Below, piece by piece: positions 1 to 32,000 of a stretch of 32,000 nucleotides of DNA. The notes below the pieces were generated by a model. It did no database searches and was not told the DNA's origin. It saw only the letters and a list, made by a program, of their open reading frames with translations. Origin of the DNA: Neiella litorisoli (GTDB lineage: Bacteria > Pseudomonadota > Gammaproteobacteria > Enterobacterales > Neiellaceae); NCBI RefSeq assembly GCF_014773395.1, contig NZ_JACXAF010000009.1, positions 145,247 to 177,246 on the forward strand. The letters run 5' to 3'. The translations under genes were made by a program, and so were the position numbers. Each line of letters starts with the position of its first letter. Within the stretch, counting starts at the first letter, position 1.

Positions 1-345
1 CGTACGCATTTTGTCGATCCCAAGGATATTACCCGTCTGCTTAATAATCGACGGAGTTGGCGGCGTTCTAAGCGTGGCCAGCGACCAAAATTAGTTGCAG
101 TGACCGTTCAAACCAAAGAGCGCATTGCCGCCTTAGTCGATTTGTTTGGTTATGATTCTGAAAGTGATCTGCTGGTTGAGTTGCTGAATGCCGTAGGAAT
201 GGATCCCGAAACGCTGTCAGATAACACTATCGCCGGCGTACAGGTTTGCGTTCCTGTAGTGTTGCGTGATGAACGGACGGCTGACCAGCTGGTGGCGACA
301 TTAAAGAATCAACTACCCAGCCCATATTGTGATCTGCTTGGCTAG
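1..345 (+). CDS. Hypothetical protein; 3' part of a CDS entering from the left window edge, with a possible ribbon-helix-helix-like segment
   Basis: Frame 1 is open from nt 1 to the TAG at 343-345, so the 100..345 (GTG) ORF in the track is probably an internal piece. A basic stretch RRSWRRSKRGQRPK is followed by KLVAVTVQTKERIAALVDLFGYDSESDLLVELL. That strand-helix-helix pattern is only a pattern-level resemblance to RHH DNA binders. Confidence 0.4.
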   Translation, partial: RTHFVDPKDITRLLNNRRSWRRSKRGQRPKLVAVTVQTKERIAALVDLFGYDSESDLLVELLNAVGMDPETLSDNTIAGVQVCVPVVLRDERTADQLVATLKNQLPSPYCDLLG

Positions 346-1379
346 CTACTCGTGGTACATAATTTCATCGTGTCTGACGCTGTTGCGTAGTTACTACCGT
401 AATCCCGAGCGTTTCGCAGTGTGGTGCGGTATTCAGTAATTAGTTTGATCGCGGTCTTCATCTGCGCGTTGAAGTTAATCGTGTTCTGTTCTGCGCCCTT
501 TGCCATCGGGACATTATTTTCATTCTGTTTTGCTATAGTCGCTGCCGATTCGACAGGCTCTGTGACTGCGCTCTCTGCATTTAGTTCAGCGACACGGGTT
601 TGCAATGTTTGCATCACCGCCCTAATGTCTGGCCTTGAGTTAATGCGAGCCTCATATAAAGCGATGTAGGCAGCATTAGTCGCATCGAGTATGTTTAGCC
701 CTATACCATCAACACCCATTTCATACTTTTTAAGCAGATCAAGAACGCTATCGTGGTTGCTGATAATACTCTCGGTGGCGCTTCGTAATTGCTCCAGTCG
801 TTGCTCGTGCCCTGCAGGTGCTACGACACTGCTCCAATCGATTTTTGATAAGTCAGAGTGGCGCTTCCCCAATGCGTCTCGATACTCATGAAACGTCGTA
901 ATTGTAGGTTCGCGTGGCAATACTAAGGTTCGCGTGGTCAAAATACACTGCATCATTGAGGCAGTATTTTTTAGCGCTATCTTGAGTTCCGCTGGATTGT
1001 TGTATTGCTTGATGCTCGCGAGTCCCGCTATCGTCAACCCACTGGCCTTTAGTAGATCTTCATGGGCGCCAAACGTGGCGGCTGCAGCAGCCACCAACGA
1101 ACCGGCCAGCATCGACATATCTAATATGGCTTCATTTTCATCGGCTTCATTGATTGCGCTCAATAGGTTTTTTTGGAATTGAGCTGTGTATTCGTAGGAT
1201 AAGCACGGTGATAGGCGGTTGCTAATACTCTGTGACGCCGAGCAGTAATCTTGGAGTGTTTTGAGTTTCTCGTATTTATCCTTGGTGTCAGCATTCTCAG
1301 CCGGATCAAGGTTGGGAGGCACAGTTGCGCAACCTAATACCACAGTTGTTGCGCAAGCTAAGGTCAGTCCCTTGAACAT
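342..1379 (-). CDS. Lipoprotein of unknown function, last gene of the Cys-rich protein operon
   Basis: The 345-aa ORF starts MFKGLTLACATTVVLGC, a signal peptide with an L-G-C lipobox. An AAGGAAGGAA Shine-Dalgarno (SD) lies upstream of the ATG at 1377-1379. The body is Ala/Leu-rich and looks helical. It lies 77 bp downstream of the 654-aa gene on the same strand. Confidence 0.75.
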   Translation of the reverse strand: MFKGLTLACATTVVLGCATVPPNLDPAENADTKDKYEKLKTLQDYCSASQSISNRLSPCLSYEYTAQFQKNLLSAINEADENEAILDMSMLAGSLVAAAAATFGAHEDLLKASGLTIAGLASIKQYNNPAELKIALKNTASMMQCILTTRTLVLPREPTITTFHEYRDALGKRHSDLSKIDWSSVVAPAGHEQRLEQLRSATESIISNHDSVLDLLKKYEMGVDGIGLNILDATNAAYIALYEARINSRPDIRAVMQTLQTRVAELNAESAVTEPVESAATIAKQNENNVPMAKGAEQNTINFNAQMKTAIKLITEYRTTLRNARDYGSNYATASDTMKLCTTSS

Positions 1380-1456
1380 GGTGATATTCCTTCCTTGTGG
1401 TCACTTTTTGACCTTAGTAGGAATATCACCTTCTTGCAAGTTCGTACCCGTCCACT

Positions 1457-3421
1457 CTAAAGCAGGGGAATGATCGGTGCTGTCACGACTTTTTCGCAGT
1501 GATCATCGGCTAGGACATATTGATATTCATCATTGGTGCAGGTTCGCAAGGCTGGCTCTGTCACTGTCGTAACGCAACTATCGCCAGATTCCACCATTCC
1601 TGCTGGGCAGCCATTGTCCGATGGCGGTTGCCGGTCAATTTGTAAGCATGAATAACCGCTCAGCGTACCGCCATCAGGACAGACCCACGTCGGCGGTTCC
1701 TCCAGCCAGAATTCACATAGGTTGGTCGAACTATTGAATTCCCATGGCGTCGTATGACATTGCTCGTGAGGCATGGTTCCACCGGTCGTCTTTACGCATT
1801 TTTCGGCGGTAAATCCTCCATATCGAGTCTCAAGTTCCCATCCGGAGGGGCATGTTCCGGATTTATCTATCGGACTGCCAACAAAGCAATAATTGCGCCC
1901 TCCATCGTGGGGGTGGCTTTCAGGGCAGCTACCGTCTAGATTTTTCGGCGTGGCCCCTGCCCGACAACCACCTTCTGGTTGCCGGCCATATCCCTCTGGG
2001 CAATCGATTTGCCGGATCTCAAAACATAGCTCACCATTATAATCATCGGTATTCAACGAATTATGGCCGGATGGAAACGCTCCAGACGCACAGCGGTACT
2101 TATCATAATTGTGATTGCCAAAAATATACTGGCGCCAGCCTTCACATTGGCCGGAACGTGAATTGTAATCAACTCGCCCGCAATCTGGTGATGCACTATA
2201 TGATGTATCCGAAACGCATTCGTTGGCTTGTTCATCAAGCGTATAACCTTCAAGACAGCTCGATGGAACCGCATCATATCGAGTGACATCTTCGCATAGT
2301 GCTGCGTTTCCTTGGACGCTGGTGCCGCCATCATCACAGTAGTGATCTTTGCTCGCGGTGAGTGTTTTCTCACACCGTCCCGTGGCGTCGTTGTACGTGT
2401 AATCGTTCACTGAACAACCGTACGCAATGGGTCTAGTGTTAGCCTCTTTTAAGCAGTTCTCGTGATAGGCATCGAGAAACCAGCCAGTATCACATGAACC
2501 TGGTGTGTTATTCGTGGGACCGTTTTTGCACCAGTGTGTCGTAAGTCCGGTGTTGGCTTGGTACCAACCTTCTGGGCAAGGTTCATCTAAGTCAAGTTGA
2601 ATGCGGTCGACATCGCAATCGCCGACATAGCCGGGATGGTATCCTTCAGGGCAGTTTACTGTGCCAATCAGGTGGCATTGCTCACGAGGAGGATTTGCAT
2701 AGGAGTCGCGTGAGTAACCAGGCGGACAGTTTGTAGTCACATAGGACGTCGTCGACGTCTTCTTTTCGCAGCTGTTACCATCGGTGTTTGAGTATCCGGC
2801 GGGACAGCGATAGGCGGCAGCAACCACAGTGCGCTTCTCGCACTCATCGCTTTGTTCGAGATAGGTGTCGTTACCTTCGCAGTTACTGGTTTTACTAATA
2901 GCCATCTCGCGTGAACACTTGTCACCATTCAGGAAATAGCCGACGAATAGTTCGCAACTCCAGATCGCAGGCTGAATATCGATGCTTTTGCAAATGGATT
3001 CATCGCTCAACTCGTAACCTGATGGACACCAAGTTGCTTGTACTGTGTCAATACCCACCTTCCATGACGCAATGCCTTCGACATGATCGCTGTTTGGATA
3101 GATCGGGATCTTGAAGTACCCCGGCGTCAGGATTTCAATATCGACCAGCTGGGTGATTCCGGGGGGGATCGAGCGGCCATTTACCACAATGCCAAATGGA
3201 CTGTCTTCGGCGACTCTTACTCGCAGTGTGTTGATGCCTCTGGCGAGTAACCCTTTGCTATCTTTGATGTCATTAACCTCAATAAAAGCCATTGGCGAGC
3301 CATCTTGGTAGACAAATGATTGCGCGAAACCGAAGGTATCTTGTATTCCCATGTCGATATCGGATGCCCACGTTGTTCCTATCATCAATGCAGTAAGAAC
3401 TGCGACTATTTGGCGAAACAT
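1457..3421 (-). CDS. Secreted cysteine-rich repeat protein (654 aa), paralogue of the upstream 1122-aa protein
   Basis: Signal peptide MFRQIVAVLTALMIGTTWA. An AAGGAG SD lies 9 nt upstream of the ATG at 3419-3421, and the gap to the upstream stop is 15 nt. The Cys-free N-terminal domain (SDIDMGIQDTFGFAQSFVYQDGSPMAFIE...GIVVNGRSIPPG...FKIPIYPNSDHVEG...W) aligns with the N-terminus of the 3437..6805 product. The rest consists of degenerate two-Cys modules such as CPSGYELSDESIC, CPAGYSNTDGNSC, CPEGYHPGYVGDC and CPSGWELETRYGGFTAEKC. Confidence 0.85.
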   Translation of the reverse strand: MFRQIVAVLTALMIGTTWASDIDMGIQDTFGFAQSFVYQDGSPMAFIEVNDIKDSKGLLARGINTLRVRVAEDSPFGIVVNGRSIPPGITQLVDIEILTPGYFKIPIYPNSDHVEGIASWKVGIDTVQATWCPSGYELSDESICKSIDIQPAIWSCELFVGYFLNGDKCSREMAISKTSNCEGNDTYLEQSDECEKRTVVAAAYRCPAGYSNTDGNSCEKKTSTTSYVTTNCPPGYSRDSYANPPREQCHLIGTVNCPEGYHPGYVGDCDVDRIQLDLDEPCPEGWYQANTGLTTHWCKNGPTNNTPGSCDTGWFLDAYHENCLKEANTRPIAYGCSVNDYTYNDATGRCEKTLTASKDHYCDDGGTSVQGNAALCEDVTRYDAVPSSCLEGYTLDEQANECVSDTSYSASPDCGRVDYNSRSGQCEGWRQYIFGNHNYDKYRCASGAFPSGHNSLNTDDYNGELCFEIRQIDCPEGYGRQPEGGCRAGATPKNLDGSCPESHPHDGGRNYCFVGSPIDKSGTCPSGWELETRYGGFTAEKCVKTTGGTMPHEQCHTTPWEFNSSTNLCEFWLEEPPTWVCPDGGTLSGYSCLQIDRQPPSDNGCPAGMVESGDSCVTTVTEPALRTCTNDEYQYVLADDHCEKVVTAPIIPLL

Positions 3422-3436
3422 ACTGACTTCTCCTTG

Positions 3437-6400
3437 TTAGATCGCGACAAATGGCTCAGTGACCAGCATCTCGCACTGACCCTCAACGCGGTTGTAGATG
3501 AGCCCTTCGTTGCCGCAATCGGCACGTGCACTAACTGTCACCGTTTTGCGACAATAACCGTTATGCTGGTCAGCATAATCAGTCGGACAACCATCTTCTT
3601 GTTTCTGAACATATACATAGCGCCAGCAATTTTGCTTATCCAAGGTATAGTTTTCGGGGCACACGTAGCCGTGTGGCTCGGTGCTGATCAGTTCACAGTG
3701 CCCGTCGACTTCAGATTTACCGTCGTAACAATGTTTGGTGGCTGCTACGGTATTGGTTTGTTGGCAGTAGCTTCCAACAAGGGCCCACCCGTGATCACAA
3801 GTTAGCGAGTAAGGCGTCGTAACAAGCTGGCTACATCGTTCGCCATCAAGAGAGTAAGCACTTGGACATGTTTTATAGGCGGGTTTACTGAGTATTTGCT
3901 CACAACTTGTGCCCACCAGCGACCAGCCTGTATCACAGCTGTATGAAATTGCGCTGCTAGCGGTATGAGTACATCCAGATTCGGTTGTCGCCCAGCCACT
4001 AGCGCAAGATGGAGTCGCTGCGACAGTATCGAGCTTTCTGCATTGCTCTCCGGATAGAGACCACCCGCTGTCGCAACTGACCGAGTACGCCATGGTTCTG
4101 AGCTTTGAGCAGCTAGTCCCATTAAGTGTCCACCCAGTTGGACATGTTTTGGTGGCAGTAGTGGTTAACGTTCTCAGACAGTTAGTACCACTCAGGGTCC
4201 AGCCACTAGAGCAACTGTACGTATAAGAATCGTTGTTGATGATCGTTTTTTGGCACTGCGTACCGTTGAGGGTGTAGCCCGATGAGCAGGTTTTCGTTGC
4301 TGCGATCGTATTAGTTCTTGAGCAGCTGGTGCCATTGAGGCTCCAACCACTGCCGCACGCATAGTCATAACCATCGGTCACTGTTTTTGTGCAGGTGGAG
4401 CCGGACAGGCTATAGCCGCTTGGGCAGACTTTACTTGCAGTCGCAGTGTAGGTTCGTGAACAAGACGTACCAGACAATGACCAACCAGAAGCACACGAAT
4501 GGTCATAACCATCGGTCACTGTTTTTGTGCAGGTGGAGCCGGACAGGCTATAGCCGCTTGGGCAGACTTTACTTGCAGTCGCAGTGTAGGTTCGCGAACA
4601 AGACGTACCAGACAATGACCAACCAGAAGCGCACGAATAGTCATAACCATCGGTTACTGTTTTTGTGCAGGTGGAACCGGACAGGCTATAGCCGCTTGGG
4701 CAAACTTTATTTGCAGTCGCAGTGTAGGTTCGCGAACAAGACGTGCCAGACAATGACCAACCAGAAGCACATGAGTAAGAGATACTTCTCAAGGTGAAAC
4801 GTTCACACTCTCCGCCATTGAGTGCGTAGCCGTTCGAGCAAGTAGCTGTCGCGGCTGAGCTGATAATCTCTTGGCAATAAGTTCCATTTACTAGAGTGCC
4901 GGATGGGCAAGATAGCCCTTCGGCTGGGTATAGTTGGACCAAGTCGCACATGGTTCCATTGAGAACCATTCTGACGTTTGGGCAGCTATATGTCGGTGTC
5001 TGAGTGGTTCTTTTTGCACAGAAGTCCCATGCGAGGCTGTAACCACTAGGACAGCTTTTGGTCGCTGCTTCTGTGCTTGTTTTGGAGCAGGTGGTGCCTG
5101 ATAGGGTGTAGCCGCTATTACAGCTCAGGCTATAGGCCGTCGAGACTAATTTTTGACAAGTCGAGCCGGAGTCCGAGTAGCCACTAGGACAGCTTTTGGT
5201 CGCTGCTGCTGTGCTGGTTTTGGAGCAGGTGGTGCCTGATAGGGTATAGCCACTATTACAGCTCAGGCTATAATCCGTCGAGACTAATTTTTGACAAGTC
5301 GAGCCGGAATCAGAGTAGCCACTAGGGCAGCTTTTGGTCGCTGCTGCTGTGCTGGTTTTGGAGCAGGTGGTGCCTGATAGGGTATAGCCGCTATTACAGC
5401 TCAGGCTATAGGCCGTCGAGACTAATTTTTGACAAGTCGAGCCGGAGTCAGAGTAGCCACTAGGACAGCTTTTGGTCGCTGCTGTCGTCGTTGTCTTAGA
5501 GCATGTGGTACCTGATCGCGTGTAACCACTACTACAGCTATAAGTGATCGATGTAGTCACGACCTCTGATTTGGTACAGTTTGTCCCGGTATCTGCGTAG
5601 CCATTTGGACAGCTTGCCGCGGCAGTGGTTACCGAGCCTTTGGTGCAAGTTGTTCCGCTAAGTGTCCACCCCGATTCGCACTGATATGCGACGGTTTGAG
5701 TGTCAGTCCTTTCGCAGCGATTACCATTGAGCGAATATGATGCGTCGTCACAACTCCGGTCTGCTGCTACCGTATAGTTCATTTCACATGAGGTGCCACT
5801 GAGTGTCCAGCCGCTAGCGCATTTGTACTCATATGGCTGCGTCGTGATCTTTTGGCAAACGGAACCGGTGTTGGTCATGCCAGTCGGACAGCTTTCATCG
5901 GCCGCTACGGTATTTGACTGGGTGCAATTCGTTCCGCTGAGAGTCCAACCTGTGTCACACGTATAGCTATAGGCGACCGTGAGGGTGTCCTCACACCGCT
6001 CACCGCTCAGACTTCCGCTTGAACACACTTTGTCTGCAGCAACGGTGTCCGTTTTCGAGCACTGCGTGCCATCGAGCGACCAACCAGTCTGACACTGGTA
6101 ATCAAGCGGTGCGGTATCAATACGCTGACAATCCGAGCCGGCATCGATGAAGCCTTCAGGGCAAGTGGCTGTCGCGGCTTGAACATCTTGTTGACGGCAA
6201 TCGCCCCCACCATAATCGATCCAACCAACAGGACAGGATGTGGGCATCGGCAACTCATGGATCTGAATGCATTCATCGCCTTCTGCGAGGACAAAGCCCG
6301 CTTCGCATTGCCATGTAACAGCTTCTACCAACAGTTTTTCGCAGTGATCACTCTGCTCGTTGTACCCTGTCGCAGTGAAACCATCACGGCACCAGTCGGC

Positions 6401-6784
6401 AATAATGTCATCAATGGTTGCTTCCCATTGGAGCCGGCCGGTGACATTATCGCTAGCAGGATAAATCGGCAGCTTGACTCTGCCGGGGGTGGTGACATTG
6501 ATGGTTACAGGCACTTCATGCCCTGGCCAAATCGTGGCGCCATTAACGACAATGCCGTATGGCGCATCAGCGCCTAGGCTAACGCGCATAATGCTTTCGC
6601 CACGCGCAGGGGCTCCGCTATCATCCGACAAACCCGTACCCTCGATATACGCCATCGGTTCGCCATTGGCATAACTAAATGAGCGCGGTTTGCCGAAGGT
6701 CTCTTGCGTACCCATGTCGATTTCATTGGCTGCTACGACGCTGTGCAGGCACAGGAGCAACAGAGCTGTCAGACGATAGAGCAT
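3437..6784 (-). CDS. Very large secreted cysteine-rich tandem-module protein (1115 aa from ATG 6784; 1122 aa if the GTG at 6805 is used)
   Basis: One uninterrupted minus-strand ORF. The ATG at 6782-6784 has an AAGGA SD 8 nt upstream and gives the signal peptide MLYRLTALLLLCLHSVVAA. The N-terminal domain is homologous to that of the 654-aa neighbour (NEIDMGTQETFGKPRSFSYANGEPMAYIE...GIVVNGATIWPG...VKLPIYPASDNVTG). It is followed by dozens of roughly 23-aa modules of the form C-x2-G-[WY]-[TS]-L-[SN]-G-[TS]-x-C with Ser/Thr-rich linkers. Confidence 0.9.
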   Translation of the reverse strand: MLYRLTALLLLCLHSVVAANEIDMGTQETFGKPRSFSYANGEPMAYIEGTGLSDDSGAPARGESIMRVSLGADAPYGIVVNGATIWPGHEVPVTINVTTPGRVKLPIYPASDNVTGRLQWEATIDDIIADWCRDGFTATGYNEQSDHCEKLLVEAVTWQCEAGFVLAEGDECIQIHELPMPTSCPVGWIDYGGGDCRQQDVQAATATCPEGFIDAGSDCQRIDTAPLDYQCQTGWSLDGTQCSKTDTVAADKVCSSGSLSGERCEDTLTVAYSYTCDTGWTLSGTNCTQSNTVAADESCPTGMTNTGSVCQKITTQPYEYKCASGWTLSGTSCEMNYTVAADRSCDDASYSLNGNRCERTDTQTVAYQCESGWTLSGTTCTKGSVTTAAASCPNGYADTGTNCTKSEVVTTSITYSCSSGYTRSGTTCSKTTTTAATKSCPSGYSDSGSTCQKLVSTAYSLSCNSGYTLSGTTCSKTSTAAATKSCPSGYSDSGSTCQKLVSTDYSLSCNSGYTLSGTTCSKTSTAAATKSCPSGYSDSGSTCQKLVSTAYSLSCNSGYTLSGTTCSKTSTEAATKSCPSGYSLAWDFCAKRTTQTPTYSCPNVRMVLNGTMCDLVQLYPAEGLSCPSGTLVNGTYCQEIISSAATATCSNGYALNGGECERFTLRSISYSCASGWSLSGTSCSRTYTATANKVCPSGYSLSGSTCTKTVTDGYDYSCASGWSLSGTSCSRTYTATASKVCPSGYSLSGSTCTKTVTDGYDHSCASGWSLSGTSCSRTYTATASKVCPSGYSLSGSTCTKTVTDGYDYACGSGWSLNGTSCSRTNTIAATKTCSSGYTLNGTQCQKTIINNDSYTYSCSSGWTLSGTNCLRTLTTTATKTCPTGWTLNGTSCSKLRTMAYSVSCDSGWSLSGEQCRKLDTVAATPSCASGWATTESGCTHTASSAISYSCDTGWSLVGTSCEQILSKPAYKTCPSAYSLDGERCSQLVTTPYSLTCDHGWALVGSYCQQTNTVAATKHCYDGKSEVDGHCELISTEPHGYVCPENYTLDKQNCWRYVYVQKQEDGCPTDYADQHNGYCRKTVTVSARADCGNEGLIYNRVEGQCEMLVTEPFVAI
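4371..4784. repeat. Three tandem copies of a 138-bp (46-aa) in-frame coding repeat inside the 1122-aa gene
   Basis: Copies start at 4371, 4509 and 4647 (ccatcggtcactgtttttgtgcaggtgg...). Copies 1 and 2 differ at 3 of 138 nt by my count, and copy 3 diverges towards its end. The encoded unit is VCPSGYSLSGSTCTKTVTDGYD[YH]SCASGWSLSGTSCSRTYTATA[SN]K. More degenerate copies flank the array. Confidence 0.9.
5043..5456. repeat. A second array of three tandem 138-bp (46-aa) in-frame coding repeats in the same gene, with a different unit sequence
   Basis: Copies start at 5043, 5181 and 5319, and a degenerate fourth copy starts at 5457 (ccactaggacagcttttggtcgctgc...). Neighbouring copies differ at about 5-8 of 138 nt by my count. 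The encoded unit is SCPSGYSDSGSTCQKLVST[AD]YSLSCNSGYTLSGTTCSKTSTAAATK. Confidence 0.9.
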
Positions 6785-7072
6785 TGCTTTATCCTTAAAG
6801 TCCACTTGTCATTGCAACAGACCCTACGCCAATTCGAATGCAATTAACGGTCATCTATCGAGCCAATTTTTCCGATAATTGATGCATTGAGGTATTTCGT
6901 AAGGCTCTGCTCCGTAGGCAGGTCAGATTTGTCCGTATTTGACGCTTGCCGAGTGCAGCAATGTCGGATCGCGACACCCGTCAACTAATTGGTCGTACCG
7001 AGACAAAAAGCATTGCTGTCTGCCACAGACGCACGTTAAGTTTCTTAACAGCGACAGTCTTGGAGGATTCGC

Positions 7073-7438
7073 ATGTACTTGAATTTAACCCCGTTGAATG
7101 CAGACGAGCTGCCCATTCGTCAGTGCTTTGATGTCGACCAACCAATGCGTCCGGTATTGCATGACATTCTTCGTCGTGCGGCACGCCCGAACCCGGATGT
7201 CTACGAAGTCGTCCAAGACCTGTTGGCCTTGGCCCTTTGGGTGCCAATTCACAATGGCAAGAATTTATTGGCATGGCCTGTAAGCCATCTGATTGTGGAA
7301 GAAGGGTTCGCCTTGTTACCTGAACTTGTCTCTGCGTGCTCTGAGCACTCCATCAAAGTCCAGCTATATGATGGTCAAACGGTTAATCCGCTTGTTGATG
7401 GTCACAACGGAGCGACGGTCGTTCGGCTGGCCGGTTAG
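7073..7438 (+). CDS. Hypothetical protein (121 aa)
   Basis: A GGAGGA SD lies 6 nt upstream of the ATG at 7073. No family motif recognised. The gene is divergent from the Cys-rich operon and on the same strand as tus. The overlapping ORFs 6981..7274(-), 7098..7283(+) and 7293..7577(+) lack comparable start signals. Confidence 0.55.
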   Translation: MYLNLTPLNADELPIRQCFDVDQPMRPVLHDILRRAARPNPDVYEVVQDLLALALWVPIHNGKNLLAWPVSHLIVEEGFALLPELVSACSEHSIKVQLYDGQTVNPLVDGHNGATVVRLAG

Positions 7439-7569
7439 GCCATCAACTCAGTTGTCTTGGCACTCCAGCAAGTTCTTGCTTGAAGCGTTACAGTCGAATA
7501 TTCCGTTCACTGATTTAACCCCAAGCAATATCCGGAAAGCATGCCCATTCCGGTCCTTACCGCCAGATA

Positions 7570-7749
7570 TATACTAAGGTTCCATGTTGCTCCCAAGTGT
7601 AAACCCCACTCCGATCTAAAACCGGAGACACCTGCGAAGCCGCCTTTTCTATTTATTTTTATTTTTTATTATTTTTTGGTTTTGTTTCGGGGCGGAATGG
7701 TGTGAGCCAGGGAGAGTAGTGGTTGTTTCCTACTTGGAACCTTAGTATA
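7570..7749. repeat. Perfect 15-bp inverted repeat pair (TATACTAAGGTTCCA at 7570-7584, TGGAACCTTAGTATA at 7735-7749) bracketing a 150-bp T-rich spacer; a candidate Tus-binding/Ter-like pair or the ends of a MITE
   Basis: Read directly from the sequence; the arms are exact reverse complements. The right arm ends 15 nt upstream of the tus ORF. If the arms are read as 13-bp TIRs (TACTAAGGTTCCA), both are flanked by TA. Confidence 0.6.
7641..7690 (+). other. Extreme T-rich (plus strand) tract
   Basis: The tract cgccttttctatttatttttattttttattattttttggttttgtttcgg has GC-rich sequence on both sides and lies in the middle of the inverted-repeat pair. It is likely to be easily melted or intrinsically curved DNA. 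Confidence 0.7.
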
Positions 7750-7753
7750 CAAT
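7723..7753 (+). promoter_or_regulatory. Candidate tus promoter overlapped by the right inverted-repeat arm
   Basis: A -35-like TTGTTT sits at 7723-7728 and a -10-like TATACAAT at 7746-7753, giving a 17-19 bp spacer depending on the hexamer chosen. The 15-mer at 7735-7749 lies between and over these elements. Assigned by eye only. Confidence 0.3.
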
Positions 7754-7763
7754 TATGGTGTAG

Positions 7764-8687
7764 ATGGCCAGTGAGGCGAACCTGATGGATACAGTACAGG
7801 CGATTAAATTAGCGTTTTACGAAGTGAACGAGGCGGTTAAGGCTCTGCGTGAGTACGTACTTGAGCAGCCTGTTGTGGCCAGTCACTTTTTTGAAATTCC
7901 GCCAGTGGCTCGCGAAGGTATTCGCAATGTCACCACCGCGATTAACGTGACACCGGTTGCCATGCCCATTGCGGTGAGCGCTTGTACCCGCGCTTATGGT
8001 CGTTTCTTTATGGCCAACGATCTGTCGACAAGCTATTCCGGTTTGTATCCAGGTGTCGTGCAGTTGCCTGCTGCTTGCCGTGACGACTTGGCTGCATTGC
8101 TCTTGCAAGTTGAGCACAAAAAGCATCAGTTCAAAGCACTGATCACCGGCGCTCGCAAACAAGGTCAAGCGCGCTGGGAGTTAGTGCATGAACAAGCCTT
8201 TGCCGGCGAGCTGCTCATGACCTTGCATGTCTATCGCCAGATACCTGCCCTACTCAATGACAGCATCATTCAGTCTGTTGGCTGGACCTGGAAGCGCCAA
8301 CCGGTCAGGGAAAAAATGCCGCGAGGTGAAATGACCACACGGATCGCCATCCAGAAAGAGACTACCGATGATCCGCTGTTAGAGCAGGTGTTTGCCGACG
8401 CGATCACGGTGCTCAACAGGTTTGCCGAAGACCGAATGGTCTACAAGTTTTACCCTGATGTATTGGTGCCCATGGTTAATGTGAAACGCCAAGCCCCAGT
8501 ACCGGCCAATGTGCCCGCCAAACAGATGAAAGCAGGTCACTTGCCGTTGTTGATTTGTTCGGACGCTCCGATCCGCTATAACCTCATGCGCAGCTACGTG
8601 CCCAACGGTGGACGTGTCAGGAACGATGGTCGAGCTGCTAAATGGCGGTCTGTGTATTCGCCATTGTCACTCTACGTGGCGGATTAA
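7764..8687 (+). CDS. tus: DNA replication terminus site-binding protein Tus homologue
   Basis: The ORF is 307 aa; E. coli Tus is 309 aa. Blocks that align by eye: the C-terminus SPLSLYVAD vs PRLHLYVAD, ARWELVHEQ vs ARFEWVHRH, VGWTWKRQ vs FGWANKH, LYPGVV vs RLPGVL, and HLPLLI vs PTPLIA. An alternative start at ATG 7785 has a GAGG 8 nt upstream. Confidence 0.85.
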   Translation: MASEANLMDTVQAIKLAFYEVNEAVKALREYVLEQPVVASHFFEIPPVAREGIRNVTTAINVTPVAMPIAVSACTRAYGRFFMANDLSTSYSGLYPGVVQLPAACRDDLAALLLQVEHKKHQFKALITGARKQGQARWELVHEQAFAGELLMTLHVYRQIPALLNDSIIQSVGWTWKRQPVREKMPRGEMTTRIAIQKETTDDPLLEQVFADAITVLNRFAEDRMVYKFYPDVLVPMVNVKRQAPVPANVPAKQMKAGHLPLLICSDAPIRYNLMRSYVPNGGRVRNDGRAAKWRSVYSPLSLYVAD

Positions 8688-8975
8688 GCATTTCTTACCA
8701 CCGAGTATGATCGACTTCAGGTGCGGTTGTAGCTTGAGCGGCTGATATTGGCGAAGTTACACGCCTTGAGCACACTCAAACCAAAGCCAACCAAGGATTG
8801 GGCACAGTCTTTTTTTGCTGCTGTCATCATTGCCGAAAACTCCAATCAAATCTGCCTCAGCTTAGGGGAAGTGGACAGATCGTGATAGTTAAGGAACGGC
8901 ACTTATCCTATGTTGTTAAATGCTTTTCTGATAAGTTCAGGAGCGAAGGAATCCACTCAGAATAAGGAATTGTTT

Positions 8976-9339
8976 ATGTTCAAAAAACTCTTAACCGGAC
9001 TCGCCATGATGTCGCTAGCGACACAAGTGTTTTCCGCTGGTCGCGCAGAGAATGTTACGATTAGTGCCATTAAAGTCGTCGATAACGCTGTTTTCATTAA
9101 ACTCGACGGGAAAGTAAGCGACCAACCAAAATGTGCAACCAACGTTGCCTACCCGTTTGCACTCTATACCGCAGGCGATATTTCGGCCAAGGTGATAGTG
9201 CTCAGAAGCAATGAACAACGAAAGCAAAGTAACCATTACCGGCTTAGGAAAATGTGTATCCACTAAAAGTGACGCGTTTCTCGATTATTACGACACTGGA
9301 AGTGAAGCGATTTGGGCGGTAATTGCTAGCGCACCATAA
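8976..9339 (+). pseudogene. Small secreted protein gene apparently disrupted by a frameshift (frame A 8976-9266, frame B 9211-9339)
   Basis: An AAGGA SD precedes the ATG at 8976, and the signal peptide is MFKKLLTGLAMMSLATQVFSA. After ...YTAGDISAKV, frame A runs into a basic low-complexity tail (RSNEQRKQSNHYRLRKMCIH*). The +1 frame continues with a native-looking end (AMNNESKVTITGLGKCVSTKSDAFLDYYDTGSEAIWAVIASAP*) that stops just before the terminator hairpin. Confidence 0.45.
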
Positions 9340-9350
9340 TAATAATCGAC

Positions 9351-9376
9351 AAGCCGCTGCCCTTCAGCGGCTTTTT
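9351..9376 (+). terminator. Rho-independent terminator
   Basis: The stem pairs AAGCCGCTG (9351-9359) with CAGCGGCTT (9365-9373) around a 5-nt loop, and runs into a T-tract (9372-9376). It sits between convergent genes. Confidence 0.7.
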
Positions 9377-9391
9377 ACCCCTCTTTTTTTG

Positions 9392-10030
9392 CTAGCGGCC
9401 GATGAACGGGCTGACATCGACGATGTCCACCTCGTCTTTTTTTAGCAAATAGTAGTCACTAACCTTTTTCACTTCCGCGCCATACTTGTCCTTGATGCTG
9501 GCATGAATCTTAGTATGACGGCTGAGTACACTCGTTAGAGACCTTCCGCCATTGAAAAACTTCAATGGATATTTCGTTCCAACCACATAGAGATACTTTC
9601 GCTTTGACGTTTCATATTCAGCAAGCTCAAAGAAGTCTTTGAAAATGCCGTTTTGCCTGATGGATTCAGAGCCACCTTGCCAGTCAATGAACTTGTACTC
9701 AGCAATTCGTAAATTGGTTTCCAGATCGAATCTTCGCCCTGTGTTTCCCGCCCCAAGCGAGACACTTTCAACCAGCTCCCCCTCATCAAGTATTCCGTCC
9801 AGAGATTTGAGTATGCCTGCTGCGTGAATAATGACGTTGATCTGTCCGGCCAATCGTTTCACGCTCAAGGCAGAATCCATAAAACGGTCGTTAATCTGAT
9901 TGGTAGCACAAAAGTCCGCAATGTTGTCCTGAGATGCACCGATGACGTCACTTTCAATCTTGGCTAGGCTTTCCGTCAGTGAGTCGCCTTGAAACCGCTC
10001 TAAGGCACGCAATGCCTCTTCAATTGTCAT
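9392..10030 (-). CDS. PD-(D/E)xK-type nuclease-like protein (restriction-endonuclease-like), with no methyltransferase partner in the window
   Basis: In this 212-aa ORF, the segment GRRFDLETNLRIAEYKFIDW fits the D...E-x-K core (the D of FDLE, then E-Y-K 9 residues later). No neighbouring methyltransferase or specificity gene is present. AT-rich ORF-free DNA lies upstream. Confidence 0.55.
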   Translation of the reverse strand: MTIEEALRALERFQGDSLTESLAKIESDVIGASQDNIADFCATNQINDRFMDSALSVKRLAGQINVIIHAAGILKSLDGILDEGELVESVSLGAGNTGRRFDLETNLRIAEYKFIDWQGGSESIRQNGIFKDFFELAEYETSKRKYLYVVGTKYPLKFFNGGRSLTSVLSRHTKIHASIKDKYGAEVKKVSDYYLLKKDEVDIVDVSPFIGR

Positions 10031-10658
10031 GATCTATTCCGTTGATTGGTAAGTCACTGTAGAGGGCGGCAGGCATTCTGGAAAAATCCGCCAAAATTTA
10101 TATAACTTCATGATTATAGGGGTTTCGTACTCACTCAAAGTCGAATTTATACGGAGAAGCACCATAACATTCAATAACTCATATTTATCAACTGTGAGCT
10201 TTTGCAAGAGAACAGGTGCTCCCAACATCTCGAATGGTATGTATATACATAGTATGTACTACAGTACGAAATCATAATGTGATGATCGATTCCGTTGAAT
10301 AGCAGTGAAGGCCTGCAACTCGACAGACAGGCCTCCGTTTCCAGCGACAACTCAGTCAAAGCAGCGCAATAGGGAAGCTTCGCTACTTAACAGCTCCATG
10401 GTGACCAAAACCCACGTAACCGACAAACGGCCACAAATCTGCCCCAAACTGCACACTTCGGAGCATTTCAGCGTTTAAGGCCCAAACGGCACATCAACAC
10501 CTATTTCAGCACCGTTGAGCAGAGTTCGACATCGTTCAGCATGAGCCACAGCACAACCCGGCATAAAAAAGACACGTAACAGCATGAAATAACGTGAAAT
10601 TACCTAAATATGACGTAGTAAAAAGCCGCCCTTTTCAGCTAAATTACTAAGCATCGAA

Positions 10659-10865
10659 ATGAATCGAAGCAATGAAATTGAGAGCGCACCAATGAGCAGA
10701 ACCAAAGACCAATTTATCCAAGAGTTTGGCGGATTCGATGTTAGGGAAAATACAGTTATTACCCACGAAAGACTAAAAAAAGCAGCTGAACTGCAACGCG
10801 AGCCCTTAACGGCGGAGTCGTACAGACAAAATAGTGATCCAAAGAAATGGGGGATCGGCATGTAA
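10659..10865 (+). CDS. Possible small hydrophilic protein (68 aa, or 57 aa from the internal ATG)
   Basis: The ORF has a plausible hydrophilic composition (MSRTKDQFIQEFGGFDVRENTVITHERLKKAAELQREPL...), but the SD is weak. The antisense ORF 10604..10861 looks less protein-like. Confidence 0.3.
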   Translation: MNRSNEIESAPMSRTKDQFIQEFGGFDVRENTVITHERLKKAAELQREPLTAESYRQNSDPKKWGIGM

Positions 10866-11015
10866 GGTGTGTGGGTTTCACATTATCGACGAGTGTATTT
10901 GCCCATCATGAATCATATCTCTGCCTACTTAACTCAGAGCAGGCGGCAGCGAAGGCAAATGGCCCGCAAATGCGGGCGAGTGGATTGACTACCTTGGTCT
11001 AGAACCATGACGCTG

Positions 11016-11399
11016 TTAGCTATCCGCCACCCCAAGCTTTTGAAGGAACTCAGGGCCATATTTATATTGGCTGTTAATGCTGCTTAGTGAACCTGGGGCG
11101 TAAGGCTTAAATGGCTCGGTATAACTGCGGCGAATAAATGCGGTTGAACCGTTACGAAACTCAACATACAAACGGTCATCAGACATTACCGATAAAACCA
11201 GCGCGACCGTATCTACATGTAACTGGATATTGTACCCATGCCGGCGATGTGTTCTTGCAATCACAACATATTCGGGCTCTTTGGCGACACCGAGTGCATC
11301 GCAGAGCGCATCTTGCATCGTTTTTCTGTCACTCTTTCGGCGCAGATCAAGAGATTGATTGACAGCTAAAATCGTTTGGATGGTTTGCCATTCTGCCAA
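11016..11399 (-). CDS. Hypothetical protein (127 aa, TTG start)
   Basis: An AAGGAAA SD lies 8 nt upstream of the TTG at 11397-11399, and the gap to the upstream stop is 20 nt. No motif recognised. Confidence 0.6.
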   Translation of the reverse strand: MAEWQTIQTILAVNQSLDLRRKSDRKTMQDALCDALGVAKEPEYVVIARTHRRHGYNIQLHVDTVALVLSVMSDDRLYVEFRNGSTAFIRRSYTEPFKPYAPGSLSSINSQYKYGPEFLQKLGVADS

Positions 11400-11419
11400 G
11401 AGATCGTTTCCTTATTGCC

Positions 11420-12121
11420 CTAAGAGTGGGTATCGAGTTGTTGCTCCCAACGCATAGCTATGGTGGCGTTTTGCAGATCAGACACTGAATCTAGTGTGTT
11501 TGAAATTAGCGCCTTCTTTCCCTTGGCCGAACGGACCAACAACTCGCAGTATGGACGCATTGCTTGACTCTCTAATCTGTCATGAATCGCTTTGGATACA
11601 GCATTCATCTGCTCGGACGTCAGTGTGCAGCACTTGCTATCAACATCAAGCTGCTCAGGCGTAATGCGTGTTTTGTAAAGATTACGAACGACAGGTTTCC
11701 AGTCATACGAGACGGTTCGTGCTTGCACAGTAACAGCAAGCTCTTGATTATCTTGAGCCTGCATCAACAGGAAATGGATATCCGGGACAGTTTCCTCGTC
11801 TAATGCCAATCGTTTGGCTCTGAGTTTAGTTTTATGGTTGAGCCCTTCTCCCCAAGAGGAGTTCAACGCCATCTTTTCAGTCAGCACAGTAATGGCAAGT
11901 CGTTTGCGATCATCCATCACCGCAACGCAATATTCGTGCTTCTCAGGAATGAAAATGAGATGGCCAGAGCGAACACTCTTTGCATCGAAACTATGACCAG
12001 TACCTTTTAGCCAAACAAATCGGCCTTGCTCCAACATTCCCGTAAGCCAATCGGTGTCGACGCCAAACCTTGTTTCTAAGCGCTCGCTGGCATGGTTGTG
12101 TACTGATACATCATTTGCCAT
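11420..12121 (-). CDS. Hypothetical protein (233 aa)
   Basis: The internal ATG at 12119-12121 (MANDVSVHN...) has a strong AAGGAGGAG SD, which I prefer over the upstream start at 12151. No motif recognised. Confidence 0.7.
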   Translation of the reverse strand: MANDVSVHNHASERLETRFGVDTDWLTGMLEQGRFVWLKGTGHSFDAKSVRSGHLIFIPEKHEYCVAVMDDRKRLAITVLTEKMALNSSWGEGLNHKTKLRAKRLALDEETVPDIHFLLMQAQDNQELAVTVQARTVSYDWKPVVRNLYKTRITPEQLDVDSKCCTLTSEQMNAVSKAIHDRLESQAMRPYCELLVRSAKGKKALISNTLDSVSDLQNATIAMRWEQQLDTHS

Positions 12122-12498
12122 AACTCCTCCTTGAATGGCAACTCTTAGCAACTAGTGGGGGCGGGAACCATTAGTGTATTTGTCATATTCAAGGCGCCCT
12201 GTGCAATTGGAGAACTGTCGTCCTAACAATGCTTTTCAAATTCTTTGCGGTGTATGTAGTGGTTACTAAATCGATTATTTGCCTCTACTGCTTGCAGCTG
12301 CGCATTGCTTACGAAACCTTCAGCTCCAACCATTCATGGGATTGTTCACCGCATTTGCCATACACATACTGCATCACCAAACGCGCGGCAGGTTACGACT
12401 GAATTCCTGCCTCCACTGATAGAAAAGGTTTGTCATTAAGAGGAATATGCCTCGCACACCAACTGACTTGGGCCATAGTATGCAAGATTCCGACTTGT

Positions 12499-13083
12499 CT
12501 AATCGGTCTTGATCCAAAGAGGATTGTAGGTATCTGAATCTTCGTGTTGCTTGGTCAACCTTTGATCCTTTCCAACCTGTTCTTTACAGAGTGAATCCAT
12601 TTTACTTACTGCTTCAGAATAACCCTTAAGTTCAAAACTAATCGGCTGTTGATTTCCGATTTTTACAAGAACATTTTTTCCGCTGGATAACTGCTGAGCG
12701 AGCTTCTCAATATCGCCTTGCTTGTTGCTGTTAGTAGAACCTTCTTGCATGACTAAACGCAAATGCTCAACCTCTTTGTTAACTTCTCCGAGCTGATAGA
12801 AACTGAGCGTTTGATTAGAATCAACCCTGAATTTCAGGTTTCTAAGAAGATTACGGCTCCAGCCCTCTTTGGTGTCATGTATTACGACTCTGGGAGCGAG
12901 GTATTTTGCATATTTTTTGAAACCACAGGTCAAAGAAAGATATTTCCCATCAACTTGTTCGGACTTAAACGACGTGTATTTCTGGTCTGTGAATGGATCA
13001 GTTTTTAAGTTTTGCTGCCACTGAGCAACGGCAGAGTTGCTAACGAATACGAATATTGCAGGAACGATTAAACGTTTAAGCAT
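12499..13083 (-). CDS. Secreted hypothetical protein (194 aa)
   Basis: Signal peptide MLKRLIVPAIFVFVSNSAVAQ with an AGAGG SD. Confidence 0.7.
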   Translation of the reverse strand: MLKRLIVPAIFVFVSNSAVAQWQQNLKTDPFTDQKYTSFKSEQVDGKYLSLTCGFKKYAKYLAPRVVIHDTKEGWSRNLLRNLKFRVDSNQTLSFYQLGEVNKEVEHLRLVMQEGSTNSNKQGDIEKLAQQLSSGKNVLVKIGNQQPISFELKGYSEAVSKMDSLCKEQVGKDQRLTKQHEDSDTYNPLWIKTD

Positions 13084-13098
13084 GGTTACCTCTAAATG

Positions 13099-13350
13099 TT
13101 AAGCAGACGTTTTTGCTACTGCACTGAACCAAACATCTTCAGACCATTTTGCTGTGTTTTGACTTGTTCTGGCTTCTATTGAGCTTCCGATTAGTCCGTA
13201 TGCTTGTTGAAGCACTTGATCGGCGCTTTCCCTATATGAACTCCTACTCATTTTAAGAGATTTGCCTTCAAGGTTTTTGATATAGATGTATTTTTCATCC
13301 TCTGAAACTTGGGACAGGATGCCAAAGTGATTCCATTTATAACCGCTCAT
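13099..13350 (-). CDS. Hypothetical small protein (83 aa)
   Basis: An AAGG SD is present, with a 15-nt gap to the next gene and 9 nt from the upstream stop. Confidence 0.6.
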   Translation of the reverse strand: MSGYKWNHFGILSQVSEDEKYIYIKNLEGKSLKMSRSSYRESADQVLQQAYGLIGSSIEARTSQNTAKWSEDVWFSAVAKTSA

Positions 13351-13359
13351 ATGGTTGCC

Positions 13360-13569
13360 TTAGTCCTGTTCGGACAGTTTTTCAACGCTAAATGTTGATT
13401 TGTAATCATCAAACACCATGCCGCATTCGTCATTTTCAGTAGCCATCAGTGCGCCAGTGGTAGCCAACATTAAAGATTTTAGGACTAGCTCTTTCTGGTC
13501 TTCAGAAGACGAAAATCGTGCCTCTAAAACATTAATGACTTCATCAACTGCATCGCTTACATCTGCCAT
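13360..13569 (-). CDS. Strongly acidic small protein (69 aa)
   Basis: An AGAAAGGG SD is present. My hand count gives 16 D/E against 5 K/R (net about -11). Confidence 0.6.
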   Translation of the reverse strand: MADVSDAVDEVINVLEARFSSSEDQKELVLKSLMLATTGALMATENDECGMVFDDYKSTFSVEKLSEQD

Positions 13570-13584
13570 TTGAAACCCTTTCTC

Positions 13585-13764
13585 TTAAAAATCCAAAATT
13601 CCGGCGATTCTGGCTTCGCTAACCAGAGCTTCAACATCAAAAACAGGGGTTGGGTCTAAGTCGCCTGAATCATCTTCTTTCAGCAAAATTTCGAATTGCC
13701 CACCTTCCAGACCTTCTAAAATCCAGTTGATTAGCTGCAACTTCTTTTTCTGGTTGAGGCGCAT
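13585..13764 (-). CDS. Acidic small protein (59 aa), below the ORF-track cutoff
   Basis: Hand translation: MRLNQKKKLQLINWILEGLEGGQFEILLKEDDSGDLDPTPVFDVEALVSEARIAGILDF*. An AAGGA SD lies 7 nt upstream of the ATG at 13762-13764. The ORF exactly fills the gap between neighbouring genes. Confidence 0.55.
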   Translation of the reverse strand: MRLNQKKKLQLINWILEGLEGGQFEILLKEDDSGDLDPTPVFDVEALVSEARIAGILDF

Positions 13765-13778
13765 CGGTATTCCTTAGT

Positions 13779-14018
13779 CTATCGTTCGCTGATTTTTAGC
13801 TGCGGATTGTCATCTAGGAACTGCAAGCTCTTGTTGAGCTGATCTGCTAGTTCGCGTGCCGCCTCAATGCTGATTTCTTTCCGCAGTGTTGGTTCTGAAC
13901 CGATGTAATCACCTCCCCGACCAAACTCAAGCAATACGCTTTTGACGACTCGCTTGCCGTTCTGGTTATCTTCAAGTAAAGACGCTTCTACGACCTTAAC
14001 TGGTAAGCCTTGCCCCAT
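13779..14018 (-). CDS. Hypothetical small protein (79 aa)
   Basis: The internal ATG at 14016-14018 (MGQGLPVKVVEAS...) has an AAAGGAAAA SD and lies 10 nt after the upstream stop. The longer 13779..14084 version would overlap the upstream gene. Confidence 0.6.
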   Translation of the reverse strand: MGQGLPVKVVEASLLEDNQNGKRVVKSVLLEFGRGGDYIGSEPTLRKEISIEAARELADQLNKSLQFLDDNPQLKISER

Positions 14019-14028
14019 TAGTTTTCCT

Positions 14029-14391
14029 TTAATCCTGATGCTGGCTGACAACTGCCATTGCTTTTGATGCACTTGCAAATACATCTGCCCACTCTGCGAG
14101 AGAAAAATCTTTTGCTAAATCTTCAGGGCGCACGTTTCCCGAAGCTAACGGGAAAAGTTCACTCACCGTTCTACGTTGTTTAATTTCTCTAATAAGATCT
14201 GTTGCAAATTTCTCTCGGCATTTTGGGCAAGGTACAAACTGAGTATTTTCCCAATCTGTTAATGGTTCGGGACTATACGGCACCCGATGATCCATGCCTG
14301 CTATCCACCAAGCCACGCAGCAGTTGGGATAACCAAAAGCCCTGCCCAGAATGGCATACGACTCGAATTGATTGGGCGAATCTAGCTGCAT
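14029..14391 (-). CDS. Hypothetical protein (120 aa) with Cys motifs GYPNCC and CPKC
   Basis: Starting at ATG 14389-14391 (MQLDSPNQ...), which has an AAGGA SD, avoids overlap with the 51-aa ORF upstream. The four-Cys pattern FGYPNCC...VPCPKC may bind a metal; the family is not recognised. Confidence 0.6.
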   Translation of the reverse strand: MQLDSPNQFESYAILGRAFGYPNCCVAWWIAGMDHRVPYSPEPLTDWENTQFVPCPKCREKFATDLIREIKQRRTVSELFPLASGNVRPEDLAKDFSLAEWADVFASASKAMAVVSQHQD

Positions 14392-14404
14392 ATCGGGGGA
14401 GTCC

Positions 14405-14560
14405 TTACTCTGAAATTTCCACGTTGACGTTATAGCCTGGCAGATCAATGCCGTTGCTATCCAACGATTCAATAACATAATCTACAATGTCGCTCTGCGA
14501 CATTTCCCCAAGACCTGCTTCGATCAGCTCTGCCTTAGATGTTTGAATGATGATTTTCAT
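14405..14560 (-). CDS. Acidic small protein (51 aa), below the ORF-track cutoff
   Basis: Hand translation: MKIIIQTSKAELIEAGLGEMSQSDIVDYVIESLDSNGIDLPGYNVNVEISE*. It has 10 D/E against 2 K. It fills the gap between the stop at 14579 and the next gene. Confidence 0.5.
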   Translation of the reverse strand: MKIIIQTSKAELIEAGLGEMSQSDIVDYVIESLDSNGIDLPGYNVNVEISE

Positions 14561-14578
14561 AAATACCCGATTCCCTTG

Positions 14579-15244
14579 CTATCTCCAACTAGCAAACAAA
14601 GCTAACAATTCTCTATTTTTACTGTGCGCACGATTCCCGAACAACAGATTGTTTTCAAATTGCACTTGCTCAATACTTTCTTTTGACACCTTATATTTCG
14701 GCCCATCTTCTATTTCGAAGCACTCATAGGTATCGCGTTCCCCCACAAAGTTACATTCCCAAAAGAAGACCTCCTGTAACTCCTCTCCTGACTCAAAATC
14801 TGCCCAATAACTACCAACCATAAGTCCGCTTCCATCCTTATGCTTATCTAGCCAAGTAATGAGTGTTTTCCCATTTTCATTGTCCGCAAATGACGGCCTA
14901 ATAATCATTGGTTCACACAGGTTTTCTGTCCGACTGCTAACTAACCGCTCGTAATAGCCTACTTCGTCGTTAAGCTTAAGGTGTTCTATTCTTTCTTCAT
15001 AGCCATCCAGAAGCTTATCCGCCATGGCTTGAGGTACATATTGAGAAGAGTAGTTCCAACGCTGAAGTTCGAGTTGATCCCGCACCCAATAATCACTCAT
15101 TACTTCGCCAACATGTATGCAAGTAATGATGGCCTCTAACTTAAGGCGCTCTTGTTCGATAGAGGAGTGTCTAGAGTTATCGCCCAAAACAAAAGGGCTA
15201 ATCAAGAACAATAGTAACGATAACGTCATCAACGCTCTAAACAT
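14579..15244 (-). CDS. Secreted hypothetical protein (221 aa)
   Basis: Signal peptide MFRALMTLSLLLFLISPFVLG with an AAGGAA SD. Confidence 0.7.
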   Translation of the reverse strand: MFRALMTLSLLLFLISPFVLGDNSRHSSIEQERLKLEAIITCIHVGEVMSDYWVRDQLELQRWNYSSQYVPQAMADKLLDGYEERIEHLKLNDEVGYYERLVSSRTENLCEPMIIRPSFADNENGKTLITWLDKHKDGSGLMVGSYWADFESGEELQEVFFWECNFVGERDTYECFEIEDGPKYKVSKESIEQVQFENNLLFGNRAHSKNRELLALFASWR

Positions 15245-15276
15245 TGGGGGTTCCTTGTTAATTATTAGGCTGATAG

Positions 15277-15684
15277 TTAATAGTTAAATGAGCCACGCTC
15301 TCTTAGATCGAATAGTGCCGCTTTAATGATTTGAGAATTCGCATCATCTTTGATTGGAGATAAAAACAATGTTAGTGCGACTTCTTCAACTGCCCGCGTC
15401 ATGCCTAGCGCCTCGATTTGCGTTTGACTTAAATAGCAACAAACCGCCTGCTGCAAATCCGCTTGGCTATATGACTCACGCTCAATATCTGCTCCTTTAG
15501 ACACGCTGCTCTGATTGAGCACGTCGACGTCACATTTGACGTGCTTGCCAGTGATTGCGTGTGCAAACTGCTCGGCAGTGAGAGTGACTTTACACACGCC
15601 ATCACCTTCACGATTTTCGACTTTCATGAAAAACTCGCCGTTCGTGGATTTGCTGATCATTACAGCACCTTGCTCTTGGCCCAT
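15277..15684 (-). CDS. Hypothetical protein (135 aa)
   Basis: An AAGGAAA SD lies 7-8 nt upstream of the ATG at 15682-15684, 18 nt after the mazF stop. Confidence 0.65.
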   Translation of the reverse strand: MGQEQGAVMISKSTNGEFFMKVENREGDGVCKVTLTAEQFAHAITGKHVKCDVDVLNQSSVSKGADIERESYSQADLQQAVCCYLSQTQIEALGMTRAVEEVALTLFLSPIKDDANSQIIKAALFDLRERGSFNY

Positions 15685-15702
15685 TGCCGGTTTCCTTGTT
15701 CG

Positions 15703-16056
15703 CTAATCTTCAAAAAGTTTTTCTGCACCAATCAACGGGATCAGTCGCATTAACACATCATCCATCACACCACTTTCAGCAGTCGTGATCAGCTTGGCTT
15801 TTCGGTCAGCCCATGCCAACGTTTGAATCAAGCTAGCGGCAACCACCGACGGTTTATCTAAATTTTTCACCGGCACCTCAGTTGGGCCACCTCGGACGCT
15901 GGTACTAATTGGACAGATGATCACGAGGCCGGTGCGCTTGTTATATTCTTCGCTCGACAAAACAAGAGCTGGCCGACATTTGCCAATCTCTCGCCCTTTA
16001 GTTGGCTCAAAATCAAACCAAATTATGTCGTTGCGTTTGGGGGTAAATCCTGCCAC
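15703..16056 (-). CDS. mazF: MazF/PemK-family endoribonuclease toxin
   Basis: The N-terminal segment RNDIIWFDFEPTKGREIGKCRPALVLSSEEYNKRTGLVIICPIST aligns with E. coli MazF (GDLIWVDFDPTKGSEQAGHRPAVVLSPFMYNNKTGMCLCVPCTT). The GTG start overlaps the mazE stop as TAGTG. Confidence 0.9.
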   Translation of the reverse strand: MAGFTPKRNDIIWFDFEPTKGREIGKCRPALVLSSEEYNKRTGLVIICPISTSVRGGPTEVPVKNLDKPSVVAASLIQTLAWADRKAKLITTAESGVMDDVLMRLIPLIGAEKLFED

Positions 16057-16310
16057 TACTCGCCAAGCTCCTTGCCTGATACTGTCGCCAATTCATCCGC
16101 ATGAGCCGTAAAAGCATCCAAGCCATTAACCAACTCTGCCTCGCTAAATGGAAAACGTTTCTTAGCCTTTGGTGCAGGCGCAATTACAAGCTTTCCAGCT
16201 TGAATCTGCACATCAATCTCAGCACCTTCGGAAAGCTGCAACTGTCGAGCAAAAGCAGCAGGAATAATACTTCCCAAACTGTTTCCGATTTTTCGCACTT
16301 GGGTTCTCAT
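16056..16310 (-). CDS. mazE: MazE/AbrB-fold (SpoVT-AbrB) antitoxin
   Basis: MRTQVRKIGNSLGSIIPAAFARQLQLSEGAEIDVQIQAGKLVIAP matches the MazE/ChpBI swapped-hairpin pattern (VKRWGNSPAVRIPA...DGKLIIEP). It lies immediately upstream of, and overlaps, mazF. Confidence 0.88.
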   Translation of the reverse strand: MRTQVRKIGNSLGSIIPAAFARQLQLSEGAEIDVQIQAGKLVIAPAPKAKKRFPFSEAELVNGLDAFTAHADELATVSGKELGE

Positions 16311-16325
16311 TGAAGCACCTGTATG

Positions 16326-16386
16326 AACATTGTTATTACATTAGTGATTGTACGGACTTTGAGTGGAGTGTCAACATTGTTATAAC
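16326..16386. promoter_or_regulatory. Two direct copies of AACATTGTTAT[TA]AC in the mazEF / T5orf172 divergent promoter region; a candidate MazE(F) operator
   Basis: The copies lie at 16326-16339 and 16373-16386. Each contains the near-palindrome AACAtTGTT. They start 16 nt upstream of the mazE start codon. Confidence 0.45.
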
Positions 16387-16456
16387 CTTGATTCCCTATT
16401 CAAAATTGTGGGCTACTACAATTAACCACAAACAACTAAATTGGCTTGGTGTGTTA

Positions 16457-16789
16457 ATGCCCTGCAAAGTCTATTTGATAGTTAATGACCTAAATGGGTT
16501 CATAAAAATTGGTATCAGCTTCGATCCTCACAAACGAAAAAAAGCACTTGAAAGCGCTTGTGGCTATCGGCTGCGGTTACTTTCCGCTAGAACTCCGAAA
16601 CGAGAAGCTAAAGAGGTAGAGAAAGAGCTTCATTTACTCTTTGGTGAAAACCGGCAGCTAGGAGAGTGGTTTAGCATAAGCGAAAGCGAAGCTAAGGCCG
16701 CATTATTGAAAGCTTGCGGCAATGGCATAAGCTGTACCACTAACACTAAAAGTTGGTGGCAACGTCGACATTTAAGGCGCAGGCGTTAA
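16457..16789 (+). CDS. T5orf172 / GIY-YIG-like domain protein (110 aa)
   Basis: From ATG 16457, the sequence MPCKVYLIVNDLNGFIKIGISFDPHKRKKALE...EAKEVEKELHLLFGENRQLGEWFSISE fits the T5orf172 pattern (vYil...g.iKIG.t....R...l, E..lH..f...r..gEWF). The upstream part of the 16310 ORF looks non-coding. Confidence 0.7.
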   Translation: MPCKVYLIVNDLNGFIKIGISFDPHKRKKALESACGYRLRLLSARTPKREAKEVEKELHLLFGENRQLGEWFSISESEAKAALLKACGNGISCTTNTKSWWQRRHLRRRR

Positions 16790-17580
16790 ATCTTTATTGG
16801 CGCTTTAGTTTGGTAAATATTTTGGTGTGCAGCGTCAAACGCGACCAAATCCAAATCAGAATAAACTAACTGTGACTCAATACAGGTGTGACCTAAAACC
16901 CCCTGAATTGTTTCTTGATCTACTTGTTTTCGTCGTAAGGCATCAGTAACGCTACGCCGCCCTGAATGGCTTGAGCATTGTGGAAACCCAAAATGCTGAT
17001 GCAGTTTGGAAAGGTGAGTTTGTAAGTTTGTGAAAACCAAATAGTCTTTTCCTTTTGACACCTTTCGAGTCGGAGCCCAATGCCCCCATGCGCCAGCATA
17101 AAATCTCGGAAACACGGGGCTATCGGGGTTTAGCCCTCGATAGCGTTTAGACGTTGTGGCCATAATGCTTTTTTCTAAACGGAGGTTAAGCCATGCTTCT
17201 AGCGCATTACGTTGTTGATGGACGACGACCGGAGCAATAGTGGGCAAACTTCCTTTTGTGGCTGCGGCACGAATCCGTGTCATCGCACAAAGCTGACCGT
17301 TCGGATACAAAGCTTCTTTAATCAACCACCCAGCCACTTCTACAGCACGAAAAGCAGACCCATAGCACATCCATAACATGCACTGATCACGCGCCACCAG
17401 CACCGGATCTTTATCCTTTAGATCTAACCGCATTAATAGGGTTTGAAATTCTTTCGGTGTGATCACCCCCGCCTGCTTTGGTCTCCAGCCAGAGGGAGGG
17501 TGAAGTATTTTGCTGAGTGATCCGACCAAGGCTATTCCCCCAATTTCAGTAAAAGCCTTTCTCAAAGCGTTTTTGAACAC
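16786..17580 (-). CDS. Tyrosine recombinase/integrase-like protein, essentially the catalytic domain only (264 aa, GTG start)
   Basis: Catalytic-domain signposts are present: GSAFRAVEV (Arg), SSHSGRRS (H-x-x-R) and LGHTCIESQLVY (His...Tyr). The GTG start directly follows an in-frame TGA, and no N-terminal core-binding domain is apparent. The stop codon overlaps the T5orf172 stop (TTAA). Confidence 0.7.
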   Translation of the reverse strand: MFKNALRKAFTEIGGIALVGSLSKILHPPSGWRPKQAGVITPKEFQTLLMRLDLKDKDPVLVARDQCMLWMCYGSAFRAVEVAGWLIKEALYPNGQLCAMTRIRAAATKGSLPTIAPVVVHQQRNALEAWLNLRLEKSIMATTSKRYRGLNPDSPVFPRFYAGAWGHWAPTRKVSKGKDYLVFTNLQTHLSKLHQHFGFPQCSSHSGRRSVTDALRRKQVDQETIQGVLGHTCIESQLVYSDLDLVAFDAAHQNIYQTKAPIKI

Positions 17581-17674
17581 TCAGATAACAATAGTCAATG
17601 AAACTGGGGGGAGTAAGGAAACGCGAGAGTATGAATCTTTGCTAGCCCATAAGTCACCCACGAATTAATTCCCG

Positions 17675-18511
17675 TTAACGTCGCCGGGCAGTAATAACAA
17701 ACCCAACAGTCGAGGTTCCCGATTCATGATCTTCGGAACCCTTAAAGGCAACGTAGGCATGGATTGGCGTGACAGATACAACATCATATCCATCCTCTGC
17801 TAGCGCGTTTGCTTCTAATTCAATCGTTTCTCTAGCGGTAGCAAAGTCAATTTTCAGCCCGTACTTTAGGCCCTTTAGCGTCTGATCACTTTTGACACGC
17901 TCACACCCAAGATCAATGGTCCGGCAAACCACCCGCGGCTTTGCGTTGAGTTCCTTTAAAAGCAGCGTTGTGGCCTGGGTTTTCATGTTGGTCACTTTGC
18001 TTTCCGCAGAAAGGTAACCTTGATTGAATAAGGCTTGAAGCTGTGACAAAACCAATGGGCCTGTTATGCCACTGGGTAAACTATCCAAAACCATGTAGGT
18101 TGGCTCTCCCACTGGCGCAGAGATATTTAGGTGCGAGATCGTATTTGGGGCATGCTCAAGCGCTGCTATGGGTTGCTCTTTATAGCTTGGTTGGACTGAT
18201 GGTGGGAGATCGTAGTGTGGCACTTCCACGGAAGGTGCCACCTGCTCACTGACCGCATTATCTGCTGTTTGCACAATACTGCTATGGGATAAGCGATGGA
18301 CAATGTCACTTAATGACTTATGTCGAGCAAGAACAAGAGAGGCTGCTGCAAAGTCATCGCGGCTGAGCATTGTTTTTTTCGCTAACATGGTGCGTTCGTC
18401 AATCTCCCCCTCTAAAACCATCTTGCGTATCGTATTGCTATCAAACGGCCCTTCGCATGCGCCACTTGGTTGCTTGACATAAAGGCGAAGATTATTGCTG
18501 GTCAAGGCCAT
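17675..18511 (-). CDS. Hypothetical protein (278 aa) with two possible GYF_2-like segments
   Basis: LYVKQPSGACEGPFDSNTIRKMVLEGEIDERTML and YMVLDSLPSGITGPLVLSQLQALFNQGYLSAESKV resemble the G-P-[FL]...L...G-x-[IL] pattern of GYF_2/DUF4339 only at pattern level. The gene overlaps the upstream gene by 20 nt. Confidence 0.55.
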   Translation of the reverse strand: MALTSNNLRLYVKQPSGACEGPFDSNTIRKMVLEGEIDERTMLAKKTMLSRDDFAAASLVLARHKSLSDIVHRLSHSSIVQTADNAVSEQVAPSVEVPHYDLPPSVQPSYKEQPIAALEHAPNTISHLNISAPVGEPTYMVLDSLPSGITGPLVLSQLQALFNQGYLSAESKVTNMKTQATTLLLKELNAKPRVVCRTIDLGCERVKSDQTLKGLKYGLKIDFATARETIELEANALAEDGYDVVSVTPIHAYVAFKGSEDHESGTSTVGFVITARRR

Positions 18512-19436
18512 TTTTTCCCCCTAGCCGTTCGTCCTGTTCAAACCAACGTTTTGCACCAAGCAAGTAGCCTATTCGCTGGCCAGCCAATGCAAGGCGCTCA
18601 ACTAATCGACTATTCAAGGTATCTAACCGCTGGCCTTTGGCATCATTGAGCAGCAACCGAGCCTGTGCAACGGATTCAGATGCCAGTGTTTGCAAATCAA
18701 AACCGGCATCCGTCTGCAACTCGATATCCAAGGAATACGACTCAAGGTTATCGGGCAACGATGGCCAATGACCGGAGCGTAACGCCTGCTCAAAGCTTAA
18801 TTTGCAACTCACCGCATCCTCTTTTAAGCAAAGCTGTTGCTCCATCGGCTGACGCGCACAACTGCTATATCGAAGGACATTGAATGGATGGTGAGCTTGG
18901 ATCACCAAGTAACTGACGAGCATGAGGCTGACGGCCCGACCGCTGGTATCACGATCATCGCCGGCCGCTTGGGCAAAGACGTTAATGGCTGCAAGGTTGG
19001 GAGCATAGCCATTGTCTCCGCATGAGGTGTACATCGCTTGACGCGCTACCACCAACGCGCCGCGCCCATTGGTGAGCTCTTCCAACGTTAACCCGCTATA
19101 ACGCCGAGCAAGTTTTGGCATCGTTGCGCCCAGTAATTCATACAGCTTAGCGATAGGTTGTTGCTGTTGCCGATCGAGCCACACCATCGTCCATGTGAGC
19201 CAGCTACTATTCGGGTGCGATGCCTGTATGTCACTCAGTTCAGGCTGCTGAGTCATCGGCTGGCGCAAGATCTGCTCTAGTGCACTCCGCCGAAACCCAT
19301 TGAGATAATTATTGGCTGTCTCAGCACTGAGAACGACGGCGTCTTCATGCCATTTGGCATAAGTTGTTTGGCTCAGCAGAAGGAAACTGACCATCACTGC
19401 AACTGGCCAACACCTACCAATCATAGCTTTTCTCAT
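18492..19436 (-). CDS. Secreted hypothetical protein (314 aa)
   Basis: Signal peptide MRKAMIGRCWPVAVMVSFLLLSQTTYA. The gene overlaps the transglycosylase gene by 23 nt, suggesting translational coupling. Confidence 0.65.
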   Translation of the reverse strand: MRKAMIGRCWPVAVMVSFLLLSQTTYAKWHEDAVVLSAETANNYLNGFRRSALEQILRQPMTQQPELSDIQASHPNSSWLTWTMVWLDRQQQQPIAKLYELLGATMPKLARRYSGLTLEELTNGRGALVVARQAMYTSCGDNGYAPNLAAINVFAQAAGDDRDTSGRAVSLMLVSYLVIQAHHPFNVLRYSSCARQPMEQQLCLKEDAVSCKLSFEQALRSGHWPSLPDNLESYSLDIELQTDAGFDLQTLASESVAQARLLLNDAKGQRLDTLNSRLVERLALAGQRIGYLLGAKRWFEQDERLGGKNGLDQQ

Positions 19437-19869
19437 AAAGCACCACCTGCTGGTAAGCTTCCATCACACGATACAGGTACGTCACTCTAACTCTTGGCGT
19501 TCTTGAGTTGTAATCACCAACGCCTTCCCACAGCGACCCGTCGCGCTGTTGGATCTTGCGGTCAAGAAACCACATGGACACTTGAATGCTGGCGCATGGA
19601 TCAAACACTAAGGATTTGGCATCGATATCCGGAAAATGCTGCTGGATCAGAGGCAGATTCATGGTGTTTATCTGGGCAACACCTAAGTCATAGGTGCCAT
19701 TGGTATTGGCTTTAATCGTTCCTACGCGGCCGCCTTCGACCATCAACATCGCCTTGGCAACCGCTGGCGGGATCTCATACGCCGTGGCGTGCTGCTCAAT
19801 GCAGCGCTCCATTATCTGCGGATTGGGTTCATAGGGCTCGACGCCCAACGCCAAAAGCATGTCAATCAT
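19414..19869 (-). CDS. Lytic transglycosylase (SLT domain), of the type common in conjugation and type IV secretion or pilus loci
   Basis: AKAMLMVEGGRVGTIKANTNGTYDLGVAQINTMNLP...GVGDYNS carries the catalytic Glu, the G-x-x-Q-I-N block and the Y-N-S block typical of SLT/VirB1-like enzymes. Confidence 0.75.
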   Translation of the reverse strand: MIDMLLALGVEPYEPNPQIMERCIEQHATAYEIPPAVAKAMLMVEGGRVGTIKANTNGTYDLGVAQINTMNLPLIQQHFPDIDAKSLVFDPCASIQVSMWFLDRKIQQRDGSLWEGVGDYNSRTPRVRVTYLYRVMEAYQQVVLYEKSYDW

Positions 19870-20016
19870 AACTGTGCCAACGACCCGTTTGCTTCAACGA
19901 CCATAGCATGCCAGCACGTTGGCCAAAGGTTGGGTCAATTACCCCAGCAAATTGTTGAATAGTTCACCAATTAGTCAGGCTTCATTTTGCTGTAATAGCC
20001 TCATAGCAAGGAGTTG

Positions 20017-20190
20017 ATGATGGAAATCGGCCAAACAGTCTTATTTGAAATTGAGTCCGGCAAGGAATTTCGCGCAACCGTCACCAGAATTGACATCACC
20101 ACCAACGAAGCATGGGTTGAAGATGAACGAAAAACACCATGGCGTGGGCCGCTGGATAAACTGCGGCCTTTTAAACCTGAGCCTTCTTAG
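20017..20190 (+). CDS. Possible small protein (57 aa), below the ORF-track cutoff
   Basis: A strong AAGGAG SD lies just upstream of ATGATG at 20017. Hand translation: MMEIGQTVLFEIESGKEFRATVTRIDITTNEAWVEDERKTPWRGPLDKLRPFKPEPS*. It overlaps the next predicted gene in another frame. Confidence 0.45.
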   Translation: MMEIGQTVLFEIESGKEFRATVTRIDITTNEAWVEDERKTPWRGPLDKLRPFKPEPS

Positions 20191-20473
20191 CGCGACGGCT
20201 CTCGCTGATTACGCCTCTGTGGATCCCCTTGGGGCATCAGTGGCGCATCGGGTTGCAAACGATCTGCAACGCCATTTGGACAGTCAGTGCCAATTGCAGC
20301 TAACCAAGCATGAGATCATGGCCAATGCACCTGCGTTCGGTCAGCTCGCGGCCATCCTGCTATTTATCGACGATGAACAGCTTTATGCCCGTCAATTGGC
20401 AAAAGTTTCGTGCCCAATCTTGTCGTTTGCAGACGCCGTTCAAGCCCCAACACTAAAGGAGCCAACCTCATGA
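20123..20473 (+). CDS. Secreted hypothetical protein (116 aa from ATG 20123)
   Basis: The internal start gives MNEKHHGVGRWINCGLLNLSLLSATALA, which is signal-peptide-like. The stop overlaps the next start as ATGA. The start is uncertain, and the 5' end overlaps the 57-aa ORF by 68 nt. Confidence 0.5.
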   Translation: MNEKHHGVGRWINCGLLNLSLLSATALADYASVDPLGASVAHRVANDLQRHLDSQCQLQLTKHEIMANAPAFGQLAAILLFIDDEQLYARQLAKVSCPILSFADAVQAPTLKEPTS

Positions 20474-20952
20474 TGCCTTATCACCACCGGCTGATCACTC
20501 ATAACACCATCGTTAAGGGGGTCGCAGGTTTCTTCCTGATCTTGGGCATCATTGGTACCTGGCTGTACTTGGTCAACTACACCCACTACGGTACGCATTC
20601 ATGGACGGTACTCGCGCCATGGGCAGTCGTTGCAACACTGGCAGGGCTTCGCGTTGTCATCAATCGGAAAGGTGAATTTTTATCCAAACAGTTGGACTGG
20701 TATGGTTTGCGTATCGGCCGGCGCTCGCAAGTCCGACTGACAACACCAGTTATTGAACTCACATCAATGAGCCGTCAAAAAGAGCTAGGGTGGCAGATCG
20801 GATACAAGTCACCATGGTTCATTGAGTCAGTCGCCCCCGACGATCACCATAACCATTGTCAGCGCCTTGCTCTGTTATTGGATTATCCCGTGCAACTCCC
20901 CTGTGAGCGAGTAACTGAAGTAGCGTTACAACCGCCCATGCTCAACCAGTAG
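20470..20952 (+). CDS. Membrane protein (160 aa, two predicted TM helices)
   Basis: An AAGGAG SD lies at 20456-20461, and the ATG at 20470 overlaps the upstream TGA. Hydrophobic segments: GVAGFFLILGIIGTWLYLV and WTVLAPWAVVATLAGLRVVI. Confidence 0.7.
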   Translation: MMPYHHRLITHNTIVKGVAGFFLILGIIGTWLYLVNYTHYGTHSWTVLAPWAVVATLAGLRVVINRKGEFLSKQLDWYGLRIGRRSQVRLTTPVIELTSMSRQKELGWQIGYKSPWFIESVAPDDHHNHCQRLALLLDYPVQLPCERVTEVALQPPMLNQ

Positions 20953-21035
20953 CGCTTCATACCGGCCACTGCAACCGACAGGTGTTTTCGCTCGTTTTAA
21001 TAGTGCGAGAGGTGGAGGCGCATTGCTCACACCTC

Positions 21036-22205
21036 TCACGGCACCACATGCTGGCGGGCAGGAAAAGCAGCAACCGTTTCAACTGATATCTCTTTTGGCA
21101 AGATGGCTAGTAGAGTCACCTGCTTGTTCGAGCAAACTGCAAACGTTCGACGACTTGCTACATTCGGATCATAAAGGCTGCCACCAGCAACCGCCAATGC
21201 ACTCGTGGTGTAGCCACCAATATTGACTTTGATCAGCCCTTCATCAGCTCCCTGCAGAAGCGCACGATACATCCCTAAGTAATACAAATCTGCGTCGGAC
21301 AGTGGTTTGTGTGCGCCAAGCTGTTGCTCAAGCTCTTCGATGCGCCATTTGTAGAAATGTGCAACATGGCAATCTTGGGTGTAGCCGTCTTGACCTGCTT
21401 TGGTCTCTATTCCTGCCACCGAAAGGATGGACAAGATTGGCTGATCATCGAATGTCCAGCTTACGGGAATTGACCAACGAACCCGATCAGAACCATGGAC
21501 AGTAGCATCAAGCTCTCCGGTAGTGGCACCAGCAGCGACCATCATGTGATCAACAATCGGCATGATAATGTGCCGCCGAGCGATGTGTATCGCTAGCTTA
21601 TCCTGTTGCGCCACCAGCGTGGCTTTGTCCTGCGCTTCACCCAATGCCTGAGCAGATGAAACAGCCGTCGGAACGGTTAACACTGACGACATTGAATCGC
21701 GAGGTTGAATATCGTGATACGCCAAAGGTGACGACGATGTCGCCGCATTCGGGTTCGTTTGGCGAAGCGCTGCATTTTCAATGCGAAGCGTTGCTACTTC
21801 TTGTTCTAGCTGCGCCTGCCGCATGGCTTGTGATTCATTCTGCACTAATGCGCTGTGATAGGCCTTGGCAAGTGAATCATCATAGTGCGCTGTCGCGGTT
21901 GCCACGTGGCGATAACGCCCGTCTGCAATTTGCTCACTGAGATAGCTCGTATTATCAAGGCGCACCAAATAACTCGCTATTTGATGCTGAATGCTGGCCA
22001 ACTGTCCTTCGTTGAGCCGTTTAACATCCACAGCCAAAGTCGTGATCGCCTGGCTTGCTTGGCGGCGCATTTGGTCATCGAGCGTGGCTCGCTCTGAGGT
22101 GGTGATGGTAGTATTTGTGCTATTGAGCTGTGCTTGAACCACCAGCTCAGCAGCATGAACGGAGCTGCAAAGGCACCACAGCATCGTCCATAAAAAATGC
22201 TTCAT
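21036..22205 (-). CDS. Secreted hypothetical protein (389 aa)
   Basis: Signal peptide MKHFLWTMLWCLCSSVHA. A Gln/Ala-rich, probably coiled-coil N-terminal half (MRQAQLEQEVATLRIENAALRQ) is followed by a globular C-terminal half. The gene lies 67 bp downstream of the DUF1566 gene. Confidence 0.7.
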   Translation of the reverse strand: MKHFLWTMLWCLCSSVHAAELVVQAQLNSTNTTITTSERATLDDQMRRQASQAITTLAVDVKRLNEGQLASIQHQIASYLVRLDNTSYLSEQIADGRYRHVATATAHYDDSLAKAYHSALVQNESQAMRQAQLEQEVATLRIENAALRQTNPNAATSSSPLAYHDIQPRDSMSSVLTVPTAVSSAQALGEAQDKATLVAQQDKLAIHIARRHIIMPIVDHMMVAAGATTGELDATVHGSDRVRWSIPVSWTFDDQPILSILSVAGIETKAGQDGYTQDCHVAHFYKWRIEELEQQLGAHKPLSDADLYYLGMYRALLQGADEGLIKVNIGGYTTSALAVAGGSLYDPNVASRRTFAVCSNKQVTLLAILPKEISVETVAAFPARQHVVP

Positions 22206-22272
22206 GACAATCTCCGATTTTGGGAATCTGCTTCTATTTCAACATACCTACAGATTCCCGCAACCGACCGAT

Positions 22273-22827
22273 TTATTCGCTATCAAAGTCCTGTGCTTGA
22301 ACCTCTCGGACCAAACGTACATAGCGGTGCTGATTCACGTCTCGGACAAATTCAGCGCCACTGACGAAATCGATGACTCGACCATTCAAGCTGTCATTGA
22401 CCTTATCATCCGGTGTGGACGAATACGTGACAGCATTTGGGGTGCTCGGAAACACGGTATCGTTAATAGCGGGACTGTAACAGCTGCGCTCAACAATGGT
22501 TTCCAATTCCTTGATGTTGGGCAGACGCCATCCGTCAAATCCACCGTAGCTCTCCGCCTCAGTACCGGCATAGCCATTCATGGCCTCCTCCCATGACTCG
22601 AAATGCGTAGGCTGACCACCACAGGAGCGATTATCTGCGTTCCATGTTTGCCCCACGGTGCAACGTTGCCACATCAAACCTGTGCGAGCATCCACCACAA
22701 TACCGTCATGGCTGAAGACATACTGTTCCAGCTGATTACTCGGTGCGATGGTGGTTTTACAGATCTGAGCCATCGCCGATGAGCTGATCAGTGTCACTGC
22801 TAACAAGGTGCAAATTCTGAATTTCAT
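22273..22827 (-). CDS. Secreted DUF1566 (Lcl C-terminal domain-like) protein (184 aa)
   Basis: The start at ATG 22825-22827 has an AAGGAGAGAG SD and lies 10 nt after the upstream stop. Signal peptide MKFRICTLLAVTLISSSAMA. TGLMWQRCTVGQTW...ESWEEAMNGY...GFDGWRLPNIKELETIV matches the DUF1566 signature. Confidence 0.75.
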   Translation of the reverse strand: MKFRICTLLAVTLISSSAMAQICKTTIAPSNQLEQYVFSHDGIVVDARTGLMWQRCTVGQTWNADNRSCGGQPTHFESWEEAMNGYAGTEAESYGGFDGWRLPNIKELETIVERSCYSPAINDTVFPSTPNAVTYSSTPDDKVNDSLNGRVIDFVSGAEFVRDVNQHRYVRLVREVQAQDFDSE

Positions 22828-22837
22828 GACTCTCTCC

Positions 22838-24847
22838 TTACTCTGACGCTCGCATTGCGCGAACAGGGTGCGCAATCCCTTTATGGCATAACTTGGTCTC
22901 TCCGGTCGCACTATCCACACACCAGACGGACCCTTCATTATCTGCCACCGGGGAGCTGGTTAGATAAGCCCCTGTTTGAGCCGGTTTCGCGAATGTTTCA
23001 GCTTCCGACCAGACTTGCTCAAACTGACCATAGGTACCAGTTACCCAAATCGTCTCGGTCAGCGAAGAGGCGCCAAACATTCTTGCGTCGTTCGGCATAA
23101 ATTCCGGATCGAGTAAGTCAGAATTGTTGATTTCTAGGTTCATTATCGACTTCAACTCACTCGCGTTCGGGAGGCGCCAATCATTGAAGCCACAAATCGC
23201 CAGAGCATTCATCGCTTCGATGTACTCTGCAGTCGTGCAGAACCGTACATCGACATATGAAGCCATGTCGCGCGTCGGGAAGGCACAATTTTCACTGATC
23301 GGCGTACTGAAATTGGTAAAGCTATCACCCGTAGCGCCTTTGCTGCCACCGTTATTGGTGTCGTCGTCACTGTACCAATAGTAACCATAGTTAGCCGCTC
23401 GCCAGTTAAGATGTCCGCTCGCCTGTGCACTAAACGCCGGATAGTCCGGTGTAGAGCGATAATCAACCATGGTGCAATCAGCATCGTCTGATCCATCTCG
23501 ACAGTAGGCTTTTTCGAACTCCGGCCTAAAGTACAACCGCCATTCATCATCGGTCATTCGTGAAGGAAGCATTTGCGGTGACTGTTTCACCTCCGCCACA
23601 ACGCCTGACACGTTATCTTGAATGCATACCCATGAGCTGGCCGAGTTGGGCAACACGTTGCCGTGAATATCTAACTTGGTGAATGAAAACCCTGCCGTGC
23701 CATCTGAGCTACTGGGCTCCGTCGCATCGCGACCATGCAAAGCATCCTCTAGCGGCTCACCAACAAGGGTTTGCACCCCTGTATCGTTGACTTTGGCTCG
23801 GCCAGTGATCACCAGAGAGTGACTTGAATCTTCACCAATAACGCTCAATTGGGGTGCGGTTAACTCAAATACAACCGTCTTGCCCCCTCTGGGCACGCCA
23901 TCATCAATGATGGTCACTGGCACCGACAGAGATTGAGTCAAAGGTGGAATCGTCACAATGTCGCTGGGCAGTTCAAAATCAGCGCCTCTGCGACCCGTCC
24001 CACTTGTGTTGAGTCGGACTTCTGTAGTCAATGCGCTAAGGTGGCTCATTTTTACTTCCAAGAGCGCCTCCCCGCCCGACACGCTGACAAGCGATTCTTC
24101 CGCCACAAACTCTAAAGCAGGCACCGGATCGTCGTCTCGAATGGTGATAAACACTTCACTGTTGGTGCTTGTAATCACCATCCCTTCACTGGGTGAGTGC
24201 AATTGCAATTTCAATCGGCGATCTTGTTGCAATATATCGTTGCCAATCGTATTCACTGAAAACGTCGCTTGCCGTGAGCCTGTTTCGAAGATCACCTCTT
24301 TGTCAAAACCGACATAGTCAACGCTCTCAATGGCCGAGTCGTCAACTGTTCGCACATTGACTCGATACTCCGTTGTAGCCACCGAATCCAATCGCAAACC
24401 GACAATTAATTCTGAAAACTCATTTAGCTTTCCTTCGGTGACATTGTCGCCACTCATCGAAACCCGAACTTCGGGGATCGGTGTGGCTTCGACGGTCAAC
24501 TCTTGCTCTAGCGTATTTTTTGCCCCGTCATCATCTTCAACGGTCAGCTTTACCATATAGACACCTGGCTCAGCGTAAGTGTGCTGAACGCTGGAGCGCG
24601 TTGCTGACTCACCATCACCAAACTCCCACTCATAGCTGGCAATCCGGCCGTCACTATCGCTCGAATCACGACCATCAAAACTGACATCTTGATAATTGGC
24701 ATCGATACTAATCGTCGCGACAGGAGCCACATTCGAACCTGTTGGATTGGTCGAATTGCCGCCACCATTACCTCCGCCTCCACCACCGCATCCAGTTACC
24801 ACCCCAAGAATGCTGATGGCCATGACGCTCATAAGAAACTTGTTCAT
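22838..24847 (-). CDS. Surface lipoprotein with PKD, two Calx-beta and a C-terminal DUF1566 domain (669 aa)
   Basis: The lipobox is ISILGVVTGC, followed by a Gly-rich linker. PKD domain: VSFDGRDSSDSDGRIASYEWEFGDGES...HTYAEPGVYMVKLTVEDDDG. Calx-beta domains: VRTVDDSAIESVDYVGFDKEVIFETGSRQATFSVNTIGND and RRGADFELPSDIVTIPPLTQSLSVPVTIIDDG. DUF1566 domain: AICGFNDWRLPNASELKSIMN. Confidence 0.85.
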   Translation of the reverse strand: MNKFLMSVMAISILGVVTGCGGGGGGNGGGNSTNPTGSNVAPVATISIDANYQDVSFDGRDSSDSDGRIASYEWEFGDGESATRSSVQHTYAEPGVYMVKLTVEDDDGAKNTLEQELTVEATPIPEVRVSMSGDNVTEGKLNEFSELIVGLRLDSVATTEYRVNVRTVDDSAIESVDYVGFDKEVIFETGSRQATFSVNTIGNDILQQDRRLKLQLHSPSEGMVITSTNSEVFITIRDDDPVPALEFVAEESLVSVSGGEALLEVKMSHLSALTTEVRLNTSGTGRRGADFELPSDIVTIPPLTQSLSVPVTIIDDGVPRGGKTVVFELTAPQLSVIGEDSSHSLVITGRAKVNDTGVQTLVGEPLEDALHGRDATEPSSSDGTAGFSFTKLDIHGNVLPNSASSWVCIQDNVSGVVAEVKQSPQMLPSRMTDDEWRLYFRPEFEKAYCRDGSDDADCTMVDYRSTPDYPAFSAQASGHLNWRAANYGYYWYSDDDTNNGGSKGATGDSFTNFSTPISENCAFPTRDMASYVDVRFCTTAEYIEAMNALAICGFNDWRLPNASELKSIMNLEINNSDLLDPEFMPNDARMFGASSLTETIWVTGTYGQFEQVWSEAETFAKPAQTGAYLTSSPVADNEGSVWCVDSATGETKLCHKGIAHPVRAMRASE

Positions 24848-25098
24848 TGGTCAATCCTTTTGCATTAATTTCTCGAGTCATACTAGAGAGGCAACCAGCG
24901 GATTGAGGTCAGTTATCGCTTCGATTAGGTACAAAGGTGACGCTTTTTTACGCTTGCCGGAACTGAGGCGTGGCGTGGATGGGCGATTGTTCTCTATGGG
25001 ATGCATTTCCGGCAAAAACAGCGTATTAGTTGACCTAACTTTTGAGGACTGCAGGAGTATTCTAGAGCCACGGTGATCGACGGAGTGGACACTACAAC

Positions 25099-25317
25099 AT
25101 GCATCCAACACTATTCTCTTTACTCGCTTTTAGTTTGTACTCAGCAAATATGGGCGAAGCACTTAGCGTACTGAGTCGTTACTGGTCGCTATCGTTCAGC
25201 CCAACCGTTTTCGATACGGTGATGCTCACAATTGGCGTCTTAGGCTTATTATCATGGCTGGCTAGCTTTGCATGGTCTTTGATTGAGGAACGACGAAACC
25301 CTCAGCCGCACTGCTAG
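25099..25317 (+). CDS. Small membrane protein (72 aa)
   Basis: Two hydrophobic segments (LFSLLAFSLY, VMLTIGVLGLLSWLASFAWSL). A strong terminator follows, but the SD is weak. Confidence 0.5.
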   Translation: MHPTLFSLLAFSLYSANMGEALSVLSRYWSLSFSPTVFDTVMLTIGVLGLLSWLASFAWSLIEERRNPQPHC

Positions 25318-25343
25318 CTCTCTTGGTACTAAGCATGAGATAT

Positions 25344-25372
25344 AAAAAAGGCGCTGTCAGAGCGCCTTTTTT
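25344..25372. terminator. Bidirectional rho-independent terminator
   Basis: AAAAAAGGCGCT-GTCAG-AGCGCCTTTTTT forms a perfect 12-bp stem (GC core of 6 bp) with an A-run and a T-run, between convergent genes. Confidence 0.85.
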
Positions 25373-25388
25373 AATGTGAGTTGTTCAT

Positions 25389-26099
25389 TCATTGCGTTGC
25401 AATCGCTAGGTCCGAATCAGGCATCGACTGGCCTTCTGCTTCCACTAAGGTTCCTTCTGCCACAGCGACTCGCTCAGCTTCTCGTTGACGCTTCTGCTCA
25501 AGACGGATTTGTAAGTCATCAAACGCTGCTTTAATGGTAGTGTCATGGGCAGCCGATTTGCGTTGTTTCAATACCTGGTTGAATTCATCATATGGCAACT
25601 TCAGCATAACAAATGCGTGATAGGCACCGTCTACGACACGGACTTCTTGCGAGACCACGTCGTAACCAACAACCGAGACATCTGCCACCAACTTATCGAT
25701 TAATACCGTCGTTTGCTCATGTACATCACCATGCACACCTTCTTGGACAAACATTCGTTCAGAGCCAGACAGCTCTTGTTCGTACTGTTTTGCCAGCTCA
25801 AATTCGGCAAACACCTTCGCTTTACGAAGCGCCATCCCATACTGGGAGCTAGTGCTCATCGCCACACCATAAAACCCAGTTGCGTCAGCCTTCGGTGGAT
25901 CCAACATCCAGTCCGGTGCTTGCTCAAGCTCTTGCTCCAATCGCTCTTGCTCTAATTCTCGACGCTCTTCTGCTAACTCAGCCCGCAGCATCTCCAAGTC
26001 CGCTTGCTGTTTCACTAGATCTTCTGCTGTGGGTGTTGAACTGCATCCTGAAAGCAGCGCGAAGCCAACTCCCACGATAGCTAAAACTTTGTAATGCAT
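25389..26099 (-). CDS. Lipoprotein, possibly LPP20-like (236 aa from ATG 26099)
   Basis: The ATG at 26097-26099 has an AAGGTG SD; the track start at 26108 is a GTG. The lipobox is FALLSGC. A charged coiled-coil (EERRELEQERLEQELEQ) is followed by PDWMLDPP...GFYGVAMSTS...ALRKAKVFAEFELAKQ, which is reminiscent of LPP20-family lipoproteins. The family call is weak. Confidence 0.7.
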   Translation of the reverse strand: MHYKVLAIVGVGFALLSGCSSTPTAEDLVKQQADLEMLRAELAEERRELEQERLEQELEQAPDWMLDPPKADATGFYGVAMSTSSQYGMALRKAKVFAEFELAKQYEQELSGSERMFVQEGVHGDVHEQTTVLIDKLVADVSVVGYDVVSQEVRVVDGAYHAFVMLKLPYDEFNQVLKQRKSAAHDTTIKAAFDDLQIRLEQKRQREAERVAVAEGTLVEAEGQSMPDSDLAIATQ

Positions 26100-26163
26100 A
26101 ATGGTCACCTTTCGTTATTTATGGTCTTGCACCACTCTATGCTCACACAGCTTTAAAGTGGCG

Positions 26164-26305
26164 CAACCGCCAATTTTTCGAAAAGTTTTGTCCGTTAGCA
26201 CAACCAATTTTCGAAAAGCGTTTTTGACAACCTGATTCGAAAACGAACTGTTGCTAGCCGGTTATGCGGTTTTCGAATACCGTAACCGCAATTTTCGAAA
26301 AACGT
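26164..26305. repeat. Array of five TTCGAA-centred palindromic motifs (core TTTTCGAAAA), four of them embedded in a direct repeat CAACC(GC)(C)AATTTTCGAAAAG
   Basis: TTCGAA cores lie at 26177, 26210, 26236, 26272 and 26294, giving spacings of 33, 26, 36 and 22 bp. The array lies upstream of the lipoprotein gene (start 26099) and runs into the last roughly 15 codons of the 26262..27089 ORF. Confidence 0.75.
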
Positions 26306-27089
26306 GTGGGCCAACACTAGCGAAGAGCTTGTCACCCAAAACAACAACAAATGCTGCTCCGCCCACAATACTTAATACCCCTATAACCGAGGCTAGCAGC
26401 CAACTCAGGCCCAACAACAGGAATCCGTTCACCCGAGCGGCCCAATCACCACCCATTAACGCAAGTGCTCCAATGGCTAATGCCACCATCAGTAATCCCG
26501 AAGGGCAATGCTTCAGATCAGCACGACTCGGCACCATAAACATACCGATGGCGCAGACACCCACTATCGTCGATACAGTGCTCATGCTGTCGATATGAAA
26601 ATTGGTCGCTACTGATTGATAAAGCTTCCCAATATCGGCCAAATATTGCTCTAAAGAACGCGACTCTAACATGCCCGTCACAGCAGCATTCACCAAGTCC
26701 ACTCTTGGCAGGCACATCGATGCGGCGCAATAGATCAGCGCTATACCCGCAATCAGAGGAGCAATACCAATAAAGAAATTCCCGATCATTGGCCACGGTC
26801 GTCTATTCCAACTGTGTTCAACAAAACCACTAGCGTACTGAGAAGGACTGGGCGAAAACCAAACAATCCGATGGATCTTATGACCAAACACAACGCAGGC
26901 AATCGCATGTGCCAGTTCATGGAGGGGCACTCCAATGGAGGCGATGAAGAGATACGCAGGTCGCCCCATGTACTTCACCAGTACACGGATCAACGAAAGA
27001 GTGGCCACTTGGAGCATTTGCAGTAACACCACAATTGCGCCAATGTAGCCCAACACAGTTAGGCCCCAGCTGACTAAGCCTTCGTCCAT
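26262..27089 (-). CDS. Polytopic membrane protein with an HExxH motif, M50B-like metallopeptidase
   Basis: The ORF is 275 aa with multiple hydrophobic helices. GVPLHELAHAIACVVFGHKIHRIVWF fits the Peptidase_M50B-like pattern (HElGHa..a...G..v..i). Confidence 0.6.
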   Translation of the reverse strand: MDEGLVSWGLTVLGYIGAIVVLLQMLQVATLSLIRVLVKYMGRPAYLFIASIGVPLHELAHAIACVVFGHKIHRIVWFSPSPSQYASGFVEHSWNRRPWPMIGNFFIGIAPLIAGIALIYCAASMCLPRVDLVNAAVTGMLESRSLEQYLADIGKLYQSVATNFHIDSMSTVSTIVGVCAIGMFMVPSRADLKHCPSGLLMVALAIGALALMGGDWAARVNGFLLLGLSWLLASVIGVLSIVGGAAFVVVLGDKLFASVGPHVFRKLRLRYSKTA

Positions 27090-27094
27090 TTGCT

Positions 27095-27382
27095 TTACCG
27101 AAGTTTTAACGGCGCGAACAAATCCAATTCGATGTCTCTCATGACACCAAGATACGACCGGTAATGGTACCCACGAGCAAATTCGCTGTACTCACCGGTC
27201 ATTTCGAAAAAACGCGCGAGTTCGGTCACAGCGTATCGACCAATCGTTCGATTAGGCAACACCACCATAACTCCGAAAATCTCGGCGCCCTCTGCTTGGA
27301 TTACCGCCCCTAAAGCACCTCGACGGCAGTATCCATTATCTTCTATGCAGCGCAATATCGCGCCCTTATCTACGCTCATCAC
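27095..27382 (-). CDS. Hypothetical protein (95 aa), co-operonic with the HExxH membrane protein
   Basis: The stop lies 5 nt before the downstream ATG. No motif recognised. Confidence 0.55.
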   Translation of the reverse strand: MMSVDKGAILRCIEDNGYCRRGALGAVIQAEGAEIFGVMVVLPNRTIGRYAVTELARFFEMTGEYSEFARGYHYRSYLGVMRDIELDLFAPLKLR

Positions 27383-27508
27383 TAAAAGCCTAACAATTCG
27401 AGCGTTACAAAAAAGGCCATTTATCTTCCCAATTCATCATTTTTTTCGGCCTGACATTTCTAATCAATAATGAATAATTATTCTTACATTCTATGCAGAG
27501 ATCCGATT

Positions 27509-28000
27509 ATGCGTGTTCTTATACCAGTTTTAGGCGCGTTGTGCTTACAAGCCTGTGAGCCAGCTCAACCATCCCGTGCAGATCATACCACTCCGTACCA
27601 TGGTCACTGGGTCTCGTACTCCGGGATTTGCACAAACGAAGAGCCTGGCGACATCGCCACTATTTTGTGGAATGAGTCTGGTTGGTCTCAGCAAGGGTTC
27701 TCCGTTTCGAACCTGATCAAGCTATCGACGTTACCAGAAAACTCCACACTACGAGACACCTACAACACGAAACAAGCTGACTGCCAAGCAATGCCTGACT
27801 TGTCTGTGCTGGACAAGGCTGAGCTGGTGCAATTTACAATATTAGATGTTGAATATCAGGGGGTTGTTGTAAGTCAAACGAACCAGAATAAGCAACCGAC
27901 GCAGTGGCTACTTATCCCAGACGTTCAGAATCGACACTTTATTGCTTACCAACGAATGAATGGTGCCTGGGTTACTTCGAAAAAATCAACACGCTCATGA
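27509..28000 (+). CDS. Lipoprotein (163 aa)
   Basis: The internal ATG at 27509 gives MRVLIPVLGALCLQAC, a signal peptide with an L-Q-A-C lipobox. The stop overlaps the next start as ATGA. Confidence 0.7.
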   Translation: MRVLIPVLGALCLQACEPAQPSRADHTTPYHGHWVSYSGICTNEEPGDIATILWNESGWSQQGFSVSNLIKLSTLPENSTLRDTYNTKQADCQAMPDLSVLDKAELVQFTILDVEYQGVVVSQTNQNKQPTQWLLIPDVQNRHFIAYQRMNGAWVTSKKSTRS

Positions 28001-28197
28001 GTCGACAATTTGGTGTCAGCAGGCTCGCCGAGTACGCCGCAAATCCCTCTCGGTATTGCAACGCGAAAGGTAAGGCTCATAACCCAACTGCCGCTCGCGA
28101 AGGCACTCGTGCACACAATCGAGCAGGATCCTTACTATCTTCCGAACGTGTATTCCTTTTCATCATTGCCCTGGTGCTCCTATGGCTAATGACCTAA
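27997..28197 (+). CDS. Small tail-anchored membrane protein (66 aa)
   Basis: The ATG at 27997 overlaps the upstream TGA. A basic soluble part (NAKGKAHNPTAAREGTRAHNRAG) is followed by a C-terminal hydrophobic helix (VFLFIIALVLLWLM). The gene overlaps the next gene by 16 nt. Confidence 0.5.
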   Translation: MSRQFGVSRLAEYAANPSRYCNAKGKAHNPTAAREGTRAHNRAGSLLSSERVFLFIIALVLLWLMT

Positions 28198-28703
28198 TCA
28201 TCGGTACTTTTCTCGCCTGCGCTATATTCGCGGTGCTTCACGCTCACATCCGAACTTACCGGATACGCCAGCTTTTTCGTGTGCCTTGGTATTGCCTGCT
28301 TGTGGGCTCTGATGTAGGGGGATCCCGTTCGAAAATCACGTTAAGGAGTTGTGGCTTAATTGGATCGCCAGATGCGCTGTTTTTCGATCCATTCCACTGG
28401 TCTTGGATCGTTTGCGAATACAAAAGTCGCAAATTCTCAGGCTACTACAGCCTCAAAGAGCGCTATCAGATCCAATTATACTTGCACATGTCCCGCCGAT
28501 TTTGGTGTTCCAATGTAACGGGGCGCTTAGGTTATCGGGGCGGGGTTTTATTGGTGCCCTATGAACAAGAGATCGTGACTCATCTACTACGCCTGCGGAA
28601 CGAAGCGATTCATGCATCAAGTCAACACGTGCCCGCTGATGCACGACCGCTTCATCAGCGCACTACGATACCGCGCACTGTCTACCCGACACTTGATAGC
28701 TAA
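28182..28703 (+). CDS. Membrane-anchored PD-(D/E)xK nuclease, RecB/Cas4-like or NERD-like (173 aa)
   Basis: An N-terminal hydrophobic helix (LIIGTFLACAIFAVL) is followed by GLIGSPDALFF...WIVCEYKSRK (the D...E-x-K core) and ERYQIQLYLHM (a Q-x-x-x-Y motif as in Cas4/RecB-family nucleases). No Cys cluster is present. Confidence 0.55.
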   Translation: MANDLIIGTFLACAIFAVLHAHIRTYRIRQLFRVPWYCLLVGSDVGGSRSKITLRSCGLIGSPDALFFDPFHWSWIVCEYKSRKFSGYYSLKERYQIQLYLHMSRRFWCSNVTGRLGYRGGVLLVPYEQEIVTHLLRLRNEAIHASSQHVPADARPLHQRTTIPRTVYPTLDS

Positions 28704-29707
28704 TTCGAATCTTCTTTCATCAACAGGGGTTCAAATCGCCCCTGCAAGCTGTCTGGCAACGTCGATCTGAACTCCATTACAAAGTCATAAATCCGAGACT
28801 TAACCAATGGCGCAGGCTCTCCCAAGGGGAATGTTCGAATATTCGTCGCTTGCCGCTGGCGAATGGCGATATAAATACGGTCAATAGAGGGCAGCTGCAA
28901 CTTCATTGAACTATTCGAGTCACTGTCTACCCCGAACTGCTTCGATGACTGCAGCGACAATTGCAAGTCCAATATCGCTCGCCGAACCGTTGCACTCTCA
29001 CAGCGTTTCGCCAGCCATAGTCGGTCCACGATCATCGTGTTACCGGCCAGCATGTCGCCCGACAAATTCTTCAATGCATCACCAACAGCTTGCGTGCGCC
29101 AATGTCCGGCCAAGACGCTGGTAATTTGCTCAAGCGTTCCTGCTTGGCCTACCCCAGTCAATAAGAAGCCTTTCGCGCACCCAAGCAGCGTATAACCACC
29201 TTTTTCGCGGCGAGCCACAGTCGCTCTGAATTGCTTAAACTCAATTCCATCACCCAACACAGCAGCAATAGCTGTTGTAACGGGCTCTATGTAAGTCCAG
29301 CTGACCAGCTCACTATCAACGTCCCATTGATGCTCATTGATGAATAACGCCATTCCCATACTTTCGGTGATCACCGCGGAGTTAATCAGCCACTCATACA
29401 TCAGCTGAAATACTTCGGGCGCCTCATTCATGTATTTGAGCAGTTCGGGATCACGAACTATCTGATAGGGATGTTCACGATTTCGAATGAGTTCTTTGCT
29501 ATCTAACCGAAACAGGTTCTGCTCCACTAGATTTCGAAGCTCAGGATATTCATTAGCAAGCGATTCGTATTCGGGGTGTTTTGCCAATGCTTCTTTGAAG
29601 GTTTCCACATTTGCGGAATACAAGGCTGGCGAGAAGTCCATGCCTTCGGTTTTTACAACAGATGAGACCCGTGACGAGACACTAATGTCAGGATGCACAC
29701 TACTCAT
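28700..29707 (-). CDS. Hypothetical protein (335 aa)
   Basis: A long ORF with no signal peptide and no recognised motif, convergent with the nuclease operon (4-nt overlap of the ends). Confidence 0.65.
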   Translation of the reverse strand: MSSVHPDISVSSRVSSVVKTEGMDFSPALYSANVETFKEALAKHPEYESLANEYPELRNLVEQNLFRLDSKELIRNREHPYQIVRDPELLKYMNEAPEVFQLMYEWLINSAVITESMGMALFINEHQWDVDSELVSWTYIEPVTTAIAAVLGDGIEFKQFRATVARREKGGYTLLGCAKGFLLTGVGQAGTLEQITSVLAGHWRTQAVGDALKNLSGDMLAGNTMIVDRLWLAKRCESATVRRAILDLQLSLQSSKQFGVDSDSNSSMKLQLPSIDRIYIAIRQRQATNIRTFPLGEPAPLVKSRIYDFVMEFRSTLPDSLQGRFEPLLMKEDSN

Positions 29708-29822
29708 ATCCTATCCATGCCTCCGTTTTTTTCGAAATGTAAACGTTGTCTCAACAAATATGTTAACAGGTTTTATCAAATCAACAGGTGTTCGTCTATA
29801 GGCTATTAAGCTAGTCAAAACG

Positions 29823-30248
29823 CTATGATTTTAGGTTCGAAAAATGTGCAGCGAGCCGCTTACAACTACCTGTTGCAATACCCACCGCTGTTTTGTCTGA
29901 ATCCGAATACGAGATCATCACCGTGGCCCCTTCTTTGGTAACGCCTGTAATGAAAAGCTCGCCGCCTAACCGAGTGTTTTCCGATCGGTTATTCAGGACA
30001 CGATAGGCTCGGAGCCGCCCATCAATATCGGCTTGGACTACTTTATAAATCCACGATTTTTCCACTTTTGTGTTCGTGATTAAATGTAACGTAATATTTC
30101 GATCAGCCAGAGTCAGCGCATGCTTGCCCTCTCCAAACGATGTATTGGTATCAACCAAGTCGCATTCCCAGTTGATGACTCTTTCGACTGCGACGCTCAT
30201 CGTTGGCAACAGTGTCCCAACAACCAGCAGTGCCCGTAGCAATTTCAT
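29823..30248 (-). CDS. Secreted hypothetical protein (141 aa)
   Basis: The ATG at 30246-30248 has a GGAGG SD 7 nt upstream. Signal peptide MKLLRALLVVGTLLPTMSVA. Confidence 0.7.
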   Translation of the reverse strand: MKLLRALLVVGTLLPTMSVAVERVINWECDLVDTNTSFGEGKHALTLADRNITLHLITNTKVEKSWIYKVVQADIDGRLRAYRVLNNRSENTRLGGELFITGVTKEGATVMISYSDSDKTAVGIATGSCKRLAAHFSNLKS

Positions 30249-30386
30249 GGCTACCCTCCATAACACCACGTAATAGTATCGCTAGGGGAACTAAAAACAG
30301 GTCAGTTATGGGGTTTATTCATGCCATTTGCTGTCGTTTACGCAAAAAAAAAGCGACTAAGAAATTCTAGTCGCTTCAAGAGGTAT

Positions 30387-30797
30387 TCATGTGAGTTTAT
30401 CCAGGGTTCGAGCAATACGATTCCTATCAAATCGTCCGCTTAAGGCCAAATCGGTTTCCACCATCAATTCACGGCGGATTCGATTCTTGTAACTTTCCCC
30501 TGTTTGCTCCTTTAGGTGTCGAACATAGAACTGCTCTAACGCCATATAGTACTGAAGATCATTTAATGCATCTTTCAGCTTCCGTTCTAGTTCGGCACGT
30601 TTATCTTGACGTCTACCAATGAAGTAACGAGTCAAGTGCGGGATGGTGGCAGCGACAATCGCTGAAACCACAATAGCGCCAGCACCAAGCCACGAGGTAT
30701 TGATAGCGGCAGGTGAGGCATAAGCAGCACACGGCAAACCAATGGCTGCGATGGCAACTGCAAGTACCATGAGTCGTCGCTTATTCAACGAGCGCAT
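30387..30797 (-). CDS. Membrane-anchored coiled-coil protein (136 aa)
   Basis: The internal ATG at 30795-30797 has a GAGGAG SD and overlaps the upstream stop. Hydrophobic segments (LMVLAVAIAAIGLPCAAYA, GAGAIVVSAIVAATI) are followed by a charged helical tail. Confidence 0.6.
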   Translation of the reverse strand: MRSLNKRRLMVLAVAIAAIGLPCAAYASPAAINTSWLGAGAIVVSAIVAATIPHLTRYFIGRRQDKRAELERKLKDALNDLQYYMALEQFYVRHLKEQTGESYKNRIRRELMVETDLALSGRFDRNRIARTLDKLT

Positions 30798-31146
30798 AAC
30801 CACACTCCTCGCATGCTTCGACCACACAATGCTGGTGCTGATCTTGATTTGGGCATTGATTGGCCACTCGGTCCATTTGCCCTTCACTGAAAGCGTGCCA
30901 GAACTCAGCATTCGCCTTGTCGTAGAACAAGCCAATATGATCCAAAACGTCATTCACCAGAACGACTTGCGAATCACTTAGTTCTGGAATCGTTTGACCA
31001 GCAGCGAATCCTAGCGATTCGAAACGATGCACCAATTCAAACGGATCCTGCGGCGCCATCAGCTCTAATCGATCACAAGCCCTGAACACCGCAATGTCTC
31101 CTTCCAATGTCGCTAATTCGGCAATTAATTGAATCACGTTGCTCAT
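30781..31146 (-). CDS. Hypothetical acidic protein (121 aa)
   Basis: The ORF start overlaps the upstream stop as ATGA. The C-terminus carries CVVEACEECGY. No family recognised. Confidence 0.6.
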   Translation of the reverse strand: MSNVIQLIAELATLEGDIAVFRACDRLELMAPQDPFELVHRFESLGFAAGQTIPELSDSQVVLVNDVLDHIGLFYDKANAEFWHAFSEGQMDRVANQCPNQDQHQHCVVEACEECGYALVE

Positions 31147-31493
31147 CTCTGTCCTCCCATTTCTTCATAACATTTAGAAATGAGGTCCTGAAACGAGTAG
31201 CAATTGCTGCAGCAATAGACCCAAGTTCGGCCTTGAACAAATACAGCGATTTGGGTTAATCGCCGATTCATCCAATAGCCTTTTTCTACATCGCCGGTTA
31301 AGTACAGCCAGTCAGCGCTAAGTTGAACGCGCTCCCACTGCTCTAATCGAAGATTAGTTGAGCCTTCCACGACCGTGAACTCCAAATCTTCCGATTCAAA
31401 ATCCTCTGTAAATATTTCGCGGAACCAATCAACACAACGGCTCAATGTCGTCGCTATCGAAGTGGCTGTAGGTAGATGTAATGCAGTATTCAT
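31143..31493 (-). CDS. Hypothetical protein (116 aa)
   Basis: A tightly packed ORF in the same operon-like run. No family recognised. Confidence 0.6.
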   Translation of the reverse strand: MNTALHLPTATSIATTLSRCVDWFREIFTEDFESEDLEFTVVEGSTNLRLEQWERVQLSADWLYLTGDVEKGYWMNRRLTQIAVFVQGRTWVYCCSNCYSFQDLISKCYEEMGGQR

Positions 31494-31565
31494 GATGTCT
31501 CCTCCAAGAGAACAAAGGAGACTTCACAAAGGCCCAAGGGCACTTCATAAAGTCCCCATGGGGTT

Positions 31566-31835
31566 TTAGCAAACGAACCGAGCAGCGATCTCACCCTGCT
31601 GCAGTGTTTGCAATTCAATGAGCTCAGACACGAGCAATGGCGGCTCGGAACTCTGTTGCTTGACCAAATGCTCTGGCAAAGCGACTTCGTTCTCGGTCAC
31701 CACATTGGCATCCCTCGCAATGCTGTCAGCCTGCTCTTTCGAAAACAGACCCGCTTCTGCCAGATCGTCCGTATATCCATAACAACCCGGCTTCCACCAC
31801 ATTTGGCGGCTCAAACAATAAATCAACCAATTCAT
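31566..31835 (-). CDS. Hypothetical protein (89 aa)
   Basis: The ATG overlaps the stop of the upstream partial ORF as ATGA. The antisense ORF 31608..31874 is rejected. Confidence 0.55.
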   Translation of the reverse strand: MNWLIYCLSRQMWWKPGCYGYTDDLAEAGLFSKEQADSIARDANVVTENEVALPEHLVKQQSSEPPLLVSELIELQTLQQGEIAARFVC

Positions 31836-31999
31836 TGCAAGCGCCCTCCAAGTGTACTGATGGTCACCGCATGAGCTGACGCTCTCTCGATTGCTGCGCG
31901 ATGCATGTAACTATCAAACGGGTGTCGATCCGATACCTTCATCCAATAGTTCATATCTCGCTGAGAGCGCTCAATAACAACTTGTGTTTGAGAAAGACT
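31832..31999 (-). CDS. Hypothetical protein; 3' end of a CDS entering from the right window edge
   Basis: Hand translation of the minus strand from 31999: SLSQTQVVIERSQRDMNYWMKVSDRHPFDSYMHRAAIERASAHAVTISTLGGRLQ*. The frame is open to the window edge, and the stop overlaps the next ATG. Confidence 0.45.
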   Translation of the reverse strand, partial: SLSQTQVVIERSQRDMNYWMKVSDRHPFDSYMHRAAIERASAHAVTISTLGGRLQ

Positions 32000-32000
32000 T

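Follow-up and report, generated by a model that had tools for sequence, protein, structure and literature searches.

Resistance plasmids of the IncHI and IncA/C groups have recently been recognised to depend for their transfer on surface-exposed proteins of the RSP type, which have been proposed as targets against plasmid spread. RSP, RSP2 and the IncA/C homologue ALG87338.1 are secreted, bind flagella as well as conjugative pili, and are required for conjugation at low temperature (PMC8730810). RSP2 co-precipitates with RSP, and its annotated domains stop at residue 693 of 794 (PMC8730810). In TraN, a surface protein rich in cysteine and in beta structure, all cysteines could be disulfide-bonded (PMC9246713). 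Here we describe two genes of Neiella litorisoli, A and B, whose products, judged by sequence comparison, probably constitute an undescribed variant of the RSP/RSP2 mating-adhesin system, because every relative examined adjoins, or is fused to, plasmid mating-contact proteins.

The genes lie within a stretch of 32,000 nucleotides, referred to as the window (Table 1). A, B and a third gene, C, are co-directional on the minus strand with gaps of 15 nt (A/B) and 77 nt (B/C), and a promoter and terminator scan returned no terminator-like site on the coding strand in either gap. This arrangement is the one given in the preliminary description, and the open reading frames of 1122, 654 and 345 aa are confirmed, with ATG 6784 (Met8) as the likelier start of gene A, yielding 1115 aa; an AAGGA Shine-Dalgarno sequence stands 8 nt upstream of this ATG. 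The corresponding sequences are AGGAG for gene B and AAGGAAGG for gene C. The product of B is deposited as WP_191144620.1 of Neiella litorisoli, annotated 'hypothetical protein'. Searches of A, B and C against Pfam, NCBIfam and PHROGs yielded no family above threshold.

Table 1. Features of the A-B-C locus in window coordinates
Feature	Position	Strand	Description
Gene A	3437..6805	-	Signal peptide, head, 42 two-Cys modules, short tail; 1122 aa from GTG 6805
A signal-peptide-like segment	6728..6784	-	MLYRLTALLLLCLHSVVAA, then NEIDMG; by inspection
A head	6392..6727	-	112 aa, Cys-free, all-beta; homologous, by profile match, to RSP2 C-terminal domain
A stalk	3473..6391	-	973 aa; 42 modules of ~23 aa, one Cys pair per module
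Tandem DNA array in A	5039..5539	-	138-nt unit (two modules, 46 aa), 3.6 copies, 91% identity
Tandem DNA array in A	4356..4771	-	138-nt unit (46 aa), 3.0 copies, 96% identity
A C-terminal tail	3440..3472	-	EMLVTEPFVAI
Gene B	1457..3421	-	Signal peptide, head, 20 degenerate two-Cys modules, tail; 654 aa
B head	3029..3364	-	112 aa, Cys-free; 48% identity to A head
B stalk	1496..3028	-	511 aa; 20 looser two-Cys modules
Gene C	342..1379	-	Predicted lipoprotein, 345 aa, ORFan, WP_191144619.1; Cys17 at 1329..1331
Convergent gene, C-terminal 114 codons	1..345	+	Enters from window edge; operon boundary

Inspection of the N-termini agrees with the signal peptides previously assigned to both large proteins, as A and B each start with a hydrophobic signal-like segment, which in B reads MFRQIVAVLTALMIGTTWA followed by SDIDMG. 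The Cys-free N-terminal domain that comes next, hereafter the head, is common to the two proteins, and BLASTP comparison of the whole sequences (E = 7e-51) likewise bears out their proposed paralogy. The remainder is a stalk of modules with one Cys pair each, so that the head-plus-stalk build and the ~23-aa module were recognised correctly from the outset. The 84 cysteines that follow the signal peptide of A make up its 42 modules, with a spacing that alternates near-perfectly between 11 and 12 (a 23-aa period), and the 20 modules of B hold 40 cysteines. The regularity of the Cys spacing is far beyond chance. At the C-terminal tail, members of the family have the motif C-x(3-5)-[VIL]-x-[TE]-P-x(1-4) in common.

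An AF2 model predicts the head confidently as all-beta (pLDDT 82-93) and the modules as beta-hairpins (pLDDT 71-89). No solved structure matches this model, and searches of the PDB by sequence, with A and the head profile as queries, returned spurious matches only (OspA low-complexity sequence and ribosomal protein S9). The repeat analysis that detected the two tandem DNA arrays of A found none in gene B.

The head offers a link to a described system. A word-indexed search with the head alone gave no match; its relatives emerged in an exhaustive HMMER profile search, in which the head is present in only 234 cluster representatives. Built from window and marine sequences only, the head profile aligns with residues 689-794 of R27 RSP2 at 60.3 bits. 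On the strength of this profile match, the A and B heads are homologues of the unannotated C-terminal domain of RSP2 from the IncHI plasmid R27, an experimentally studied conjugation protein. The head occupies three kinds of position: it opens Cys-module proteins at their N-terminus, ends ~800-aa DUF4165-Big_3 proteins at their C-terminus, or joins a Big_3 body to a Cys stalk. An origin of the head as a diverged DUF4165 was ruled out (hhalign probability 0.45%).

The neighbourhoods of the relatives point in the same direction. An RSP homologue adjoins the head-stalk genes in all nine other contexts examined, and each of these nine relatives maps to the transfer region of a MOBH conjugative plasmid or to its vicinity. 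Genes for an S26 peptidase and TrbC are close by in eight of the nine, including two whose sequence ends inside TraU (L003) or inside TrbC (L019), and six show the complete S26-TrbC-TraU-TraN block. L018 has a rearranged block, with only a TraU gene, which is upstream. The order mirrors rsp-trhF-trhW-trhU-trhN of R27, with the RSP slot upstream of S26 peptidase, TrbC/TrhW, TraU and TraN, and the ~1400-aa neighbours of the head-stalk genes are homologous to R27 RSP over their full length (E 1e-104 to 1e-155). Giant proteins encoded on Shewanella plasmids carry an N-terminal head and 25-42 modules, while their C-terminal ~1350 aa match R27 RSP; by this domain order they are natural fusions of head and stalk with RSP. 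The homology of head and module, the synteny and the natural fusions can thus be read directly from these comparisons, by which the head-stalk proteins are an uncharacterised family linked to conjugation.

Two of the relatives, L018 and L019, possess a tandem pair of head-stalk paralogues of 789-799 aa and then 669-686 aa, as in A/B, and B is closer to the second-position than to the first-position paralogue of other loci. Together with the restriction of DNA arrays to A, this supports the suggestion that an old duplication was followed by homogenisation in A alone. Close relatives of the Neiella A/B pair itself were not encountered in the genome and metagenome collections scanned.

Our preferred reading, to which we give, mechanism included, a probability of roughly one half, is that A and B would be Sec-exported, disulfide-stapled fibres belonging to an unannotated family that accompanies RSP/RSP2 on conjugative elements of the MOBH / F-type-T4SS kind from aquatic Gammaproteobacteria. 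In the mechanism that we infer, from export route and disulfides through docking and ligand to any role of A and B in conjugation, each protein would consist of a ~110-aa beta-sandwich head and, behind it, a rod of 20-42 cEGF-like beta-hairpins with presumably one disulfide per hairpin. Once the protein has been exported and oxidatively folded, the rod would serve as a rigid spacer, the C-terminal end of which docks on an RSP-type protein of the donor surface or pilus; in Shewanella it is covalently continuous with an RSP-type protein. The head, held distally, might bind the pilus, the flagellum or the recipient surface and in this way promote cell-cell contact for conjugation in liquid.

In the window, the pair stands apart from RSP and tra genes. 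Within the 32-kb window we found no RSP homologue, S26 peptidase, TrbC, TraU or TraN, nor is a tra gene located immediately downstream of C; the gene next to the pair encodes instead an ORFan lipoprotein. The lipobox of C, VLGC with Cys17 (MFKGLTLACATTVVLGC, then ATV; by inspection), conforms to the pattern [LVI][ASTVIL][GAS]C, and UniRef names the protein 'Lipoprotein'. It is predicted to be all-helical, in a single-sequence model of too low a confidence for use (pLDDT 43.5). The sole match to C among 5.8 billion proteins is C itself, tblastn gave no match in plasmids, and C has no similarity to the neighbours of head-stalk relatives or to the R27 lipoprotein. The idea of C as a partner of the two large proteins therefore finds no backing in conservation: relatives have an RSP homologue in C's place, and A, B and C are not conserved together in other genomes.

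Several further features mark the surroundings. The region bears marks of a mobile element in the form of genes for an integrase, a PemK toxin and an SLT protein, together with an LPP20-like backbone gene. The LPP20-like lipoprotein is also encoded on the relatives' plasmids (41-52% identity), which favours a link with conjugation. A Tus-like neighbour resembles plasmid Tus proteins only distantly, and the locus may therefore be chromosomal. Two adhesin-like genes are found nearby, one for a PKD/Calx-beta/Lcl_C protein and one for an Lcl_C protein, and small unannotated ORFs abound in the window. Scans for tRNA genes and Rfam families gave no match.

This setting bears on two other explanations. 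A and B might act in Neiella as a surface adhesin or matrix fibre that stands alone, is anchored by or assembled with C and has no role in DNA transfer. A conjugation-derived module would then have been domesticated as part of an adhesion island, be it chromosomal or accessory. The absence of tra and RSP genes from the window, the convergent gene that closes the operon, the adhesin-like genes in the vicinity and the Tus-like neighbour that is not plasmid-like would all suit such a role, as would a lineage-specific C that has a Shine-Dalgarno sequence to itself and is not preceded by a terminator-like site. The module is also present in surface proteins unconnected with conjugation (P0065 and P0068). 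However, the link to RSP in all nine relatives with readable context, with tra genes in eight, the lack of any homologue of C and the mobile-element marks of the region speak against it, and we regard this explanation as possible and on the doubtful side. Alternatively, the uncoupling from the usual neighbours, the degenerate modules of B and the abundance of small unannotated ORFs and mobile-element genes could hint at the decaying relic of a conjugative element that lost RSP and tra genes and has no current function. This is improbable, given that the two ORFs run uninterrupted for 3.3 and 2.0 kb, that each is preceded by a good Shine-Dalgarno sequence and has kept all its Cys pairs, that the arrays of A are actively homogenised (91-96% identity), and that the degeneracy of B is common to second-position paralogues of functional-looking loci.

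Returning to the reading of A and B as conjugation-associated fibres, the function of the Neiella copy would follow one of two courses: either another part of the 184-kb contig encodes the partner, or the pair has come to act as a stand-alone adhesin. The surface or adhesin role put forward in the preliminary description is plausible. Its wider claim of an undescribed system holds in part, since head and module can each be linked with a characterised family and conservation does not extend to the three genes as a set, but the head domain and the module are themselves still unannotated and uncharacterised.

In a further-reaching reading, head and stalk could be an unrecognised third part of the extracellular RSP/RSP2 apparatus. 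The natural fusions in both directions (RSP2-like body-head-stalk and head-stalk-RSP) would then imply a linear modular fibre running from RSP2 body through head and Cys-hairpin rod to RSP and assembled outside the donor by MOBH elements. The 23-aa one-disulfide hairpin would then be a widespread, unnamed rigid spacer of bacteria that also extends TraN, and the Neiella pair would be such a fibre re-anchored via a novel lipoprotein. Taken as a whole, we put this proposal forward only tentatively and consider it rather unlikely to hold in every part. The unannotated RSP2 C-terminal domain defines a wider family, joined to a TraN-type disulfide-hairpin rod and sometimes fused to RSP, which leads to testable hypotheses on the assembly of the extracellular mating apparatus.

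Compared with TraN, the likeness resides in the module. The ~23-aa unit is the chief repeat of the N-terminal part in many Pfam-TraN (PF06986) proteins, with 19-20 copies per array in those of sphingomonads, and is also found in RHS and other surface proteins, so it can no longer be said to fit no known bacterial family; as a common, unnamed bacterial stalk repeat, it merits a family model of its own. The best database matches to A are mostly PF06986 proteins with the common module, and the NCBIfam TraN model NF009017 gives a weak match (22 bits, E = 5e-5, within the repeats only, against a cut-off of 796). These matches might suggest that A and B are highly divergent TraN, i.e., outer-membrane mating-pair-stabilisation proteins. 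However, the similarity is limited to the repeat, N-terminal to the TraN domain, and A and B lack the C-terminal PF06986 domain (no match at E <= 1). Moreover, a genuine TraN is encoded separately in the relatives, a few genes further downstream and after TraU, in keeping with the order traF-trbC/traW-traU-traN, whereas the window has none. With its defining domain absent, this explanation is effectively refuted and retains hardly any probability. Unlike A and B, R27 TrhN and the marine MOBH TraN (L004) are devoid of canonical modules. Readings of A and B as RHS toxins or phage proteins were likewise ruled out, because they have neither a toxin domain nor a PHROG match.

The modules follow the pattern C-x2-G-[YFW]-x-L-x-G-x2-C of cEGF/EGF (PF12662), and the resemblance to an EGF hairpin noted at the outset is supported by Pfam cEGF scores that are below the cut-off of 26.6 bits in A (11.8) and B (12.7) and above it in the relatives P0003 (32.1) and P0068 (54.7). 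In contrast to an EGF domain, with six cysteines and three disulfides, each module of A and B has a single Cys pair, and the calcium-binding consensus is absent. A and B resemble fibrillar adhesins in general: the stalk is long and repetitive, a small globular domain sits at one terminus, a signal peptide is present and the repeats are prone to recombination. Unlike these adhesins, they build the stalk from 23-aa disulfide hairpins and not from Ig-like domains, and they have no recognisable anchor (LPXTG, autotransporter or T1SS signal) or known adhesive domain.

The closest comparison is with RSP and RSP2 themselves. Homologues of RSP (R27 R0009, 1432 aa; 'IncHI-type conjugal transfer protein RSP') immediately adjoin head-stalk genes or, in Shewanella, are fused to them, whereas the sequences of A and B show no similarity to that of RSP. 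RSP2 (R27 R0055, with homologues in IncHI/IncC) lacks modules and carries its head at the C-terminus, as a ~105-aa domain after Big_3_3, whereas in A and B the head is N-terminal and leads into the Cys-hairpin rod. DUF4165, Big_3_2 and Big_3_3, all three carried by the IncHI/IncC proteins, are absent from A and B according to Pfam. The relatives of RSP2 and those of A and B are both encoded on MOBH plasmids, and P0013, P0139 and P0146 bridge the two builds, as an RSP2-like body is continued there by the head and then by the Cys stalk.

The paralogous secreted proteins A and B and the lipoprotein C are encoded by three consecutive minus-strand genes (table), and our analysis found all that the preliminary description had reported of them: the reading frames, the gaps (15 nt between A and B, 77 nt between B and C), a head shared by A and B, and the two-cysteine modules. 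Translation of A most likely begins at the ATG at 6784, with AAGGA 8 nt upstream, giving 1115 aa. Shine-Dalgarno sequences precede B (AGGAG) and C (AAGGAAGG). A terminator scan found no coding-strand terminator-like site in the A-B or the B-C gap, which makes co-transcription of the three genes plausible. By inspection, A and B start with signal-peptide-like segments and C with a VLGC lipobox. B and C are listed as 'hypothetical protein' (Neiella litorisoli HB171785, 184-kb contig), and none of the three proteins falls under a Pfam, NCBIfam or PHROG family.

Coordinates of features in the window and, where a locus is named, in loci carrying relatives
Feature	Position	Strand	Remarks
C	342..1379	-	345 aa
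B	1457..3421	-	654 aa
A	3437..6805	-	1122 aa counted from GTG
Tus-like DNA replication terminus-binding protein	7764..8687	+	Pfam Ter, 9.4e-22
PemK/MazF toxin	15703..16056		mobile-element cluster 15703..17580
T5orf172/MUG113 GIY-YIG-like gene	16310..16789	+	mobile-element cluster 15703..17580
Short phage-integrase-family gene	16786..17580		mobile-element cluster 15703..17580
SLT lytic transglycosylase	19414..19869	-	within 17675..19869
Lcl_C protein	22273..22938	-	221 aa, secreted, adhesin-like
PKD + Calx-beta + Lcl C-terminal-domain protein	22838..24847	-	669 aa, secreted, adhesin-like
LPP20-family lipoprotein	25389..26108	-	41-52% identical to MOBH-plasmid backbone gene
IscB/TnpB gene, locus L001	3174..4412
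IscB/TnpB gene, locus L017	3672..4790
IscB/TnpB gene, locus L018	2007..3062

In both A and B the signal peptide is followed by a Cys-free 112-aa head (48% identity between the two), and the whole proteins align with E = 7e-51. The stalk of A comprises 42 modules, whose cysteine spacing alternates almost invariably between 11 and 12 positions, a 23-aa period; B carries 20 looser modules. An HMM from the 31 canonical modules of A has the consensus ATKSCPSGWSLSGTTCSKTTTTA. Homogenisation confined to the larger gene, as proposed earlier, is borne out at the DNA level, with two tandem arrays of a 138-nt unit (46 aa, two modules; 96% and 91% identity) in A and none in B. AlphaFold2 predicts, for the head with five modules (mean pLDDT 78), an all-beta head (pLDDT 82-93) and beta-hairpin modules (71-89); this model gave no significant match among solved and viral structures.

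The only family signals were a sub-threshold cEGF match and a 22-bit TraN-subfamily match within the repeats. A protein search with A returned 254 matches. Of these, 120 were listed, the majority of them with the Pfam TraN domain PF06986 and arrays of 19-20 modules N-terminal to it. RHS proteins contain the module too, as does a membrane-anchored, Firmicute-like protein (P0065, P0068). Judged from these matches, it is a common repeat. The suggested likeness to an EGF hairpin is supported, since cEGF exceeds its cut-off on the modules of the relatives P0003 and P0068; with a single Cys pair, the module is nevertheless not an EGF domain.

The head is less widespread: an exhaustive profile search across 1.84 billion cluster representatives gave 234 head-bearing proteins. 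It occupies one of three positions: between signal peptide and Cys modules (A, B and the 3386-aa P0152), at the very C-terminal end of ~800-aa DUF4165-Big_3_2-Big_3_3 proteins, or after a Big_3 body and before a stalk of Cys modules (P0013, P0139, P0146). RSP2 of the IncHI1 plasmid R27 belongs to the ~800-aa type; a head profile built without any IncHI sequence matched its residues 689-794 with 60.3 bits, and the published domain map of RSP2 stops at residue 693 (PMC8730810). That the head is a diverged DUF4165 was rejected by direct comparison of the two. The stalks reach extreme lengths in P0152, P0146 (2368 aa) and a 3267-aa protein (L001, 11974..21777); the 245 cysteines of P0152 imply rods many times the length of A.

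We read nine genomic contexts of relatives, on plasmids of Shewanella aestuarii, S. algae and Alteromonas mediterranea and in six metagenomic contig families. The head-and-stalk genes adjoin a ~1400-aa Big_3_3 protein in all nine, and this neighbour is homologous to full-length R27 RSP (E 1e-104 to 1e-155). An S26 signal peptidase and TrbC lie nearby in eight, and the complete S26-TrbC-TraU-TraN block is seen in six; the L003 sequence stops within TraU and that of L019 within TrbC, and L018 is rearranged, with the RSP homologue present, TraU alone upstream and no peptidase block. R27 shows the matching order rsp-trhF-trhW-trhU-trhN. The two Shewanella plasmids each encode one giant protein (3267 and 2494 aa) with the head, 25-42 modules and an RSP-homologous C-terminal ~1350 aa, by its sequence a natural fusion of head and stalk to RSP. 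In L018 and L019, tandem head-and-stalk paralogues (789-799 aa, then 669-686 aa) precede the RSP homologue. Of the two, the second-position gene is the better match to B (E 2e-39, against 2.7e-21 for the first); the tandem pair is thus an old and recurrent arrangement.

A short C-terminal tail beyond the last cysteine is common to the family (for example ...CKAVVNTPKL and ...CEKVVTAPIIPLL), with the motif C-x(3-5)-[VIL]-x-[TE]-P-x(1-4) (3440..3472 and 1460..1495 in the window). Its end is usually hydrophobic (L, F, I or Y), with Q in the P0001 group, and in Shewanella its position runs straight on into RSP. The tail might serve in docking or sorting. In L018 (6492..7409) and L019 (9174..9998) the gene immediately ahead of the head-and-stalk genes encodes an M23 peptidase, and in L017 such a gene (1391..2680) is found ~3 kb ahead of the RSP-like gene preceding P0013. 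The peptidase, which the window lacks, may work with the cassette in remodelling the cell wall. On several plasmids and contigs, RNA-guided nucleases, IscB and TnpB (OrfB_IS605/Cas12f-like), are also encoded within a few kb of the cassette.

In gene content the window resembles accessory or mobile DNA, with an integrase-family gene, PemK/MazF toxin, T5orf172 gene, SLT transglycosylase and LPP20-like lipoprotein. G+C is 0.43-0.46 across about 10-17 kb vs 0.48-0.53 elsewhere in the window. SLT genes are a typical feature of T4SS or conjugative regions; this one is followed (17675..19869, minus strand) by genes for a 314-aa unknown protein and a GYF_2-domain protein, and no further T4SS gene was recognised in the window. 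The LPP20-family lipoprotein is the only clear backbone gene common to the window and MOBH plasmids, its counterpart being conserved a few kb from the head-and-stalk/RSP genes in Shewanella, Alteromonas, Aeromonas and Vibrio. The Tus-like gene, just upstream of A and divergently oriented, encodes a protein only ~20% identical to Aeromonas and Enterobacter plasmid Tus proteins, and may mark either a chromosomal terminus region or a plasmid fork trap. The presence of two Lcl_C-type genes suggests that surface proteins are clustered in the region.

Genes for RSP, S26 peptidase, TrbC, TraU and TraN are found nowhere in the 32-kb window, and C is bounded by a convergent gene, whose end at 345 leaves nothing tra-like after C. 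The A/B pair has no close relatives in the genome and metagenome collections scanned. The sole match to C among 5.8 billion proteins is C itself; it has no plasmid match and no similarity to the relatives' neighbour genes or to the R27 lipoprotein, and its single-sequence structure model is helical, but unreliable. The main rival explanation is a domesticated stand-alone adhesin acting with C, which we consider less likely. The analysis showed head homology to RSP2, strict synteny with RSP and tra genes, fusion to RSP and a module common to TraN. RSP, RSP2 and an IncA/C homologue are exported, bind flagella and conjugative pili, and are required for conjugation, the IncA/C protein at 25 C; RSP2 co-precipitates with RSP, on which its presence outside the cell depends (PMC8730810). 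We favor a conjugation accessory role for the head-and-stalk family (probability roughly 0.8), and hold the chances of this account for A and B in Neiella to be about even. A and B would be exported and oxidatively folded into rods presenting the head, and would work with an RSP-type partner in promoting donor-recipient contact.

Family models are lacking for both the head and the module, and a literature search found nothing on either. A and B are not TraN, as PF06986 is absent, nor are they RSP2-type in the Pfam sense, as they lack the DUF4165 and Big_3 domains. The window copy itself contributes the ORFan lipoprotein C; of use to conjugation researchers would be the family-level link and the RSP fusions. 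The head of A and B corresponds to one domain of RSP2, the C-terminal one, and their stalk to a TraN-type repeat. On this comparison of sequences, A and B join one RSP2 domain to a TraN-type repeat, and are a variant among the plasmid RSP/RSP2 mating adhesins.

What the first reader, a model, noticed from the sequence alone, without database searches (positions are those of the whole stretch)
7570..7749. Perfect 15-bp inverted repeats flanking a 150-bp T-rich spacer immediately upstream of tus: a mini fork trap and autoregulatory operator, or a MITE
TATACTAAGGTTCCA (7570-7584) and its exact reverse complement (7735-7749) bracket a 150-bp spacer. The right arm lies between and over the best -35/-10 candidates for tus.

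Hypothesis 1 is that these are Tus-binding sites.
- In E. coli, TerB overlaps the tus promoter and Tus represses its own transcription. The geometry here is the same.
- Read on the plus strand, ACTTGGAACCTTAGT matches 9 of 15 positions of E. coli TerB TGTTGTAACTAAAGT, including the TTG and AAC core segments and the 3' AGT. This is a weak resemblance.
- If that alignment gives the polarity, the two sites face each other so that forks can enter the 150-bp interval but not leave it. That is the arrangement of the paired ter sites of plasmid R6K.

Hypothesis 2 is a 176-180-bp MITE. Read as 13-bp TIRs (TACTAAGGTTCCA), both ends are flanked by TA, as expected for a TA target-site duplication of IS630/Tc1-like elements, and the interior is AT-rich and non-coding.

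I cannot decide between these from one window.
Basis: partly seen in the sequence, partly recalled or inferred. Interest (0 to 1): 0.7.

Follow-up and report, generated by a model that had tools for sequence, protein, structure and literature searches.

The report
Paired terminator sites upstream of tus
The perfect 15-bp inverted repeat in front of the Neiella tus gene is most likely a pair of oppositely facing binding sites for the replication-terminator protein Tus, a 150-bp replication fork trap that travels with its own tus gene; the same three-part layout occurs on many plasmids and seems not to have been described, and it is not a transposon relic.

Summary
**Observation.** Confirmed. 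TATACTAAGGTTCCA (7570-7584) and its exact reverse complement (7735-7749) flank a 150-nt spacer that ends 35 nt before the annotated start of a divergent tus gene.

**Main evidence.** The same layout recurs in 13 of 24 other tus loci I fetched:
- a perfect 13-20-nt inverted repeat with a 95-268-nt spacer;
- the proximal arm 2-57 nt from the tus start in 11 of the 13;
- usually a central homopurine or homopyrimidine tract.

These loci include IncA/IncC plasmids, plasmids of Aeromonas, Vibrio, Psychrobium and Proteus, and Pseudoalteromonas chromids. In 11 of the 13 the arms are clearly Ter-like, and all 13 are oriented like E. coli TerB, with the blocking faces pointing into the spacer. Neiella's T-rich spacer is its copy of the central tract. 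GC skew at third codon positions switches sign in a zone that includes the dyad, in the direction expected where forks converge.

**Weak points.**
- The Neiella arms score poorly against a Ter weight matrix, so their polarity rests on analogy.
- The source genome could not be searched for further copies.

**Verdict.** The MITE reading is rejected. No other copy was found, and a transposon would not explain the repeated association with tus or arms that change with the Tus lineage. This is a new, sequence-divergent variant of a known kind (R6K/R1-type paired Ter sites). The cassette appears undescribed in the literature I could search.

The parts
7570..7589 (-). Distal arm (candidate Ter site). 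The perfect core is 7570-7584 (TATACTAAGGTTCCA); the block shared with the other arm at 18 of 20 positions runs to 7589. Read on the - strand it is GAGCAACATGGAACCTTAGTATA. In the favoured register it has A5-G6, as in canonical Ter.
7585..7734 (.). 150-nt spacer between the perfect arms. This would be the trapped interval if the blocking faces point inward.
7643..7682 (+). Central homopyrimidine (T-rich) tract, 33 of 40 pyrimidines on the tus coding strand, centred at 0.52 of the spacer. None of the other 31,742 40-nt windows in the window reaches this value. Matching tracts (32-38 of 40 purine or pyrimidine) lie centrally in 6 of 7 other dyads examined.
7730..7749 (+). Proximal arm (candidate Ter site). 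The perfect core is 7735-7749 (TGGAACCTTAGTATA); the 18/20 block starts at 7730. It lies 35 nt upstream of the tus ATG at 7785, the position TerB holds in E. coli.
7748..7753 (+). -10-like hexamer TACAAT (5/6) overlapping the outer end of the proximal arm. This is a candidate tus promoter element read by eye; it is not supported by the consensus scan.
7785..8687 (+). tus, a divergent DNA replication terminus site-binding protein of 300 aa. The ORF could also start at 7764. A Shine-Dalgarno-like GAGG lies at 7773-7776.
6800..14000 (.). Zone in which GC skew on the + strand changes from positive to negative, the sign change expected where forks converge. GC3 skew is +0.26 and +0.30 for the genes at 1457-3421 and 3437-6805. 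Genes from about 14 kb on are mostly negative, many between -0.1 and -0.3. The best single changepoint is 9330, but the likelihood is flat from about 6 to 13.5 kb.

Best explanation
The two arms are a dyad of oppositely oriented binding (Ter) sites for the Tus protein encoded immediately downstream. Together with the central pyrimidine tract and tus they form a self-contained 'Ter - tract - Ter - tus' cassette.

Inferred mechanism, not shown:
1. One Tus monomer binds each arm.
2. By analogy with homologous cassettes whose arms align to E. coli Ter, the fork-blocking (non-permissive) faces point into the spacer.
3. A fork from the left passes the distal arm and stops at the proximal one. A fork from the right crosses tus and the proximal arm and stops at the distal one.
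4. Replication therefore ends within a 150-bp interval, as at the paired ter sites of plasmids R6K and R1.
5. Tus on the proximal arm, next to or over the tus promoter, probably also represses tus, as TerB does in E. coli.

Shown here: the repeat, the Tus identity and fold, the recurrence of the architecture, the conservation of arms versus spacer, and the skew switch. Inferred: binding, polarity, fork arrest and autoregulation in Neiella.
For: 1. The gene is a real Tus. Pfam gives 77.8 bits. The family profile hits E. coli Tus at 2.9e-60. The predicted fold superposes on Tus-Ter structures at TM 0.77-0.79. In a MAFFT alignment the cytosine-lock pocket is kept conservatively: I79M, F140W, H144, G149.

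2. The architecture recurs. Thirteen of 24 other tus loci have a perfect 13-20-nt inverted repeat with a 95-268-nt spacer. In 11 of the 13 the proximal arm ends 2-57 nt before tus; in pS121 it overlaps the annotated start, and in the Proteus plasmid it lies 1.1 kb upstream. In the seven of these loci that were shuffle-tested, 0 of 100 shuffles reached the observed arm length. The closest parallel is the Psychrobium plasmid, with 16-nt arms and a 149-nt spacer, against 15 nt and 150 nt in Neiella.

3. Those arms look like Ter sites. In 11 of the 13 the proximal arm reads GYATGWTGG... on the tus coding strand, where E. coli TerB has GTATGTTGT.... The two Pseudoalteromonas chromid arms resemble Ter less clearly. 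All 13 are oriented like TerB relative to tus.

4. Arms track the Tus lineage, and arms plus the tract are the constrained parts. In five IncA/IncC-type dyads both 15-nt arms are invariant and the CT tract is conserved, while the rest of the spacer carries indels of 10 to about 70 nt.

5. Neiella's T-rich tract is the counterpart of the central purine or pyrimidine tract seen in 6 of 7 other dyads.

6. The GC3 skew changes sign in the converging-fork direction in a zone that contains the dyad. There are no iterons and no excess of DnaA boxes.

7. Resident chromosomal Aeromonadales tus genes (Dongshaea, Oceanimonas) keep a single Ter-like site directly before the ATG. This supports equating the proximal arm with TerB.

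8. Autoregulation through a ter site in the tus promoter is established for E. coli (review PMC10331603).
Against: - The Neiella arms are not recognisably Ter-like. Against a weight matrix from nine non-Neiella Ter-like sites, the proximal arm scores -3.8 bits and the distal arm +2.5 bits (ranks 3,742 and 363 of 63,968).
- An alternative register in the opposite orientation (CCATGTTGC, 6.25 bits) scores slightly better. Polarity therefore cannot be read from the sequence.
- In the favoured register the proximal arm lacks the G-C(6) pair.
- Neiella Tus has lost two residues that are nearly invariant in its relatives (K89S, R232Y). Its closest relative among 1.8 billion representatives is only 28% identical, so no close orthologous locus exists to test conservation.
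- The source genome was not retrievable. Copy number elsewhere in the genome, the replicon type of the 184-kb contig and the true position of the terminus are all unknown.
- Only three genes lie left of the dyad, and one is a repetitive gene, so the skew switch is suggestive only.
- Eleven of the 24 tus loci lack a dyad.
Confidence: 0.72

Rival explanations
1. Operator pair only. The arms bind Tus, or another regulator, to control tus transcription and perhaps a divergent promoter, but do not arrest forks in Neiella. The cassette would be a regulatory relic of a plasmid system.
For: The proximal arm abuts a -10-like element. Neiella Tus has lost K89 and R232 and is an orphan lineage. The proximal arm lacks G-C(6) in the favoured register, and the arms score poorly on the Ter matrix. 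Toft et al. note that some Tus-Ter arrangements may not serve fork arrest at all, citing Cedecea (PMC8707476).
Against: To my knowledge Tus is a monomeric polar barrier in every characterised case, and simple autoregulation needs only one site. The distal arm, 165 nt away, is kept perfectly identical. The lock-pocket residues are retained. The skew switch coincides with the locus. The same dyad sits beside repA in a Pseudoalteromonas chromid, and these chromids are reported to replicate unidirectionally (PMC7858055).
Confidence: 0.13
2. The dyad has outward-facing polarity. The arms are Ter sites whose blocking faces point away from the spacer, so forks are stopped before they enter. This would make an insulator or anti-trap, or a one-sided barrier if the sites differ in strength.
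For: The alternative register (ATGTTG at 7584-7589 on the + strand; 6.25 bits) scores better than the favoured one.
Against: In that register most of the block shared by the two arms would fall outside the canonical Tus footprint. All 13 homologous dyads have the TerB-like orientation with position 6 inward. Two outward-facing barriers would leave the spacer unreplicable unless they leak.
Confidence: 0.08
3. A MITE or solo transposon remnant of 176-180 bp with 13-15-bp terminal inverted repeats and a TA duplication, inserted by chance into the tus promoter region.
For: The element has perfect terminal inverted repeats, an AT-rich non-coding interior and TA at both ends. The whole unit folds as a long hairpin with z = -4.8. 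The source genome could not be searched, so copy number is unknown.
Against: The window holds no second copy of the interior or of paired arms. The 18-mer gives only 8 isolated hits, none paired and none near tus, in one genome per 185,579 species, and the 15-mer gives 43 single hits in viral contigs. There is no plasmid match and no transposase among about 40 ORFs scanned, though more than 30 of those matched no family. A MITE cannot explain why the same geometry, with lineage-specific Ter-like arms and a central tract, sits upstream of tus in 13 unrelated replicons. The TA is palindromic, so it is not evidence of a duplication.
Confidence: 0.03
4. A chance or decaying repeat with no current function.
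For: The lineage is an orphan and the arms are not Ter-like.
Against: No shuffle in 100 reaches 15 nt. Two arms that were drifting independently would not stay identical over 15 nt and 18 of 20. The tus ORF is intact and its predicted fold is confident.
Confidence: 0.04

Closest known systems
Paired ter sites of plasmids R6K and R1 (terRL/terRR)
   Same: Both have two short Ter sites in inverted orientation a short distance apart, forming a site-specific terminus that stops forks from both directions (R6K) or enforces unidirectional replication (R1) (review PMC10331603). From memory, Horiuchi & Hidaka 1988 described the R6K core as a 20-bp inverted repeat.
   Different: To my knowledge R6K and R1 carry no tus and rely on the host Tus, and their sites match the E. 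coli Ter consensus. Here the dyad is physically coupled to its own divergent tus, carries a central pyrimidine tract, and has arms that do not match the consensus.
E. coli TerB-tus, and the type I 'ancestral' fork trap (Toft et al. 2021, PMC8707476)
   Same: A Ter site lies immediately upstream of tus, oriented to block forks moving towards tus, and probably autoregulates it. In type I traps the site next to tus is an innermost site.
   Different: The narrowest reported chromosomal traps are 18 kb (Dickeya paradisiaca) and 56 kb (Edwardsiella tarda). Here the opposing site is 150 bp away on the same side of tus, and the Ter sequence is unrecognisable.
Mobile or plasmid-borne tus genes (Galli et al. 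2019, PMC6549158) and the tus next to ori2 on Pseudoalteromonas chromids (Xie et al. 2021, PMC7858055)
   Same: Neiella Tus has no close relatives, and its nearest neighbours include plasmid Tus proteins. The dyad layout is shared with IncA/IncC, Aeromonas, Vibrio, Psychrobium and Proteus plasmids and with Pseudoalteromonas chromids.
   Different: Those papers did not identify the cognate ter sites. Xie et al. report that a search with the E. coli consensus failed. The 2023 review calls a ter site there 'only implicated'. The Neiella locus shows a terminus-type skew switch and no nearby rep gene or iterons.
IS630/Tc1-type MITEs
   Same: Short perfect terminal inverted repeats, TA at both ends, and an AT-rich interior of about 150 bp.
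   Different: No other copy was found wherever a search was possible, and no partner transposase was seen. Homologous structures occur at tus loci with unrelated arm sequences.

Membership tests
Tus protein family (PF05472) | Sequence match above the curated threshold | tested here: met
   77.8 bits against a cut-off of 22, covering profile positions 2-259 of 296. The profile of Neiella Tus with 11 relatives hits E. coli Tus at 2.9e-60. A single-sequence search does not reach PDB Tus.
Tus protein family (PF05472) | Tus fold | tested here: met
   The AlphaFold2 model has pLDDT 86.6 and pTM 0.76. Foldseek matches 4xr2, 1ecr, 4xr0 and 4xr1 at E about 1e-20 and TM 0.74-0.79, with nothing else below E 0.3.
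Tus protein family (PF05472) | Cytosine-lock pocket (E. coli I79, F140, H144, G149; residue list recalled from Mulcair et al. 2006) | tested here: inconclusive
   A MAFFT alignment gives M, W, H, G, a conservative retention. Alignment at about 19% identity is uncertain. The near-invariant K89 and R232 are S and Y.
Ter site (polar Tus-binding site) | Match to the Ter core consensus (E. coli AGNATGTTGTAACTAA, or the wider family GYATGWTGK) | tested here: not met
   Matrix scores are -3.8 bits (proximal) and +2.5 bits (distal). No window site comes within 2 mismatches of the E. coli consensus. The match to TerB is 9 of 15.
Ter site (polar Tus-binding site) | Position immediately upstream of tus, in the TerB orientation | tested here: inconclusive
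   The position is met, 35 nt before the ATG. The orientation cannot be fixed from the sequence because two registers of opposite polarity score similarly.
Ter site (polar Tus-binding site) | Specific binding by the cognate Tus and orientation-dependent fork or helicase arrest | not testable with these tools
   This needs EMSA or SPR, 2D gels or helicase assays.
Ter-dyad/tus cassette (defined here from 13 loci; R6K-like inverted pair coupled to tus) | Perfect inverted repeat of 13-20 nt with a 95-268-nt spacer | tested here: met
   15 nt and 150 nt. The nearest parallel is Psychrobium at 16 nt and 149 nt.
Ter-dyad/tus cassette (defined here from 13 loci; R6K-like inverted pair coupled to tus) | Proximal arm within about 60 nt upstream of the tus start, on the same side as the distal arm | tested here: met
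   35 nt here. Eleven of the 13 other dyads lie 2-57 nt from the start; pS121 overlaps the annotated start and Proteus lies 1.1 kb upstream.
Ter-dyad/tus cassette (defined here from 13 loci; R6K-like inverted pair coupled to tus) | Central strand-asymmetric homopurine or homopyrimidine tract in the spacer | tested here: met
   33 of 40 pyrimidines at relative position 0.52, unmatched by any other 40-nt window in the 32 kb. Six of 7 other dyads have 32-38 of 40.
Ter-dyad/tus cassette (defined here from 13 loci; R6K-like inverted pair coupled to tus) | Arms recognisably Ter-like with position 6 facing inward | tested here: inconclusive
   This holds clearly for 11 of the 13 other dyads and less clearly for the two Pseudoalteromonas chromids. 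In Neiella only the distal arm has A5-G6 in the favoured register.
MITE (IS630/Tc1-like) | Multiple dispersed copies in the genome | tested here: inconclusive
   The 32-kb window has no second copy. There is no paired copy in the genome, viral or plasmid collections. The source genome itself was not in the searchable collection, since its own locus was not returned.
MITE (IS630/Tc1-like) | Terminal inverted repeats plus a target-site duplication | tested here: inconclusive
   The inverted repeats are present. The 'TA' flanks are palindromic, so they cannot be told apart from the outer two bases of the repeat.
MITE (IS630/Tc1-like) | A cognate transposase somewhere nearby or in the genome | tested here: not met
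   No transposase domain appears in about 40 window ORFs scanned, though more than 30 of them matched no family. The rest of the genome is untested.

The most novel reading that the evidence does not exclude
Mobile tus genes generally travel as a self-contained fork-trap cassette: two inward-facing Ter sites 95-270 bp apart, a central homopurine or homopyrimidine tract, and tus itself. This module would supply the so far unidentified ter sites of IncA/IncC plasmids and Pseudoalteromonas chromids. The Neiella locus would be a copy of it installed at a converging-fork skew switch. That would make it a 150-bp terminus, about 100 times narrower than any reported chromosomal trap, and the predicted intermediate between plasmid traps and chromosomal type I traps. 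Its Tus/Ter pair would have co-diverged beyond recognition.
Probability: 0.35. Interest if true: 0.8.

Novelty: new variant of a known kind. Interest (0 to 1): 0.66.

Why it matters
**An open question becomes testable.** Reviews of replication termination propose that chromosomal Tus-Ter traps were domesticated from plasmid systems (PMC6549158, PMC10331603). The ter sites that accompany plasmid and chromid tus genes have not been mapped: a consensus search failed on Pseudoalteromonas chromids (PMC7858055), and the 2023 review marks that site with a question mark. The dyad found here gives concrete candidate sites for many replicons, including the clinically important IncA/IncC plasmids.

**Neiella offers an extreme case.** It has a Tus with a retained lock pocket and a binding site that no longer resembles Ter. 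This is useful for asking which features of the Tus-Ter lock are essential.

**A possible minimal trap.** If the contig is chromosomal, this would be the smallest fork trap known on a chromosome.

**An unexplained conserved element.** The central purine or pyrimidine tract has no explanation in current models of fork fusion.

Tried and rejected
- **Whole-genome copy count.** It returned 8 unrelated single hits and not the window's own locus.
- **Extending the window.** Exact-protein look-ups of Tus and of the leftmost ORF found nothing on record.
- **Close orthologues.** None exist. The word-index search found only the protein itself, and the exhaustive search found at most 28% identity.
- **E. 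coli-type Ter and dif.** No Ter consensus site within 2 mismatches, no dif and too few KOPS sites to use. A dif-like half-site upstream of Oceanimonas tus did not hold up.
- **Other RNA or origin features.** No Rfam family, tRNA or tmRNA. No iterons and no excess of DnaA boxes.
- **Extra arm-core copies at 919-933 and 25441-25455.** Both lie inside ORFs and both are in the + orientation. Whichever polarity is assumed, one of them faces the wrong way to act as a back-up site. I treat them as probable chance matches.
- **Apparent 14/17 match to the Psychrobium site.** The Neiella proximal arm read in reverse matched the Psychrobium site at 14 of 17 positions. I discounted it because much of the match falls outside both inverted repeats.
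- **Spacer ORF 7541-7705 (54 aa).** It has no family match, its hydrophobic stretch is a by-product of the T-run, and the tract has the opposite strand sense in other dyads.
- **Sequence-based polarity assignment.** Inconclusive.
Full report
**1.

The + strand reads TATACTAAGGTTCCA at 7570-7584 and TGGAACCTTAGTATA at 7735-7749. The repeat finder extends the arms to 18 nt at 94% complementarity. By eye they agree at 18 of 20 positions (TATACTAAGGTTCCAWGTWG). The perfect cores are 150 nt apart. No dinucleotide shuffle out of 100 of the 400 nt upstream of tus produced a perfect inverted repeat this long with a 60-300-nt spacer.

The ORF that follows is Tus:
- Pfam PF05472 scores 77.8 bits.
- The profile built from it and its relatives hits E. 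coli Tus at 2.9e-60.
- An AlphaFold2 model (pLDDT 86.6) superposes on E. coli Tus-Ter crystal structures at TM 0.77-0.79.

The database copy of the protein comes from Neiella sp. HB171785, is 300 aa long and starts at ATG 7785. The proximal arm therefore ends 35 nt before the start codon.

**2. An orphan Tus, so no orthologous locus to align**

The exhaustive search of 1.8 billion cluster representatives found nothing above 28% identity. The nearest relatives are Aeromonadales chromosomal Tus proteins (Dongshaea marina, Oceanimonas) and a plasmid Tus from Psychrobium.

The source genome could not be reached:
- My single genome-collection scan, with an 18-mer that fits both arms, returned eight isolated chance hits and not the window itself.
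- Exact-protein look-ups for two window proteins found nothing on record.

**3. Comparative architecture decides the question**

I fetched tus loci of distant relatives through exact-protein look-ups and through a tblastn search of 72,556 plasmids. That search showed Tus homologues on 1,257 plasmid records (loci).

Thirteen of the 24 non-Neiella loci carry a perfect inverted repeat of 13-20 nt with a 95-268-nt spacer:

| Locus | Arm (nt) | Spacer (nt) | Gap to ATG (nt) |
|---|---|---|---|
| Psychrobium plasmid | 16 | 149 | 10 |
| Pseudoalteromonas spongiae plasmid | 14 | 157 | 2 |
| Pseudoalteromonas Bsw20308 chromid | 13 | 95 | 9 |
| Pseudoalteromonas THAF3 chromid (tus abuts repA) | 14 | 97 | 16 |
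| Aeromonas ASNIH4 plasmid | 19 | 244 | 56 |
| Aeromonas FDAARGOS 1402 plasmid | 18 | 246 | 56 |
| A. salmonicida pS121 | 17 | 247 | overlaps the annotated start |
| Vibrio YMD68 plasmid | 17 | 195 | 48 |
| IncC pVCR94 | 16 | 182 | 57 |
| IncC Providencia plasmid | 16 | 192 | 57 |
| IncA pGA_VIM | 15 | 253 | 57 |
| A. caviae KAM339 plasmid | 18 | 253 | 53 |
| Proteus plasmid | 20 | 268 | 1,141 |

Neiella, at 15 / 150 / 35, falls inside this range.

In 11 of the 13, the proximal arm read on the tus coding strand is plainly related to E. coli Ter. Examples are TTGCATGATGGTCTAA, GCATGATGGTATACTT, GTATGATGGTATAG, ATAGGAATGTTGGTTGAGA and TATTGTATGTTGGTCTAGAT, against E. coli AAGTATGTTGTAACTAA. The two Pseudoalteromonas chromid arms (for example AGTATGATGTGTTC) match less closely. 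All 13 have the orientation TerB has relative to tus.

By the E. coli rule, the non-permissive face lies at the position-6 end. I take this from memory of Mulcair et al. 2006; it agrees with Toft et al., PMC8707476. On that rule both blocking faces point into the spacer, so forks can enter but not leave.

Resident chromosomal Aeromonadales tus genes show no dyad within 2 kb either side. Dongshaea and Oceanimonas each keep one Ter-like site (GTATGWTGGCATAATA) directly before the ATG. I did not check the third resident locus (L180) for a single site.

**4. Arms and a central tract are the constrained parts**

In an alignment of five IncA/IncC-type dyads, both 15-nt arms are invariant. The remaining spacer differs by indels of 10 to about 70 nt.

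Six of seven other dyads examined, and Neiella, carry a central homopurine or homopyrimidine tract of 32-38 of 40 nt. At most 0.2% of the other 40-nt windows in each locus reach that value. In Neiella the tract is 7643-7682, with 33 of 40 pyrimidines, centred at 0.52 of the spacer. None of the other 31,742 windows in the 32 kb matches it.

The tract is pyrimidine-rich on the coding strand in some lineages and purine-rich in others. That points to a property of the duplex and not to an RNA signal. Its role is unexplained.

**5. Local replication context**

GC skew at third codon positions, expressed on the + strand, is +0.26 and +0.30 for the two large genes left of tus. It is mostly negative from about 14 kb rightwards, with many genes between -0.1 and -0.3 (coarse profile). 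A switch from positive to negative marks converging forks, meaning a terminus and not an origin.

The switch lies somewhere between about 6.8 and 14 kb, which includes the dyad. The estimate is broad. It rests on only three genes to the left, and a low-GC island at about 9-17.6 kb blurs it. There are no iterons and fewer DnaA boxes than expected by chance.

**6. What does not fit**

- Against a weight matrix from nine non-Neiella Ter-like sites, the Neiella arms score -3.8 and +2.5 bits.
- A register of opposite polarity (CCATGTTGC at the inner edge of the distal arm) reaches 6.25 bits.
- I favour the inward-facing register for two reasons. The block shared by the two arms then overlaps the canonical footprint (positions 7-26), and all 13 homologous dyads face inward. 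This is still inference.
- In that register the distal arm has A5-G6, but the proximal arm has C at position 6.
- Neiella Tus keeps the lock pocket conservatively (I79M, F140W, H144, G149). It has S and Y where relatives have the near-invariant K89 and R232. This fits altered DNA specificity but does not prove function.
- The promoter scan finds no consensus promoter. By eye, a 5/6 -10-like TACAAT at 7748-7753 overlaps the arm, so autoregulation is plausible but unshown.

**7. The MITE hypothesis**

- The window has no second copy of the interior or of a paired arm.
- The element has no plasmid match, and only single chance hits appear in the viral and genome collections.
- No transposase was found among about 40 ORFs scanned, though more than 30 of them matched no family.
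- The TA 'duplication' is the palindromic end of the repeat.
- A MITE also cannot explain the recurrence of the same geometry, with lineage-specific Ter-like arms and a central tract, upstream of tus in unrelated replicons.

I put this reading at about 3%. The only reason it is not lower is that the source genome was unavailable.

**8. Comparison with what is known**

- *Function.* The closest precedents are the paired inverted ter sites of R6K and R1 (PMC10331603). To my knowledge those plasmids use the host Tus and consensus Ter sites.
- *Position.* The proximal arm corresponds to TerB, or to Ter1 of type I traps, but the narrowest reported chromosomal traps are 18 and 56 kb (PMC8707476).
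- *Mobile tus genes.* These are known (PMC6549158), but their ter sites are not. Xie et al. failed to find them on Pseudoalteromonas chromids (PMC7858055), and the 2023 review calls them 'only implicated'.
- *Literature search.* No paper in the searchable library contains the IncC arm sequence. The search covers open-access papers only, so an older description cannot be excluded.

**9. Verdict**

The feature is real. It is very probably a Ter dyad that forms a 150-bp fork trap coupled to its own tus (confidence about 0.72). It is a sequence-divergent member of a cassette that is widespread on plasmids and chromids and appears undescribed. I classify it as a new variant of a known kind, with interest 0.66. 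Binding, polarity and arrest in Neiella remain to be shown.

Noticed in passing
window 919-933 and 25441-25455: Two further copies of the arm core ACTAAGGTTC (12 and 11 contiguous matching bases). Both are in the + orientation and both lie inside ORFs on the - strand (342-1379 and 25389-26108). Whichever polarity is assumed, one of them faces the wrong way to be a back-up Ter site, so they are probably chance matches.
   Followed up: partly
window 906-917 and 926-937: A direct repeat AGGTTCGCGTGG occurs twice, 20 nt apart, overlapping the 919-933 arm-like site inside the ORF at 342-1379.
   Followed up: no
window 3437-6805 (- strand): A 1122-aa Cys/Ser/Thr-rich protein built from tandem repeats of about 46 aa (138-bp DNA repeats at 4356-4771 and 5039-5539). 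It has no Pfam match.
   Followed up: no
window about 8800-17600: A low-GC stretch (0.43-0.47, against about 0.50 on either side) made of ORFs with no family match, plus a MazF/PemK-like toxin (15703-16056) and a tyrosine recombinase (16786-17580). It looks like a genomic island inserted just downstream of tus, and it blurs the GC-skew turning point.
   Followed up: partly
window 8818-8878: A 60-nt non-coding stretch downstream of tus is 87-90% identical to unannotated stretches on two Alteromonas macleodii plasmids (NZ_CP147981.1, NZ_OX359238.1). It could be an island boundary or a small conserved element.
   Followed up: no
window 9392-10030 (- strand): This 212-aa ORF has no family match, but its DNA is 67-68% identical to hypothetical genes on Agrobacterium and Sinorhizobium plasmids, which suggests a horizontally spread gene.
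   Followed up: no
window 22233 (-), 15749 (-), 9511 (+): These are the best window matches to the canonical Ter-family weight matrix (14.8, 14.3 and 12.1 bits; for example AGGTATGTTGAAATAGA). They score far above the dyad arms, but about this many hits are expected by chance in 64 kb.
   Followed up: no
L178 (Psychrobium plasmid CP179211) about 11002-11195: A second, unrelated perfect 21-nt inverted repeat (TATTAAAAGTTAAGTTAACTT) with a 152-nt spacer lies about 100 nt downstream of tus, ahead of a gene pair that includes a DnaB-like helicase. It may be part of the plasmid's replication region.
   Followed up: no
L191, L190, L197, L201 (IncC/IncA-type dyads), inner flanks of both arms: A second inverted motif (GTGGGGTATA / TATACCCCAC) sits directly inside each Ter-like arm. 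A short GC hairpin (for example CCCGCGAGCGCGGG) follows the CT tract in several spacers. Their function is unknown.
   Followed up: no
L195 (Proteus mirabilis plasmid NZ_CP137230) 55-362: The 20-nt Ter-like dyad lies 1.1 kb upstream of tus and overlaps an annotated 'hypothetical protein' CDS (154-360), which is probably a mis-call over the spacer.
   Followed up: no
L172-L175 (metagenomic tus loci), about 40-60 nt upstream of tus: A conserved palindrome GTGTATATTTATACAC occurs upstream of two tus genes that lack a long-range dyad. It may be a different kind of operator.
   Followed up: no
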